From Mobula hypostoma (taxonomy: Eukaryota), in assembly GCF_963921235.1 (NCBI RefSeq), contig NC_086097.1, forward strand, positions 176,888,001-176,952,000: 64,000 bases of DNA. The letters are read 5' to 3'. This document shows positions 1 through 64,000 of the stretch, in pieces (position 1 is the stretch's first letter; every line of letters begins with the position of its first letter). Below the pieces are notes generated by a model. The model made no database searches and was not told where the DNA came from. It worked only from the letters and a program-made list of their open reading frames with translations. The position numbers and the translations under genes are program-made.

Positions 1-455
1 TGGAATTATACAACATACTGACTTCCGGTAATTGCTCCCCTTCCCCCCCCCCACCCCCTTCACCATTCCCATTCCTGTTTCACTCTCTCACCTTATCTCC
101 TTACCTGCCCATCACTTCCCTCTAGTGTTCCTGCCCCGTCCCTTTCGTCCATGGTCTTTTACCCTCTCCTATCAGATACCCACTTCTCCAACCCTTTATC
201 TCTTTCACCTATCAGCTTCCCAGCTTTTTACTTCACCCCTCCCCTCTCCCAGTTTCACCTATCACCTTGCACTTCTTTCTCCCCTCCCCCCACCTCTTGC
301 TCTAACTTCAAATCTTTTTTTTTACAGATTTGATGATGTGTCTCAGCCCGAAATGTTGACTGTTTACTTTTCCATTGATGCTGCCTGGCCTGATGAGTTC
401 CTCCAGCATTTTGTATGAATTGATTGGATTTCCAGCATCTGCGGATTTTCTCGTC
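1..455 (+). mobile_element. Penelope-like element 3' terminal fragment (pyrimidine-rich 3' region, decayed hammerhead, terminal stem-loop)
   Basis: TGATGA..CCCGAAATGTTGACT at ~331-361, then GATGCTGCCTGGCCTG..CCAGCATCTGC; same layout as the 3' end of the RT/GIY-YIG element at 40467-43700. Confidence 0.8.
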
Positions 456-1294
456 TTAGTCTCTGGCCCAGACTTGCAGACTCATAGACATTGTGCCATT
501 GATCTCCAGACAGGCTAACACAGGTTCTTCAACCCTCAGGCTTCTCCCTCAGAGCTCTCTGACTTCAGTCTTTGACCACAATGCTATTTCTAACTTTAGA
601 CAGTTCCTATTGGTCCAAGCTGATTTCAGTTTTGTATTGCATGGTGCTGAGATGTAACGAAATTTAACATCATTTCAATTGGAAAAGGTAAAAATTTAGC
701 CACAAGTTTGCATGCAAACTAACCTGTCAAAAGAGATCTGCTATTAGACTCTGTGAAGTAGATTTAATTTATTTGTGAAGACAGGGGTTTCTTTAATCAC
801 AGCCATCTGCTCCAGTGTGTGGGGTTTTAATATGAATTCCCAGTGAGTCACTTTATGAGCCAGTCCTTGTTAAATGAAGCATATTCAGGAAGGTACAATA
901 GGAAGGAGGAGATTTTACTATAATAGACATCTGTTATCCTTACTAATATCTAATGCAGTCAAAATATTGCCAATACTAATCAATGACTCTGCTTGTGATC
1001 CACTAAAACCAGCATCTGTCCCCTCAGTGTGGAATGTGAGCCCAGAATTCAGAATGCAAGTGGGGAGAGCAGCTGGAGTCGGGATTTGGGTTTGGAATGT
1101 GCGTAGGATTGAACCACAATCAGGATTCAGAGTATATTTCCTGCTCCCTTTGCATTCATCATATTTACTAGAAAATCTACTCTACCACAGTGTAATGTGT
1201 AAAAAAGAATGTGAAATTGAAATGTGTTTAGGTACAAATGGGAGTAGCATCCAAAAGTTTGGAAAATTTGCCAGCTCAGCATCAAAGTCCTAAA

Positions 1295-1550
1295 GGTCTC
1301 TTTTTCCTTTCTTTCTTTCTTTTCTCTTTCTCTCTCTCTCACACGTTTTATTTCTCCCTTGCTCTCTCTCACTCTCTCTTGCTTTCACACCCTTTATACC
1401 TTTCTTGGTCTGCCTCTCCCTTGCACACTCACTCTCTTTTTCTCTCACATTCTTTATATCACTCTTGCTCCCTCTCACTCTTGCTCTGTTATCTCTATTT
1501 TTCTCATATTCTTTATTACGTTTCTTCTCTATCTCATTTTTCTTTCTCTC
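1295..1550. repeat. CT-rich low-complexity/microsatellite tract
   Basis: Degenerate (CT)n and (CTTT)n runs. Confidence 0.85.
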
Positions 1551-2123
1551 AGAGTTACCACAGGCAAACAGATGAGGCCATTGGCTCTGCACCTGCTCAG
1601 GAGATAATTTGACGCATCAAATCAGCCCATTATGTCAACCAGACAAATCAGTTAGCACATGAGTTAACAGCCATTTTCTTCATCCCGCAGTCTGACTTTT
1701 CACAGCTTCAAATATCAAAGAAAGACCGTTCATTTCACCCTGTCCATCACATCCTACCCATATACCCAGTCCTTCTCATCCTACCCCATCATCCAACCCT
1801 GAAGCCTGAAGTCACGTATCACCAAATTTAATAATGGCTATCTCCCTTCAATCATTCAACTTTTTGACAAACCAGCACAACCCTAATCACTAACAGACTA
1901 CAGAAACACTATCACCACTTTGCAGTACAATGGACTTTCTGTTGCTTTCATCTTCTCAATTCTTGTATAATTTTGTATAATTTATGTTTGCTTTATGTTT
2001 TTTTCTTGTGGATGCTGTGTATCCATTGCTACTTGTCTGTGATGCTGCTGCAAGTAAGTTTCTTGTTCCACCTGTATATACATGTATTGTGCAAAAGTCA
2101 ATACACTCAGATTCAGACTTTGA

Positions 2124-4157
2124 CACTCACCCCATCACCAACACTCCCCATTCCATTCACCTCACTCTCCTGCACTCACCCCATCAACCCAACTCTCCCC
2201 ATTCCACTCACCTCACTCTCCTGCACTCACCCCATCAACCCAACTCTCCCCATTCCACTCACCTCACCCTCCTGCACTCAACCCATCCACCAACTCTCCC
2301 CATTCCATTCACCTCACTCTCCTGCACTCACCCCATCCACCAACTCTCCCCATTCCATTCACCTCACCCTCCTGCACTCACCCCATCGACCAATTCTCCC
2401 CATTCCATTCACCTCACCCTCCTTACTCACCTCATCAACCCAACCCTCCCCATTCCATTCACCTCACCCTCATACTCACCTCATCCACCCAACTCTCCCC
2501 ATTCCATTCACCTCACTCTCCTGCACTCACCCCATCAACCCAACTCTCCCCATTCCACTCACCTCACCCTCCTGCACTCAACCCATCCACCAACTCTCCC
2601 CATTCCATTCACCTCACTCTCCTGCACTCACCCCATCCACCAACTCTCCCCATTCCATTCACCTCACTCTCCTGCACTCACCCCATCCACCAACTCTCCC
2701 CATTCCACTCACCTCACCCTCCTGCACTCACCCCATCGACCAACTCTCCCCATTCCATTCACCTCACCCTCCTTACTCACCTCATCAACCCAACCCTCCC
2801 CATTCCATTCACCTCACCCTCATACTCACCTCATCCACCCAACTCTCCCCATTCCATTCACCTCACTCTCCTGCACTCACCCCATCAACCCAACTCTCCC
2901 CATTCCACTCACCTCACCCTCCTGCCCTCACCTCATCAACCCAACCCTCCCCATTCCATTCACCTTACTTTCCTGCACTCACCCCATCCACCAATTCTCC
3001 CCATTCCATTCACCTCACTCTCCTTACTCACCTCATCCACCCAACTCTCCCCATTCCATTCACCTCACTCTCCTGCACTCACCCCATCCACCAACTCTCC
3101 CCATTCCACTCACCTCACCCTCCTGCACTCACCCCATCGACCAACTCTCCCCAGTCCATTCACCTCACCCTCCTTACTCACCTCATCAACCCAACCCTCC
3201 CCATTCCATTCACCTCACCCTCACACTCACCTCATCCACCCAACTCTCCCCATTCCATTCACCTCACTCTCCTGCACTCACCCCATCAACCCAACTCTCC
3301 CCATTCCACTCACCTCACCCTCCTGCCCTCACCTCATCAACCCAACCCTCCCCATTCCATTCACCTTACTCTCCTGCACTCACCCCATCCACCAACTCTC
3401 CCCATTCCATTCACCTCACTCTCCTTACTCACCTCATCCACCCAACTCTCCCCATTCCATTCACCTCACTCTCCTGCACTCACCCCATCCACCAACTCTC
3501 CCCATTCCACTCACCTCACCCTCCTGCACTCACCCCATCGACCAACTCTCCCCAGTCCATTCACCTCACCCTCCTTACTCACCTCATCAACCCAACCCTC
3601 CCCATTCCATTCACCTCACCCTCACACTCACCTCATCCACCCAACTCTCCCCATTCCATTCACCTCACTCTCCTGCACTCACCCCATCAACCCAACTCTC
3701 CCCATTCCACTCACCTCACCCTCCTGCCCTCACCTCATCAACCCAACATTCCCCATTCCATTCACCTTACTCTCCTGCACTCACCCCATCCACCAACTCT
3801 CCCCATTCCATTCACCTCACTCTCCTTACTCACCTCATCCACCCAACTCTCCCCATTCCATTCACCTCACTCTCCTGCACTCACCCCATCCACCAACTCT
3901 CCCCATTCCATTCACCTCACTCTCCTTACTCACCTCATCCACCCAACTCTCCCCATTCTATTCACCTCACTCTCCTGCACTCACCCCATTCCATTCACCT
4001 CACTCTCCTTACTCACCTCATCCACCCAACTCTCCCCATTCCATTCACCTCACTCTCCTGCACTCACCCCATCAACCCAACCCTCCCCATTCCATTCACC
4101 TCACCCTCATACTCACCTCATCCACCCAACTCTCCCCATTCCATTCACCTCACCACC
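2124..4157. repeat. C/A-rich minisatellite, ~50-bp monomer (CAACTCTCCCCATTCCATTCACCTCACTCTCCTGCACTCACCCCATCCAC) with higher-order repeats
   Basis: About 40 tandem monomers. Lines at 2221/2521 and 2281/2581 are identical (period 300). Variant CCTGCCCTCA recurs at ~2921/3322/3723 and CCAGTCC at ~3151/3552 (period 401). Confidence 0.95.
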
Positions 4158-4458
4158 CGACCTGGTGATGGCTATTGCCTGCACCTTCTGTGGCACAAGT
4201 TTTATTTGCCACAGAGGAAGCAGACCATGTCAGAATGGTGCCAAGGGCCTCCTGCAGGCAGACAAGTTCAAGTTTCAAGTTTAACTACCATTCAAGCTTA
4301 CATGAATATAGCCAAATGAAACAGCATTTCTGCAGGGCCAATATGCAAAACACTTTACCAACAGCACACAGCACATTGCACATAGCACTTACTGTGACAC
4401 ATAGCACGTATGGTAACAATTTCAGGAAAAGATGCAGTCACAATGAGAACAAAATATA

Positions 4459-4592
4459 CACGAACACGAGGAAATCTGCAGATGCTGGAATTTCAAGCAA
4501 CACACATAAAAGTTGCTGGTGAACGCAGCAGGCCAGGCAGCATCTCTAGGAAGAGGTACAGTCGACGATTCAGGCCAAGACCCTTCGTCAGG
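4459..4592 (-). mobile_element. Micro-insertion of PLE 3' end (hammerhead plus terminal stem-loop only)
   Basis: Reverse complement of the PLE terminus; flanked by ACAAAATATA at 4449-4458 and 4593-4602. Confidence 0.85.
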
Positions 4593-5540
4593 ACAAAATA
4601 TAGCCCATGTTGTCCTGTTCCAGCTTGTTCTTCTGCCAAGCGAACACTGGAGGGCAGCACCAACAGGCGGGGCCAGTGCCAACCCAATACGAAATCCAGA
4701 GGCACACAGACAGCTCTGGTATCTCTTTCACCAACAACGGCATCAGGCGAGTCCAGGGCATGTGGGCCTTGTTCACGCGATAACCGAGGCAAGACAGCTC
4801 TCCTGCCTTCAGCTGCTTCACTTGCTGGGGAGATGTGAATTGAGTTAAGGACTGTGCACTCATTATTAAACAACACTACTGCGCTGTGGGCACAGCTCAG
4901 CATATCACTAAAACCAGCCTCTCTCCCTTGTCTCTGTCTACACCTCTCACTACTTTGGTAAAAGAGAGAACATAATCAAAGACCCCTCCCAACCCACTCA
5001 TTCTCTCTTCTCCCCTCTCCAAGGGCAGAAGATACAAAAAGCCTGAAAACACGTAACACCGGGCTCAAGGTCAGCTTCTAACCCACTGTTATAAGTCTAC
5101 AGGCAGTCTGTTATATCGATAAGGTGCACTCTTGATTTCACAATCTCCCTCATTATGGCTTTGCATTTTGTTTGTCCCCCTGCAATGCACTTACTCTGTA
5201 ACTGTAACACTATACCTTGTACTACAGTATGATTTGTACAGTATGCAACACAAGCTTTTCACTGCACCTCAGTGCAGGTGAAAATTGTAAAGTAATTGCA
5301 ATCCAATTGTGATAGAAGGAAGGTCACCGATGAAGCAGATGAAGATGGCTGGTTGTGGGATACTGCCCTGATATTTGCCACAGAGGAAGCAGTCTGTGAG
5401 AGAATGGTGCCGAGGCCCTCCTGCAGGCAGATAAGTTCAAGTTTCAAGTTTAATTATCATTCAAGCTTGCATGAATATAGCCAAATGAAACAGCATTTCT
5501 CCGGGGCCAATGTGCAAAATGCTTTACCAACAGCATACAG

Positions 5541-7450
5541 ACTGGCTGCCTTGCTAAGTCTGATCACTTGGCTGTACTTCTACTGCCTGAGTATAGGCTG
5601 AGAACAAAGACTGCAGCACCAGTAGTGAAAACCAAGAAGGTATGGACCAGGGAAACACAGGAGCGCCTACAGGACTGCTTTGAGTCAATGGACTGGACTG
5701 TATTCAGGGATTCATCTCCAAGCCTGGATGGGTATGTCACAGTTGTCAACAACTTCATTAAAACCTGTGTGGATGAGTGTGTGCCTATGAAAGCTTACTG
5801 TATAGTCCCAAACCAAAAGCCGTGGAAGAACCAAAAGGTTTGTAATCTGCTGAGGGCTAGATCTGTGGCATTTAAGTCTGGCAATCCAGACCTGTATAAG
5901 AAAACCAGGTATGACTTGTGGAGGGCTATTTCAAGAGCCAAGAAACAATTCCAGGAGAGGTTGGAGATGACATCAGATGTATATCAGCTCTGGCAGAGTC
6001 TGCAGGCCATTACCTCCTACAAAGCAAAACCCACCGTGATGAATGGCAGTGATGCTTCACTACCGGTGAGCTCAACACCTTTTATGCTTCCTTTGAAAGG
6101 GAGAATAAAACCACAGCTGTCAGGATCCCTGCAGCACTCGATGACCCTGTGATCTCTGACCCGGACGCCAATGTCAGGCTGCCTTTCCAGGGAGTGAAAT
6201 CTGTAAGGCAGCAGAGTCCGTTGGAGTACCTGGTGAGGCTCAGAAAACCTGTGCCAACCAAATGGCAGGAATATTCAAGGACATTTCCAATCTCTCACTG
6301 CCACAGTCAGAAGTTCTCACCTGCTTCAAAATGACAGCAATTATACCAGTACCCAAGAAGAGCAGTGTGAGCTGCCTCAACAGCTATTGTCCAGTAGCAT
6401 TCACATCTACGGAGATGAAATGCTTTGAGAGGTTGGTCATGGCTAGAATCAACATTTGCCTCAAGAAGGACTTGGACCTGCTGCGTTTTGCCTATTGCCA
6501 CAATAGGTCTAGAGCAGACACAATCTCAATGGCTCTGCACGCAGCCTTGGATCACCTGGACAATGCAAATACCTATGTCAGGATGGATGCTGTTTGTTGC
6601 CTATTACCAGCATTTAACACCATCATTCCTACAGTTCTGATCAGAAAGCTACAGAACCTGGGCCTCTGTCCTTCCCTCTGCAGCTGGAACCTTGTTTTCC
6701 TAACCAGAAGACCACAATCTGTGTGGATTGGAAATAACATCTCCATCTCACTGACAATTAACACTGGCGCTCCCCAGCAATGTATCCCTAGCCTACTGCC
6801 CCACTTTCTCTACACCCATGTGTGGCTACGCACAAATCAAATGCCATCTATAAATTTGCTGATGATATAACCATTGTTGTCAGAATTTCAGATGGTGACG
6901 AAAGGTCCTTCAGGAGCAAGATATGCCCGTTAGTTGAGTAGTGTCGCAGCAACAATCTTGCACTCAACATCAACAAGACCAAAGAGCTGTTTGTGACTTC
7001 AGGAAACACAAACCAATCCTCATTGAGGGAGCGGAGGTGGAGACAGTGAGCAATTTCAAGTTCCTTGGTGTCAATATCTCCGAGGACCTAACCTGGATGC
7101 AATATATCAATGCAGCTATAAAGAAGGCAAGACAGTGACTATTTTTCCGTAGGAGTTTGAGGAGATTAGGTTTGTCAACAAAAACACTCAAAACCTTTGA
7201 CAAATATACTGTGGAGAGCATCCTGACTGGCTGCATCACCATCTGGTATGGGGAGGTGGGAGGCTACTGCACAAGATCGAAGTAATTTACAGAAACTTGT
7301 AAAATTAGTCAGCTCTGTCATGGGTACCGGCCTCCGTAGTATCCAAGGCATCTTCAAGAGGCAGTGCCTTAGAAAGGCAGCATCCATTGTTAAGGATCTC
7401 CACCACCCAGGCCATGCCCTCTTCACACAGTTACCATCGGGAAAGAGGTA
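5541..7450 (+). mobile_element. Rex1/Babar-type LINE fragment, frameshifted RT pseudogene
   Basis: ORFs 5568-6152, 6262-6870, 6941-7138 and 7248-7451 carry [41 protein letters not shown] (~6852), FKFLGVNISEDLTW and HPGHALF..LPSGKR. Confidence 0.9.
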
Positions 7451-8502
7451 ATTCCTGCAGTGATGTCTCCGGCGAGGGCGTGCTTTCCTCTTCGTACCCA
7501 TTGACCAGCTTACCTTAGATTCCTCGCTCAATCAAATGCATTTTTATAAAGAGCAGTCACTCTTCAGTCCTTGGTCCATATTGGTGCCAAAGACTGTGAG
7601 GAATCTGGAGTCCACACTGACAATCAAATATCCATTCACACCAATTCTGACGAAGGGTCTTCTGACATTAGGTGTCCAATTACATCCACAGGTTCTGCTC
7701 GATGCACTGAGTTCCTCCAGCAGATTGTTTTTTTGTAGCTGATTCCCAGCGTCCACAGTCTCTTAGGTCAACACTAACCCCCACATTCTGACCATTTCCC
7801 CCGGATTCTGCCACTCCCCTACACAGGAGGGAGGGGATTTCCCTGGGTCACCGGACTGGTGAGGCATCACCTCTATCAGCTGTGCCACTGCACCTCCAAC
7901 CCCACAAGGTACTTTTAAAAACCTATATGTCTGACCAACTCTTTAGTCACCATGCCTAATGTCTTCTGGAGGGAAGTGTTGAAATTTTTGGTTGAAAGCC
8001 TTCATCTGGACTGGAAGTTGGAGGGGAGATAAACATGATGAAAAGGTGAGGGAAGGGGTGGAATAAGAGCTAGCAGGGGATGGGTGGGTCCAGGTGAGGA
8101 AAGGTTATAGGCTTCCTCTTGCTCACAATCTGCATGTTATTCCGTATTGTAGACAAATATGCCAACAATACAAAAGTGTGTGGGGAAGCAAGGGTGCGGG
8201 TGATGAAGAACAGGCAAACAGATAAAGTCAGGACATATGTTCAAAGGAGGGGGTGTAAAGTTTTGCTCTTTGCCTGGAAGAATAAAATCGCCGATATTGA
8301 ATTCTCTGTCATCAATATCCTTAGAGTCACTGCTGACCAGAAACTCACCCGGATCAATCAAATGAATACCATGGTTACGGGCAAGTCAGAGTAGCCAGTG
8401 AGTATGGTGTATTCAGTGCATTTTGTAGATGATACACACTGCAGCCACAGTCAATCAAAGTTTAGGGTGGGGTGTGGGTGTCAGTCAAGTGGGTAGTGTT
8501 GT

Positions 8503-8960
8503 CAGAATCAGAATCAGGTTTATTATCACTGTTATAGGTCATGAAATTCGTTGTTTGTTGGCAGAAAAAGACATTAAAAAATTGCTATAATTTACAATGA
8601 AAAATAAGGTGCAAAAGAGGAATAGTGAGGTAGTGATCATGAGGTCCTGGACCACTCAGAGAGGAAAAAGCTGTTCCTGAATGGTTGATTGTAGGTCTTC
8701 ATATTCCTGTATCTTCTCCCTGATGGTAGTAATGAGAAGAGCGTCCTTAGTGATGGATGACACCTTCATGAGACATTGCCTTTTGAAGATAGTGTGAAGG
8801 GTTGCGATGCAACTGGCTGAGTCTAGGACCCTCTGCAGCCTTTTGCTATCCTGTGCACTCGTGCTTCCATACCAGGTAGTGGTGCAGCTGGTCAGAATGC
8901 CGTGCATGGTACATCTGTAGAAATTTGCAGGTCTTGGTGACATATCAAATCTCTTCAACC
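8503..8960 (-). mobile_element. Rex1-type LINE 3' fragment
   Basis: (TCAGAA)n plus GGTTTATT is the reverse-complemented tail; ORF 8656-9069 has FYRCT..GILTSCTTTWYG. Confidence 0.75.
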
Positions 8961-9209
8961 TGGTCTTAAGTTTCTTAAACGTTGTTGGAGCTGCACTCAT
9001 CCAGACAATGGAGAGTGCTCCATCAGACTCCTGGCTTCGTGCCTTGGAGGGGCCTTGGATATGAGACACTCACCATTGCATACTATATGTTCGAAGTGCA
9101 GGGAGATGGGTCTAGAGTGAAGATCAGGCCGGCATGGACTAGATGGGCCAAAGGGCCTATTTCTGTTCCATAGTACTTGGAGACTCTGTGACTCTATGAA
9201 TATAAAGGA

Positions 9210-9351
9210 CAACACAAAATACTCTGCAGATGCTGGGGTCAAACACGCTGGAGGAACTCAGCAGATCGGGCAGCATCCGTGGAAACAATCAGAAAACGTT
9301 TCGGGCCAGAACCCTTCATCAGAACTGAAGAGGGAAGGGGCAGAGGCCCTG
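9210..9351 (-). mobile_element. Short PLE 3' end insertion with hammerhead core
   Basis: Minus strand reads CTGATGA-AGGGTTCTGGCCC-GAAACGTT (9291-9326); 13-bp TSD TGAATATAAAGGA at 9197-9209 and 9352-9364. Confidence 0.85.
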
Positions 9352-10984
9352 TGAATATAAAGGAAATGGGGGTACATGAATAGTACACAGGTGGAGGACG
9401 TTAGGTACAAATCGGCATCAGGTTTGGCACTGCATCATGGGCCAAATGGCCCGCCCAGTGCCGAACTACTTCTAAGGGGTGAAGTTACAATTCCACTTCA
9501 CTGCATCATAACAACCACACTTTAAGTCCCATTTCACCAACTGTTCAGGAAATCCCTAGACTCACACAATGGGGAATATAAATGCAAGATTTTATTTCAT
9601 TACACAAGAGTCTTAGAAAGATCAGAGGTTCCATAAAAGCCTTCACTGTGGATTAAATTCTGTAACTAGCAATTCCACTAAAATTGGTTTCACTCTGATA
9701 TCCTAATTTGTTGGAATATTTTAACAGTAGGATCTATCTAGGTAAACTCTGCTCCAGATGTCCCTGTAAACTGGACTGGAGAGAGGAATCAGACAGGATT
9801 AGTTCCATTTAGCCTGTCAATCAATCTCTTTCTTTCCAAACTAAAATATGCAAATCACTGTCATATTTTAATTGAATTATCCTTTGAAGTAAATAGTCTA
9901 AATTATTCCGTCTAATGTTATGCAGCATATAACGTGATAGGTTTTGACTTCAGGGGAGCTTTCTGTCAGTATGCATCTAAAAATAGTGCCGCCAAGGCGA
10001 GCTTGCAGCTTCATCCCTGTCACACTTTATTTCCAAGCTAAGCATCGGCAAAACCCACAGCAGAAGGTGCAGATCAGGAAAGAACTCGATGAGTGTGGAT
10101 GGGGGAGGGATACAGGAGGGGGAGGGGCAGTAGATCAGAGAGGAGCAGTGAAAGGAATGGGGAGATTTATCTGTTTATTGAGATACAATACAGAATAGGC
10201 CCTTCTGTCCCTTTGAGCCTTTCCACACAGCAGCCCTAGCCTAATTACAGGACCATTTACAATGACCAATTAACCTACCGAGTACATCCTTGGGAGAAAA
10301 CTGGAGCACCCGAAGGAATCCCATGCGATTACTGGGAGACCACTCAGGCTTCTTACAGGCAATGGCGGGATGGAGAGAGTGGAAGTTGGGACGCCGGTAG
10401 TGGAGGGAGTAGGGCTGTAGGAGGTTAGAAGATGGGACAGAGGCAATGGAGGGACTGGGAAAGGATGGAAAGGGTTGGTAGATGGGATGGAATAATAGAA
10501 GCAGTGGGGAGAAATGGAATAAACAGTCAATGTTTTGGGCGGAGACCTTTCTTTAGGACTCAGTAGTGGACCAAGCTCAGTGCAGCACAGAAAGCACCTC
10601 CATTGTCTCTACACTTCTTGCTGCCTTAGTAAGGCAGCCAGTGTAATGAAAGACCCCACCCACCCCTGACACCTTCACCTTCCTATTAAGCAGAAAATAC
10701 AAAGGCCTGAAAGCAAAACCCACTAGGCTCAACGGCAGCTTTTTTGCTTCTGTTACAAGACAATTGATCCCCTAGTATGATAAAATGTACTCCTGACTTC
10801 ACAATCTACCTCATTATGTTCAGGCAAGGCAGCAGCTGTGGAGAGGAATAAACAGTTGATGTTTTGGCTTGGGCCCTTTCATCATGACTGCAAAGGAAGC
10901 GGAGTGAGGGGGAGGAGTACGAGCTGGCAGGAGATAGGTGAGACCAGGTGAGAGGGAAGGTGAGTAGGTAGGGCAATTTAGAAT

Positions 10985-11335
10985 TATGAATAAGAGGCAT
11001 TGATAGAATGGATAGGGTCAAAATGTCTAATACTGGATGACATGCACTTAAGATGAGAAGGAGGTACTGTAAGTTCAAGGGAAATGTGCAGGGCAAGTTT
11101 TTTTACACAGAGAGCAGTGTGTCTGGGATGCACCGCCAGCGACAGAGGTAGAGGCCGATACAACAGGGGCATTTAAGAGGCTCTTGGATAGGCACACGAA
11201 TATGCAGAGAATAGATGGAAATGGGCATTGAGTGGGCAGATGGGATGAAAATAACTTGGCATTATTTGTTTAATTAGTTTGTCCCCACATCATGGGCTGA
11301 AATGTATGTTCCTGTGCTGTACTGTTCTATGTTCT
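10985..11335 (+). mobile_element. CR1 LINE 3' fragment
   Basis: TTTTTTACACAGAGAG, GCATTTAAGAGGCTCTTGG and the TTCTATGTTCT tail match the 3' end of the CR1 at 27405-29431. Confidence 0.75.
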
Positions 11336-14116
11336 GAAAACAGGAAGAACGGTCAGCAGATCAGGCAGCATCCACAGAAAGTGACACAGAGTTAACGTCC
11401 CAGAATGGAATTAGAATTGAATTGGAATTGGAAAGGGAATTGGAATTGAATTGGGAATGATTCAGTATTGTCTCATATACCCAGGTAAAGTGAAGTGCTT
11501 GTCTTGCATATTGTTCATATAGATCAGACTATGACACACTACTCTGAAAGGCAAAACAACAGCAGAGTAGAGAATAATAGCAGCTGAAGAGAAAGTGCAG
11601 TGCAGGAAGACAATAAAGTGTATGATCATAAAGCCATGGATTATGGAGTTAAGTGTCTATCTTATTGAGGAAACCCATTCATCAGAGCAGGAATGGTGAG
11701 AAATAGGATGCTTGTCTCTGTCTGATTGGGTGATTGGCTGTAGGAGGTGATGAGACCATAAACATTTGTCTCACTGTGTCTGTGTTGACAAAAAGGAGAT
11801 CTGTCCTTCACAATGTCACTTCCCAGCTCTCTGTCCACAACCCTGCAAGTTACAGCTCAGCAATGGGACATTTCTGTACTGTTTAGGAGCGATGAGGGTC
11901 TCTGCCTTCAGCCCCTTTCAGATAGTGAGTTCCAGACTCCACCATCTACTGGGTGAAAACAGTTTTCTTCAGCTCTCTCAAATTGTCCATATGGTATGGA
12001 TCAGATAGTATGCACATCATACCATCTAAATTATATACAGAAGGCAAAGACTCAAGAAGGCAATATCGATGATCAGGGATCCCCTCCATCCAGGCCATTC
12101 TACCTTCTCACCGTTACCATCAGGCAAGAGCTCCCACACCACCAGGTCCACGAACAGCTACTTTCCTTCATTTGGTTCTTGAGTCAACCGGCAGAACACT
12201 AATCACTACAGTTTATCAACACTTTGATCACATTATTCTCTTTGCACTAAAATGGATTTATTTTTATTGTTTTAATTATGTTATTTCTTGTAAAAACGTG
12301 TATAGTTTATTTTTTTCTTGGTATAGAAACTACACTGCTGCTTGCAGGAAGGTTCTGCAATGGGTAGTCAAAACTGCCCAATGCATCATGGGCACCAGCC
12401 TACCCACCATCAAGGAAAGTGCCTGTGACATCATGAAGGATCCCACCCACCCTGCTCATGGACTGTTTGTCCCTCTCCCATCAGGGAAGAGGCTGTATAT
12501 CATCCATGGCAGAGCCACCATACTCAAAAACAATTACTTTCCCCAAGCAGTAAGATTGAGCAAAACTTCCACCCAGTACTCCACCTCTCCACACCACAAA
12601 CCACCAATACTTTATCATTTCCTGTCAGTCACCTTATGTACAGACGCTGGCATCACTTTATGGATAGACAGTCAATGTGTATAAGCTACTGTATGTTACA
12701 TGTTTATATTTATTTGTGTTTTTAGTATTGTGTTCCTTATTGTGATTATTTTTGGGGTGGGGAGGCTGTATCGGATCTGGTGTAACAATTATTTTGTTCT
12801 CCTTTACACTAGTGTACTAGTAGTGACATTGAACAATCTTGAATCTTCTTTCTTGTGAATGCTGCATATCTGATGCTATTTATCTGTGATGCTGTTGCAA
12901 GTAGGGTTTTCATTGCACATGTGCAGATAAGTATCTGTGCATCTGACAATAAACTTGCTTTTGTATTTGACTTTGATATTCAATTGCTTAGGAATATGAA
13001 TGGGACTGAAAATTGCATAGCCATCATTTCTGACCTTATGAAGGAGTAAGCAGGTGCCTTGAGCAACTTTAGTTCTTAGATCCTCAAGTAAGATGTTGGC
13101 CTTAACATCTTCCTTTGTCTCAACCAGTTGTAAGATTTGTCTCAACCTGTAATTCACATTGACTTCAGTCAAAGGCAGTATTAATGCCAAAGACGATTAT
13201 TTCTAAATTCAAGATCAGAATCAGACTCTCACTGCTACGGCAGAAGTTCCCAATTGCTTCAAAAAGGCAAGAATTATACCAGTGCCTAAGAAGAATAATG
13301 TGAGCTGCCTAAATGACTATCACCCAGTAGCACTCACATCGACAATGATGAAATGCTTTGAGAGGTTGGTCATGACTAGACTGAACTCCTGCCTCAGTAA
13401 GGACCTGGACCCATTGCAATTTGCCTATCGCCACAACAGGTCAATGGCAGACGCATTCTCAATGGTTCTTCACATGGCTTTAGACCAAATGGACAATACA
13501 ATCACCTATGTCAGGATGCTGTTCATCGATTATAGCTCAGCATTTAATACCATCATTCCCACAATCCTGATTGAGAAGTTGCAGAATCTGGGCCTCTGTA
13601 CCTCCCTCTGTAATTGGATCCTCGACTTCCTAACCGGAAGACCACAATCTGTGGGGATTGGTGATAACATGTCCTCCTCGCTGACGATCAACACTGGCAC
13701 ACCTCAGGGGTGTGTGCTTAGCCCACTGCTCTACTCTCTGTATACACATGACTGTGTGACTAGGCACAGCTCAAATACCATCTATAAATTTGCTGACGAT
13801 ACAACAATTGTTGGTAGAATCTCAGGTGGTGACATGAGGGCAGACAGGAGTGAGATATGCCAACTAGTGGAGTGGTGCCACAGCAACAACCTGGCACTCA
13901 ATGTTGGTAAGACGAAAGAGCTGATTGTGGACTTCAGGAATGGTAAGACAAAGGACCACATACCAATCCTCATAGAGGGATCAGAAGTGGAGAGAGTTTT
14001 AAGTTCCTGGCTGTCAAAATCTCTGAGGATCTAACCTAGTCCCAACATATTGATGTAGTTATAAAGAAGGCAAGACAGCAACTATACTTCATTAGGAGTT
14101 TGAAGACATTTGGCAT

Positions 14117-15098
14117 TTGGTAAACAGATTTGGTAAATGCATTTAACTGTCATGTGATGGAAAAGTATAGTGATTATACTCACATTTATACAGATAGTGC
14201 GAAGGAACCTGAAACAGGAGTGAGAGGGTTTGGGGTGGTAATACCAGCAAAAGAAATTGGAATCAGCAGAAGAACATCTAATAAGTTAGGGGTGTTTACA
14301 GTGGAGATGCTGGCAGTGTTGGTTGCGTTGCAATGGGTGCAGAAAGCCAGACAAGCCAAAGCATTGATATGTTCAGATTCATCCTCAGTTCTAGCAAGTT
14401 TAAGGTCTTTTCACACAAACAGTCGGCAAGATGTACTTTATGAAGTCCTTCAGTTAGTTACAAGAATTGCAAATCAGGGAGGTCAGGTAAAATATCTATG
14501 GGTTCCAGCACATGTAGGGTTGAAGGGGAATGAGAGGGTGGATGAGTTGGCAAAGAGGGCGTTAAAGAAAGAAAATGTGGAAATGCACATTAGTATCAGT
14601 AAAGCAGAGGTTAAGTGTGTAATCTGGGAAAAAGTCAACCAAGTGTGGCAAGAAAGATGGGACAGGGAGGGGAAAGGGAGGCATTTATATCAAATACAAA
14701 AGAGTGTTGCAGTTACTAGGGTAGGAAATGGAAACAGAAGAGAGGAAATTGTGTGGACTAGGCTAAGGCTGGGGCATTGTGCATTAAACAAAACATTGAA
14801 AATGATAGAGAAACACCAGACAGGATTGTGTGAGGAATGTCAGGAAGAGGAGTCAGTAGAACACGTAGTTTTGTGTTGCAGGAAGTATGAGATACAGAGA
14901 GAGATGATGAGAAATAAATTAAGGGAGTTGGGGATGTAGGAATTCACATTAAAAGGGTTGCTGGGCATGGGTGAGAGAACACAAGTCCTGGTATTTTTAG
15001 CGTTCTTAAAGGGTACAGGGGTTTTTTATAGAATATGACGAATAAACAGGAATAGGATACTAGGATGGTCAAAGATGGGAGGGTGAAGTGTAGGTTTG

Positions 15099-15135
<37 letters not shown>

Positions 15136-15242
15136 TTGGGTGAAGGGATTTAGAATGTATGTCTAGTGCACATTCCGGAGCAGAGGGTGGCGGTAATGCA
15201 CCATTAAGTTGGATGCCAACCGCTGTAAAACAAGATACAGAC
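14117..15242 (+). mobile_element. 5'-truncated I/Nimb-clade LINE with RNase H domain
   Basis: 13-bp TSD AGACATTTGGCAT at 14104-14116 and 15243-15255; (GT)n in the 3' UTR; terminal GGCGGT..ACCGC hairpin. Confidence 0.85.
14130..14939 (+). CDS. RNase H plus C-terminal Cys/His region of LINE ORF2 (5'-truncated)
   Basis: HIYTDS, VFTVEMLA, ICSDSSS and WVPAHVGLKGNERVDELAK motifs, then RLRLGH..CEEC..ESVEHVVLCC. Confidence 0.88.
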   Translation: MVNAFNCHVMEKYSDYTHIYTDSAKEPETGVRGFGVVIPAKEIGISRRTSNKLGVFTVEMLAVLVALQWVQKARQAKALICSDSSSVLASLRSFHTNSRQDVLYEVLQLVTRIANQGGQVKYLWVPAHVGLKGNERVDELAKRALKKENVEMHISISKAEVKCVIWEKVNQVWQERWDREGKGRHLYQIQKSVAVTRVGNGNRREEIVWTRLRLGHCALNKTLKMIEKHQTGLCEECQEEESVEHVVLCCRKYEIQREMMRNKLRELGM

Positions 15243-15611
15243 AGACATTTGGCATGTCAACAAATACACTCAAAAACTTCTATAGATGTACCATGGAGAG
15301 CATACTGACAGGCTGAATCACTGTCTGGTATGCAGGGGCTACTGCACAGGACTGAAAGAAACTGCAGAAGGTTGTAAATCTAGTCAGCTCCATCTTGGGT
15401 ACTAGCCTACAAAGTACCCAGGACATCTTTAGAGAGCAGTGTCTCAGAAAGGCAGCATCCATTATTAAGGACCTCCAGCAGCCAGGGCATGTTTACTATT
15501 ATTTTTCTCTCTCTCTGCTAGATTATGTATTGCATTGAACTGCTGCTGCTAAGCTAACAAATTTCACGTCACATGCCGGTGATAATAAACCTGATTCTGA
15601 TTCTGAATTCT

Positions 15612-16217
15612 GATCACTGACTAATATGATGTTAAATGTGTTGTTTTGCCACAGCAATACAATGCAAAGGCATAAAAATCATTATAAATGAGAAAAATAA
15701 ATAAAAAGTGGAAAATAAAGGATAATAAGGTAGTGATCACAGGTTCAAGGACCATTGAGAAATCTGATGGCAGAAGGGAAGATGCTGTTCCTGATTCAGT
15801 GAGTAAGAGTCCTCAGGATCCTGTACCTCCCCCCTGATAGTAATAACGAGAATGGAGCAAGTCCCTTAGTGATGGATGCCACCTTTGGTGCTGCTTCGCC
15901 TTGAAGATATCCTTGATGGTGTGAAGGTTTCTGCACTTGATAGAGCTGGTTAAGTCTACAACCCTCTGCAGGCTGTTGTGGTCCTGGGCATTGGAGCCTC
16001 CACACCAGGCTGTGAAGCAAACAGCCAAAATGCCTTCCACTGGACAGCTAAAGAAACTTGTAAGAGTCTTTGGTAACATAGCAAATCTCCTCAAACTCCA
16101 AATGAAGCAGAGACTCTGGAGTGCCTTCTTCAAGGTTACATCAATGTGTTGGGCCCAGGACAGATCTTCCAAGATTTTGATGCCCAGGAACTTGAAGCTG
16201 CTCACCCTCTCCACTGC
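15612..16217 (-). mobile_element. Rex1-type LINE 3' fragment
   Basis: ORF 15813-16343 contains VERVSSFKFLGIKILEDLSWAQHID. Confidence 0.8.
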
Positions 16218-16984
16218 AGAAAGGGGCTTCCCTTCCTCCACCACCAACTCTACTCTCAAACGCATCTCTCCCATTTCACGCACAACTGCTCTCACCCCAT
16301 CCTCCCGCCACCCCACTAGGAATAGGGTTCCCCTTGTCCTCACCTACCACCCCACCATCCTCCGGATCCAACATATTATTCTCCGTAACTTCCACCACCT
16401 CCAACGGGATCCCACCACCAAGCACATCTTTCCCTCCCCCACCCCTCTGCTTTCCGCAGGGATCGCTCCCTACGCGACTCCCTTGTCTATTCGTCCCCCC
16501 CATCCTTTCCCACTGATCTCCCTCCCGGCACTTGTAAGCGGAACAAGTGCCCTTACACTTCCTCGCTCACCAACGTTCAGGGCCCCAGACTGTCCTTCCA
16601 GGTGTGGCAACGCTTCACCTGTGGGTCGGCAGGGGTGATATACTGCGTCCAGTGCTCCCGGTGTGACCTTCTGTATATTGGTGAGACCCAACACAGACTG
16701 GGAGACCGTTTCGCTGAACACCTACGCTCTGTCTGCCAGAGAAAGCAGGATCTCCCAGTGGCCACACATTTTAATTCCACATCCCATTCCCATTCTGATA
16801 TGTCTATCCATGGCCTCCTCTACTGTCAAGATGAAGCCACACTCAGGTTGGAGGAACAACACCTTATATTCCATCTGGGCAGCCTCCAACCTGATAGTAT
16901 GAACATTGACTTCTCTAACTTCCGTTAGTGCCCCACCTCCCCTTCGTACCCCATCTCTTATTTATTTATATATTTATTTGTTTG

Positions 16985-17021
<37 letters not shown>

Positions 17022-17392
17022 TTTCTCCCTCTGTCCCTCTCACTATAACTCCTTGCCCATCCTTTGGGCTCCCCTCCCCCTTTCTTTCTCCCTAGGCCTC
17101 CCGTCCCATGATCCTCTCCCTTCTCCAGACTCGTATCCCTTTTGCCAATCAACTTTCCAGCTCTTGGCTCCATCCCTCCCCCTCCAGTCTTCTCCTATCA
17201 TTTCGGATCTCCCCCTCCCATTTTCAAATCACTTACTATCACTTCTTTCAGTTAGTCCTGACGAAGGGTCTCGGCCCAAAATGTCACCTGTACCTCTTCC
17301 TATAGATGCTGCCTGGCCTGCTGCGTTCACCAGCATTTTTTGTGTGTGTTGTTTGAATTTCCAGCATCTGCAGATTTCCTCGTGTTTGCGTT
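16218..17392 (+). mobile_element. 5'-truncated Penelope-like element (RT C-terminus, GIY-YIG, 3' end)
   Basis: ERGFPSS..RVPLVLTYHP; ORF 16602-16928 has VIYCVQCSRCDLLYIGETQHRLGDRFAEH; decayed hammerhead at 17254-17290. Confidence 0.92.
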
Positions 17393-17576
17393 TTTAAATT
17401 GGCTAAATACTGTACTGGGCAGGAGGTGCAGAAGCCTGAAGTCTCACACCTCCAGGTTCAAGAACAGCTACTTTCCTTCAACCATTATTTCTTAGACTAA
17501 ATGCATAACTGTAATCAGCAACTCAGTATAGCAACACTATGACCACTTTGATCACTTGACACTATGTATTTTATTG

Positions 17577-18945
17577 CAAACAAGAGAAAGTCTGCAGATG
17601 CTGGAAATCGAAGTATACACACAAAATGCTGGAGGAACTCAGCAGGCCAGACAGTAGCTATGGAAAAGAGTAAACAGTTGACTTTTCAGGTCAAGGCCCT
17701 TCATCAGGACTGGAAAAAGGAGATTGAAAATCAAAGTCAGAAGGTGGGGGGAGGAGAGGAAGGAGTACAAAGTAATAGTCAAGTCAAGTCATGTCTAGTC
17801 GCTTCTTATTGTCATTTTGACCATAAGCTGCTAGTACATTACACAGTAAAAACAAAACAATGTTCCTCCAGGACCATGGTGCTACATGGTGATAGATGAT
17901 AGGTGAAACTGGGAAAGAGGGAAGGGTGAAGTGAAGAGCTGGGAAGACAATGGTGAAAGAGATAAAGGGCAGGAGAAGGTGTAATCTGATAGGAGAGGAC
18001 TGAAGGCCATGGAAGAAAAGGAAGGGGGAGGAGAACCAGAGGGAGGTGACGGGCAGGTAAGGAGATAAGGTGAGAGAGGGATATGGGAATGGAGAATGGT
18101 GAAGGAGAATGGGCAGTGGGGAGGACAATTACCAGAAGTTTGAGAAATCTAAGTTCATGCCATCAGGTTGGAGGCTACTCAGATGGAATATAAGGTGTTG
18201 TGCCTGCAACCTGAGTGTGGCTTCATCATGGCAGTAGAGAAGGCCATGGACTGACATGCCTGAATGGGAAAGGGAAGTAGAATTGAAATGGGTGGCCCCC
18301 AGGACATCCTGCATTTTATAGTGGACTGAACACAAGTGCTTGGCAAAGTGGTCTTCTAAACTATGTTAGATCTTACAATATACAAGAGACCACACCGCGA
18401 GCACCAGATACAGTAGATAATTCCAACAGACTGATAGGTGAAGTATCACCATTCCTGGGAGGACTTTTTGGGACCATGAATAGTAGTGAGGGAGGAGGTA
18501 TAGGAGCAGGTGTTTCGCTTGCAAAGATGAGTGCCAGGAGGGAGATCAGTGGGGAGGAACGAGTGGACTAGGGAATTGTATAGGGAAGCAGAAATGGGGG
18601 GTGGAGGGGAGTGAAAGATGTTCTTGGTGGTGGGATCCCTTTGGAGATAGTGGAGGTTATGGAGAATGTTCCTTTCAGTCCTCTGCTATCAGATTCGCCC
18701 TCTGCCAGTCCTTTATCTCTTTCACCAATTGACTTCCCAGTTCTTTACTTCGCACCTCTCCCTCTCCCGGTTTCACCTATCACCTACTATCTTGTACTTC
18801 TTCCTCTCCTCCCCCCACCTTCTTACTCTGACATAATCTCTTTTTTCCCAATGAGGGGTCTTGGCCTGAAAAGCTGACTATTTACTCTTTTCCATTGACG
18901 CTGCCTGGCCTGCTGAGTTCCTCCAGCGTTTTGTGTGTATTACTT
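17577..18945 (-). mobile_element. Older PLE copy with an inverted 3'-end segment; Rex1-type tail nested at ~17778-17888
   Basis: Minus-strand GIY-YIG remnant (ORF 18129-18335) running to ~18668, then a plus-strand PLE 3' end at ~18670-18945; near-TSD TG(T/C)ATTTTATTG at 17565-17576 and 18946-18957. Confidence 0.75.
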
Positions 18946-19769
18946 TGCATTTTATTGTTTTAGCTGCATTCGTTCTTGTAAAATCGTGTTTAATTTATGT
19001 TTTTCCTGTGATGCTACAGATACGATACTCTGTACCTGTGATGCTGCTGCAAGTTTTTCATTGCACATGTGCACATGACAATGAGTTTTACTTTATGTTA
19101 GTGGGAACGTAAGGAAAAGAGGCAAATCACACCTTCAGGACTATGTCTGAAAGTGTTAATTGGTAGGGTGAAAATGCTACACCTTATTTTCTACAAGCTG
19201 ATTGGACAAGGCATTTTTGCTCTTTCTGCACACGTAAATAACATTTGTCTTCCTAATCACTGTTAGCACATTACCATGCAGCTACAACATCAAGTTACAC
19301 TTATAAAACATCTCTATATATAGCATCCTTACTATGGTAAAACACTCCAAAGATGTACAAGGAGAAATACGGCTGGGTGAACAAATATTTTAGACTTAAG
19401 GTTTTAGGAGCTGCTTAAAGGAGCAAAGAGGGGTTGATTAATTTAAAGGATTTAGAGGTTGAAGCAAAAAGTTGTAAAGACATTTCAGAGGTAGGAAGAA
19501 TCTTCTAGTTTGTTTTTCCCAATGTAAGTCACTGCAACTTAATATACAGGCTCAGAAAACAATTAGAAAGGTCAATGGAGTGAGATTGCAGGTGTTTTAT
19601 TGTTTAAGTTAAGCCTGAGTACCAAGTCTAGTTCTCAGCTCCCATGTAATGTGACAAAAGCTGGTTGTTTTGACCTAGGAGGAGAGACCATGAAGTATGG
19701 GCTCATATTCCATGGAGTTGAATGAGAGGTAGTCTCATTAAAGCATGTACAACAGTCTGAGGGTTTCAC

Positions 19770-20425
19770 ACATCAGGTTTAATATCACCGGCAAATGTTG
19801 TGAATTTGTTGTCTTTGCAGTAGCAATAAAACGCAATACATAATAGAAAAAAACATGAATTACAGTTAGTATATATATTAAGTAGTTAAATTAAATAAGT
19901 AGTGCAAAAATAAAAATAAAAAAGTAGTGAGGTGGTGTTCAAGGTTCAATGTCTATTCAGAAATCAGATGTCAGAGAGGAAGAAGCTATTCCTGAATTGC
20001 TGAATGTGTGCCTTTAGGCTTCTGTCCCTCCTTCCTGATGGTAGCAATGAGAGCAAGGCATAACCTGGGCAATGGGGGTCCTTAATGATGGAGCTTAATG
20101 ATGCCCATGATGGAGCTGACTAAGTTTACAACTTGCTACAGCTTATTTCGATCCTGTGCAGTAGCCCTCCTCCTCCATCCCCCACCACCACCCCACCCCT
20201 TACCAGACAGTGATGCAGCCAGTTAGAATGTTCTCCGCAGTATAGCTGTACAAATTTGCAAGTGATTTTGGTGACATCTGAAATATCCTCAAACTCCTAA
20301 TGAAAATGAAATATAGCTACTGTTGTGCCTTCTTTGTAGCTGCATTGATATGTTAGGCCCAGGACAGATCTTCAGATATGTTGACACCAGGGAACTTGCA
20401 ATCGCTGACTCTGCTAACATTAGGT
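19770..20425 (-). mobile_element. Rex1-type LINE 3' fragment
   Basis: FPGVNISEDLSWA on the minus strand; reverse-complemented 3' UTR. Confidence 0.75.
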
Positions 20426-21164
20426 ACTGAGTGGCTCTTTCTCTGGAATAGACATTCAAGAGCCAAATAGCAGAACTCAAGATGAGAAGTTGAATATTGA
20501 AGATTTAGGTGATGAGAAATATCACCCCTCTGTAGCAAATCTTTGGAATTATGGATCTACAATGGAGATCTTCAAATGCTTTGTATTTGAGTATTTTAAG
20601 CAATGAGGTTGATTTTGGATGCTAAGGGAATTGAGAGGTATGTGGATAAAGAGAGCTGATAAGGAAAGATCACCTTTGATGTTGTTGATAAAGGGGCTGC
20701 ATGATCAGGTTATGCTCCCAGCTCTTACAGGTCTCCTGAAGCTACTCAAAGACTGACTGTCTTGCAAGAGCACAAGTTTGAAATGCTCCGTGCAGTAACT
20801 CCTCGGACAATATTTGTGTTTAAGACAGTGAATGTTGCTTAAATGATTTAGTGCAGCAATCTAAAGAACACTGGTTGTATCAGCTAAAGGTTTGTGGAAT
20901 ATTGCCACCACATTGATGTGTGCTTGATAGGTCTTTATTGGCTTGACAGCATGATGTCTTTATGCTAGGGATTTAGGAATTCCCAGCAGTCTTGAAGGTT
21001 CAAAAAGATATCATACACTAAAATCTGCATAGTTATTCAGTTTAGCTCAGGGGTGAATATCCTGAAGCTCCTTTGCAGCTTTTAGTGATCTTTGATCTTT
21101 CTCTTGCATTTGATTCCTCTTTGATCTCTGGTGCTCACTGAACAATTCTGGTAAGTCTTAGAGT

Positions 21165-23110
21165 CCTACACCATGTAAACAGGTGACTCACCCCATCATA
21201 TTGACAGGAAAGACCAATCTAGATACTTCAAATGCTATCTAGATACTTCTTAAATGTTGTCAGTAACTCTGCTTCCTCCATTCTCTCCAGCAGTATGTTC
21301 TAGGTACTCTTCACTCTCTGGGTGAAAATGTCCCCCGAAGATCACCTCTAAATTGTTTATCCTTTACCTTAAATCTATATCCTTCACTTTTACCTCCCTC
21401 TGATATAATGAATAATTTCCTGCAGTCTCCCTTATCCATGCCCCTCTTTGCTTTGTATACCTCAAATATGTCCCCTTTTACCCTTCTCGTCTCAAGAGAG
21501 AACAGACCCAGCCTTTCCAGTCTCTCCTCAGAACTAAATCACTCCATTTCAGACAACATTCCAGTGAGTCTGCACTTCACCCTCTCTGGCTCTGTCACTT
21601 CCTTCCTGTAGAGTGGTGACCAGAAATTGACACGGTATTACAGCTGAGGTCTGACCAATATTTTTATAAAGTTGGACAAAACCACCTTTCCCTTTTGTTC
21701 AATATAATGGTCAGCATCAGCCTTTTTAATCACATTATCTTCAAGAATCTAAGAACTGGTACACCAAGGTTCCTCTGTTCCTCAATACTCCTGAGGATTT
21801 ACAATTCGTGGAGTATTTTCTAGCCTCATTAGTACTCGCAAAATGCATCACTTCAGTATCTGCAGATTTTCTCTTGTTTCTGATTGGATCACTTCACATT
21901 TGTCAGGATTAAACTCCATCTACCATTTCAGCAAAACATTACTCTCTCTCTCTGCACATCAACACTGTTAAGGGTCTTGTCATTAACAGTGTACTGTTTT
22001 CTTGCATTACACTCATGTGCATATAAATGACATGGATGAAAATCTGGATGGGTGGATAAGTAAATTTGCAGCTGATACAAAGATCAGAGGTGTTGTGGAT
22101 AGTGTGGAAAATTGCTAAATAATATGGTAAGACATAGATCATTTGCAAATATGAGCAGACAAATGGTAGATAAATGGCAAACTGGTCTAGCCATATAAAC
22201 ACTGTGGCTATCAGAGCTGGTCAAAGGCTAGAAATCCTGCAGCATGCAACTCACCTCCTGACTCCTCAAGGCCGATCCACCATCTACAAAGTTCAGGTCA
22301 GGAGTGTAATGGAACATTTGCCACTCGCCTGGATGAGTGCAGCTCCATCAACACCCAGGAAGCTTGACATCATCCAGTACAAGGCAGCCCACTTGATTGG
22401 TAGCCCTTGCATAAGCATCCAATCCCTCCACCATCGATGAACAGTTGCAGCAGTGTTACTATCTACAAGGTGCACAGCAACAACACACCAAAGTTCCTAA
22501 CGCAGCACCTTCTAGACCCACAAACTCTACCATCTAGAAGAATGAGAACAGCAGATATCTAGGAATACCACCACTTGGAAATCCCCCTCCAAGTCACTCA
22601 CCATCCTGACTCAGAAACAGATCGTCCTTCCTTCATTGTTGCTGGGTCAACATCATGAAATTCCCTCCCTAACAGCACTGTGGGTAGAGCTACACCTCAG
22701 GGACTGCAGCGGTTCAAGAAGGCAGCTCATCACCACCTTCTCAAGGGCAACTAGGGATGGGCAATAAATGCTGGCTTAGCTGGTGACAGCCATATCCCCC
22801 ATAAATGAATAAATTTTTAAAAAGATAGAATTTAATCTGGCCAAATGTGAAGAATTGCACTTTGGGAGTTCAAGTATAAAGAGACAAAATACTGTTCATG
22901 GAAAGACCCATAACAGTGTTAATTGAAAAGGTGTCTTGACATCCAGGTTCACATCTCGCAGAATGTGCTATACAGGTTGATAAGGTGTTAAAGGAGGACG
23001 TATTAGTCAGAGCATTGAGTTCAAGTATCCAGAAGATATGTTGCAGCTTTATAAAACTCTGGTTAGGACACATTGGAATACTGCATTAAATTTTGGTCAC
23101 TCCATTACTA
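21165..23110. mobile_element. Decayed CR1 fragments (minus ~21165-22010, plus ~22020-23110)
   Basis: Similar to the CR1 at 27405 (YIND..WISKFAADTK region, QFWSP region). Confidence 0.65.
22173..22822 (+). mobile_element. CR1/L2-group LINE 3' end nested in CR1
   Basis: ORF 22174-22440 has WSSHINTV..IYKVQVRSVMEH..AW..LDIIQYKA; ends GCAATAAATGCTGG..; AGATA on both sides. Confidence 0.7.
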
Positions 23111-23465
23111 TTTTTTTTTGAACACAGAATGGTGGGTCCTTGCAATACACTGCACTGGCAAAGTCAAATGTGTGCTTTATTGAACAGCACCACATCATAC
23201 CACCAGGCATAATATACTCCTCAGAGTCAACAATGGATGCAAATATTTTAGATAGCCAATGCTTCCAATGTACCAGAGCTAGCTAGTTAGGATGAAAATT
23301 CAATAAACTGGGTTCCACTCTGTGCTGATGTTGCCTGACCTGCTGAGAATTCTCTGTGAGAATTATGAGAAGGGACTTGACAGTGGTGTACAAATTGTTA
23401 AAAGGCACAGATGGAATGGACAGCTAACAACCTGTTCCCAGGGTGGAAATGGCTAATATGAGGGG

Positions 23466-23785
23466 TAACGTTCCCTCTAAGGTGTGCGCCTGGACACACA
23501 TCTTTCACTACTAGTGCACAAAGGAATTTAAACAGTACACAAATGGTTGTCACCCTCTACCTTGTTGGCATGATAGGTATATTTCATGATCGTACATAAT
23601 CATATTTCCTTTTCCTGTTTCTGATGTGGACGGTGTTGACAATGTGGAGTTTGCAATTTGTCTGCAGATTTTAGAACTGGCTTATTTATATTGTTTTTGT
23701 TGACTGAATTATTCAGTGAACATATGTTGCTGCACAGCACAAGATCTTTGGGCACACTGATCATAACAAATTAGAGGGAACATTG
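23466..23785. mobile_element. hAT-type non-autonomous element (MITE)
   Basis: TIRs TAACGTTCCCTCTAA and TTAGAGGGAACATTG; near-TSD TGAGGGG/CGAGGGG; sits inside a CR1 fragment. Confidence 0.85.
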
Positions 23786-24736
23786 CGAGGGGGCAAACTT
23801 TGAACGTGATTGTAGCAAAGTATAGGAGGGATGTCAGCTGTAACTGTAACAATGAGTGATGAATGCATGGAACAGGCTGCCGGGGTGGTGGTAAAGACGG
23901 TTACATTAGGGTATTAAAGTAACTCTTAGATAGATACATGGATGATAGAAAAATGGAGGGCTAAGAAGGAGTGAAGATTGATTTTAGAGTAGGTTAAAAG
24001 GCCAACGCAATATTGTGTGCCAAAAGGCCTGTAAAGCGCTGTAATGTTCGATATTCTACATTCATTTCAAGTTTCCAGCAATTGCCCTGTTTCATATCTC
24101 ACACATCCAATATTGTTTTTCTCTCATTCATTTCATTCCATGTACACGGATATAAGTAGCTGTTCTTATGTCTGGACTTTCAAGCTCCTGTACCTTCTCC
24201 CAGAAGGTAGAAGTCCAATGGAACACCCTGAACAGAAGAACATGAAAGACAAGGGAATGGATAGTGACAGGCATTCCTGACAACATTGCTGGCCTTCCTG
24301 ATGCAATGCACTGTGAAGATAGATTGGTTGGAAGGCAGCAGTGAAGCCTGTGACAGACTAGACAGTGTTAACCACTCTCTGCAGGTTCCATCAGTCCAGA
24401 GCAGAGCAGTTGCCACACTAGTCTGAGGTGTAGCCTGTCACGATACATTTTATAGTCCATCCATAGACGTTCGAGTGAATTTATGATCAGGGAAGTTATG
24501 CTGCAACTGTACAGGGTACTGTTAAGGCCGTACCTGGAGTTCTCATGCATTTCTTGTTTCTGTACTTGAAGATAGACATACTGACCTTGGAGGCCATGAT
24601 GAGGAGGTTCACCAGGTTAATTCAGGAGATGACAGGGAATAACCTATCAAGAGAGTTTGAGTTGCCTGGGACTCTATGCTAAAAATCCTGCCGCTACTAA
24701 AAATCCTGCCATTAATTCTGAACAAAGAAATTCTTA

Positions 24737-25073
24737 AACACAAGAAATTCTGCGGATGTTGGAAATCCAGAGCAACACACACCAAATGTTGAAGGAACTC
24801 AGCATCAAAGGACATGAATAAACAGTCAACTTTTCAGGCTGACGCCCTTCTTCAGGAAAGGAAAGGAAGGGGAAAAGTACTAGAATAAAAAGGTGGGGGG
24901 GATGGTAAGGAGGACTAGCCAGAAGGTGATAGGTGAAGCTAGGTGGGTGGGAAAGGTAAAGGGCTAGAGAGGACGGAATCTGATAGGAGAGCAGAGTGGA
25001 CCTTATGAGAAAGGGTAGGAGGGGCACCGGGGAGTTGACAGGCAGTTGAGGAAAAGTGGTAGGAGACCAGAGT
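24737..25073 (-). mobile_element. PLE 3' fragment
   Basis: Reverse-complemented PLE terminus with decayed hammerhead at ~24824-24858; TSD AAAGAAAT(T)CTTA at 24724-24736 and 25074-25085. Confidence 0.8.
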
Positions 25074-25089
25074 AAAGAAATCTTAGCTA

Positions 25090-26235
25090 TGTGGAGGATC
25101 AAAGGATCTTGGGGTCTACATCCATAGATCCTTCAAAGCTTCACTGCAAGTTGGTAGGTTGGTTAAGAAGGTTTATGATGTGTTGGCCTTCATTAGTCAG
25201 GTGATTCAGTTCAAGACCATCAGGTAATGATGCAGGTCGATAACAGTCTGGTTAGACCAGATTTGGAGTATTGTATTCAATTCTGCTTGCCTCATTATAG
25301 GAAGAAGGTGGAAGCTTTAGAGAAGGTGCAAAGGAGATATACCAGAATGCTGCCTGGATTAGAGAACATGTTTTATGAGGAGAGGTTGATCGAGCTAGGT
25401 CTTCTCTCTTTGGAGCGAAGGAGGATGAGAGGTGACGTGATAGAGGTGTACAAGATGATAAGAGGATTAGATCAAGTGGACTGCCAGACACTTTTTTTCC
25501 GGGGTCTGAATGGCTACTAATGTCTATAGATTAACTAAATGTGAGGGCATAATTTTAAGATGATTGGAGGGAAGTATAGGGGGATTGTCAGAGGTAGGTT
25601 TTTTTTTAAAAGAGAGTGGTGAGTGTATGGAATACGCTGCCGGGGGTGATGGTAAAAGCAGATACATTAGGGATGTTTAAGAAACTCTTAGATAGGCACC
25701 TGGATTTTAGAAATATGAAGGGCTATGTGGGAGGGAGGGATTAGATTTACTTTAGAGTAAATTAAAATGTCAGTCCAACAATGTGGTTCAAAAGACCTGT
25801 AATTGCTATATTGTTCAATGTTCTATGTTCACTAGAATTCAGAAGAATGAGAGGGATCTTACAGAAACATATAAAATTATGAAAGCAATAGATAAGATAA
25901 AGGCTAAACAGTTGTGTCTAATGGTAAGTGAGAATAGAACTAGGGGACATCACCTCAAGATTCAAGGGAATAGATTTAGGATGGAGATGAGGAGAAACTG
26001 TTTTTCCCCAGAGAGTAGTGAATCTGTGGAATTTTCTGCCCAGGGAAGCAGTAGACACTACCTCATAAGATATGTTTCAGACAAAGACAGACTTTTGCAT
26101 AGCACGGGAATTAAGGCCTATGTGGAAAAGGTGGGTTGGTGCAGCTGAGTCCAGTAGCCATGATCTTATTGAATGGCGGAGCAAGCTTGACAGGACAAAT
26201 GGCCAACCGCTGCTCCTATCTCTTGTGCGCTTTTA
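25090..26235 (+). mobile_element. Two tandem CR1 3' fragments
   Basis: ORF 25227-25520 has LVRPDLEYCIQF..LEKVQRRYTRMLPGL; TTCTATGTTC tail at ~25825; a second fragment follows. Confidence 0.8.
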
Positions 26236-27404
26236 TGATCACCACATTAGTGTGGAAGGACCCGGTGATGTTGCTGGTAATGTGGACCCAAAGGAACCTG
26301 AAGCTGTCGACAATCCCTACAGCAATTCTGTTTTGAGGACAGCATTTATGGTCACGTCCCTGCTACCTTACATCAACAACCATCTGTTTCATTTGCTGAC
26401 TTTAAGAGTTAAGAGTTAGGTTGTTGTTCTAACAGCGGAACAAAGGATTTGTGATTCCTTTCCTGTACTCTAGCGGGAGAATCAGTTTGACTGTTTACAG
26501 AGTGCTCTCCTCTTGAAAAATTGTATCTCCCATTGCAGAGACGTGTCATGAGCACAGTGACCTTGAATGCCATTGGCTGACTTTCTCAGCCATCTTGACT
26601 ATTTCTTTCTGGTACAGGAAGACTCCCATCTGAATCTCCGCCTCTTCCCAACGATATTCCTTTCTCAAATGCCAGTAAAACAGGCTCAGCAAAGGTCAGA
26701 GATGTATTCACATGTCTTGACTCTCTCCAGTCCTTTGTTATAGACTTCAAGTGGAAAGAGCCAACCCAGACACAACGTGCTACTGTTCTCTTTTCTTTGT
26801 CTTTGTCTCACAAATGTTGAGATCTCTTCATACCTTTGAAACAAGATTTTTTTTTAAAGAGCCACTTAGTGATTATATTCAAAAAGTTCAAGATTTCAAG
26901 TGCTTTGCCAATTGGTTTAGAGCTTGAGGGGCCAGATTAAGACTTGGGACTTTAATACCGCATTCTACACAAGCTTAAATGAGTTGTAAACCTGTCAAGA
27001 TTACAGACAAGTAGATTGATTCATGTGCTGTAGTCTTGCAAATGCAGCTAACAAGCAAGGTGTCCTTGCCATGACCTGGAAACCAGTGGAAAGCAAAGTG
27101 TGGGCTGCAATTGGCGTTCTGCTTTCATCAGCCTAATTGACAGCTGAAAATTAAAGATTCTGACACACATGTGTCCAGTATAATGACACCTTGGGAGGAT
27201 AACCTTAATTGAATTGATAATCTTGGATTAGTTTCTGATAGCTCTGTCTCTAATGAGGCATTGAGCAATAAAACTGCAAAGTTGTATGCTTTACCCCTCA
27301 TAATCAAAAGGGGAATTCCAAAACTACTGCTTAAAATGATTCAAAAAAGGTGGAGGATTTAAAGAAATACAAATCTTCACAAAGTATGTGGAAAGAAACA
27401 GAGA

Positions 27405-29431
27405 GGAATTAAAGGCAGATTGAATAGGAATAAGGAACCTTGGTTCTCAAGAGATATTGCAACTCTGATAAAGAAGAGGGAGTTGTATGAAATGTATAGG
27501 AAACAGGGGGTAAATCAGGTGCTTGAGGAGTATAAGAAGTGCAAGAAAATACTTAAGAAAGAAATCAGGAGGGCTAAAAGAAGACATGAGGTTGCCTTGG
27601 CAGTCAAAGTGAAGGATAATCCAAAGAGCTTTTACAAGTATATTAAGAGCAAAAGGATTGTAAGGGATAAAATTGGTCCTCTTGAAGATCAGAGTGGTCG
27701 GCTTTGTGCGGAACCAAAGGAAATGGGGGAGATCTTAAATAGGTTTTTTGCGTCTGTATTTACTAAGGAAGCTGGCATGAAATCTATGGAATTGAGGGAT
27801 TCAAGTAGTGAGACCATGGAAACTGTACAAATTAAAAAGGAGGTGGTGCTTGCTGTCTTGAGGAAAATTAAAGTGGATAAATCCCCGGGACCTGACAGAG
27901 TGTTCCCTCGGACCCTGAAGGAGACTAGTGTTGAAATTGCAGGGGCCCTGGCAGAAATATTTAAAATGTCGCTGTCTACGGGTGAAGTGCCGGAGGATTG
28001 GAGAGTGGCTCATGTTGTTCCGTTGTTTAAAAAAGGATCGAAAAGTAATCCGGGAAATTATAGGCCGGTGAGTTTAACGTCAGTAGTAGGTAAGTTATTG
28101 GAGGGAGTACTAAGAGACAGAATCTACAAGCATTTGGATAGACAGGGGCTTATTAGGGAGAGTCAACATGGCTTTGTGCGTGGTAGGTCATGTTTGACCA
28201 ATCTGTTGGAGTTTTTCGAGGAGGTTACCAGGAAAGTGGATGAAGGGAAGGCAGTCGATATTGTCTACATGGACTTCAGTAAGGCCTATGACAAGGTCCC
28301 GCATGGGAGGTTAGTTCAGTCGCTAGGTATACATGGAGAGGTGGTAAATTGGATTAGACATTGGCTCGATGGAAGAAGCCAGAGAGTGGTGGTAGAGAAT
28401 TGCTTCTCTGAGTGGAGGCCTGTGACTAGTGGTGTGCCACAGGGATCAGTGCTGGGTCCATTGTTATTTGTCATCTATATCAATGATCTGGATGATAATA
28501 TGGTAAATTGGATCAGCAAGTTTGCTGATGATACGAAGATTGGAGGTGTAGTAGACAGTGAGGAAGGTTTTCAGAGCCTGCAGAGGGATTTGGACAAGCT
28601 GGAAAAATGGGCTGAAAAATGGCAGATGGAGTTTAATACTGACAAGTGTGAGGTATTGCACGTTGGAAGGACAAACCAACGTAGAACATACAGGGTTAAT
28701 GGTAAGGCACTGAGGAGTGCAGTGGAACAGAGGGATCTGGGAATACAGATACAAAATTCCCTGAAAGTGTCGTCACAGGTAGATAGGATCATAAAGAGAG
28801 CTTTTGGTACATTGGCCTTTATTAATCGAAGTATTGAGTATAAGAGCTGGAATGTTATGATGAGGTTGTATAAGGCATTGGTGAGGCCGAATCTGGAGTA
28901 TTGTGTTCAGTTTTGGTCACCAAATTACAAGAAGGATATAAATAAGGTTGAAAGAGTGCAGAGAAGGTTTACAAGGATGTTGCCAGGACTTGAGAAACTC
29001 AGTTACAGAGAAAGGTTGAATAGGTTAGGACTTTATTCCCTGAAGCGTAGAAGAATGAGGGGAGATTTGATAGAGGTATATTATGATGGGTATAGATAGA
29101 GTGAATGCAAGCAGGCTTTTTCCACTGAGACAAGGGGAGAAAAAAACCAGAGGACATGGGTTAAGGGTGAGGGGGTAAAAGTTTAAAGGGAACATTAGGG
29201 GGGGCTTCTTCACACAGAGAGTGGTGGGAGTATGGAATGAGCTGCCAGACGAGGTGGTAAATACGGGTTCTTTTTTAACATTTAAGAATAAATTGGACAG
29301 ATACATGGATGGGAGGTGTATGGAGGGATCTGGTCCGTGTACAGGTCAGTGGGACTAGGCAGAAAATGGTTCGGCACAGCCAAGAAGGGCCAAAGGGCCT
29401 GTTTCTGTGCTGTAGTTTCTATGGTTCTATG
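27405..29431 (+). mobile_element. Young 5'-truncated CR1 LINE
   Basis: Open RT frame, 3' UTR and (TTCTATGG)2 tail; many CpGs retained. Confidence 0.95.
27420..29099 (+). CDS. CR1 ORF2 reverse transcriptase (no APE domain; 5'-truncated; small indel near the C-terminus)
   Basis: KSPGPD, PGNYRPVSLTS, QHGF, YMDFSKAYDKV, GVPQGSVLGPLLF, KFADDTK and LEYCVQFWSP motifs. Confidence 0.92.
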   Translation: MNRNKEPWFSRDIATLIKKRELYEMYRKQGVNQVLEEYKKCKKILKKEIRRAKRRHEVALAVKVKDNPKSFYKYIKSKRIVRDKIGPLEDQSGRLCAEPKEMGEILNRFFASVFTKEAGMKSMELRDSSSETMETVQIKKEVVLAVLRKIKVDKSPGPDRVFPRTLKETSVEIAGALAEIFKMSLSTGEVPEDWRVAHVVPLFKKGSKSNPGNYRPVSLTSVVGKLLEGVLRDRIYKHLDRQGLIRESQHGFVRGRSCLTNLLEFFEEVTRKVDEGKAVDIVYMDFSKAYDKVPHGRLVQSLGIHGEVVNWIRHWLDGRSQRVVVENCFSEWRPVTSGVPQGSVLGPLLFVIYINDLDDNMVNWISKFADDTKIGGVVDSEEGFQSLQRDLDKLEKWAEKWQMEFNTDKCEVLHVGRTNQRRTYRVNGKALRSAVEQRDLGIQIQNSLKVSSQVDRIIKRAFGTLAFINRSIEYKSWNVMMRLYKALVRPNLEYCVQFWSPNYKKDINKVERVQRRFTRMLPGLEKLSYRERLNRLGLYSLKRRRMRGDLIEVYYDGYR

Positions 29432-30554
29432 GGAGAGTCAGGTGCAGTAATGCAGGGTTTTATTGCTAAAAGTTTGACATACAAAGAAAGAAACAGCAGA
29501 ATATCTAGTGTGGTCAGGTGGCATCTGCAGAGAGGGTGCCAGGGTTCACCTTTCATGAGAAAATAGGAGGGAGAGTAGGCCACCCGGCCCCTCAAACCTG
29601 CCCAACATTCAACTTGATCTTGGCTGATCAGACCTGACCTCATTACTTCATCTGTACCAATTCCCCCATTATCCTCAATTTCCCAATCTTTCATTTATCT
29701 CCTTCTTCTTTAAGTGCCTCTATAATCTAGTCTCTACAATCCTCTGGGAGAGAGAATTCCAGGGATTCATCACCCTCTGTGAGAAGAGGATCTCACGTAA
29801 CTCATTTGTAAAGGATCGCCCCTTTATCTGAGACTCTTCCAACAGAGTAAACATTTCAACATTTACCCTGTTCAGGTAGGAACAGAGCCCATCGAGTGGT
29901 GGACTAGGGCTGAATGACCTCCTCCTGCTCTTGTGATGGGATGCAGGCATCTCTGGCAGTGATAGCATTTGATGCCCGGTTTGTTCCCCAAACACTCTTT
30001 GAGAATGTGGTGGAGAGTTACTTTCTAAGAGTCACAGAATCAGAGTTGTACCAGCATAGAAATAAGCCCTTCTGCTCAACTCATCTGAACCAACCAAGGT
30101 AATAGTCCCATTTGCCTGGGTTTCCCCCCATATCCCTTTAAATCTCCTTTGTAAATGTACCCATCCATATGTCTTGTGAACATCTTTACTTTACTAGGCT
30201 CCATTACTGGCAGTTTGTTCCATATCCCCTCTGCATGAAGTTGCTCTTCAGGTCCCTTAAAAGCCTTTCTCCTCTCACCTTAACCTTATGCCTCCTAATT
30301 TTTAGATAGTCTTTACTGGGATAAATATTGTGTGCATTTTCTCTGTCTATGCTTCTCAGGATCATATAATTCCTACCTGGTCACTCCTCAATCTCCTAAA
30401 CTCTAAGAATATGCTATATGTTCTTGAATTGCTGTAGTCCTTCTGGTGAAAGTTCTATTGTGGATGAAGTTCCTAGATTTAGAACCTATGATGATGAATG
30501 AACATCAGCATATTTTGGCATGAAGGTAATATATGTTCCCTTATTAGTAATTGT

Positions 30555-30845
30555 GGGCATGTGGCCAAGTGGTTAAGGCATTGGACTAGCTACCTGAAGG
30601 TCGTGAGTTCGAGCCCCAGCCGAGGGAACGTGTTGTGTCCTTGAGCAAGGCACTTAATCACACACTGGTGCCAAGCTGTATGGGTTCTAATGCACTTCCC
30701 TTGGACAACATTGGTGTCATGGAGAGGGGAGACTTGCAGCATGGGCAACTGCTGGTCTTCCATACAACCTTGCCCAGGCCTGCACCCTGGAGAGTGAAGA
30801 CTTCCCAGGCACAGATCTACGGTCTCGCAAGACTAACGGATGTCT
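30555..30845 (+). mobile_element. tRNA-derived SINE with intact A and B boxes
   Basis: A box TGGCCAAGTGG, B box GTTCGAGCC, then GTGTCCTTGAGCAAGGCACTT core and a distinct body. Confidence 0.85.
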
Positions 30846-30885
30846 GCTTTTTTTATATTAGTAATTATTTTATTATGTCACATTA

Positions 30886-31102
30886 GGGGGCATGGTAGCA
30901 TAGCAGTTAACGTAACACTTTTACTGCACAAGTGACCTGGGTTCCGTTCCACTGCTGTCTGTAAGGAGTTCTCCCTGTGACCACATGGGTTTCCTCCAAA
31001 GATGTACAGGTTAGTAAGTTAATTGGACACATGGGTGTATTGGGCAGCATGGGCTCGTTAGGCCAGAATGTCATGTTACCAAATATAAATAAATAAATAA
31101 AT
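30886..31102 (+). mobile_element. tRNA-derived V-type SINE, decayed
   Basis: tRNA-like head, GTAAGGAGTT..TGGGTTTCCTCC domain and (TAAA)n tail. Confidence 0.7.
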
Positions 31103-32139
31103 AATATTTTTTGCATGCTATCCATTCAGATATTTCAAATCAAAATTATATTTAAATAATACAACCTGAAAAGCAATAACAGAATGCAGAAATGTAGTGT
31201 TATATTTACAGAGCAAGTGTGGACTGCAGGTAGACAATAAAGAGCAAGGCCATAACAAGGTACTTTGTGAGATCAAGAGTCCTTCTTTATCTTACAAGGG
31301 ATCCATTCACACACCTTAAAACAGCAAAATAGAAGCTGTTGTTGGGCGTGGAAGTTTGTGTCTACAAGCTTACATTAGAGAAGTAGATCTTAAGGATCAT
31401 TGTCATGGATGACGGAGTTTGAGAAGCTGAGAGAGGGAATTGCAAAACTAATGGCCTTGACAGCTGGACACTGACTTGACTGTAGTGGAGTCCAGGAAAC
31501 GGGGCTGATTAAAAAGTCAGAACTGAATGAACGCAGGGACCTGGGCAGGGTAGTAAGGCTGGAGATGCTACAGAGATAAAAAAAAGTGTACATCATGAAG
31601 GAAATTGCAAACTATGGTATAAAATAAAAAAATAACATACTTTCACTAGGAACAAACCATGCAAACTTATTTTGTGAGTTATAAGAAGCAATTTCTGATG
31701 TAATTGTCTTGGAAAAGGGGAGGAGAAAGAATAATGAACAAAGCTATATGGATAGTGAGTGTGCGGTTGTGATATCCGGGGTTTCAACAGCAGTGCAATA
31801 TGCGTTGTCATTTCAGCAGGAATTAAAATCCATCTGCAACAGCACTTCATACTGACTTTTTAATAACTTCTCGAAAAACTGATTTCACTCTGATATTTGC
31901 AAGGTAAGATTTGTTACCAGTATTGAATCATTGGATGCTAGAGTCATAGAATTTCAGAGCAATGCAGCACAGACCATCCACCCACTTCAAAAGTACATTA
32001 GATATGCAGTTATACAGTCTGATAAGAACAGACCTTTCTGGTTTCTGCCCCCTTCCTTTCATTTACCGATAAAGTGTCTCGGCCCAAAATATCATCTGCT
32101 TTTTGCTCTCCATAGGTGCTGCCTGACCTGCTGAGTTCA

Positions 32140-33236
32140 CCATTGACCACAGCTCCAACACCATCACACTGAGCACGGGGGCCCCCAAGGGGCTCCACTG
32201 CTGTTCACTCTGCTGACCCACGGCTGTGCAGCAATACACAGCTCGAATCACATCATCAAGTTCGCCGATGACACGAACGTGGCGGGTCTCATCAGCAAGA
32301 ACGATAAGTCAGCATACAGAGAGGAGGTGCAGCGGCTAACGGACTGGTGCAGAGCCAACAACCTGTCTCTGAATGTGAACAAAACAAAAGAGATGGTTGT
32401 TGACTTCAGGAGGGCACGGAATGACCACTCTCCGCTGAACATTGACGGCTCCTCCGTTGAGACCGTTAAGAGCACCAAATTTCTTGGTGTTCACCTGGCA
32501 GAGATTCTCACCTGGTCCCTCAACACCAGCTCCATAGCCAAGAAAGCCCAGCAGCGTCTTTCTGCGAAGGCTGAGAAAAGTCCATCTCCCACCCCCCATC
32601 CTCACCACATTCTACAGAGGTTGTATTGAGAGCATCCTGAGCAGCTGCATCACTGCCTGGTTCGGAAATTGCACCGTCTCAGATCGCAAGATAGTGAGGT
32701 CAGCTGAGAAGATCATTGGGGTCTCTCTTCCTGCTATTACAGACATTTACACCACACGCTACACCTGCAAAGCTAACAGCATTATGAAGGACCCCACGCA
32801 CCCCTCACACAAACTCTTCTCCCTCCTGCCATCTGGCAAAAGGTACTGAAGCATTCGGGCTGTCACGACCAGACTGTGCAACAGTTTCTTCCCCCGAGCC
32901 ATCAGATTCCTCAATACTCAGAGTCTAGAATGATATCTACATCATTAATTGTAATTTGTCCTCTACTGTGCCTATTGTCTTGTTTATTAATTATTGTACT
33001 GCCCTGCACTGTTTTGTGCACTTTATGTAATCCTGAGCAGGTCTGTAGTCTAGTGTAGTTTTTATGTTGTTTTACGTAGTCTAGTGTAGCCCTGTGCTGT
33101 CTTACATAGTCTAGTGTAGTTTTGTGTTGTTTCATGTAGCACCAGGGTCCTGGAGGAACATTGTTTCACTTTTACTGTGTACTGTACCAGCAGCTTATGG
33201 TCGAAATGACAATAAACTTGACTTGACTTGACTTGA
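32140..33236 (+). mobile_element. Rex1-type LINE 3' part
   Basis: TGAPQG, KFADDT and WCRANNLSLNVNKTKEMVVDFRR motifs; AATAAA plus (ACTTG)n tail. Confidence 0.9.
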
Positions 33237-34049
33237 TCTACAAGGAGCACTGCCGAAAGACTGCAGCATCCATCATCAAGGACCCCCGCCACTCAGCCAG
33301 TACTCTCTTCTCGGGAAGGAGGCACAGGAGCATTAGGTCCCACATCAAAAGGTTCAGAAATAGTTATTACCCTTCAACAAGTCAGGTTTCTGAACCAGTG
33401 TGCATAACTTCACTCACCTCCAAACTGAACAGATTCCAATATCTATAGATTCACTTTCAAGGACTCTATAGCTCATGTTCTTTGATTTTTTTATTCATAT
33501 TTATTTGTACAGTTTTGTCTTCTTTTGCACATCGGTTGTTTCTCAGTCTTTGTAGATTTTCATCGATTCTATTGTATTTCTCTGCTCTACGGTGAATGCC
33601 TGCATTAAAACGAATCTCAAGGTAGTATATGGTGACATATACGTAGTTCTATATTTAGATTTACTTAGAACTTTCAACTTTGAGTTCCTCCAGCATTTTG
33701 TGTGTGCTGCTCGAATTTCCAGCATCTGCAGAATCTTCTGTGTCTAAAGAAGCCACCAAAAATGGAAGTGTTTCCATGGTGTTTACACTAGGTGGTAACA
33801 GCTGTAAATCCTTTTCTGTGAAGTGTAGGCTGTGTGTGATCATATGGATAACTGTTCATTGTATAACCCCACCCCGACATCCTCCTCCCACTTCCACTCA
33901 GCTAACAATAGAGGAACTGGGTGCAACTGGAAACCCTGAGTCAGTTGTGTCTATGACACACAATAAAACATTGAAATTCAGAATCTAAAACGTTAATATT
34001 ATCTGTAACTAAGGAAGATTTTTTTTCCCCGCTGTTTGACTCGATAGGA

Positions 34050-34665
34050 CATGGAAGAGTGAAACAAAGAAACAGGCCCTTCTGCCTACGGTGTTATGCC
34101 TAACTAATTAAACTAGTAATTAAGTGCCAAACTAATCTGTTCTGCACTTGCAAGGTATTGTCCATATCCCTTCATTCTCCGCACCTTCATGTGCCTGTCC
34201 AAGAGTCTCATGAACACCTCTATCATGTTTGCCCCCACTACACCCAGGCAACAAATTCTAGACATCCATAACTCTCTACGTAAAAAACTTGTCATGCACG
34301 TCTCTTCGAACTTACACCCTTCTAATCTTAAGAGCATGCCCTCTAGCATTAGACACTTCAACTCTGGGGATACCGGCTGTCTATCTATGCCTTTCATAAT
34401 GTTATAAACCTCTATCAGATCTCCCCTCAGCCTCTGTCGCTCCAAAGAAAACAACTCATTTTTGGCCAACCCCTCCTTTTATTGCATACCCTCTAATCTA
34501 GGTACCATCCTAGTAAATCTCATCAGCACCCTCACCAGATCGTCCACATCCTTCCTATAGTGGAGGCAACCAGAGCTGAATGCTGGCTGAATGCAATATA
34601 ACAGATTCAGCCAAACCAGAGATTTATAAAGCTGCACCATAACCTGCTGAGTCTTGGCCTTCACT
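34050..34665 (-). mobile_element. CR1 3' fragment
   Basis: ORFs 34113-34469 and 34479-34664 (FSLERQRLRGDLIEVY). Confidence 0.8.
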
Positions 34666-34845
34666 GAAGATTAAAGATCTTAAAAAGATTAGCTTTTGTA
34701 CATCAAATCATCGACACATACAGTGAAATGCATTGTTTGCATCGACATCCAAAACAGTCCAAGATGTGTTGGAGCAGCTCGCAAGTGAGGCCATCCTTTC
34801 TGCAACAATAGTTGCAGAAGGGTCACAGGGTCACAGGGTCGCAAT

Positions 34846-35148
34846 AGGGTCACAGTTTGAGGATAAAGGGGAAGCCTTTTAGGACCGAGATTAGGAAAAA
34901 CTTCTTCACACAGAGAGTGGTGAATCTGTGGAATTCTCTGCCACAGGAAACAGTTGAGGCCAGTTCATTGGCTATATTTAAGAGGGAGTTAGATATGGCC
35001 CTTGTCGCTAAAGGGATCAGGGGGTATGGAGGGAAGGCTGGTGCAGGGTTCTGAGTTGGATGATCAGCCATCATCATACTGAATGGCGGTGCAGGCTCAA
35101 AGGGCCGAATGGCCTACTCCTGCACCTATTTTCTATGTTTCTATGTTT
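34846..35148 (+). mobile_element. Young CR1 3' end inserted in a SINE, with a complex 5' junction
   Basis: FRTEIRKNFFTQRVVNLWNSLP; (TTCTATGT)2 tail. Confidence 0.85.
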
Positions 35149-35237
35149 AATATAGCCTACAACTTATTAACCTGTCTGTCTTTGGAATGCAGGAGGTATC
35201 GGAGCACGTGGAGGAAACCCATACTGTCACGGGGAAA

Positions 35238-35725
35238 ACGTAGAGTCATTGAAATCTACAGCATATTACAGGCCCGTTGGCCCACAATGTTGTGCCGACC
35301 ATGTAAGCTACTCTAGAAACTGCCAAGAATTTCCCTACCGCATAGCTTTCTATTTTTCTAAGCTCCATGTACCTATCTAAGAGGCTCTTAAAAGATCCTA
35401 CTGTATCCACCTCTTCCACCATCACTGGCAGTGCATTCCACACACCCACCACTCTGTGTAAAAAACTTACCCCTGACATCCCCCCTGTACCTACTTCCAA
35501 GCACCTTAAAACTATGCCCCTTCATATTAGACATTTCAGCCCTAGGAGAAAGCTTCTGGCTACCTACACGATCAATTCCTCTCCCCTCATCATCTTATAC
35601 ACTTCTATCAGGTCACCTCTCATCCTCTGTCACTCCAAGGAGAAAAGGCCAAGTTCACTCAACTTATTCTCATAAGGCATGTTCTCCAATGCAGGCAACA
35701 TCCTTGTAAATCTCCACTGCACTCC
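35238..35725 (-). mobile_element. CR1 3' fragment
   Basis: Reverse complement of the CR1 end seen at ~44540-45017. Confidence 0.8.
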
Positions 35726-38700
35726 ACCTGTGAATTTGTTAGAGACAACAGCAGGAATTTAAACCTGATCTTACAGCTGGCACTGTGAAGTATTACACTA
35801 ACTACTATGCTATCATGCCATCTACATTACACATCGTACTGTGAATAATAAAGACAGGCATGCTGCCGTAAGCCTCTTGACCTCCCCATCAACCTGTGCA
35901 GTCACTTTTGTAGAGCTACGTTTTAAAACCCCGAGATCCTTCTGTACATCAGCACTGTTAAGTATTCAACATTCAAAGATACAGCATACATTTATTATCA
36001 AAGTTTGTACAGAGAATACAACTCTGATATTCATTCTCTTACAGACAGCTATGAAACAGAGAAACACCATGGAACCCGTTCAAAGAAAACATCAAACACC
36101 CAATGCACAAAAAAAATGAGCAAATTGTGCAAACGGAAAAGAGCGAGCAAATAAGATGTGGAACGTTAAACATCAAACCAGGAGCCCCAGAGTATTCAGT
36201 TCAGTTCAGTTTCATGCTGCTAGCCAACTGCAGTCTGCAATGATCACCCTGATCAAACTGCTCAAAAACAGCAAAAGAAAGAGTAACCAGAATCCAGATA
36301 TATAGACAACATGAAACTTAAATTCCCCCAAAAGGAATCCAAGGCCTTGACTCTCACCGATCAATCCTTGCAACGTTGGACAGATTAGCTGTCCCTTTAC
36401 TTTTGATCTTACAAATTGCAACACCCTACTCTTGGCCAGATTAGCCCCAATCTGCCGATGACTACCTACAAAAAGATATTCATGTTTGACTGCTGCCCAG
36501 GCACCAGGGTTTGATTCTGAACTTGGATGCTAAATCTACACTCTCCTGATAATTATGTGGGTCACCCCCCTCTCCGACTACCCCTCTGCTCCAGATGCTC
36601 ATGGTAAGAAGGGATATTGACAGAATAACTTGCAGGGGCTCAGGAGAATAAAGGGAGAGGGAATGGGGTTAAACCAACTCAGAATCGGGTTTATATCACT
36701 GGCATGTCATGAAATTTGTTAACTTAGCAGCAACAGTACAATGTAATCCATGACAAATGTAGAAAGAAAATAAATAAATGAGTCACAGTTAGTATATATG
36801 CATATTAAATAGTTCAATTTTAAAATAGTAGTGCAAAAACAGCAATAAAAAAGTGAGGTAGTGTTCATGGGTTCAATGTCCATTTAGAAATTGGATGGCA
36901 GAGGGGAAGAAGCTGTTCCTGAATTTCTGAGTATATGCCTTCAGGCTTCTGTACCTCCTGTGATGGTAACAAGCATGTCCTGGGTGCTGGGAGTCCTTAA
37001 TAAAGGACGCCGCCTTTCTGAGGCACTGCACCTTGAAGATGTCTTGGATACTACGGAGGCTAGTACCCGTGATGGAGCTGATAGTTTTCTGTGTAATTTT
37101 ACAGCTCCAGTGATGTCAGTCCAACAGTAAGATGGAACTTAATTCTGATAAGTGACTGGGCACCTAGTGTCATAGAACAATACAGCACAGATACAGGTCC
37201 TTCAGCACAACCAGTCCATGCTGGCAACAGTCTCCATCCAGCTAATCTCAATTCCATGAGTTCATACCCCTCTAAATCCCTTCTTAAATGAGATTACTGT
37301 ACCTGACCTAATCACTTCCACTCCTCTGGCAGTTCATTCCATATATTCACCACCCTCTGTGTGATAAAGTTGCCCCTTGGATCTCTTTTAAATCTGACCC
37401 CTTTCACTTAAACATATGTTCCCCCTCCCACCTAGTTTTGGACTCCCCCACCCAGGAGAAAAGATTGTTACCATCCATCTTAACTATACATTTCATAATT
37501 TTAAACCCTTCTTTAAGGTCACCCCTCTTTCTCCTATGCTCCAAGGAATAAAAACCTAGCCTGGTGTACCTCTCCCTATAGTTCAGACCTTCTAGTCCTG
37601 GCATAAATCTTCTTTTCACTCCTTGCAGCCTAACCATGTGTTTTCTGTAATAGGGTGACCAGAAATGTATATGTTACTCCAAGTGCCTCCTCACTAATGA
37701 CTGGGCAATGAGGATGCTGGAATTTAGAGCAATAAGTGCAATCCACTGGTGGAACTCAGCAGGCTGAGAAGCATTTGTGGGAACAAAGGGATGCTCGACA
37801 TTTCAGTATGAGACCCTGTATTAGTACTGAAAGAGAGGAGAAGACAGCCAGTATAAAAAGAGTAGAGGAAGTGTGAGACCGTGGCTGACGGGTGATAGGT
37901 AGGTTATGAAGGGCTGAAAGATGATGGATGAGTATGAAATGGGAGGGGTGATGGTGGAGCTGGGTGAGGAGAATCAGATTGCAAGTGGGGAGAGTAGATG
38001 TTGATGATAAAATCAAGGGAGTGGATTGAAAGGCAGAAACATAAAGGCTGACAGAGTTAGAATCTGATAAGCAATCCCCATTCTAAATGGACATCCTTCT
38101 ATTCTGAAGCTGTGCTCTCTGGTACTAGACTCCCCCACTGTACAAAACATCCTCTCCACATTCATTCTATCTAGACCTTTCAACATTCAATATGTTTCAA
38201 TGAGATCCCCCCCCCCTCATTCTTCTGAATTCCAGTAAGTACCGGTCCTGAGCCATCAAATACTTCTCACGTTAACTCTTTCAATCTCAAAATCACTTTC
38301 ATGCACCTCCTCTGAACCCTATCCAATGACAGCACATTCTATTTTTCGTTAAAGGGCCTAAAACTGTTCACAATACACCACTTTCACTTTTTTTACTTCT
38401 TCTTTCAAATATGATTCATCTACTACTGGAAACTATGATCTACCTATTGATGGTGTGTTTTTGGGCAAAATGAGCAACCTGGCACTTTGCTGTCTCCGAG
38501 AGATTTCAATAAGGTTTCCAACAGAGTATGCAGTCTGGAGATGGGGCACGAGCCCATGATTGACTCCATTTCTCACAGATCTCACCGACTAAAGCCTCGA
38601 GGAAGATTGAAATCAATGAGGATGAGAGTGGAAGATGAGCAGGGGTCAGAGCCGTATGCCTGAGTGTGACCGGTTGGTCTCTCTCTCTCTGTCTCTCTCG

Positions 38701-39392
38701 CTTCCTCTCTCTCGCTGCTGCCAGAGGAGGGTTTTTGTGTGTGTCCGATCTCTCTCTTGCTCTCACTCGCTGCTGTGAGTAGATGGTGTGGGAGTATTGG
38801 GTCTTGGGCATAGTTTAATAAACACAGTTTGTGGATTGGACTCTACAGTTCATGTTATGATGTGTTTCTGCTTTCTGGTTGCCCCTTTCTTGTTGCTATT
38901 TGGTGTGATTTTGATCGGGGCGGGCTGGCTCTGCAGCCTGTAGTCAATGAACGTCACAGTGCTAGACGGAAGTGATTTGAGGGGAACCTAACATTCCTGG
39001 ACTGATTCAATGACTTCTGTGATTTGATTTTTTATATTCTGAGTTTTTTACCACTTGTTTTTTTTCTTGTGCATTGAGGGCTCGATGTTTTTCTTTGAAT
39101 GGTTTCTTTGTTTCCTGGCTGTCTGTGGTAAGACAAATCTCAGGGTTGTATACTGCATACATACTTTGAATCTTTGAATTTAAAAAGATATATATATGTA
39201 TGTACAGAAATGGGAAATGTTCAGAAGGATATGGGCCAACACAGGAAAATGGAAATAGCTTTGGTGGGCACCACAGATGAGTTGGGCCAAAGGGCCTGTT
39301 TCTGTGCTGTATGCCTGTACGACTGTGAGATTAAAGATTTACCATGGAATGTTGCAGGTATCATGAAGATTAGTGGTGTTACTGATTGTAAG

Positions 39393-39900
39393 TGTAACAT
39401 GCTGTAAGGTTTCACTGCTAATGTAATGGTTTCTCTGTAGCAGCAATGTTTGGGTTATGACTAGAGATAACGGGAGCTTTGGCATGTGTGCTGTCCAATG
39501 AGAGGCATGTTGAGAGAAGGGATTCATGGTCTTTTGTTGGCGAGAGATGAAGAGAGAAAATGTGAATGGAGAGAGTTTGTAGACTGCCAGACAGAGTGGA
39601 CTTGGAGGAGGTCGATGGGGAATGAATGGATGGAACCGTGAGCTCCAATGTGCACATTAGACTGTTTCATTAAAAATGAGCCCTTTATAAAATTTTCTTC
39701 ACTAACCCTATAGTCAGATTAAGATTTATAAAGTTCAATCGTTTAATTGCATATGGGGTACTGTCTGACATTTTGCGGTACGGATTTGTAACCAGGCAAC
39801 ACATCACACAGCACCCACACAAACGAGATTTCTCAGTTTGGCTGAGCCAGAGGCTGTCTTCCCCTAGACAAACTCATGCTGGCCGAACCCAAGGGTCACA
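39393..39900. mobile_element. Solo LTR (Gypsy/ERV-type)
   Basis: TGTAAC...GTCACA termini; 4-bp TSD TAAG at 39389-39392 and 39901-39904. Confidence 0.8.
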
Positions 39901-40561
39901 TAAGGAAAGTACTCAAAGGCTACAGTACAACGTTATTGAGCAAATACAATGGGTAAGACTATCTCAGATGGAATTTAACCCTGATAAGTGTGAGGTGATG
40001 CACTTTGGAAGAAATAATAATGTTCGAACATACACAGAGAATGATAGGAACAGCAGACCCTAAATGCGCAAGTCCAAGGAAGGTGAAGGCTGAGGTACAT
40101 GAGGTGATGATTCAGGTATTCACGATGCTTGCCTTCATGGACTCATTGAGTCATAAAGCACAGAATTACCCCATTCGGCCCAAACCATACACCCTGACCA
40201 GTGGGCACCATCAGATCTTTCAACATTTGGCCCATAGTCTTCACTACTTGATCGTTTAGATACCTCATAAACACTGCCGGTGACTCTGCTTCCAACTTCT
40301 GTAGATGTGTGATGGAGAGTATACCGACCAGTTACATCACAGCCTGGTATGGAAAATCCTACAAAAAGTAGTGGATATGGCTCAGTCCATCGCGGGTAAA
40401 GCCCTTCCCACCTTTAAGCACAACGACACAGAACACTGTTGCAGGAAAGCAGCATCTATCATCAAACAACAGGAATTCTGCAGATGCTGGAAATTCAAGC
40501 AACACACATCAAAGTTGCTGGTGAACGCAGCAGGCCAAGCAGCATCTGTAGGAAGAGGTGC

Positions 40562-40597
40562 AGTCGACGTTTCAGGCCGAGACCCTTCATCAGGACT
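40562..40597 (-). ncRNA. Minimal type I hammerhead ribozyme
   Basis: AGUC-CUGAUGA-AGGGUCUCGGCCU-GAAAC-GUC-GACU: complete core, stem I AGUC/GACU, palindromic ACGU stem III. Confidence 0.85.
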
Positions 40598-40896
40598 AAC
40601 TGAAGGAAGAGTGAGTAAGGGATTTGAAAGTTGGAGGGGGAGGGGGAGATCCAAAATGATAGGAGAAGACAAGAGGGGGAGGGATAGAGCCGAGAGCTGG
40701 ACAGGTGATAGGCAAAAGGGGATACGAGAGGATCATGGGACAGGAGGTCCGGGAAGAAAGACAAGGAGGTGGGGGGGGGACCCAGAGGATGGGCAAGAGG
40801 TATATTCAGAGGGACGGAGGGAGAAAAAGGAGAGTGAGAGAAAGAATGTGTGCATAAAAATGAGTAACAGATGGAGTACGAGGGGGAGGTGGGGCC

Positions 40897-43700
40897 TTAG
40901 TGGAAGTTAGAGAAGTCGATGTTCATGCCATCAGGTTGGAGGCTACCCAGACGGAATATAAGGTGTTGTTCCTGCAACCTGAGTGTGGCTTCATCTTTAC
41001 AGTTGAGGAGGCCATGGATAGACATGTCAGAATGGGAATGGGATGTGGAATTAAAACGTGTGGCCACTGGGAGATCCTGCTTTCTCTGGCGGACAGAGCG
41101 TAGATGTTCAGCAAAGCAGTCTCCCAGTCTGCGTCGGGTCTCGCCAATATATAAAAGGCCACATCGGGAGCACCGGATGCAGTATATCACCCCAGTCGAC
41201 TCACAGGTGAAGTGTTGCCTTACCTGGAAGGACTGTTTGGGGCCCTGAATGGAGGTAAGGGAGGAAGTGTAAGAGCATGTGTAGCACTTGTTCCGCTTAC
41301 ACGGATAAGTGCCAGGAGGGAGATCAGTGGGGAGGGATGGGGGGGATGAATGGACAAGGGAGTTGTGTAGGGAGCGATCCCTGCGGAATGCAGAGAGGGG
41401 GGGGAGGGAAAGATGTGCTTAGTGGTGGGATCCCATTGGAGGTGGCGGAAGTTACGGAGAATAATATGTTGGACCCGGAGGCTGGTGGGGTGGTAGGTGA
41501 GGACCAGGGGAACCCTATTCCTAGTGGGGTGGCGGGAGGATGGAGTGAGAGCAGATGTACGTGAAATGGGGGAGTTGCGTTTAAGAGCAGAGTTGATAGT
41601 GGAGGAAGGGAAGCCCCTTTCTTTAAAAAAGGAAGACATCTCCCTCGTCCTAGAATGAAAAGCCTCATCCTGAGAGCAGATGCGGCGGAGACGGAGGAAT
41701 TGCGAGAAGGGGATGGCATTTTTGCAAGAGACAGGGTGAGAAGAGGAATAGTCCAGATAGCTGTGAGAGTCAGTAGGCTTATAGTAGACATCAGTGGATA
41801 AGCTGTCTCCAGAGACAGAGACAGAAAGATCTAGAAAGGGGAGGGAGGGGTTGGAAATGGACCAGGTAAACTTGAGGGCAGGGTGATAGTTGGAGGCAAA
41901 GTTAATAAAGTCAACGAGTTCTGCATGCGTGCAGGAAGCAGCGCCAATGCAGTCGTCAATGTAGCGAAGGAAAAGTGGGGGACAGATACCAGAATAGGCA
42001 CGGAACATAGATTGTTCCACAAAGCCAACAAAAAGGCAGGCATAGCTAGGACCCATACGGGTGCCCATAGCTACACCTTTAGTTTGGAGGAAGTGGGAGG
42101 AGCCAAAGGAGAAATTATTAAGAGTAAGGACTAATTCCGCTAGACGGAGCAGAGTGGTGGTAGAGGGGAACTGATTAGGTCTGGAATCCAAAAAGAAGCG
42201 TAGAGCTTTGAGACCTTCCTGATGGGGGATGGAAGTATATAGGGACTGGACATCCATGGTGAAAATAAAGTGGTGGAGGCCAGGGAACTTAAAATCATCG
42301 AAAAGTTTAAGAGCGTGAGAAGTGTCACGAACATAGGTCGGAAGGGATTGAACAAGGGGTGATAAAACAGTGTCGAGGTATGCAGAAATGAGTTCGGTGG
42401 GGCAGGAGCAAGCTGAGACAATAGGTCTGCCAGGACAGGCAGGTTTGTGGATCTTGGGTAGGAGGTAGAAACGGGAAGTGCGGGGTGTGGGAACTAAAAG
42501 GTTGGTAGCAGTGGATGGGAGATCCCCTGAGCGGATAAAGTCAGTGATGGTGTGGGAGACAATGGCCTGGTGCTCCTTGGTGGGGTCACGATCGAGGGGT
42601 AAATAAGAGGAGGTATCCGCGAGTTGTCGCTGTGCCTCGGCAAGGTAGAGGTCAGTACGCCAGACTACAACAGCACCCCCCTTATCGGCGGGTTTAATAA
42701 TAAGGTTAGGATTAGTGCGGAAGGAGTGGAGAGCAGAGCGTCCCAAAGGAGTGAGGTTGGAATGGGGACAAGCTGCGGTGAAGTCGAGACGGTTGATGTC
42801 CCGTCGGCAATTAGCGATAAAGAGATCCAGAGCAGGCAGGAGACCAGAGCGGGGTGTCCATGAAGAAGAGGAGGGTTGAAGACGGGAGAAGGGGTCACCG
42901 GTGGGGGTGGAAGAGTCCGTGCCGAAGAAGTAGGCTCGGAGACGGAGACGGCGGAAGAAAAGTTCCGCATCATGGCGAACACGGAACTCGCTGAGGTGTG
43001 GGCGAAGGGGGACAAAGGTGAGGCCCTTACTGAGAACTGAGCGTTCTGCCTCCGACAGTTGAAGGTCGGAGGGGTTGGTAAAGACCGGGCACGGATGAGA
43101 GCTGGGATCAGAGGGGGGAGGGGGGAGGCTGGGGGTGTCAATGGAGAGGGGAGGGTTGGGGTGAGAGGAAGATGGAGCCTCTGAGGGCCCAGGAGTTGAT
43201 GGTGGGATCTGAGGAAGACGGGGCTGCGGAGTGGTGGTGGGGGAAGGGGAGACGGGAGTCACAACAGCAGCACATAAAGACCCGGCCTGGAGTTCAAGGC
43301 TGGAATCTTGAGAGCTGGGATCAGAGGGGGGAGGGGGGAGGCTGGGGGTGTCAGTGGAGAGCGGATGGTTGGGGTGAGAGGAAGATGGAGCCTCCGAGTA
43401 CCCAGGAGCTGACGGTGGGATCTGAAGGAGACGGGATTGCAGAGTATTGGTGGGGGAAGGGGAGACGGGAGTCACAATAGCAGCACATAAAGACCCGGCC
43501 TGGAGTTCAAGGCTGGCGTCACAGTTGGTGGTTGCGCAATCGCTGTGAAGGTGTCCATGCTCGTTGCTGGAGTCCGGGTTTTGAATATGTCCTGAGGTGT
43601 TGGAGCCGGCGAGATCAATGGCAGCGGCCGCAATCTGAAGTTCATGCCTGCTAGCGTCGGGGCCGGCAGGCTCTGGAGTCCGTAGATGTAGGATCTTGCG
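40897..43700 (-). CDS. PLE polyprotein (RT, Cys-rich linker, GIY-YIG) with one frame break at the C-run at ~41397-41404
   Basis: LSKGLTF, PADKG, LPKIHK..GRPIVS, DVQSLYTSI, GVAMG, RYIDD and YYKPT motifs; after a one-base shift it reads SAFRRDRSL..CKRNKCYTC..VIYCIRC..YIGET to the stop at 40897. Confidence 0.9.
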
Positions 43701-43969
43701 ATCTATCATCAAAGATCCCCACCACCTAGGCCATGCTTTCTTCTTGCTGCTGCCATTGGGAAGGTGGTACAGGAATCTCAAGACCCACACCACCAAGTTC
43801 AGGAACAGTTACTACCTCTCAAATGTCAGGTTGTTGAACCAGATGGGGTAACTTCACTCGACTTCACTTGCCCCATCACTGAACTGTTCCCACAGCCTGT
43901 GGACTCACTTTCAAGGACTTTTCATCTCATGTTTTCGATATTTGTTTTGTATTTGTACAGTTTCCTCCG

Positions 43970-45017
43970 GTGATAGTAGATGATATGTATTCTGCATGGA
44001 GGACAGTGACCAGTGGTGTTCCACAAGGATCTACTCTGGGAACCCTCCTCTTTGTGATTTTTCTAAATGACCTGGTTAGGAAGCAGAAGGGTGAGCTAGT
44101 AAGTTTGCTGATGACACAAAAGTTGGGGGTGTTGTGGATAGTCTGGATAGACAGAGGTTACAGTGGAACATTGATAGGATGTAGAACTGGGCTGAGAAGT
44201 GGCAGATAGAGCAATCCAGGTAAGTGTGAAGTGGTTCATTTTGGAAGGTTAAATTTGAAGGCAGAATATAATATTAATGGTAAGACTCTTGGCAGTGTGG
44301 AGGATCAGTGAGGTCTTGGGATCCGTGTCCATAGGACATTCAAAGCTGCTGCGCAGATTGACGCTGTTGTTAAGAAGGTGTATGGTGTGTTGGCTGTCAT
44401 CAACGATGGGATTGAGCTCAAGAGCCATGAGGTAATGTTACAGCTAAATAAGACCTTAGTTAGACCCCACTTGGAGTGCTGTGTTCAGTTCTGGTCATTT
44501 CACTACAAGAAGGATGTGGATACTATTGACAGAGTGCAAAGGAGATTTACAAGGGTGTTTCCTGGATTGGAGGGCATGCTTTATGAGAATAGGTTGAGTG
44601 AACTTGGCCTCTTCGCCTTGGAGCGACGGAGGGTGAGAAGTGACGTGATAGAGGCATATAAGATGATGAGAGGCATCGATTGTGTGGATAGTCAGAGGCT
44701 TTTTCCCAGGGCTGAAATGGCTAACACGAGAGGGCATAGTTTTAAGCTGCTTGGAAGTAGGTACAGAGGGGATGTCAGAGGTAAGTTTTTTTACGCAGAG
44801 AGTGGCGAGTGCATGGAATGTACTGTCAGTGACAGTGGTGGAGGTGGATACAACAGGGTCTTTTAAGAGACTCTTATATAAGTACATGGAGCTTGGAAAA
44901 ATAGAGGGCTATATGCTAGGGAAATTCCAGGCAGTTTCTTGAGTAGGTTACATGGTTGGCACAACATTGTAGGCTGAAGGGCTTGTAATGTGCTATAGAT
45001 TTCTATGATTCTATGAT
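43970..45017 (+). mobile_element. CR1 RT 3' fragment
   Basis: [11 protein letters not shown] and LVRPHLECCVQFWS motifs; (TTCTATGA)2 tail. Confidence 0.88.
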
Positions 45018-47300
45018 TTTGCACATTGGTTGTTTGCCTGTCCTGTTGGGTGTGGTCTCTCACTGATTGGATTGTGTTGCTTGTATCAACTGTATAAGCG
45101 CACAATAAAATGAATCCCGGGTTTGTACATGGTGACATATATATACTTTGATAATGAGCTTCAAACTTCAAGCTTTAAGCTCTCTCTCTAGCAGTGTATT
45201 CAAGGTACTCACCACTCTGAATGAAGGAGGTCCTCCATCTGATTTCATTTCTTCTGCCCAACCCCAAATCCATGTCCTCTAATTTTAGCTACCTTTGATA
45301 TGGGGAAAAGTTTCTTACTGTCTACTCTATCTAGAGTTCTCATAATCTCATATACCTTCACTATATCGTCTCTTAACCGCCTCTGCTCCAGGAAGAACAG
45401 ACCCAGCCTGTCTGATCTTTCCTCGTTATTAATGACTGCATAGAATCTGAAAACATGGACATCATAATAAGACATTAGTTAAGGCCACAGCTGGAGCTCT
45501 GGTCACCACACTGCAGGAGGAATGTGACTGCGCTGGAGAGGGTGCAGAAGAAATTCACCAGGATGAGGCCTGGAACAGAGAGGTTTAGATTTGATGAGAG
45601 GCTGGATAGGGTGGGTTTGTTTTCCTTGGATGGACAGACCTGAGAAGGGATTTTCATGAAGGTTACGAAGGGTGCAGATAGATTAGATCACGAGAAACTT
45701 TTCCCCGCAGCAGAGAAGTCTAAAACAAGGGAGCACAGGTTTAAGTTACGGGATGGAAGGTGTTGAATGGATTTGAGGAAAACCTCCCACCTAAAAAGTT
45801 ATTGGAATTAGAGACATTCTGCCCAAAGCTATGGTAGAGACAGAGGCTTTCACAAGATTTTTGAATTATATAGATAATCAGTAAGGCTATAGATCAAATG
45901 CTTGTAAATAGGATTCATACCAACTCATACCTTATGGTCAGTACAGATATGGGGGATCAAAGGGTTTATTTCAGTTGTGTGTATGTGTGTATCTGTATGT
46001 GTCTACATATGCTTCTCTGTATAGAGTCAAAAAACATTATACCACTGAAGCAGGCCTTTCAGTCCATTTAGCCTGTTCTGCCTTGTCCAATCTACCTGCT
46101 CTCAAAAATAACCCTCCATCCCACTCTCATTCATGTATCTATCCACACATCTCTTGAATATCACCTTTGAACCACATCCACCTTTTCTGCTGGCAGCTTG
46201 CTCCACACTGGCACCACCCTCTGAGAACTCTTAAGTGGTCTCCCTTCAGTTCCCCCTTAAATATTTCAACTTTCAGGGAGAACCACATACAAGGTAAAGT
46301 ATTCTGATGCATGAAGCCTGGACGGAATCCAAGAAAACAATGCATCAGCCACCTACTGTCTGAACAAAGGCACAATCCATCAGTAATGTGGTACTGGAAC
46401 TAAGGTTTGAATGTTGATCCAGAAGAGCCTCTCTTCTTTGCATGACTAAGTTTATAGTCTCAGGCTTCTATAGAAATTATCTGGAGGCATGTTTACCAAA
46501 ACTGCCCCCATTAATTCAGTGCCAGAACTGCAAGTAATTTGAATCCCAGCACTGCTATCAGACTTGGAATGGAACCATCAACCCAGAATAATTAGAGTCA
46601 ATCATTGAATTGTAGTGTTTTTTTCTCCCCTGACAAAGAAATCAGTCAGGTGTGCTTGTACTGAACTTCAGCGTTTTGTTCTTATTCTGGTCTGAGCTAG
46701 TCTGCTAGGATTTCAAAGGGAAAAAAACATAGAGATCTTTGTCTCTGCTACACAGTCCCCTCAATGCTCACACTGGAACAAGACTTAACTCTTTAGAAAT
46801 CGGAGCTCAAAAAACTCATCAGCACCAAAGGGACCTGTGTTGAGCTGTTCACCCCCAACCACCCGACTACCTAGCCAACCACCCTGCTTGCATTCTCTGT
46901 GAACTTCCCTTCTTTAAGAATTGTTGGCCTTCAAACCCAACTCGCCCACTCATTGTCCCTGTGTTCAGTGACTCACACTTGCCCCTGGTCTAGCAATTCT
47001 TTGAATTCGAAATTCCCATCCTTTTATATAGAACATAGAGTAGTACCGCACAGGAATGGGTTCTTCAGCCCACAATGTCTGCACTGAACATGATGCCAAA
47101 GTAAACTTAAACACTTCTGCCTGCACATGATCTAACCCCTCTACTCCCTGCATAGTAGTCTGTCCATCTAACAACCACTTAAACATCACTATTATATCTA
47201 CTTTCACCACCACCCTTGGCAGTACCTAACACTATTTATGTAAAAATCTTCCCCACATATCTTCCTTAAATTCCCCCCCCCCATACCCTAAATGCATATA

Positions 47301-48409
47301 CAGTGGATTCAGATTAATGGAGCAGCCTCAGAACGTACATTTTGGCCCAGTTTAGTAGCTGTCCCAATTAGCCAAAGTTTTATGGAAATAGTTAACAATG
47401 GTATAAAAAAGAAAAACTACCATTTAACTGAATAACATATCATGTATTTAAATGAAATAGAGACAAATTAGAACACATAAATGCTACTACAGTACCATGT
47501 AATAATTATCGATGGAGGAATTCATCCAGTGTACACTGCCATGCACAGGGTGTCCAGGGAGGGGTAGCACCTCTGCTGCAAGGGCTTGCTGTGTCTATCC
47601 TCACCTTTGCTCCCCACTGGACATTCAACTCTCACCTGTGGCTCCAAGTAGCTGTTTGCATGTGACAGCAGCGACAACCTGGTACCTCACTTCTACAGGC
47701 AGACTAAACCGGGTGAAGGTAGCCAGCAGGCCTCATACCCAGGTGAAATAGGGACTGCCTGTCCTAGCACGTGAAGTCAGCCCCAGCATACTGGGCAAAT
47801 GCGATCAACAGTGAGGTCCAACGGCCATGAAGGAGATTCAGCAACGCTTTGTGGAAAACGATGGACATGACAAGGCATAGAAGAAATCATGGATATCCAT
47901 TGCAACCAATAGACTGCTGTCATACAATGCTTTCCACGATTGCATCCTCCAAATCTTCATTTTCATTGCAACATTCAAGATGGTTGCTGATACCTTCAAA
48001 TACTTCATAGTTCCTAATTATATAGTATCGAAATAGTTTCTGCCATCTTCTAGCCAAAATGCTTGAAACTACAGTAAGCAAAATGGTTCTAAGTTGTCTT
48101 CCTGCTTTCTTCTTTCCGACTATCAGTGACAAAAGTCATTTTTTGAACACAATCACATGCAACTAGTACTATTTAAAAACTGCTTGCTTTTAGCATGGTG
48201 TAGTTTCTAACAGCCACACAAATTCACGCAACTGAAGCTAGCTGGAAATTGTTCGGCAACAGTCTCCTGTCCTAATTAAGCAGCATAATGTCCCAAATAA
48301 ATAAAGGGAATTCCAGTTATTTTCTTGATTATTTTTTGTTCTTTAAGAGTTGTCCCAAATAAATGGCTGCTTAGTTAACCAATGGACAAATTTACCAGAA
48401 TCCAACATG
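47301..48409. mobile_element. Tc1/mariner (Tigger/pogo-like) remnant with a nested RTE-like/SINE segment at ~47540-47915
   Basis: TA|CAGTGGATTC left end and degenerate GAATCCA right end; acidic ORF remnant at 47920-48132. Confidence 0.6.
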
Positions 48410-48714
48410 TTTATTCTAATATCTGACCCTGGGAAAAATATTCTGTCTACTCAATCTATGCGCCTCACAATTTTATAAACTTCTATCAGGTCCTCTCAGA
48501 TTCTGCCAATATTTGTAACTCATAACTAAGCTCTCCTTTTCCCCATCTCTGCAGACTCCTTCAGCTCTACAGCTCTCCATGAACTATGTGTTCATCCATT
48601 AAATATGACTGAGCACCCCCCATTCTAACCACTGGGAGAAGCGCGGATCTCTAATCTCTGAAATTCGCTCTCTAAGCAACCCCTGTAGGTCACTCCCTAG
48701 TCGAGCCATTGGCT

Positions 48715-50320
48715 CGCCTTTTCCATGATTACATCAATGTGTTAGGTCCAGGACAGATTCTCTGAGATGTTGATGGCCAGGAACTCAAAGCTGCTCATTG
48801 GTTCCACCACTGACCCTTCACTGAGGACTGGTGTGCATTCTCCTGCAGTCCACGATCAATTGCTTGCTCTTCCCGACATTGTGCTATTGCAACGTCACTC
48901 AATCAGCTGATCTGCCACACTACTTTATGCCTCCTGTTTGCTAACTGAGATTCTACCAACAACAGTGCTGTCATCAGCAAATTTATAGATGGCATTTGAA
49001 CTGTGGTTAGCCACACAGACATAGGTATATCAAGAGTAGAGCTGTGGGCTAAGCATGTATCCTTATGTCAGGATCAGAATCAGGTTTAACATCACTGGCA
49101 TATGTCATGAAATTTGTTGTTTTGTGGCAGCAGTAAGCTGTAATGCATAATAACTATAAATTACAATAAGAAATATATACAAAAATAAATTCAGTAAGTA
49201 TTACAAAAAGAGAGCAAAAAAAAATGAGGTAGTGTTCATGGGTTCATGGCCCATTCAGAAATCCAATGATGGAAAGGGAGAAGATGTTCTTGAAAGATTG
49301 AATGTGTGTCTTCAGACTCCTTTATCTCCTTGATGGTAACAATGGGAAGAGGACATGTCCTGGGCCTTAGGAGTTGTTAATGATGGGGGCCACCTTCTTG
49401 AGGCATCACATTTTAAATGTGTCCTTGATGCTGGGGAGGCTGGCACTCATGATGGAGCTGGCTGTGTTTATAACTTTCTTCAACTTTTTCCACCATACCA
49501 GATGGCGATGCAACTAGTTAGAATGCTTTCCACGTACACCTGTAGAAAATTGTGACAGTCTTTGGTGACATACAGTCTCCTCAAACTCCCCAGGAAATAT
49601 GGCTGCTGTTGTGTCTTCTTTGTAATTGCATCCATATGTCAGACCCAGGATAGGTCTTCAGAGATGTTGACATGAAGGAACTTTAAACAGCTCACCCTTT
49701 CCACTGCTGATGCTTCGATGAGGACTGGTACATGTTCCCCTTCCTTAAGTCTATGATCAATTCTTTGCCAGAGTTGATTGTCATCAAGGAGGAGAGGTTA
49801 CTTCCGATGTGTACCAACTGTGGTCTCCCAATGAGGAAGTCAAGGATCCAGTTGCAGAGGGAGGTGCAGAGGCCTGGATTTGAGTTTGCTGATTAGAACT
49901 GAGACAATGATTGTGTTGAACACTGAGCTGTAGTCAATAAATAGCAGCCTGACATGGGCAATACTACTATCCTGGTGATCCAAGGCCGAGTGGAGAGCCA
50001 GTGAGATTGCACCTGCTGTAGGCAGGCAGGTTGCAGGAGATTCAGGACCTTGCTTAGGCAGGAGTTGATTCTGGCTGAGACCAACCTCTCAAAGCACGTC
50101 ATCACAGTAGATGTGAGTGCAACAGGGAGATAGACAGTGAGGCAGCTCATCCTGCTCTTCTTGGGCACTGGTATGATTGTCGTCATTTTAAAGCAGGTTG
50201 GAAACTCCAGCTGCAGCAGTGAGTGACTAGAGATGCCCCTGAACATTCCCAGCAGTGGGTTGGCACATATTTTCAACACTCCACCTGATACACCATCAGG
50301 ACCGGGTGCTTTGTAAGGGT
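48715..50320 (-). mobile_element. Rex1-type LINE fragments
   Basis: ORF 49893-50279 has PTCFKMTTIIPVPKK..PVALTS..CFERLV; reverse-complemented tail at ~49070. Confidence 0.8.
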
Positions 50321-51729
50321 TCTCCCCTCAAAGTACATTTATGTATTGTCAAAGTATGTGGGCAGTATACAACCCAGGGATTCATCTTCCCACAGGCAGC
50401 CACAAAACTAAGAAAGGGAGGTCATGGAACCCGCTTAAAGGAAAACATCAAACCCCTATCAGGCAAAAAGAAGAATAAATCACACAAACGGCAAAAAAAC
50501 ACAGGATATAAAACACCAGACAACAAATTATCCAACCAGTCCAGGCACATCAGTTCAATGGAGCTCCATGTCTTTCATTAACTTCAGACACAGAGCCAGT
50601 CAACCCCGATCAAAATCACCCAAAATAGCAACAAAAGAAGGAGTGACCAGAAACCAGAAACACATCATAACGTGAACTACAGAGTCCAATCCACAAACTG
50701 CATCAATTACACCTCGCACAAGACCCAGGACGTAGGCACCATCCTCTGGCAGCATTGGGCGAGAGGGGGAGAGAGACCATTCGAACATAGGGACCTTCCT
50801 CCAGGCCAGTGGATGAGAGGGCAAGAGAGACCATCACACCCAGACACCTTCTTCCAGCAGCTGAGAGAAAGAGGTTGGTAGATGGCGCTGAACACCTGCT
50901 CGCCTCACGCTTATCATCTCGATGATTTCAATCTTCATCAACACTTTAATTGGCAAGATCAGCAAGAAATGGAGATGACCACGGGCTCGCGCCTTATCTC
51001 CTAGCTGCACACTTCACCCGAAACCTTACGGAACCCCCTCAGAGACAGCAAAGCATCAGATCACACAATCAGTCCAAAAACACACCATTAAAATTTAAAT
51101 CACAGGCTCCAACAGCAGCAGAACCACATTTGAGAGAAAAGCAAGTGAAAGGAGTAGTTTCTCTTGAAAGAAGTTCTGATGCCGGACTCCGAAACAGAAG
51201 TCACAGGATCACAGTTGCAGGTATTTGCACAGGTGTAGTTTCATTCTCTCTTTCAAAGTGTGTATGAAAGGCATTGAGCTCATCTGGGAACGAAGGATCA
51301 TTGCTGTTCAAGTTGTTGGTTTCTCCTTGTAGGAAGTGATGGCCTGCAAACACTGGCAGAGCTGACATACTGTACGTCCAATTCCATCTCTAACTTCAAT
51401 CAGAATTGGTTTTTATTTCACCCTTAAAATAGCCTTCCATAGGTTATATCTGGACTCCGTGTAAAGTTCTGGATCACTGGTCTTGAATGCCACAGATCTA
51501 GCCCTCAGAAGACTATGAATTTCTTAGTTCATCCACAGCTTTTGGTTTGGGTATGTCCTGATCTGATGAGTATTTCCAGTATTTCCACTTTGATCCATAC
51601 TGGTAGGTTTAGTCGCCCTCTAAGCAAGACAGATCTACACCCCTGAAAAACAGACAGAGCTTTCCAATAACCCAGTAGGTTTGTGGTCAGTGTTGCTGAT
51701 GTGACAAGAATACACATAGATAAGATGTT

Positions 51730-52138
51730 TGCACAGGTGTAGTTTCATTCTCTCTTTCAAAGTGTGTATGAAAGGCATTGAGCTCATCTCTGTCCCTCTG
51801 AATATACCTCTTGCCCATCCTCTGGGTCAGCCCCCCCCTCGTCTTTCTCCCTAGGCCTCCTGTCCCATGATCCTCTCGTATCCCCTTTTGCCTATCACCT
51901 GTCCAGCTCTCGGCTCTATCCCTCCCCCTCCTGTCTTCTCCTATCATTTTGCATCTCCCCCTCCCCCTCCAGCTTTCAAATCCCTTACTCACTCTTCCTT
52001 CAGTTAGTCCTGACGAAGGGTCTCGGCCTGAAACGTCGACTGCGCCTCTTCCTATAGATGCTGCTTGGCCTGCTGCGTTCACCAGCAACTTTGATGTATG
52101 TTGCTTGAATTTCCAGCATCTGCAGAATTCCTGTTGTT
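51730..52138 (+). mobile_element. PLE 3' end with a 62-bp duplicated local segment at its 5' junction
   Basis: TSD TAGATAAGATGTT at 51717-51729 and 52139-52151; body nearly identical to the reverse complement of 40467-40817. Confidence 0.9.
52006..52041 (+). ncRNA. Minimal type I hammerhead ribozyme
   Basis: AGUC-CUGACGA-AGGGUCUCGGCCU-GAAAC-GUC-GACU; predicted cleavage after 52037. Confidence 0.85.
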
Positions 52139-53904
52139 TAGATAAGATGTTAGCTGTCCTGTGTGATCAGCAGTTGGTCTGCCACCTGTCTTCAAGAGAG
52201 AGATAAGGAACACAATGAAACAGCATCTGGAGATGTGTAATGAAGGGACGGGAGAGAGAGCTGTCTGGAGCGGCTCTCCCTTTGAACCCTGAACTGTTTG
52301 AAGTGATGGACAGGCGATACCCCAGCAGGGGGATAAAAAGGGACAGGTTCGCTAAGGCAGGACACACGACACCCGAGGTAACGAGACCCTGGAAGCGGTG
52401 CGCCTCTCATGAATTGGTGGGAAGTACCGGACAACGCACAGGGTGGAAAGGTACGATCAGCGGGAACCCGGTGTGTGTCCGCCCTTGCTTGGGTGCCAGG
52501 TTCACTGCAGAGGATCGACCGCATCTGGAGGAGGGGTCACAGTCGGTGACCTCAGGTGACATCACCAAGGACCCGCCCAAAAGCTGCTTGTGAGCCATAG
52601 CGCCGGTCTGTGAGTGGAAGCTGTTTCTGAATGATCAGTTGTTCCCGTTCTCTCTCTCTCTCCCCCCCACGTTGTCCATCGCCATGGCAACGATTACTGC
52701 GAACTGAATTGGACTGAACTTTTGTGTCACTTTGAAATGTGGTCATTTACCCCTAGACAACGATAGAACTTGATTGATGCTGTTATTTTAAATTCTGTGC
52801 ACATGTGTGTTTATCATTGCTGAACTGTTGCATTTATTATCCTTTCGATTACTGTGTTGCTTGTTTCTTTAATAAAACTTTCTTAGTTCTAGTAATCCAG
52901 ACTCCAACTGAGTGATCCATTTCTGCTGGTTTGGCAACCCAGTTACGGGGTACGTAACACTGAGATTTACATTTTATACCAGGATCTACTGAATTACTTG
53001 AATTTAAATTGGCTGGTTTGGAGGATTACGTTTGAACTCACGTCTCTGGATCAGTGCTCCAGGACAACTCTCTGCTGAAGAACTCCAAGGGCACTGCTGC
53101 TAACCCTATACCAATCACCCCTAACTATCTATCTCTCCTGTGAGACTTCAGCCAAGCAATTAAAATATTCCCTCTACTCTGAGCTAGCAAGCAGCTGCAC
53201 AGTCCCAGAGAGGGTCTTTTGCACAATCTATTTATTTCTGTAACTGATAGCTGTTTTTAATGTATTGCACTGTACTGCTGCAGCAAAACAACACAGTTCA
53301 GGGCATATGTCAGTGATAATAAAGCTGATTCTGAATCGAATTCCGTCCACCCTTCCTTCTGCTGAGTCCTTCTACACTCCTTGCTATCTCAGGAAAGCAG
53401 CCAAGAACCACTCCCACTTTGGTCATTCTCCCTTGTCTCCCCATCCCATCGGGCAGAAGATAGAGGCCAGAAGACACATACCACCAGCCTGAAGGTCAGA
53501 TCCTATCCCACTACTAACAGACTCGCATGCACTGAAGATGAACTCCTGATCTCCCAATCTACATCATTGTGACCCTTGCACCTTACTTGGCTATGTCCCA
53601 TTATACTTCCTCTGTACTGTAAGATTATCTTCTGCATTTTGTTATCCTTTTTTCTAGCAGTAAGTGAAATGTTATTTTACAATACATTCTTTCCATGGTT
53701 CTGGAGATTATTCCTAAATTCTAAGAGAAAGTATTTTTCAGCTGTTGCCAAACTACAAAGATTAAATATCATTCTTTTGTACAGGCTCCTGACTCTGCTA
53801 CAGATTCAAAACCTCCATTCAAAGTCTCAAAGCTTATTCTCTATTCTGTGATGATCCCTGACTTCGTACCCAGTTGAAAAGCTTGTATCCTTTGAAACAG
53901 TGAC

Positions 53905-54497
53905 CATTGGTGTTCCAACAACAACCTTGCACTCAATGTCAGTAAGACCAAGGAATTGATTGAGGACTTCAGGAGGGGGGAGTCAAGGGAACACACACCA
54001 GTCCTCATTGAAGATCAGTTGGTGAGCAGTTTCGAGTTTCTGGGTGTCAGCATCTCTGAACGTCCAACCTGGGCCCAGCATATTGATGCAGTTACAAAGA
54101 AGGCACGACAGTGGGAGTCCGGGGAGACTTGGAATCTCACCAAAGACATTCGCAGCTTTCTACAGACAGCATTCTAACTGGTTGCATCACCATCGGATAT
54201 GGAGAGGCCACTGCACAGGATTGGAAAAAGCTGTAGAAAGTTGTAAGTTCAGCCAGCTCCATCCTGGGCACTAGCCTTCCTAGCATTGAGGATGTCTTCA
54301 AAAGGAGATGGCTTAAAAATGTAACATCTATCATTAATGACCCCCATCACCCAGGACATGTCCTTCTCTCACTGCTACTATCAATATTTCTTATTGTAAT
54401 TTATAGTCTTCTAAAAATATATGTACTGCAATGAACTGCTGTCACAAAACAACATATTTCATAACATACACCAGTGATATTAAACCTGATTCTGATT
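53905..54497 (+). mobile_element. Rex1-type LINE 3' fragment
   Basis: NNLALNVSKTKELI and FEFLGVSISE; (TGATTC)n tail. Confidence 0.8.
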
Positions 54498-54874
54498 CCT
54501 CCCTCCAAATGACCTTATGATTGCCCTCCCACCAGGTACCAATGCTCTCTCAAGAACTGCCAACAAGGTGCACTCTTCCTGTAAAGCACACCTACTCTCC
54601 ACAGGATCAACAGGTTGAGATCTGAAAGTTCCTTTGTGTAAATATCACCCACAGCGGAGCTGTGAATATTGCTCAGTCCATCAAGCAAACCATCTCCCTT
54701 CATAGATTCTGTCTACACTTCTCACTGCCTTGGGAAAGCAGCCAGTATCATCGAAGAGCCTCCCCCTCCCCACCTAGTCACTTTCTCCTCCTTTTCATCA
54801 GGCAGAGGATACAAAAGTTCAACAGTACATACCACGAGGCTCAAAGACAGCTTCTATCCCATTGCTGAATGTAC

Positions 54875-55401
54875 TGTAACCGGGTGACTGCTGGATCTTA
54901 TTCAGTATCGTTAAAAATGTACTTAGGCATCCATCCGGGTAATGCTAGAATAGTTGTCTGAGCCTTTAAGGGAGACGGTGATGTCATTACGCATGCGCGG
55001 GATAGTGGGAAGACCATTTGGTTTTCTGCTGAAGAGGCCTTGGGGAGTTGGAATTGAGTTCTGCCCGAGGCTGGGCATGGTGAGGAAAGATTTCCACAAG
55101 TGAAGAAATCAACGTTGGGTAGCATGGCTTATACCAATTTCCTCACCATCCAAGTAGGATTACCACTACCGTATTTGTACCGCATTAGTTGTGGTATTTT
55201 TATACTGCATACGCAATTCTGTCCATACACAAGGGTGTGGATTGAAAGTTAAACTAAGATTGTAACGGCAAGAACTGGTTGTAAATTTCTTCGTTTTGTT
55301 TCGCGCCCCTCTTCTGGCACTTAAACATCGAAAACCGATAAAGGAATTAAAACCCGAAAAAGTCTTTGTTGTCCTGAGTGTGTACTTTTCCCCAGGCTAC
55401 A
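54875..55401. mobile_element. Candidate solo LTR
   Basis: TGTAACCGGG...CCAGGCTACA imperfect inverted ends; CpG-rich; ATTAAA near the end; TSD not clean. Confidence 0.5.
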
Positions 55402-57874
55402 AAAGTACCTTTATATTATCTGGGTGCAAGAAAATGATCCGCCATGATCCAATTGAATAGCGGAGCAGGCACGAGGGACTAAACACTATGTGCCACCTTT
55501 GCCACTACCCTGCACTTCTCTTTAATTAGGACATAGAACAGCAGAGCAGAGGAACTTAGCCTTCTGCACACAATGTACATGCTCTTTAAAATGACCATCA
55601 CTTCTGCCTGCATCCTCCAACCCTGCATATTCACGTGTCTATGTAAACACCACTATTATATCTACTTCCTCCACCACCCCAGCACTGTGTTCCAGGCACC
55701 TACTGCTCCGTTTGAAAAACAGCTACCCTTTAAACATCCCCCCCTCACCTCAAAGTTATGCCCTACAGTATCTGATATTTCTACCCAGTCATTTTTTGTA
55801 TAATATGTGTGTAATTTATATTCTGTGTGTGTCTGTACCCTAACTCTACCTTAGTAACAAACACCATGGACCACCCCTTGCACTGCCATGGATCTGTCTC
55901 TCCTTTTGCCATTTTTTGCAGCCTTATACTTCTCCATCTTGTATAATTTATGTTTAATTTATATTCTGTGTCTTGTCTGTGCCTGTGATGCTGCTACAAA
56001 CAAGTTTTTCATTGCACCTATACCTCACTGAACTTGACTGTTCCTGATGTTCTGAGGCTGCTTCAGACTGTGTTGGAAGCTGATCTTCCAATTCTCCGTC
56101 CACTTCCAGCTCCGTACCATCCTACACCAGCTGCTGCTGTAACCTTTGTCTGTGCCCTTCTAATCTGCAGACTTGACTATTCCAACCAATTCCCTGAACT
56201 ACAGTTTACATTCCATAAAACTGATATTATCCAGAACTCTTCCACCATTCCCTGACATGTGACGTCCCACCCATTCATCATCTCCATGCTTCATGATCAG
56301 TTCTGGCTTTCACTTAATCAATGCAGTGATTTTGAAGTTTGTATCCTTCCCCCGCCCCCCTCCCAAATCTTTCCAATGTCTTGCCTCCTTCCTAGCTTTG
56401 AAGTCATCTTCAGCCCTACAACCCTCTGGGTCTCTGTATTAATCCAATTCCAGCCTTACATTAAATCAAGTCAAGTTTCTTGTCATCTGCACGAGTACAG
56501 ACATAATGATAAACTCTTTGTAGCAGCATTACAGACAAGTAGATACAAATAATACACGAACATAAATTATACAAGTCAGTGAAGAATAAAAGATGATGCA
56601 GAACAGGATAATGCAAAAAAAAAACACACAATGGGAGGCAAGTCCATGGCAGTGTAAGAGGTGGTCTGCAGGGTTCCATTGCTGAGGTAGGTTCACAGTT
56701 GTGCAGGTCAATTCAAGAACCGCATGGCTGTAGGAAAGTACCTATTCTTGAAATTGGAATTGGAATTGATTTATTGGTGTTACATGTACTGAAATATAGA
56801 AAATACTTAGTTTGTAAGCCGTTCATACAGATCATTCAAAACACATGTATTTTGAGGTTGTACGAATGGAAAAACAATAACCTGGTGGTATGGGGCTTCA
56901 AGTTTCTGTGAGTGTTGTATCTGTAAGTGAGTTGATAGGAATGTGGGGAGAGTAAATAAATGGAATTACTGTAGAATTGGTGTAAATGGTGATTGTTAGC
57001 ACAGATTCGTAGACTGAAGGGTCTGTGTATCTCAAAGAATTTCTAACACCTTTCTGCTCAGATGGTTGAAGGCGATCGTGATGCATTTGAGGCAGGTGTA
57101 AATCTCATGATCAATGCACTCCTTCCCTAACAATTGCCTCCCGAGATGTGGGAAATGGCCCATGTTTCCTAATTTCCAGTCAACCTAGTTTTCAGAAACA
57201 TGCTACAGGGGCAGATTGATGGAGGACCAGTTATGTAGATGTTTGATGTCAGGCGCATTCTGTTGTGCAAAGTCTCATGCACAAAGCAGGAAAAATTATT
57301 TATTTCTTTAAGAACATAGATCAGTACAGAACAGGAACAGGCCCTGCAGCACACAATGTTGTGCCAAACCAATTAAACTGGTAATCAAATTACTAACTAT
57401 CTAATCTGTTCTGCCTACATTATATCCATCCCCTTCCATTTTCCTCACATTCATGTACCTATCTAAACGTCTCTTAAATATCTCTTAATATACTTGCTTG
57501 TCTACTCTATGTCTCTCATAATCTTAAAAACCTCTATCAGATCTCCCCTCAGCCTCCACCGCTCCCAAGAAAACAACCCGATTTTGTCCAAACTCTCATT
57601 AGAGCATATGCTCTCTAATCCAGGGAGCATCCAGGTAAATCCCTGCACCCCCTCCAAAGCCGCGACATCCTTCCTATAATGGGGTGACAAGAACTGTACT
57701 CAATACTTCAGATAAGGTCTAATTAGAATGTTATAAAGCTGCAACATAACTTCCTGACTTTTGATCCGTCCCTTTACACTTGACCTACCGGATTAAGAAC
57801 TTCATCTGCCATTTCTCCGCCCACACCTGCAACTGATCTATAAGAAAATTGCCTTTTAAACTCACGAGAGAGCA

Positions 57875-58053
57875 TAGACCATCAACTTTTGCTGTTGATG
57901 TTTCTGTAGCAGGCAATTTTTTTTTATGAGGTCGAGTTGCTAGCTTGACACCCAACCCAGCCCGGATGAAAAGCATGTCTGGGGAGCCGGCTGGGTTCGA
58001 ACTCAGGTGCATTCGCTCCGAAGTCCGGTGCTGATGCCACTATGCCACCAGCC
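57875..58053 (-). mobile_element. tRNA-derived SINE
   Basis: Minus strand has GGTGGCATAGTGG (A box) and GAGTTCGAACCC (B box). Confidence 0.8.
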
Positions 58054-58115
58054 AGCTCACAACTGATCTATACCCAGCTTTATTCTTTGCCAATCTTCTA
58101 TGCTATCCACAACAC

Positions 58116-58295
58116 CAGTGGTCCCCAACCTCTAGGCTGCAGACCGATACATTGCTGCGAAGAATGCAGCGGTGCAGCGGTAGCCAGAACGCACCCAGTA
58201 CATCTTTAAGAAAAAAGCCAAAATAACAAGCTAATTAATTAGGTGCCACCCTACATGTAAATGTTGGCCCAGATCAGAGGTGATTGCCGATTGCA
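58116..58295. mobile_element. hAT/Charlie-like terminal fragment
   Basis: Starts CAGTGGTCCCCAACC; no second end found. Confidence 0.5.
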
Positions 58296-60382
58296 TGCCC
58301 TTTTCTCACTGTTACCATCAGGTAGGAGATACAGAAGCCTGAAGGCACACACTCAGCGATTCAGGAACAGCTTCTTCCCCCCCGTCTTCCGATTCCTAAA
58401 TGGATATTGAAGCTTGGATACTACCTCACTTTTTAATATATATTATTTCTGTTTTTTGTACAATTTTTAATCTATTCAATATATGTGTACTGTAGTTGAT
58501 TTATTTATTACTATATTTTTTTCTTCTATATTATGTATTGCATTGAACTGCTGCTGCTAAGTTAACAAATTTCATGTCACATGCCAGTGATAATAAACCT
58601 GATTCTGATTCTGATTTGCAACTCGCCGTTCCTCCAGGAACTCACCTGTAGATAGCGAGGACACAAAGATATTGTTCAAGGCCTCAGCAATCTCTTCACT
58701 TGCCTCTCTCAGCAGCCTAGGGTATCATCAGGACCTGGGAACTTATCCAACTAATGCTCTTTAAGAAACCCAACGGTACCTTCTCCTTTACCTCAAAGTG
58801 CCCTAGTATATCAGTACGCTCAGTACTGATGTCCCTATCTTTCACAGCCTTCTCTTTGGTTAATACTAATGTAAAGTACTCAGTAAGGACCTCACCCCTA
58901 TCCTCTGCATCCAAGCAAGTGCTCCCGCACCCCCCCCCCATCCTTGAGTGGTCCTACATTCTCCCTAATTTTTCTTTTGTTCTTGATGTATGTATAGAAT
59001 GCCTGGGAAATTATTTTTAATCCTACTTTCTATGTCCCTTCTTGACTTTCCCAGTTCCTTTCTTGAGTTCTTTTCCAGCTTCTTTTTAATCCTTGAGGGT
59101 GCTGATTGATTCTAGCTTCCTAAGTTCTACAAACTTTTCCTTTTTCTTCTAGACTAAAATCATCACCTCTCTTGGTATCCTTATTGGTAAGGGGTCTCTT
59201 ACCTTGCCATCCTTGTCCTTCCTGCTTATTGGAATATTCCTGTTCTGTAGTCTGTGCAGTTTTTCTTTAAACACCCTCCACATCAGATATGAACTTTCCC
59301 AGAAACAGCTGTTCCTAATTAACTCTCCCTAGTCCCTGCCTAATGCTCTCATAATTTGCCCCACTCCATTTAATAATCTCTCGCTAAGGTCCATACATAT
59401 GCTTATCTATAGCTATCCTAAAACTTAAGGACTTGTGGTCACTGTTCGCTAACTGCTCACCCACTGACCCAGCCTGGTCACATGGCCAGGCTCATTACCC
59501 CATATCGGATCCGGTACTGCTCCTCCTCTTGTTAGACTATCTACATATTGATTTAACAAATCCTCCTGGATGCACCTAACAGATCCTGCTGCACCTAAAC
59601 CTCTTGCTCTCAGAAGGACCCAGTTTATACTAGGGAAGTTGAACGCCCCCATGATAACAACCCTTCTGCTTTTACACCTTTTCTTAATCTGCCTGCATAG
59701 GTGTTCCTCAATGTCCTGGTGGGCTATTGGCAGGGGTGGGGGTATACAGTACAATACCAACAGAGTGATGCACCCTTCCTACTTTTGAGTTCCACCAATA
59801 TACAGACTTCCATTATGACCCCTCGGAGTGTAGATGTGTTATTGTCCCTCATCGGTGGTGCAACTCCCTCACCCCTTTTGCCTCTTTCTATATCTCTTCT
59901 GAAACATTGAAACCCTAGAACATGAAGCACCCATTTCTGTCCCGCTCTCAACCAAGTCTCTGTAATGGCCACAACATTATCGTCTCATGTACTGATCCAT
60001 GTTCTAATTCCATCATCATTACCCCCAATACTCCGAGTATTAAAATACATACACTTCAAACTATCCATCCTCTCGTGTCCTTTACTTTGCTCCTGTCTGT
60101 ATTTACTGGCCCTGAAATCTGCCTTCCTGTCCACCCCTCCGCTTTCTGACCTGGTGCTCTGGTTCGAATCCCACTACCAAACTAAGCCTTCCTGAGCAGC
60201 ACTAGTGAATCTCCCGGTCAGTTTAGGTGTAATCTGTCCCTCGTGTGCAGGCCACCCTTGCCCCAGAAAAGGTTCTACTTATCCAAGAACCTGAAATACT
60301 GTCCCCTCCACTAGTTCCTCAGCCATTCGTCCACCTGTGCAATCATCCTACTCCGGCCCTGACTGGCATGTGGCACTGGGAG

Positions 60383-60981
60383 CTATGTTCCTTCTAAGCT
60401 GTGCACGTGTGCGCGTGCACACACGTTTTTCAACCAGCGCACAAAGGAAATAAATGTGCGCACAAAAGGTTAGTTACCTAAAATAATGTAGTAATTAATA
60501 ATTATACTTATTGAAAATAATCTTTTAGCTAAATGTTTCTGTTAACTAGTTTCTGTTTTGCGACCATGCACAGTTGATGGACATTGGGGGAACGTTTCTT
60601 GCATCTAGTGTGGACTGTGAGCGAGGTTTTAGCCTAATGAATCAATTCAAACACAAGCTGAGAAGACGTTTCAGTGAATGTTATTTGGATATGTTAATCA
60701 GAATCAAAAGCTATGAATTGGATGGAAGTTCTATTAGTCTAGATAGAGTTTACAAAGAATGGGTAAATGCCAAAGACAGGAGAGAGAAAAAATAACTGAG
60801 TGACTTAAATATGTATGTTATTTTGTTGTTATTCTGTGCAGTTTTATGTCAAATATTTTGTAAACCTACATAAACTGTGCCATGTGTGCATTCAGTGCGC
60901 ACATACTTTTGTCACAGGAAAAAAAATTACACAACATAAGATTTTTGAACACACTGACTACTAAAAATTAGAGGGACATTG
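60383..60981 (+). mobile_element. hAT internal-deletion derivative retaining the transposase C-terminus
   Basis: TIRs CTATGTTCCTTCTAA and TTAGAGGGACATTG; perfect 8-bp TSD ACTGGGAG at 60375-60382 and 60982-60989; ORF 60574-60795 has SSVDCERGFSLMN (hAT dimerisation motif). Confidence 0.92.
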
Positions 60982-62084
60982 ACTGGGAGTAATGCAGAGA
61001 TTACTACCTTGAAGGGCCTGTTCTTCAGCATCTTTCTTACCTCCCTATACTGACTGTGCAGGACCCTTTCCCCCTTCCTAACTATGACATTGGTGCCAAT
61101 GTGCACCATGAACTCTGAATGCTCACCTGGGTGAAAACACCCTGGACGACCTGGACTGTAACACCTGGGTGAAAACACCATCCTGGTGTCTCTTTCACAG
61201 CCACAGAATCTCCTGTCCATCCCTAACTATCGAGTCTCCTATCACTATTGCTGCTTCTCAGAGCCAGTCTCAGTACCGCTGGCCTGGCTGCTGTTGCTGT
61301 GCCCTGAGTGGACACCCACCTCCCTCCCCAACCCCAGCAGCAGTGTCCAAAGGTGTTTACATGTTGCTGAGGATCATGGCCACAGGGGAACCCTACACTA
61401 ACTGCTTATTCCTCTCATTTCTCCAGGTGGTCCAGCTCTGAAGCCTGCATTCTGGGTGTGACCACCTCAGTAAAATCTCATCCTTGAGGATTTCGGCCTC
61501 CTGTTTGGTCCTGAGTACATCCAGCTTCAGCTCTAGTTCCCCGACCTTGGATGAAGTTGGAGCTGAAGCTGGATGCATTTCCTGTAGATGTAGTCGTCAT
61601 GGAGACGGTTAGGTACCCCGTCAGGTGGAGCATTCCACTGCTTTAACTACCATCCTGTCTACACTTGTCATACCCTTAGCTCTAACTTCTTAAGATTAAG
61701 TTCTCCAATCAGACTAAAAGATTCCAAAAGACTTAGCACCCTTAGCCTCTGCATGTTGACCCAAACCTTCCCAATTCTACAATGGCTGCTCCACTTACAC
61801 CTTACACAGGCATTCAATCACAGAGATGAACAACGTAACCTATGTATTTTGATGATAAATTTACTTTGGACTTTGACCTCACTTCTTTTTAGTGGCTCTT
61901 GCTAAGTTACTAATAACCCAAGCAACCTCCCACTCCATAGACAAGTCCCTACAGGCTCCGCTCTTTTCTTAAAACTGGTGTTTAAAGTCCAGAAGGAACG
62001 GGATCCAACTCATTCTACAATCTCCCACTCAACAGACAACTCCTGACAGGAGATGGGACTTCGATGCTTGCACACAGAACCTCC

Positions 62085-62290
62085 AATACTTTATACTTTA
62101 TACTTTATTGTCGCCAAACAATTGGTACTAGACCATACAATCATCACAGCGATATTTGATTCTGCGCTTCACACTCCCTGGATTACAAATATTAAATATT
62201 AAAAATAGTTAAAATTAGTAAATATTCAAAATTTAAATTATCAATCATAAATAGAAAATCGAAAAGTGGGAAGTAAGGTAGTGCAAAAAA
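62085..62290 (-). mobile_element. LINE 3' tail fragment with (TATAAAG)n end
   Basis: (ATACTTT)3 followed by TTTATT, the reverse complement of AATAAA. Confidence 0.55.
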
Positions 62291-64000
62291 TAGTGTTCTG
62301 TGATCAAATTTGCATACAGTTAAGTTTAGGTCTGTACACAGAACCTCCTATAGTGCATGCCAGCATAACTGAAGACCTCACCCGCTCCAGACATTCATTC
62401 TTCTCCCTTCTCCCAGTGGACAGAAGTTACAAAATCCTGAAAGCACTTGCTGTCAAGCTCAAGGGCAGCTTCTATCCCATTGTTATCAGACTCTTGAACA
62501 GCCCTCTTCTATGACGAGCTGAATTCCTGACCTCACCATCTACCTCATTATGATCTTATACTTTATCGTTTACCTGCACTGCACTTTTTCTGCAGTTTTT
62601 ACACTTCATTCTGCAATGTTATTGTTCTACCTTAATATACCTCAACACACTGATCTGTATGAACAGCATGTAGGACAAGCTTTTCACTGTATATTTGTAA
62701 TGGGACAATAGTAAAACAAAATCAATGGCAATAACACTCAAAACGCAGAACTGTTTCCCACCTGTTCTCAGTCTGAAGTTGTTTCAATGCCTTAGTAAGC
62801 TGTAAAATATGAGCATTTGTTTATTATATTGTCCTCATTGAGTGAGTGTTATCAGATATCCCTCCATGTTAAGACATCTGTTAGCCAAAAGGAACTGGTG
62901 CATCTGTAACTTTGATGAATGCAGTTGTTTAGTGTAGCTGCAGAGACTGGATAGTTTCATATTTCACCCAGACAGGGTATTAGTCACCAGCTTTGGTGAA
63001 AGCAAAAGGGCAGGAGACAGATTGAAAATTGAGAGAGATGAATAAGCGATCCATTATATTGTCCTGACAATTCCACTTTGTGACTGGAGTTCGCTTTGAT
63101 GTACTGATGACATTGGAACTCAGCATGTTTGATCGAACTGTCAAGGTAACTGCAAAAAAGAAATCATATTCTTCCACACCACCCAACCACGATTGCTAAT
63201 CAAAGGAGCAAAGTCATCTCACTAACCCCTTCCAAAAATTCATAAGTTCCAGAATGATTCCGAGATGTTGGAAAAAGTAATCCCACTATTTCAGAGAGGG
63301 GTGGTGAAAACAAAAACTATAGTTATCCCAGCACCGATAGCAGAAGAAATTCTAGAAGTTATTATTAAAGCATTGCCAGCAGGAAGTTCTGAATAATAAG
63401 AGGTTTTGTATATCGATATTGGTCTTGATCTATGTACTGAGATGCAGAGAAAAACTATATTTCTGTGCCATATAGGCAGATCATGAAACCCTGGGGAAAT
63501 GTGGTCTGATTGTGTGTTGGTTAACATGGATAGAATCACCTAAAGGTCTGTTTCTGTGTGTATGCAGTACTGTACATCTTTATGACTAATTTCTTAATCT
63601 TATTTAAGCTGGAAAGACTACAACGAAGATTTGCGAGAATGCTGTCAGGACTCGAGGGCCTGACTTCTGGGGAGAAGTTGGGTAAGTCAGCACTCTAGAA
63701 AACTTCTGCAGATGTATGGTAAAGAGCATTCTGACTGGTTGCATCTCAGCCTGGTACGCAGGCTCCAATACACAGAGGTTGTAGACTCAGCCAGCATCAT
63801 CACAGACACAACCCTCATCATCACTGAGGAGATCTTCAAAGGCAGTGCTTCAGGAAGGCAGCATCCATCACCAAGTACTCTCACCATTCTCATTACTATC
63901 AAAGAGGGGGGGCAGGTACAGTAGCCTGAAGAGAAAATTCTATGATTCAGGAACAGCTTCTTGCCATCCAACAGTCCATAAACACCATCTTTGCACTATT

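What the first reader, a model, noticed from the sequence alone, without database searches (positions are those of the whole stretch)
40562..40597. Dense family of minimal, probably dimer-dependent hammerhead ribozymes at PLE 3' ends
Seen: AGUC-CUGANGA-A-GGGUcucgGCCU-GAAAC-GUC-GACU is intact at 40562-40597(-) and 52006-52041(+). The core is intact at 9291-9326(-). Decayed copies lie at ~331, 4560, 7647, 10525, 10855, 17254, 17675, 18850, 24824 and 37795. Stem III is only AC|GU, a loopless palindrome, and there is an extra A after CUGANGA. Known: PLEs carry minimal type I hammerheads whose palindromic stem III is thought to fold as a dimer. Inference: at roughly one copy per 5 kb, any host transcript crossing two same-strand copies, or two transcripts in trans, could self-cleave.
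Basis: partly seen in the sequence, partly recalled or inferred. Interest (0 to 1): 0.72.

Follow-up and report, generated by a model that had tools for sequence, protein, structure and literature searches.

The report
Penelope-element minimal hammerheads, decaying copies
The motif is real: it is the small self-cutting "hammerhead" RNA already known from the tail ends of Penelope-like jumping genes, here in a ray-like fish, and most copies are decaying leftovers with no sign that they cut host RNAs.

Summary
Observation confirmed. The 36-nt minimal type I hammerhead lies at 40562-40597(-) and 52006-52041(+). A strict descriptor finds only these 2, and none in 100 control sequences. All listed decayed copies exist (15 motif-bearing copies, 9 minus, 6 plus). 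The named copy sits 299 nt after the stop codon of a 5'-truncated Penelope-like element with RT, Zn-finger linker and GIY-YIG region (Neptune-type anatomy), one frameshift and a 10-13-nt target duplication. Its RT region is 91% identical to a Mobula protein. This is the min-HHR of Cervera and de la Pena 2014. Insertions end about 102 nt past the cut site, so the copied RNA was uncut, as in the anole element. The 36-nt unit is held constant between subfamilies, but inserted copies drift: private non-CpG changes are 8/114 in the core versus 51/812 in the tail (p=0.69), and the catalytic G12 is lost about as often as loop CpG bases. The two intact copies face opposite ways, so no same-strand intact pair exists here. 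Host-RNA cleavage is unsupported. The scan reported this family before, in this genome and others. Known kind; low interest.

The parts
40562..40597 (-). Minimal type I hammerhead: stem I 4 bp (5 with a U-G), CUGAUGA, extra A, stem II 4 bp with G10.1-U11.1, GAAA, CG palindrome, UC; predicted cut between 40566 and 40565
40464..43712 (-). 5'-truncated Penelope-like element (Neptune-type anatomy) that carries the motif; flanked by a 10-nt duplication (13 nt with a shared TTT)
41220..43712 (-). PLE ORF, RT part (DKG, RT4, RT B and YIDD motifs); stop-free frame, shifted near 41400 in a C run
   Evidence: (RVT_1 E=2.9e-05, below cut-off)
40897..41418 (-). PLE ORF, C-terminal part in the next frame: CX4CxxC linker and GIY-YIG-type endonuclease region
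   Evidence: 49% identity to P0008 residues 637-801, E=2e-50; no Pfam hit on its own
40598..40896 (-). 299-nt pyrimidine-rich 3' UTR / pLTR body before the ribozyme
40464..40561 (-). Tail downstream of the ribozyme, with two potential stems (92% of cells paired, no covariation); defines the element's 3' end, about 102 nt after the cut site
   Evidence: (loose ends at 40463 in 4 of 4 runs)
52006..52041 (+). Second complete motif (CUGACGA, G10.1-U11.1), in a 5'-truncated copy 51788-52139, 94% identical to the first over 340 nt
9291..9326 (-). Older-subfamily copy: core bases, G10.1-C11.1 and palindrome intact; stem I 2 of 4 pairs
4560..4595 (-). Copy with A15.1>U, in a 135-nt insertion that starts at stem I and has a 10-nt duplication
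17254..17289 (+). Copy with G12>A and broken palindrome, at the end of a 1.2-kb PLE fragment 16218-17388
17676..17711 (-). Decayed copy: core bases intact, palindrome broken
24824..24859 (-). Decayed copy: core bases intact, palindrome and stem I broken
326..361 (+). Decayed copy (C3>U)
7643..7678 (+). Heavily decayed copy with an internal deletion
10525..10560 (-). Decayed copy (G5>A, G12>A)
10854..10889 (-). Decayed copy (C3>A, G12>A)
18844..18879 (+). Decayed copy (3 core changes), after a PLE fragment
37793..37828 (-). Decayed copy (3 core changes)
32062..32097 (+).
7977..8012 (-).

Best explanation
The motif is the minimal hammerhead (min-HHR) in the 3' pseudo-LTR of a very abundant Neptune-type Penelope-like retrotransposon of a cartilaginous fish, probably a ray. 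Shown here: it lies 299 nt after the ORF stop. Every copy that keeps its tail runs on past the cut site. The element ends about 102 nt downstream in A/T-rich sequence, with 10-13-nt target duplications, and most copies are 5'-truncated. Inferred from the anole element: the GIY-YIG domain nicks A/T-rich DNA and reverse transcription starts in the tail of an uncut RNA. Early truncation then leaves tail plus ribozyme as the commonest fragment, which explains the density. The 36-nt unit is under selection only in the active master lineages. There it most likely cuts tandem precursor RNA slowly, as a dimer joined through the ACGU palindrome and/or helped by the element's protein; a lone copy folds into an inactive rod. 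Once inserted, copies decay neutrally, mostly by CpG deamination, which hits the CpG-rich motif hard.
For: Anatomy matches every min-HHR trait in PMC4209133. PLE context. Fixed 3' end: loose ends at 40463 in 4 of 4 runs, 102 nt past the cut site, paralleling internal RT initiation on uncut RNA in PMC11167929. Target duplications. Lineage-level constraint: loose ends pile up at 40561-40563 and 40595-40597, the two edges of stem I, so other subfamilies share just this unit; all non-CpG differences are 11/114 in the core versus 139/812 in the tail, p=0.04. Copy-level neutrality: private non-CpG changes 8/114 versus 51/812, p=0.69. G12>A is 2.4, 2.4, 11.7 and 10.8% of contig depth, against 2.5-11.1% for the two loop CpG bases. 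Inactive rod fold of the monomer.
Against: No cleavage was measured. No tandem element with paired pLTRs lies in the window, so dimer formation in the precursor is taken from the literature. There is no covariation signal among 11 window copies: 478 of 500 shuffles reach the observed score. The neutrality test rests on 13 copies of mixed subfamilies, and the contig depths are only rough weights, with 22 of 62 variant rows hidden. Clade assignment is by motif, not by tree.
Confidence: 0.85

Rival explanations
1. Dispersed copies act on host RNA: two same-strand copies in one pre-mRNA, or two transcripts in trans, form the double hammerhead and cut host transcripts at a rate that matters.
For: Density is high (15 in 64 kb). 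The dimer needs only the enzyme half of one copy and the substrate half of another: the 5' half of 9291(-) can in principle pair 5 bp of stem I and the 4-bp palindrome with the 3' half of 40562(-). A 2026 preprint reports exclusion of related retrozymes from introns in Xenopus, read as selection against genic insertion.
Against: The only two complete copies are on opposite strands. The 9291/40562 pair is 31 kb apart, and its active fold is 8.7 kcal/mol above the free monomers. No strand bias. Core decays neutrally. Even adjacent dimers cleave weakly, and 8 of 9 Xenopus dimer elements did not cleave. No reads ended at the cut site in anole RNA-seq. No host gene was established here.
Confidence: 0.06
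2. In the subfamily of the two intact copies the ribozyme is vestigial or tuned down. It is kept as part of a protein-binding or RT-start structure, and cleavage plays no part in transposition.
For: U at 11.1 makes up 81% and 72% of depth in the two closest run sets while G12>A is only 2.4%, so G10.1-U11.1 was amplified, not merely decayed. Insertions derive from uncut RNA. HHR mutants do not affect insertion in vitro, and Naiad PLEs spread without canonical HHRs.
Against: G-U at this pair occurs in several published min-HHR representatives. All catalytic positions are retained in the amplified subfamily, and the shared unit ends exactly at stem I.
Confidence: 0.2
3. The short copies are a separate non-autonomous family (non-LTR retrozyme or SINE-like), released by ribozyme cleavage.
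For: Several short copies begin near the 5' edge of the motif. Retrozymes derive from PLE pLTRs.
Against: No tandem array overlaps any copy. Most short copies keep pyrimidine-rich pLTR-like sequence upstream and keep the uncut site. No pile-up at the cut site is seen among the 24 loose-end rows shown, though 789 are hidden.
Confidence: 0.08
4. The hammerhead resemblance is chance.
For: No Rfam hit; folding z-score near 0.
Against: 0 hits in 100 controls for both a pattern and a structural descriptor. The position in a PLE pLTR and all secondary traits match the published class. Rfam models and single-strand folding are not expected to see a motif that lacks stem III.
Confidence: 0.01

Closest known systems
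Minimal hammerheads (min-HHR) of metazoan Penelope-like elements (Cervera and de la Pena 2014, PMC4209133)
   Same: Type I; no helix III; palindromic 15.2-16.2; extra base between 9 and 10.1; short stem I; U-rich 5' flank; in the 3' pLTR of 5'-truncated copies; thousands of dispersed single motifs; reported from Neptune, Poseidon and Xena elements. The coral Neptune example in Fig. S3 has almost the same layout.
   Different: No cartilaginous fish among the Fig. S3 rows read. Stem II is 4 bp, at the short end. The amplified subfamily has G-U at 10.1-11.1, a minority state in Fig. S3. Density here (1 per 4.3 kb, counting decayed copies) is higher than the 4,000-9,000 descriptor hits per genome quoted there, but the two counts are not made alike.
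PAc, Poseidon PLE of Anolis carolinensis (Frangieh et al. 2024, PMC11167929)
   Same: HHR in the pLTR; insertions end roughly 85-100 nt past the cut site; A/T-rich targets; uncut RNA is the template.
   Different: PAc is Poseidon clade (no Zn-finger linker) and its ORF starts inside the HHR. Here N7 is mostly C (79-84% of depth in the closest runs), which removes the AUG at that place. Protein-assisted cleavage was shown there and is untested here.
Non-LTR retrozymes of animals (PMC7229834, listing only; bioRxiv 10.64898/2026.07.22.740005)
   Same: Type I HHR related to PLE pLTRs; found in one chondrichthyan genome in the preprint.
   Different: Retrozymes are tandem arrays with an HHR in each unit; the copies here are dispersed 3' fragments.

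Membership tests
PLE minimal hammerhead (min-HHR) | Core CUGANGA, GAAA and UH in type I order | tested here: met
   All 11 core bases and H17 in 40562(-) and 52006(+), and in 3 more copies
PLE minimal hammerhead (min-HHR) | Stems I and II formable; G10.1 paired with 11.1 (G-C in the published consensus, G-U in several published members) | tested here: met
   4 of 4 and 4 of 4 pairs; the closing pair is G-U in both intact copies, C11.1 in 7 of 15 copies and 19-69% of contig depth
PLE minimal hammerhead (min-HHR) | Extra nucleotide between A9 and 10.1 | tested here: met
   A in 13 of 15 copies
PLE minimal hammerhead (min-HHR) | No helix III; palindromic 15.2-16.2 | tested here: met
   CG in the intact copies; other copies mostly show its CpG-decay products
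PLE minimal hammerhead (min-HHR) | Located in the pLTR of a PLE | tested here: met
   299 nt after the stop codon of the RT/GIY-YIG ORF; the 5' partner is absent because the copy is truncated
PLE minimal hammerhead (min-HHR) | Self-cleavage as a dimer or with protein help | not testable with these tools
   Only contigs were available; needs an assay
Neptune-type EN+ PLE | PLE-type RT with DKG motif and C-terminal GIY-YIG endonuclease | tested here: met
   Motifs read; 1822 homologs among 8000 candidates, many with PF01541 (name GIY-YIG recalled); C-terminal frame 49% identical to P0008; Pfam alone did not hit this frame
Neptune-type EN+ PLE | CX2-5CxxC Zn-finger in the RT-EN linker (Neptune and Nematis, absent in Penelope/Poseidon) | tested here: met
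   CX4CxxC in frame 41418-40897; definition from PMC8557442
Neptune-type EN+ PLE | Grouping with Neptune rather than Nematis in an RT tree | not tested
   No named reference sequences at hand; Neptune is inferred from motif plus vertebrate host
Neptune-type EN+ PLE | Tandem or partial-tandem layout with two pLTRs | tested here: inconclusive
   All window copies are 5'-truncated; no genome held
Non-LTR retrozyme | Tandem units each with an HHR | tested here: not met
   None of the 16 tandem-repeat rows overlaps a motif
Rfam hammerhead families (canonical) | Covariance-model hit | tested here: not met
   0 hits at gathering in the window; no hammerhead family at E up to 10 in 40300-40900

The most novel reading that the evidence does not exclude
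Because the dimer needs only the enzyme half of one copy and the substrate half of another, and copies lie every 4 kb, half-broken copies could complement each other in long ray introns, perhaps when the element's protein is expressed. That would impose a genome-wide RNA-cleavage burden, visible as depletion of complete motifs on the sense strand of genes. The amplified G10.1-U11.1 subfamily would then be an attenuated form that escaped this burden.
Probability: 0.06. Interest if true: 0.6.

Novelty: new member of a known kind. Interest (0 to 1): 0.14.

Why it matters
As a kind it is known since 2014. The value lies in the numbers. A family with this many copies and several subfamilies lets one test, by counting alone, whether PLE hammerheads cut in vivo and whether they burden the host: strand bias in introns, 5' truncation peaks at the cut site, and core versus tail decay within subfamilies. 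In this window the answer leans to no host effect.

Tried and rejected
No whole genome is held, so no genome-wide count or intron strand test could be made. Rfam: nothing at gathering; two chance bacterial sRNA hits at E 0.14 and 7.5. Pattern scans of viral and metagenome contigs: 0. Protein-led scan of metagenome contigs: 3 distant loci of 95 candidates (31-55% identity), not examined further. Sequencing runs: no RNA holder listed on record; 24 rows, all contigs, so RNA ends at the cut site could not be tested, and table 6 was empty. Covariation in window copies: none (one search had one helix misnumbered by a column and is discarded). RNAalifold returned the inactive rod, not the hammerhead. 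Host-gene search: 134 of 247 ORFs of 70 aa or more were scanned, chosen to avoid evident repeats; 1 weak MUN hit (E=0.003), PDB CAPS1 E=0.56, no homolog, and the single library hit P0122 is a TPR-repeat protein, spurious. Lunse et al. (dimer cleavage) is not held and is cited only through a review. Literature searches for a cartilaginous-fish report listed none beyond the preprint's single chondrichthyan; one search was too broad (20 of 2,341 listed, none containing 'hammerhead ribozyme'). and the passages gave no rate data for G10.1-U11.1. One search held nothing on PLE motifs.

Full report
Observation. A 25-letter pattern gave 4 matches with up to 3 mismatches and none in 100 shuffles. A strict descriptor (core, optional extra base, stem II opening with G, 2-nt palindrome, UH, at least 3 bp of stem I) hit exactly these two places and nothing in 100 first-order Markov controls. 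Of 15 motif-bearing copies, 2 are complete. Three more keep all core bases but have lost stem I pairs (9291) or the palindrome (17676, 24824). Ten carry core changes, six of them G12>A, one of these in the poorly aligned 7643 copy. Nine are on the minus strand and six on the plus strand (p=0.61). Rfam finds nothing, which is expected of a motif without stem III (inference).

The carrier. The named motif starts 299 nt after the stop codon of a long ORF on the minus strand. The stop-free frame 43808-41220 holds the DKG motif and the RT core (Pfam RVT_1 E=2.9e-05, under the cut-off). Near 41400 the frame shifts in a C run. The next frame, 41418-40897, holds a CX4CxxC linker and a GIY-YIG-type region. 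It has no Pfam hit of its own but is 49% identical to the C-terminus of the intact homolog P0008 (E=2e-50). A search with the RT region gave 1822 hits among 8000 scored candidates, including 91% identity to a Mobula hypostoma protein, 88% to Hypanus sabinus and 70% to Chiloscyllium punctatum. The host is therefore a cartilaginous fish, probably a ray (inference). Craig et al. (PMC8557442, 12 passages) give the linker Zn-finger as the mark of Neptune and Nematis against Penelope/Poseidon; I call the element Neptune-type by motif and host, without a tree. It is 5'-truncated at 43712 and flanked by a 10-nt duplication, 13 nt with a shared TTT. The copy at 4560 is a 135-nt insertion with a 10-nt duplication, and the 52006 copy has a 12-13-nt one.

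The 3' end. Contigs of four public runs (8888, 4810, 28236 and 19084 laid at 82% likeness) leave the reference at 40463 into A/T-rich sequence in all four runs. That is 102 nt past the predicted cut. Copies thus carry the uncut site and the sequence beyond it. Frangieh et al. (PMC11167929, parts 1-2 of 4 read) showed the same for the anole Poseidon element. There, reverse transcription starts internally, 111-118 nt into an ORF whose HHR cut lies at +26. Targets are A/T-rich, HHR mutants insert normally, cleavage needs the protein, and no RNA-seq reads end at the cut site. The tail here can form two stems with 92% of cells paired in 11 of the 15 copies, but without covariation (478 of 500 shuffles as high), so a structured RT-start site is an inference.

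Selection. Two levels must be kept apart. Between subfamilies, the 36-nt unit is constrained. The best-supported loose ends lie at 40561-40563 and 40595-40597, the edges of stem I, so other families share this unit and differ immediately outside it. In the 13 non-intact window copies all non-CpG differences from the majority are 11/114 in the core against 139/812 in the tail (p=0.04) and 29/199 in the rest of the motif (p=0.22). Within inserted copies there is no constraint. Private non-CpG changes are 8/114 in the core, 13/199 in the rest of the motif and 51/812 in the tail (core versus tail p=0.69). In the contigs G12>A makes up 2.4, 2.4, 11.7 and 10.8% of depth, against 5.0, 6.2, 11.1, 9.1% and 2.5, 2.7, 7.7, 6.3% for the two loop CpG bases. 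It reaches 8.5-18% when referred to copies that still have C at 11.1. G12 is the general base (PMC6155905, passages). These depths are rough weights, and 22 of 62 variant rows were hidden.

This is within the published range: Fig. S3 of PMC4209133 (supplement parts 1-2 of 3 read) has G-U in Clonorchis, Schistosoma, cichlid, Xenopus, Lottia and Latimeria rows.

How it works. A monomer cannot close stem III and folds into a rod in which the UGAYG of the first core strand pairs across the cut site (-8.2 and -10.0 kcal/mol, z near 0). Two copies can in principle form the double hammerhead through the 4-bp palindrome and swapped stem I strands. The nearest-neighbour energy of that fold is -11.5 kcal/mol, 8-12 above two free monomers and 15-19 above the best co-fold. 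The model ignores core contacts and Mg, so this shows only that help is needed. That agrees with Cervera and de la Pena (PMC4209133, parts 1-2 of 4 read), who found no monomer activity and low dimer activity, and with a review (PMC6765202, passages) citing Lunse et al., which I could not read. Most likely the motif processes tandem precursor RNA of the active element at low rate, as a dimer and/or protein-assisted, and dispersed copies are by-products of 5' truncation. Shown: anatomy, position, uncut template, neutral decay. Inferred: cleavage, dimer, protein help.

The host-transcript idea. The two complete copies face opposite ways, so neither strand of this window carries two. The best same-strand pair, 9291 as enzyme half and 40562 as substrate half, can be drawn, but the copies are 31 kb apart and the fold is 8.7 kcal/mol uphill. 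I could not establish a host gene: 1 weak MUN hit among 134 ORFs scanned, not confirmed. In favour of some cost, a 2026 preprint (10.64898/2026.07.22.740005, parts 1 and 3 of 5 and passages; supplements not seen) reports retrozymes excluded from introns in Xenopus. Yet 8 of its 9 dimer elements did not cleave. The genome-wide strand test could not be run, so the idea is unsupported, not excluded.

Novelty. The kind, its dimer logic, its mass dispersal and its presence in fish Neptune elements were published in 2014. I found no description for cartilaginous fish in the Fig. S3 rows or in searches, apart from one chondrichthyan sampled in the preprint. Earlier notes of this scan report the same family repeatedly: 44 of 215 notes in this genome fit the words hammerhead and Penelope. 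They are unchecked and not used as support. Verdict: correct catch, new member of a known kind, interest 0.14.

Noticed in passing
window 51728-51789 and 51224-51285: The 5' junction of the 52006 copy carries an exact 62-nt duplicate of sequence lying 504 bp upstream, inside the target duplication; it looks like a template switch onto nearby DNA during insertion.
   Followed up: partly
window 26599-26820 (+): Short frame with a weak MUN-domain / CAPS-like resemblance and an acceptor-like site near 26618; a possible host exon, not confirmed by three homolog searches.
   Followed up: yes
window 43096-43516: A 213-nt in-frame tandem duplication (92% alike) in the Pro/Ser-rich N-terminal region of the PLE ORF.
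   Followed up: no
window 2124-4150: A C/A/T-rich minisatellite, about 50-nt unit, 37 copies, with strong GC skew and stop-free frames on the plus strand.
   Followed up: no
window 27363-29099 (+), 13207-14034 (+), 5481-6870 (+), 14124-14939 (+): LINE-type RT fragments (a 578-aa open frame at 27363) and an RNase H-bearing fragment at 14124.
   Followed up: no
window 17676-17711, 18844-18879, 24824-24859: Three older copies share A at 15.2, which breaks the palindrome; this change is not among the variant rows shown for the contigs, so it may be chance or a minor subfamily.
   Followed up: partly
window 4461-4595 (-): A 135-nt insertion with a 10-nt target duplication whose 5' end falls at the 5' arm of stem I, about 30 nt before the cut site.
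   Followed up: partly
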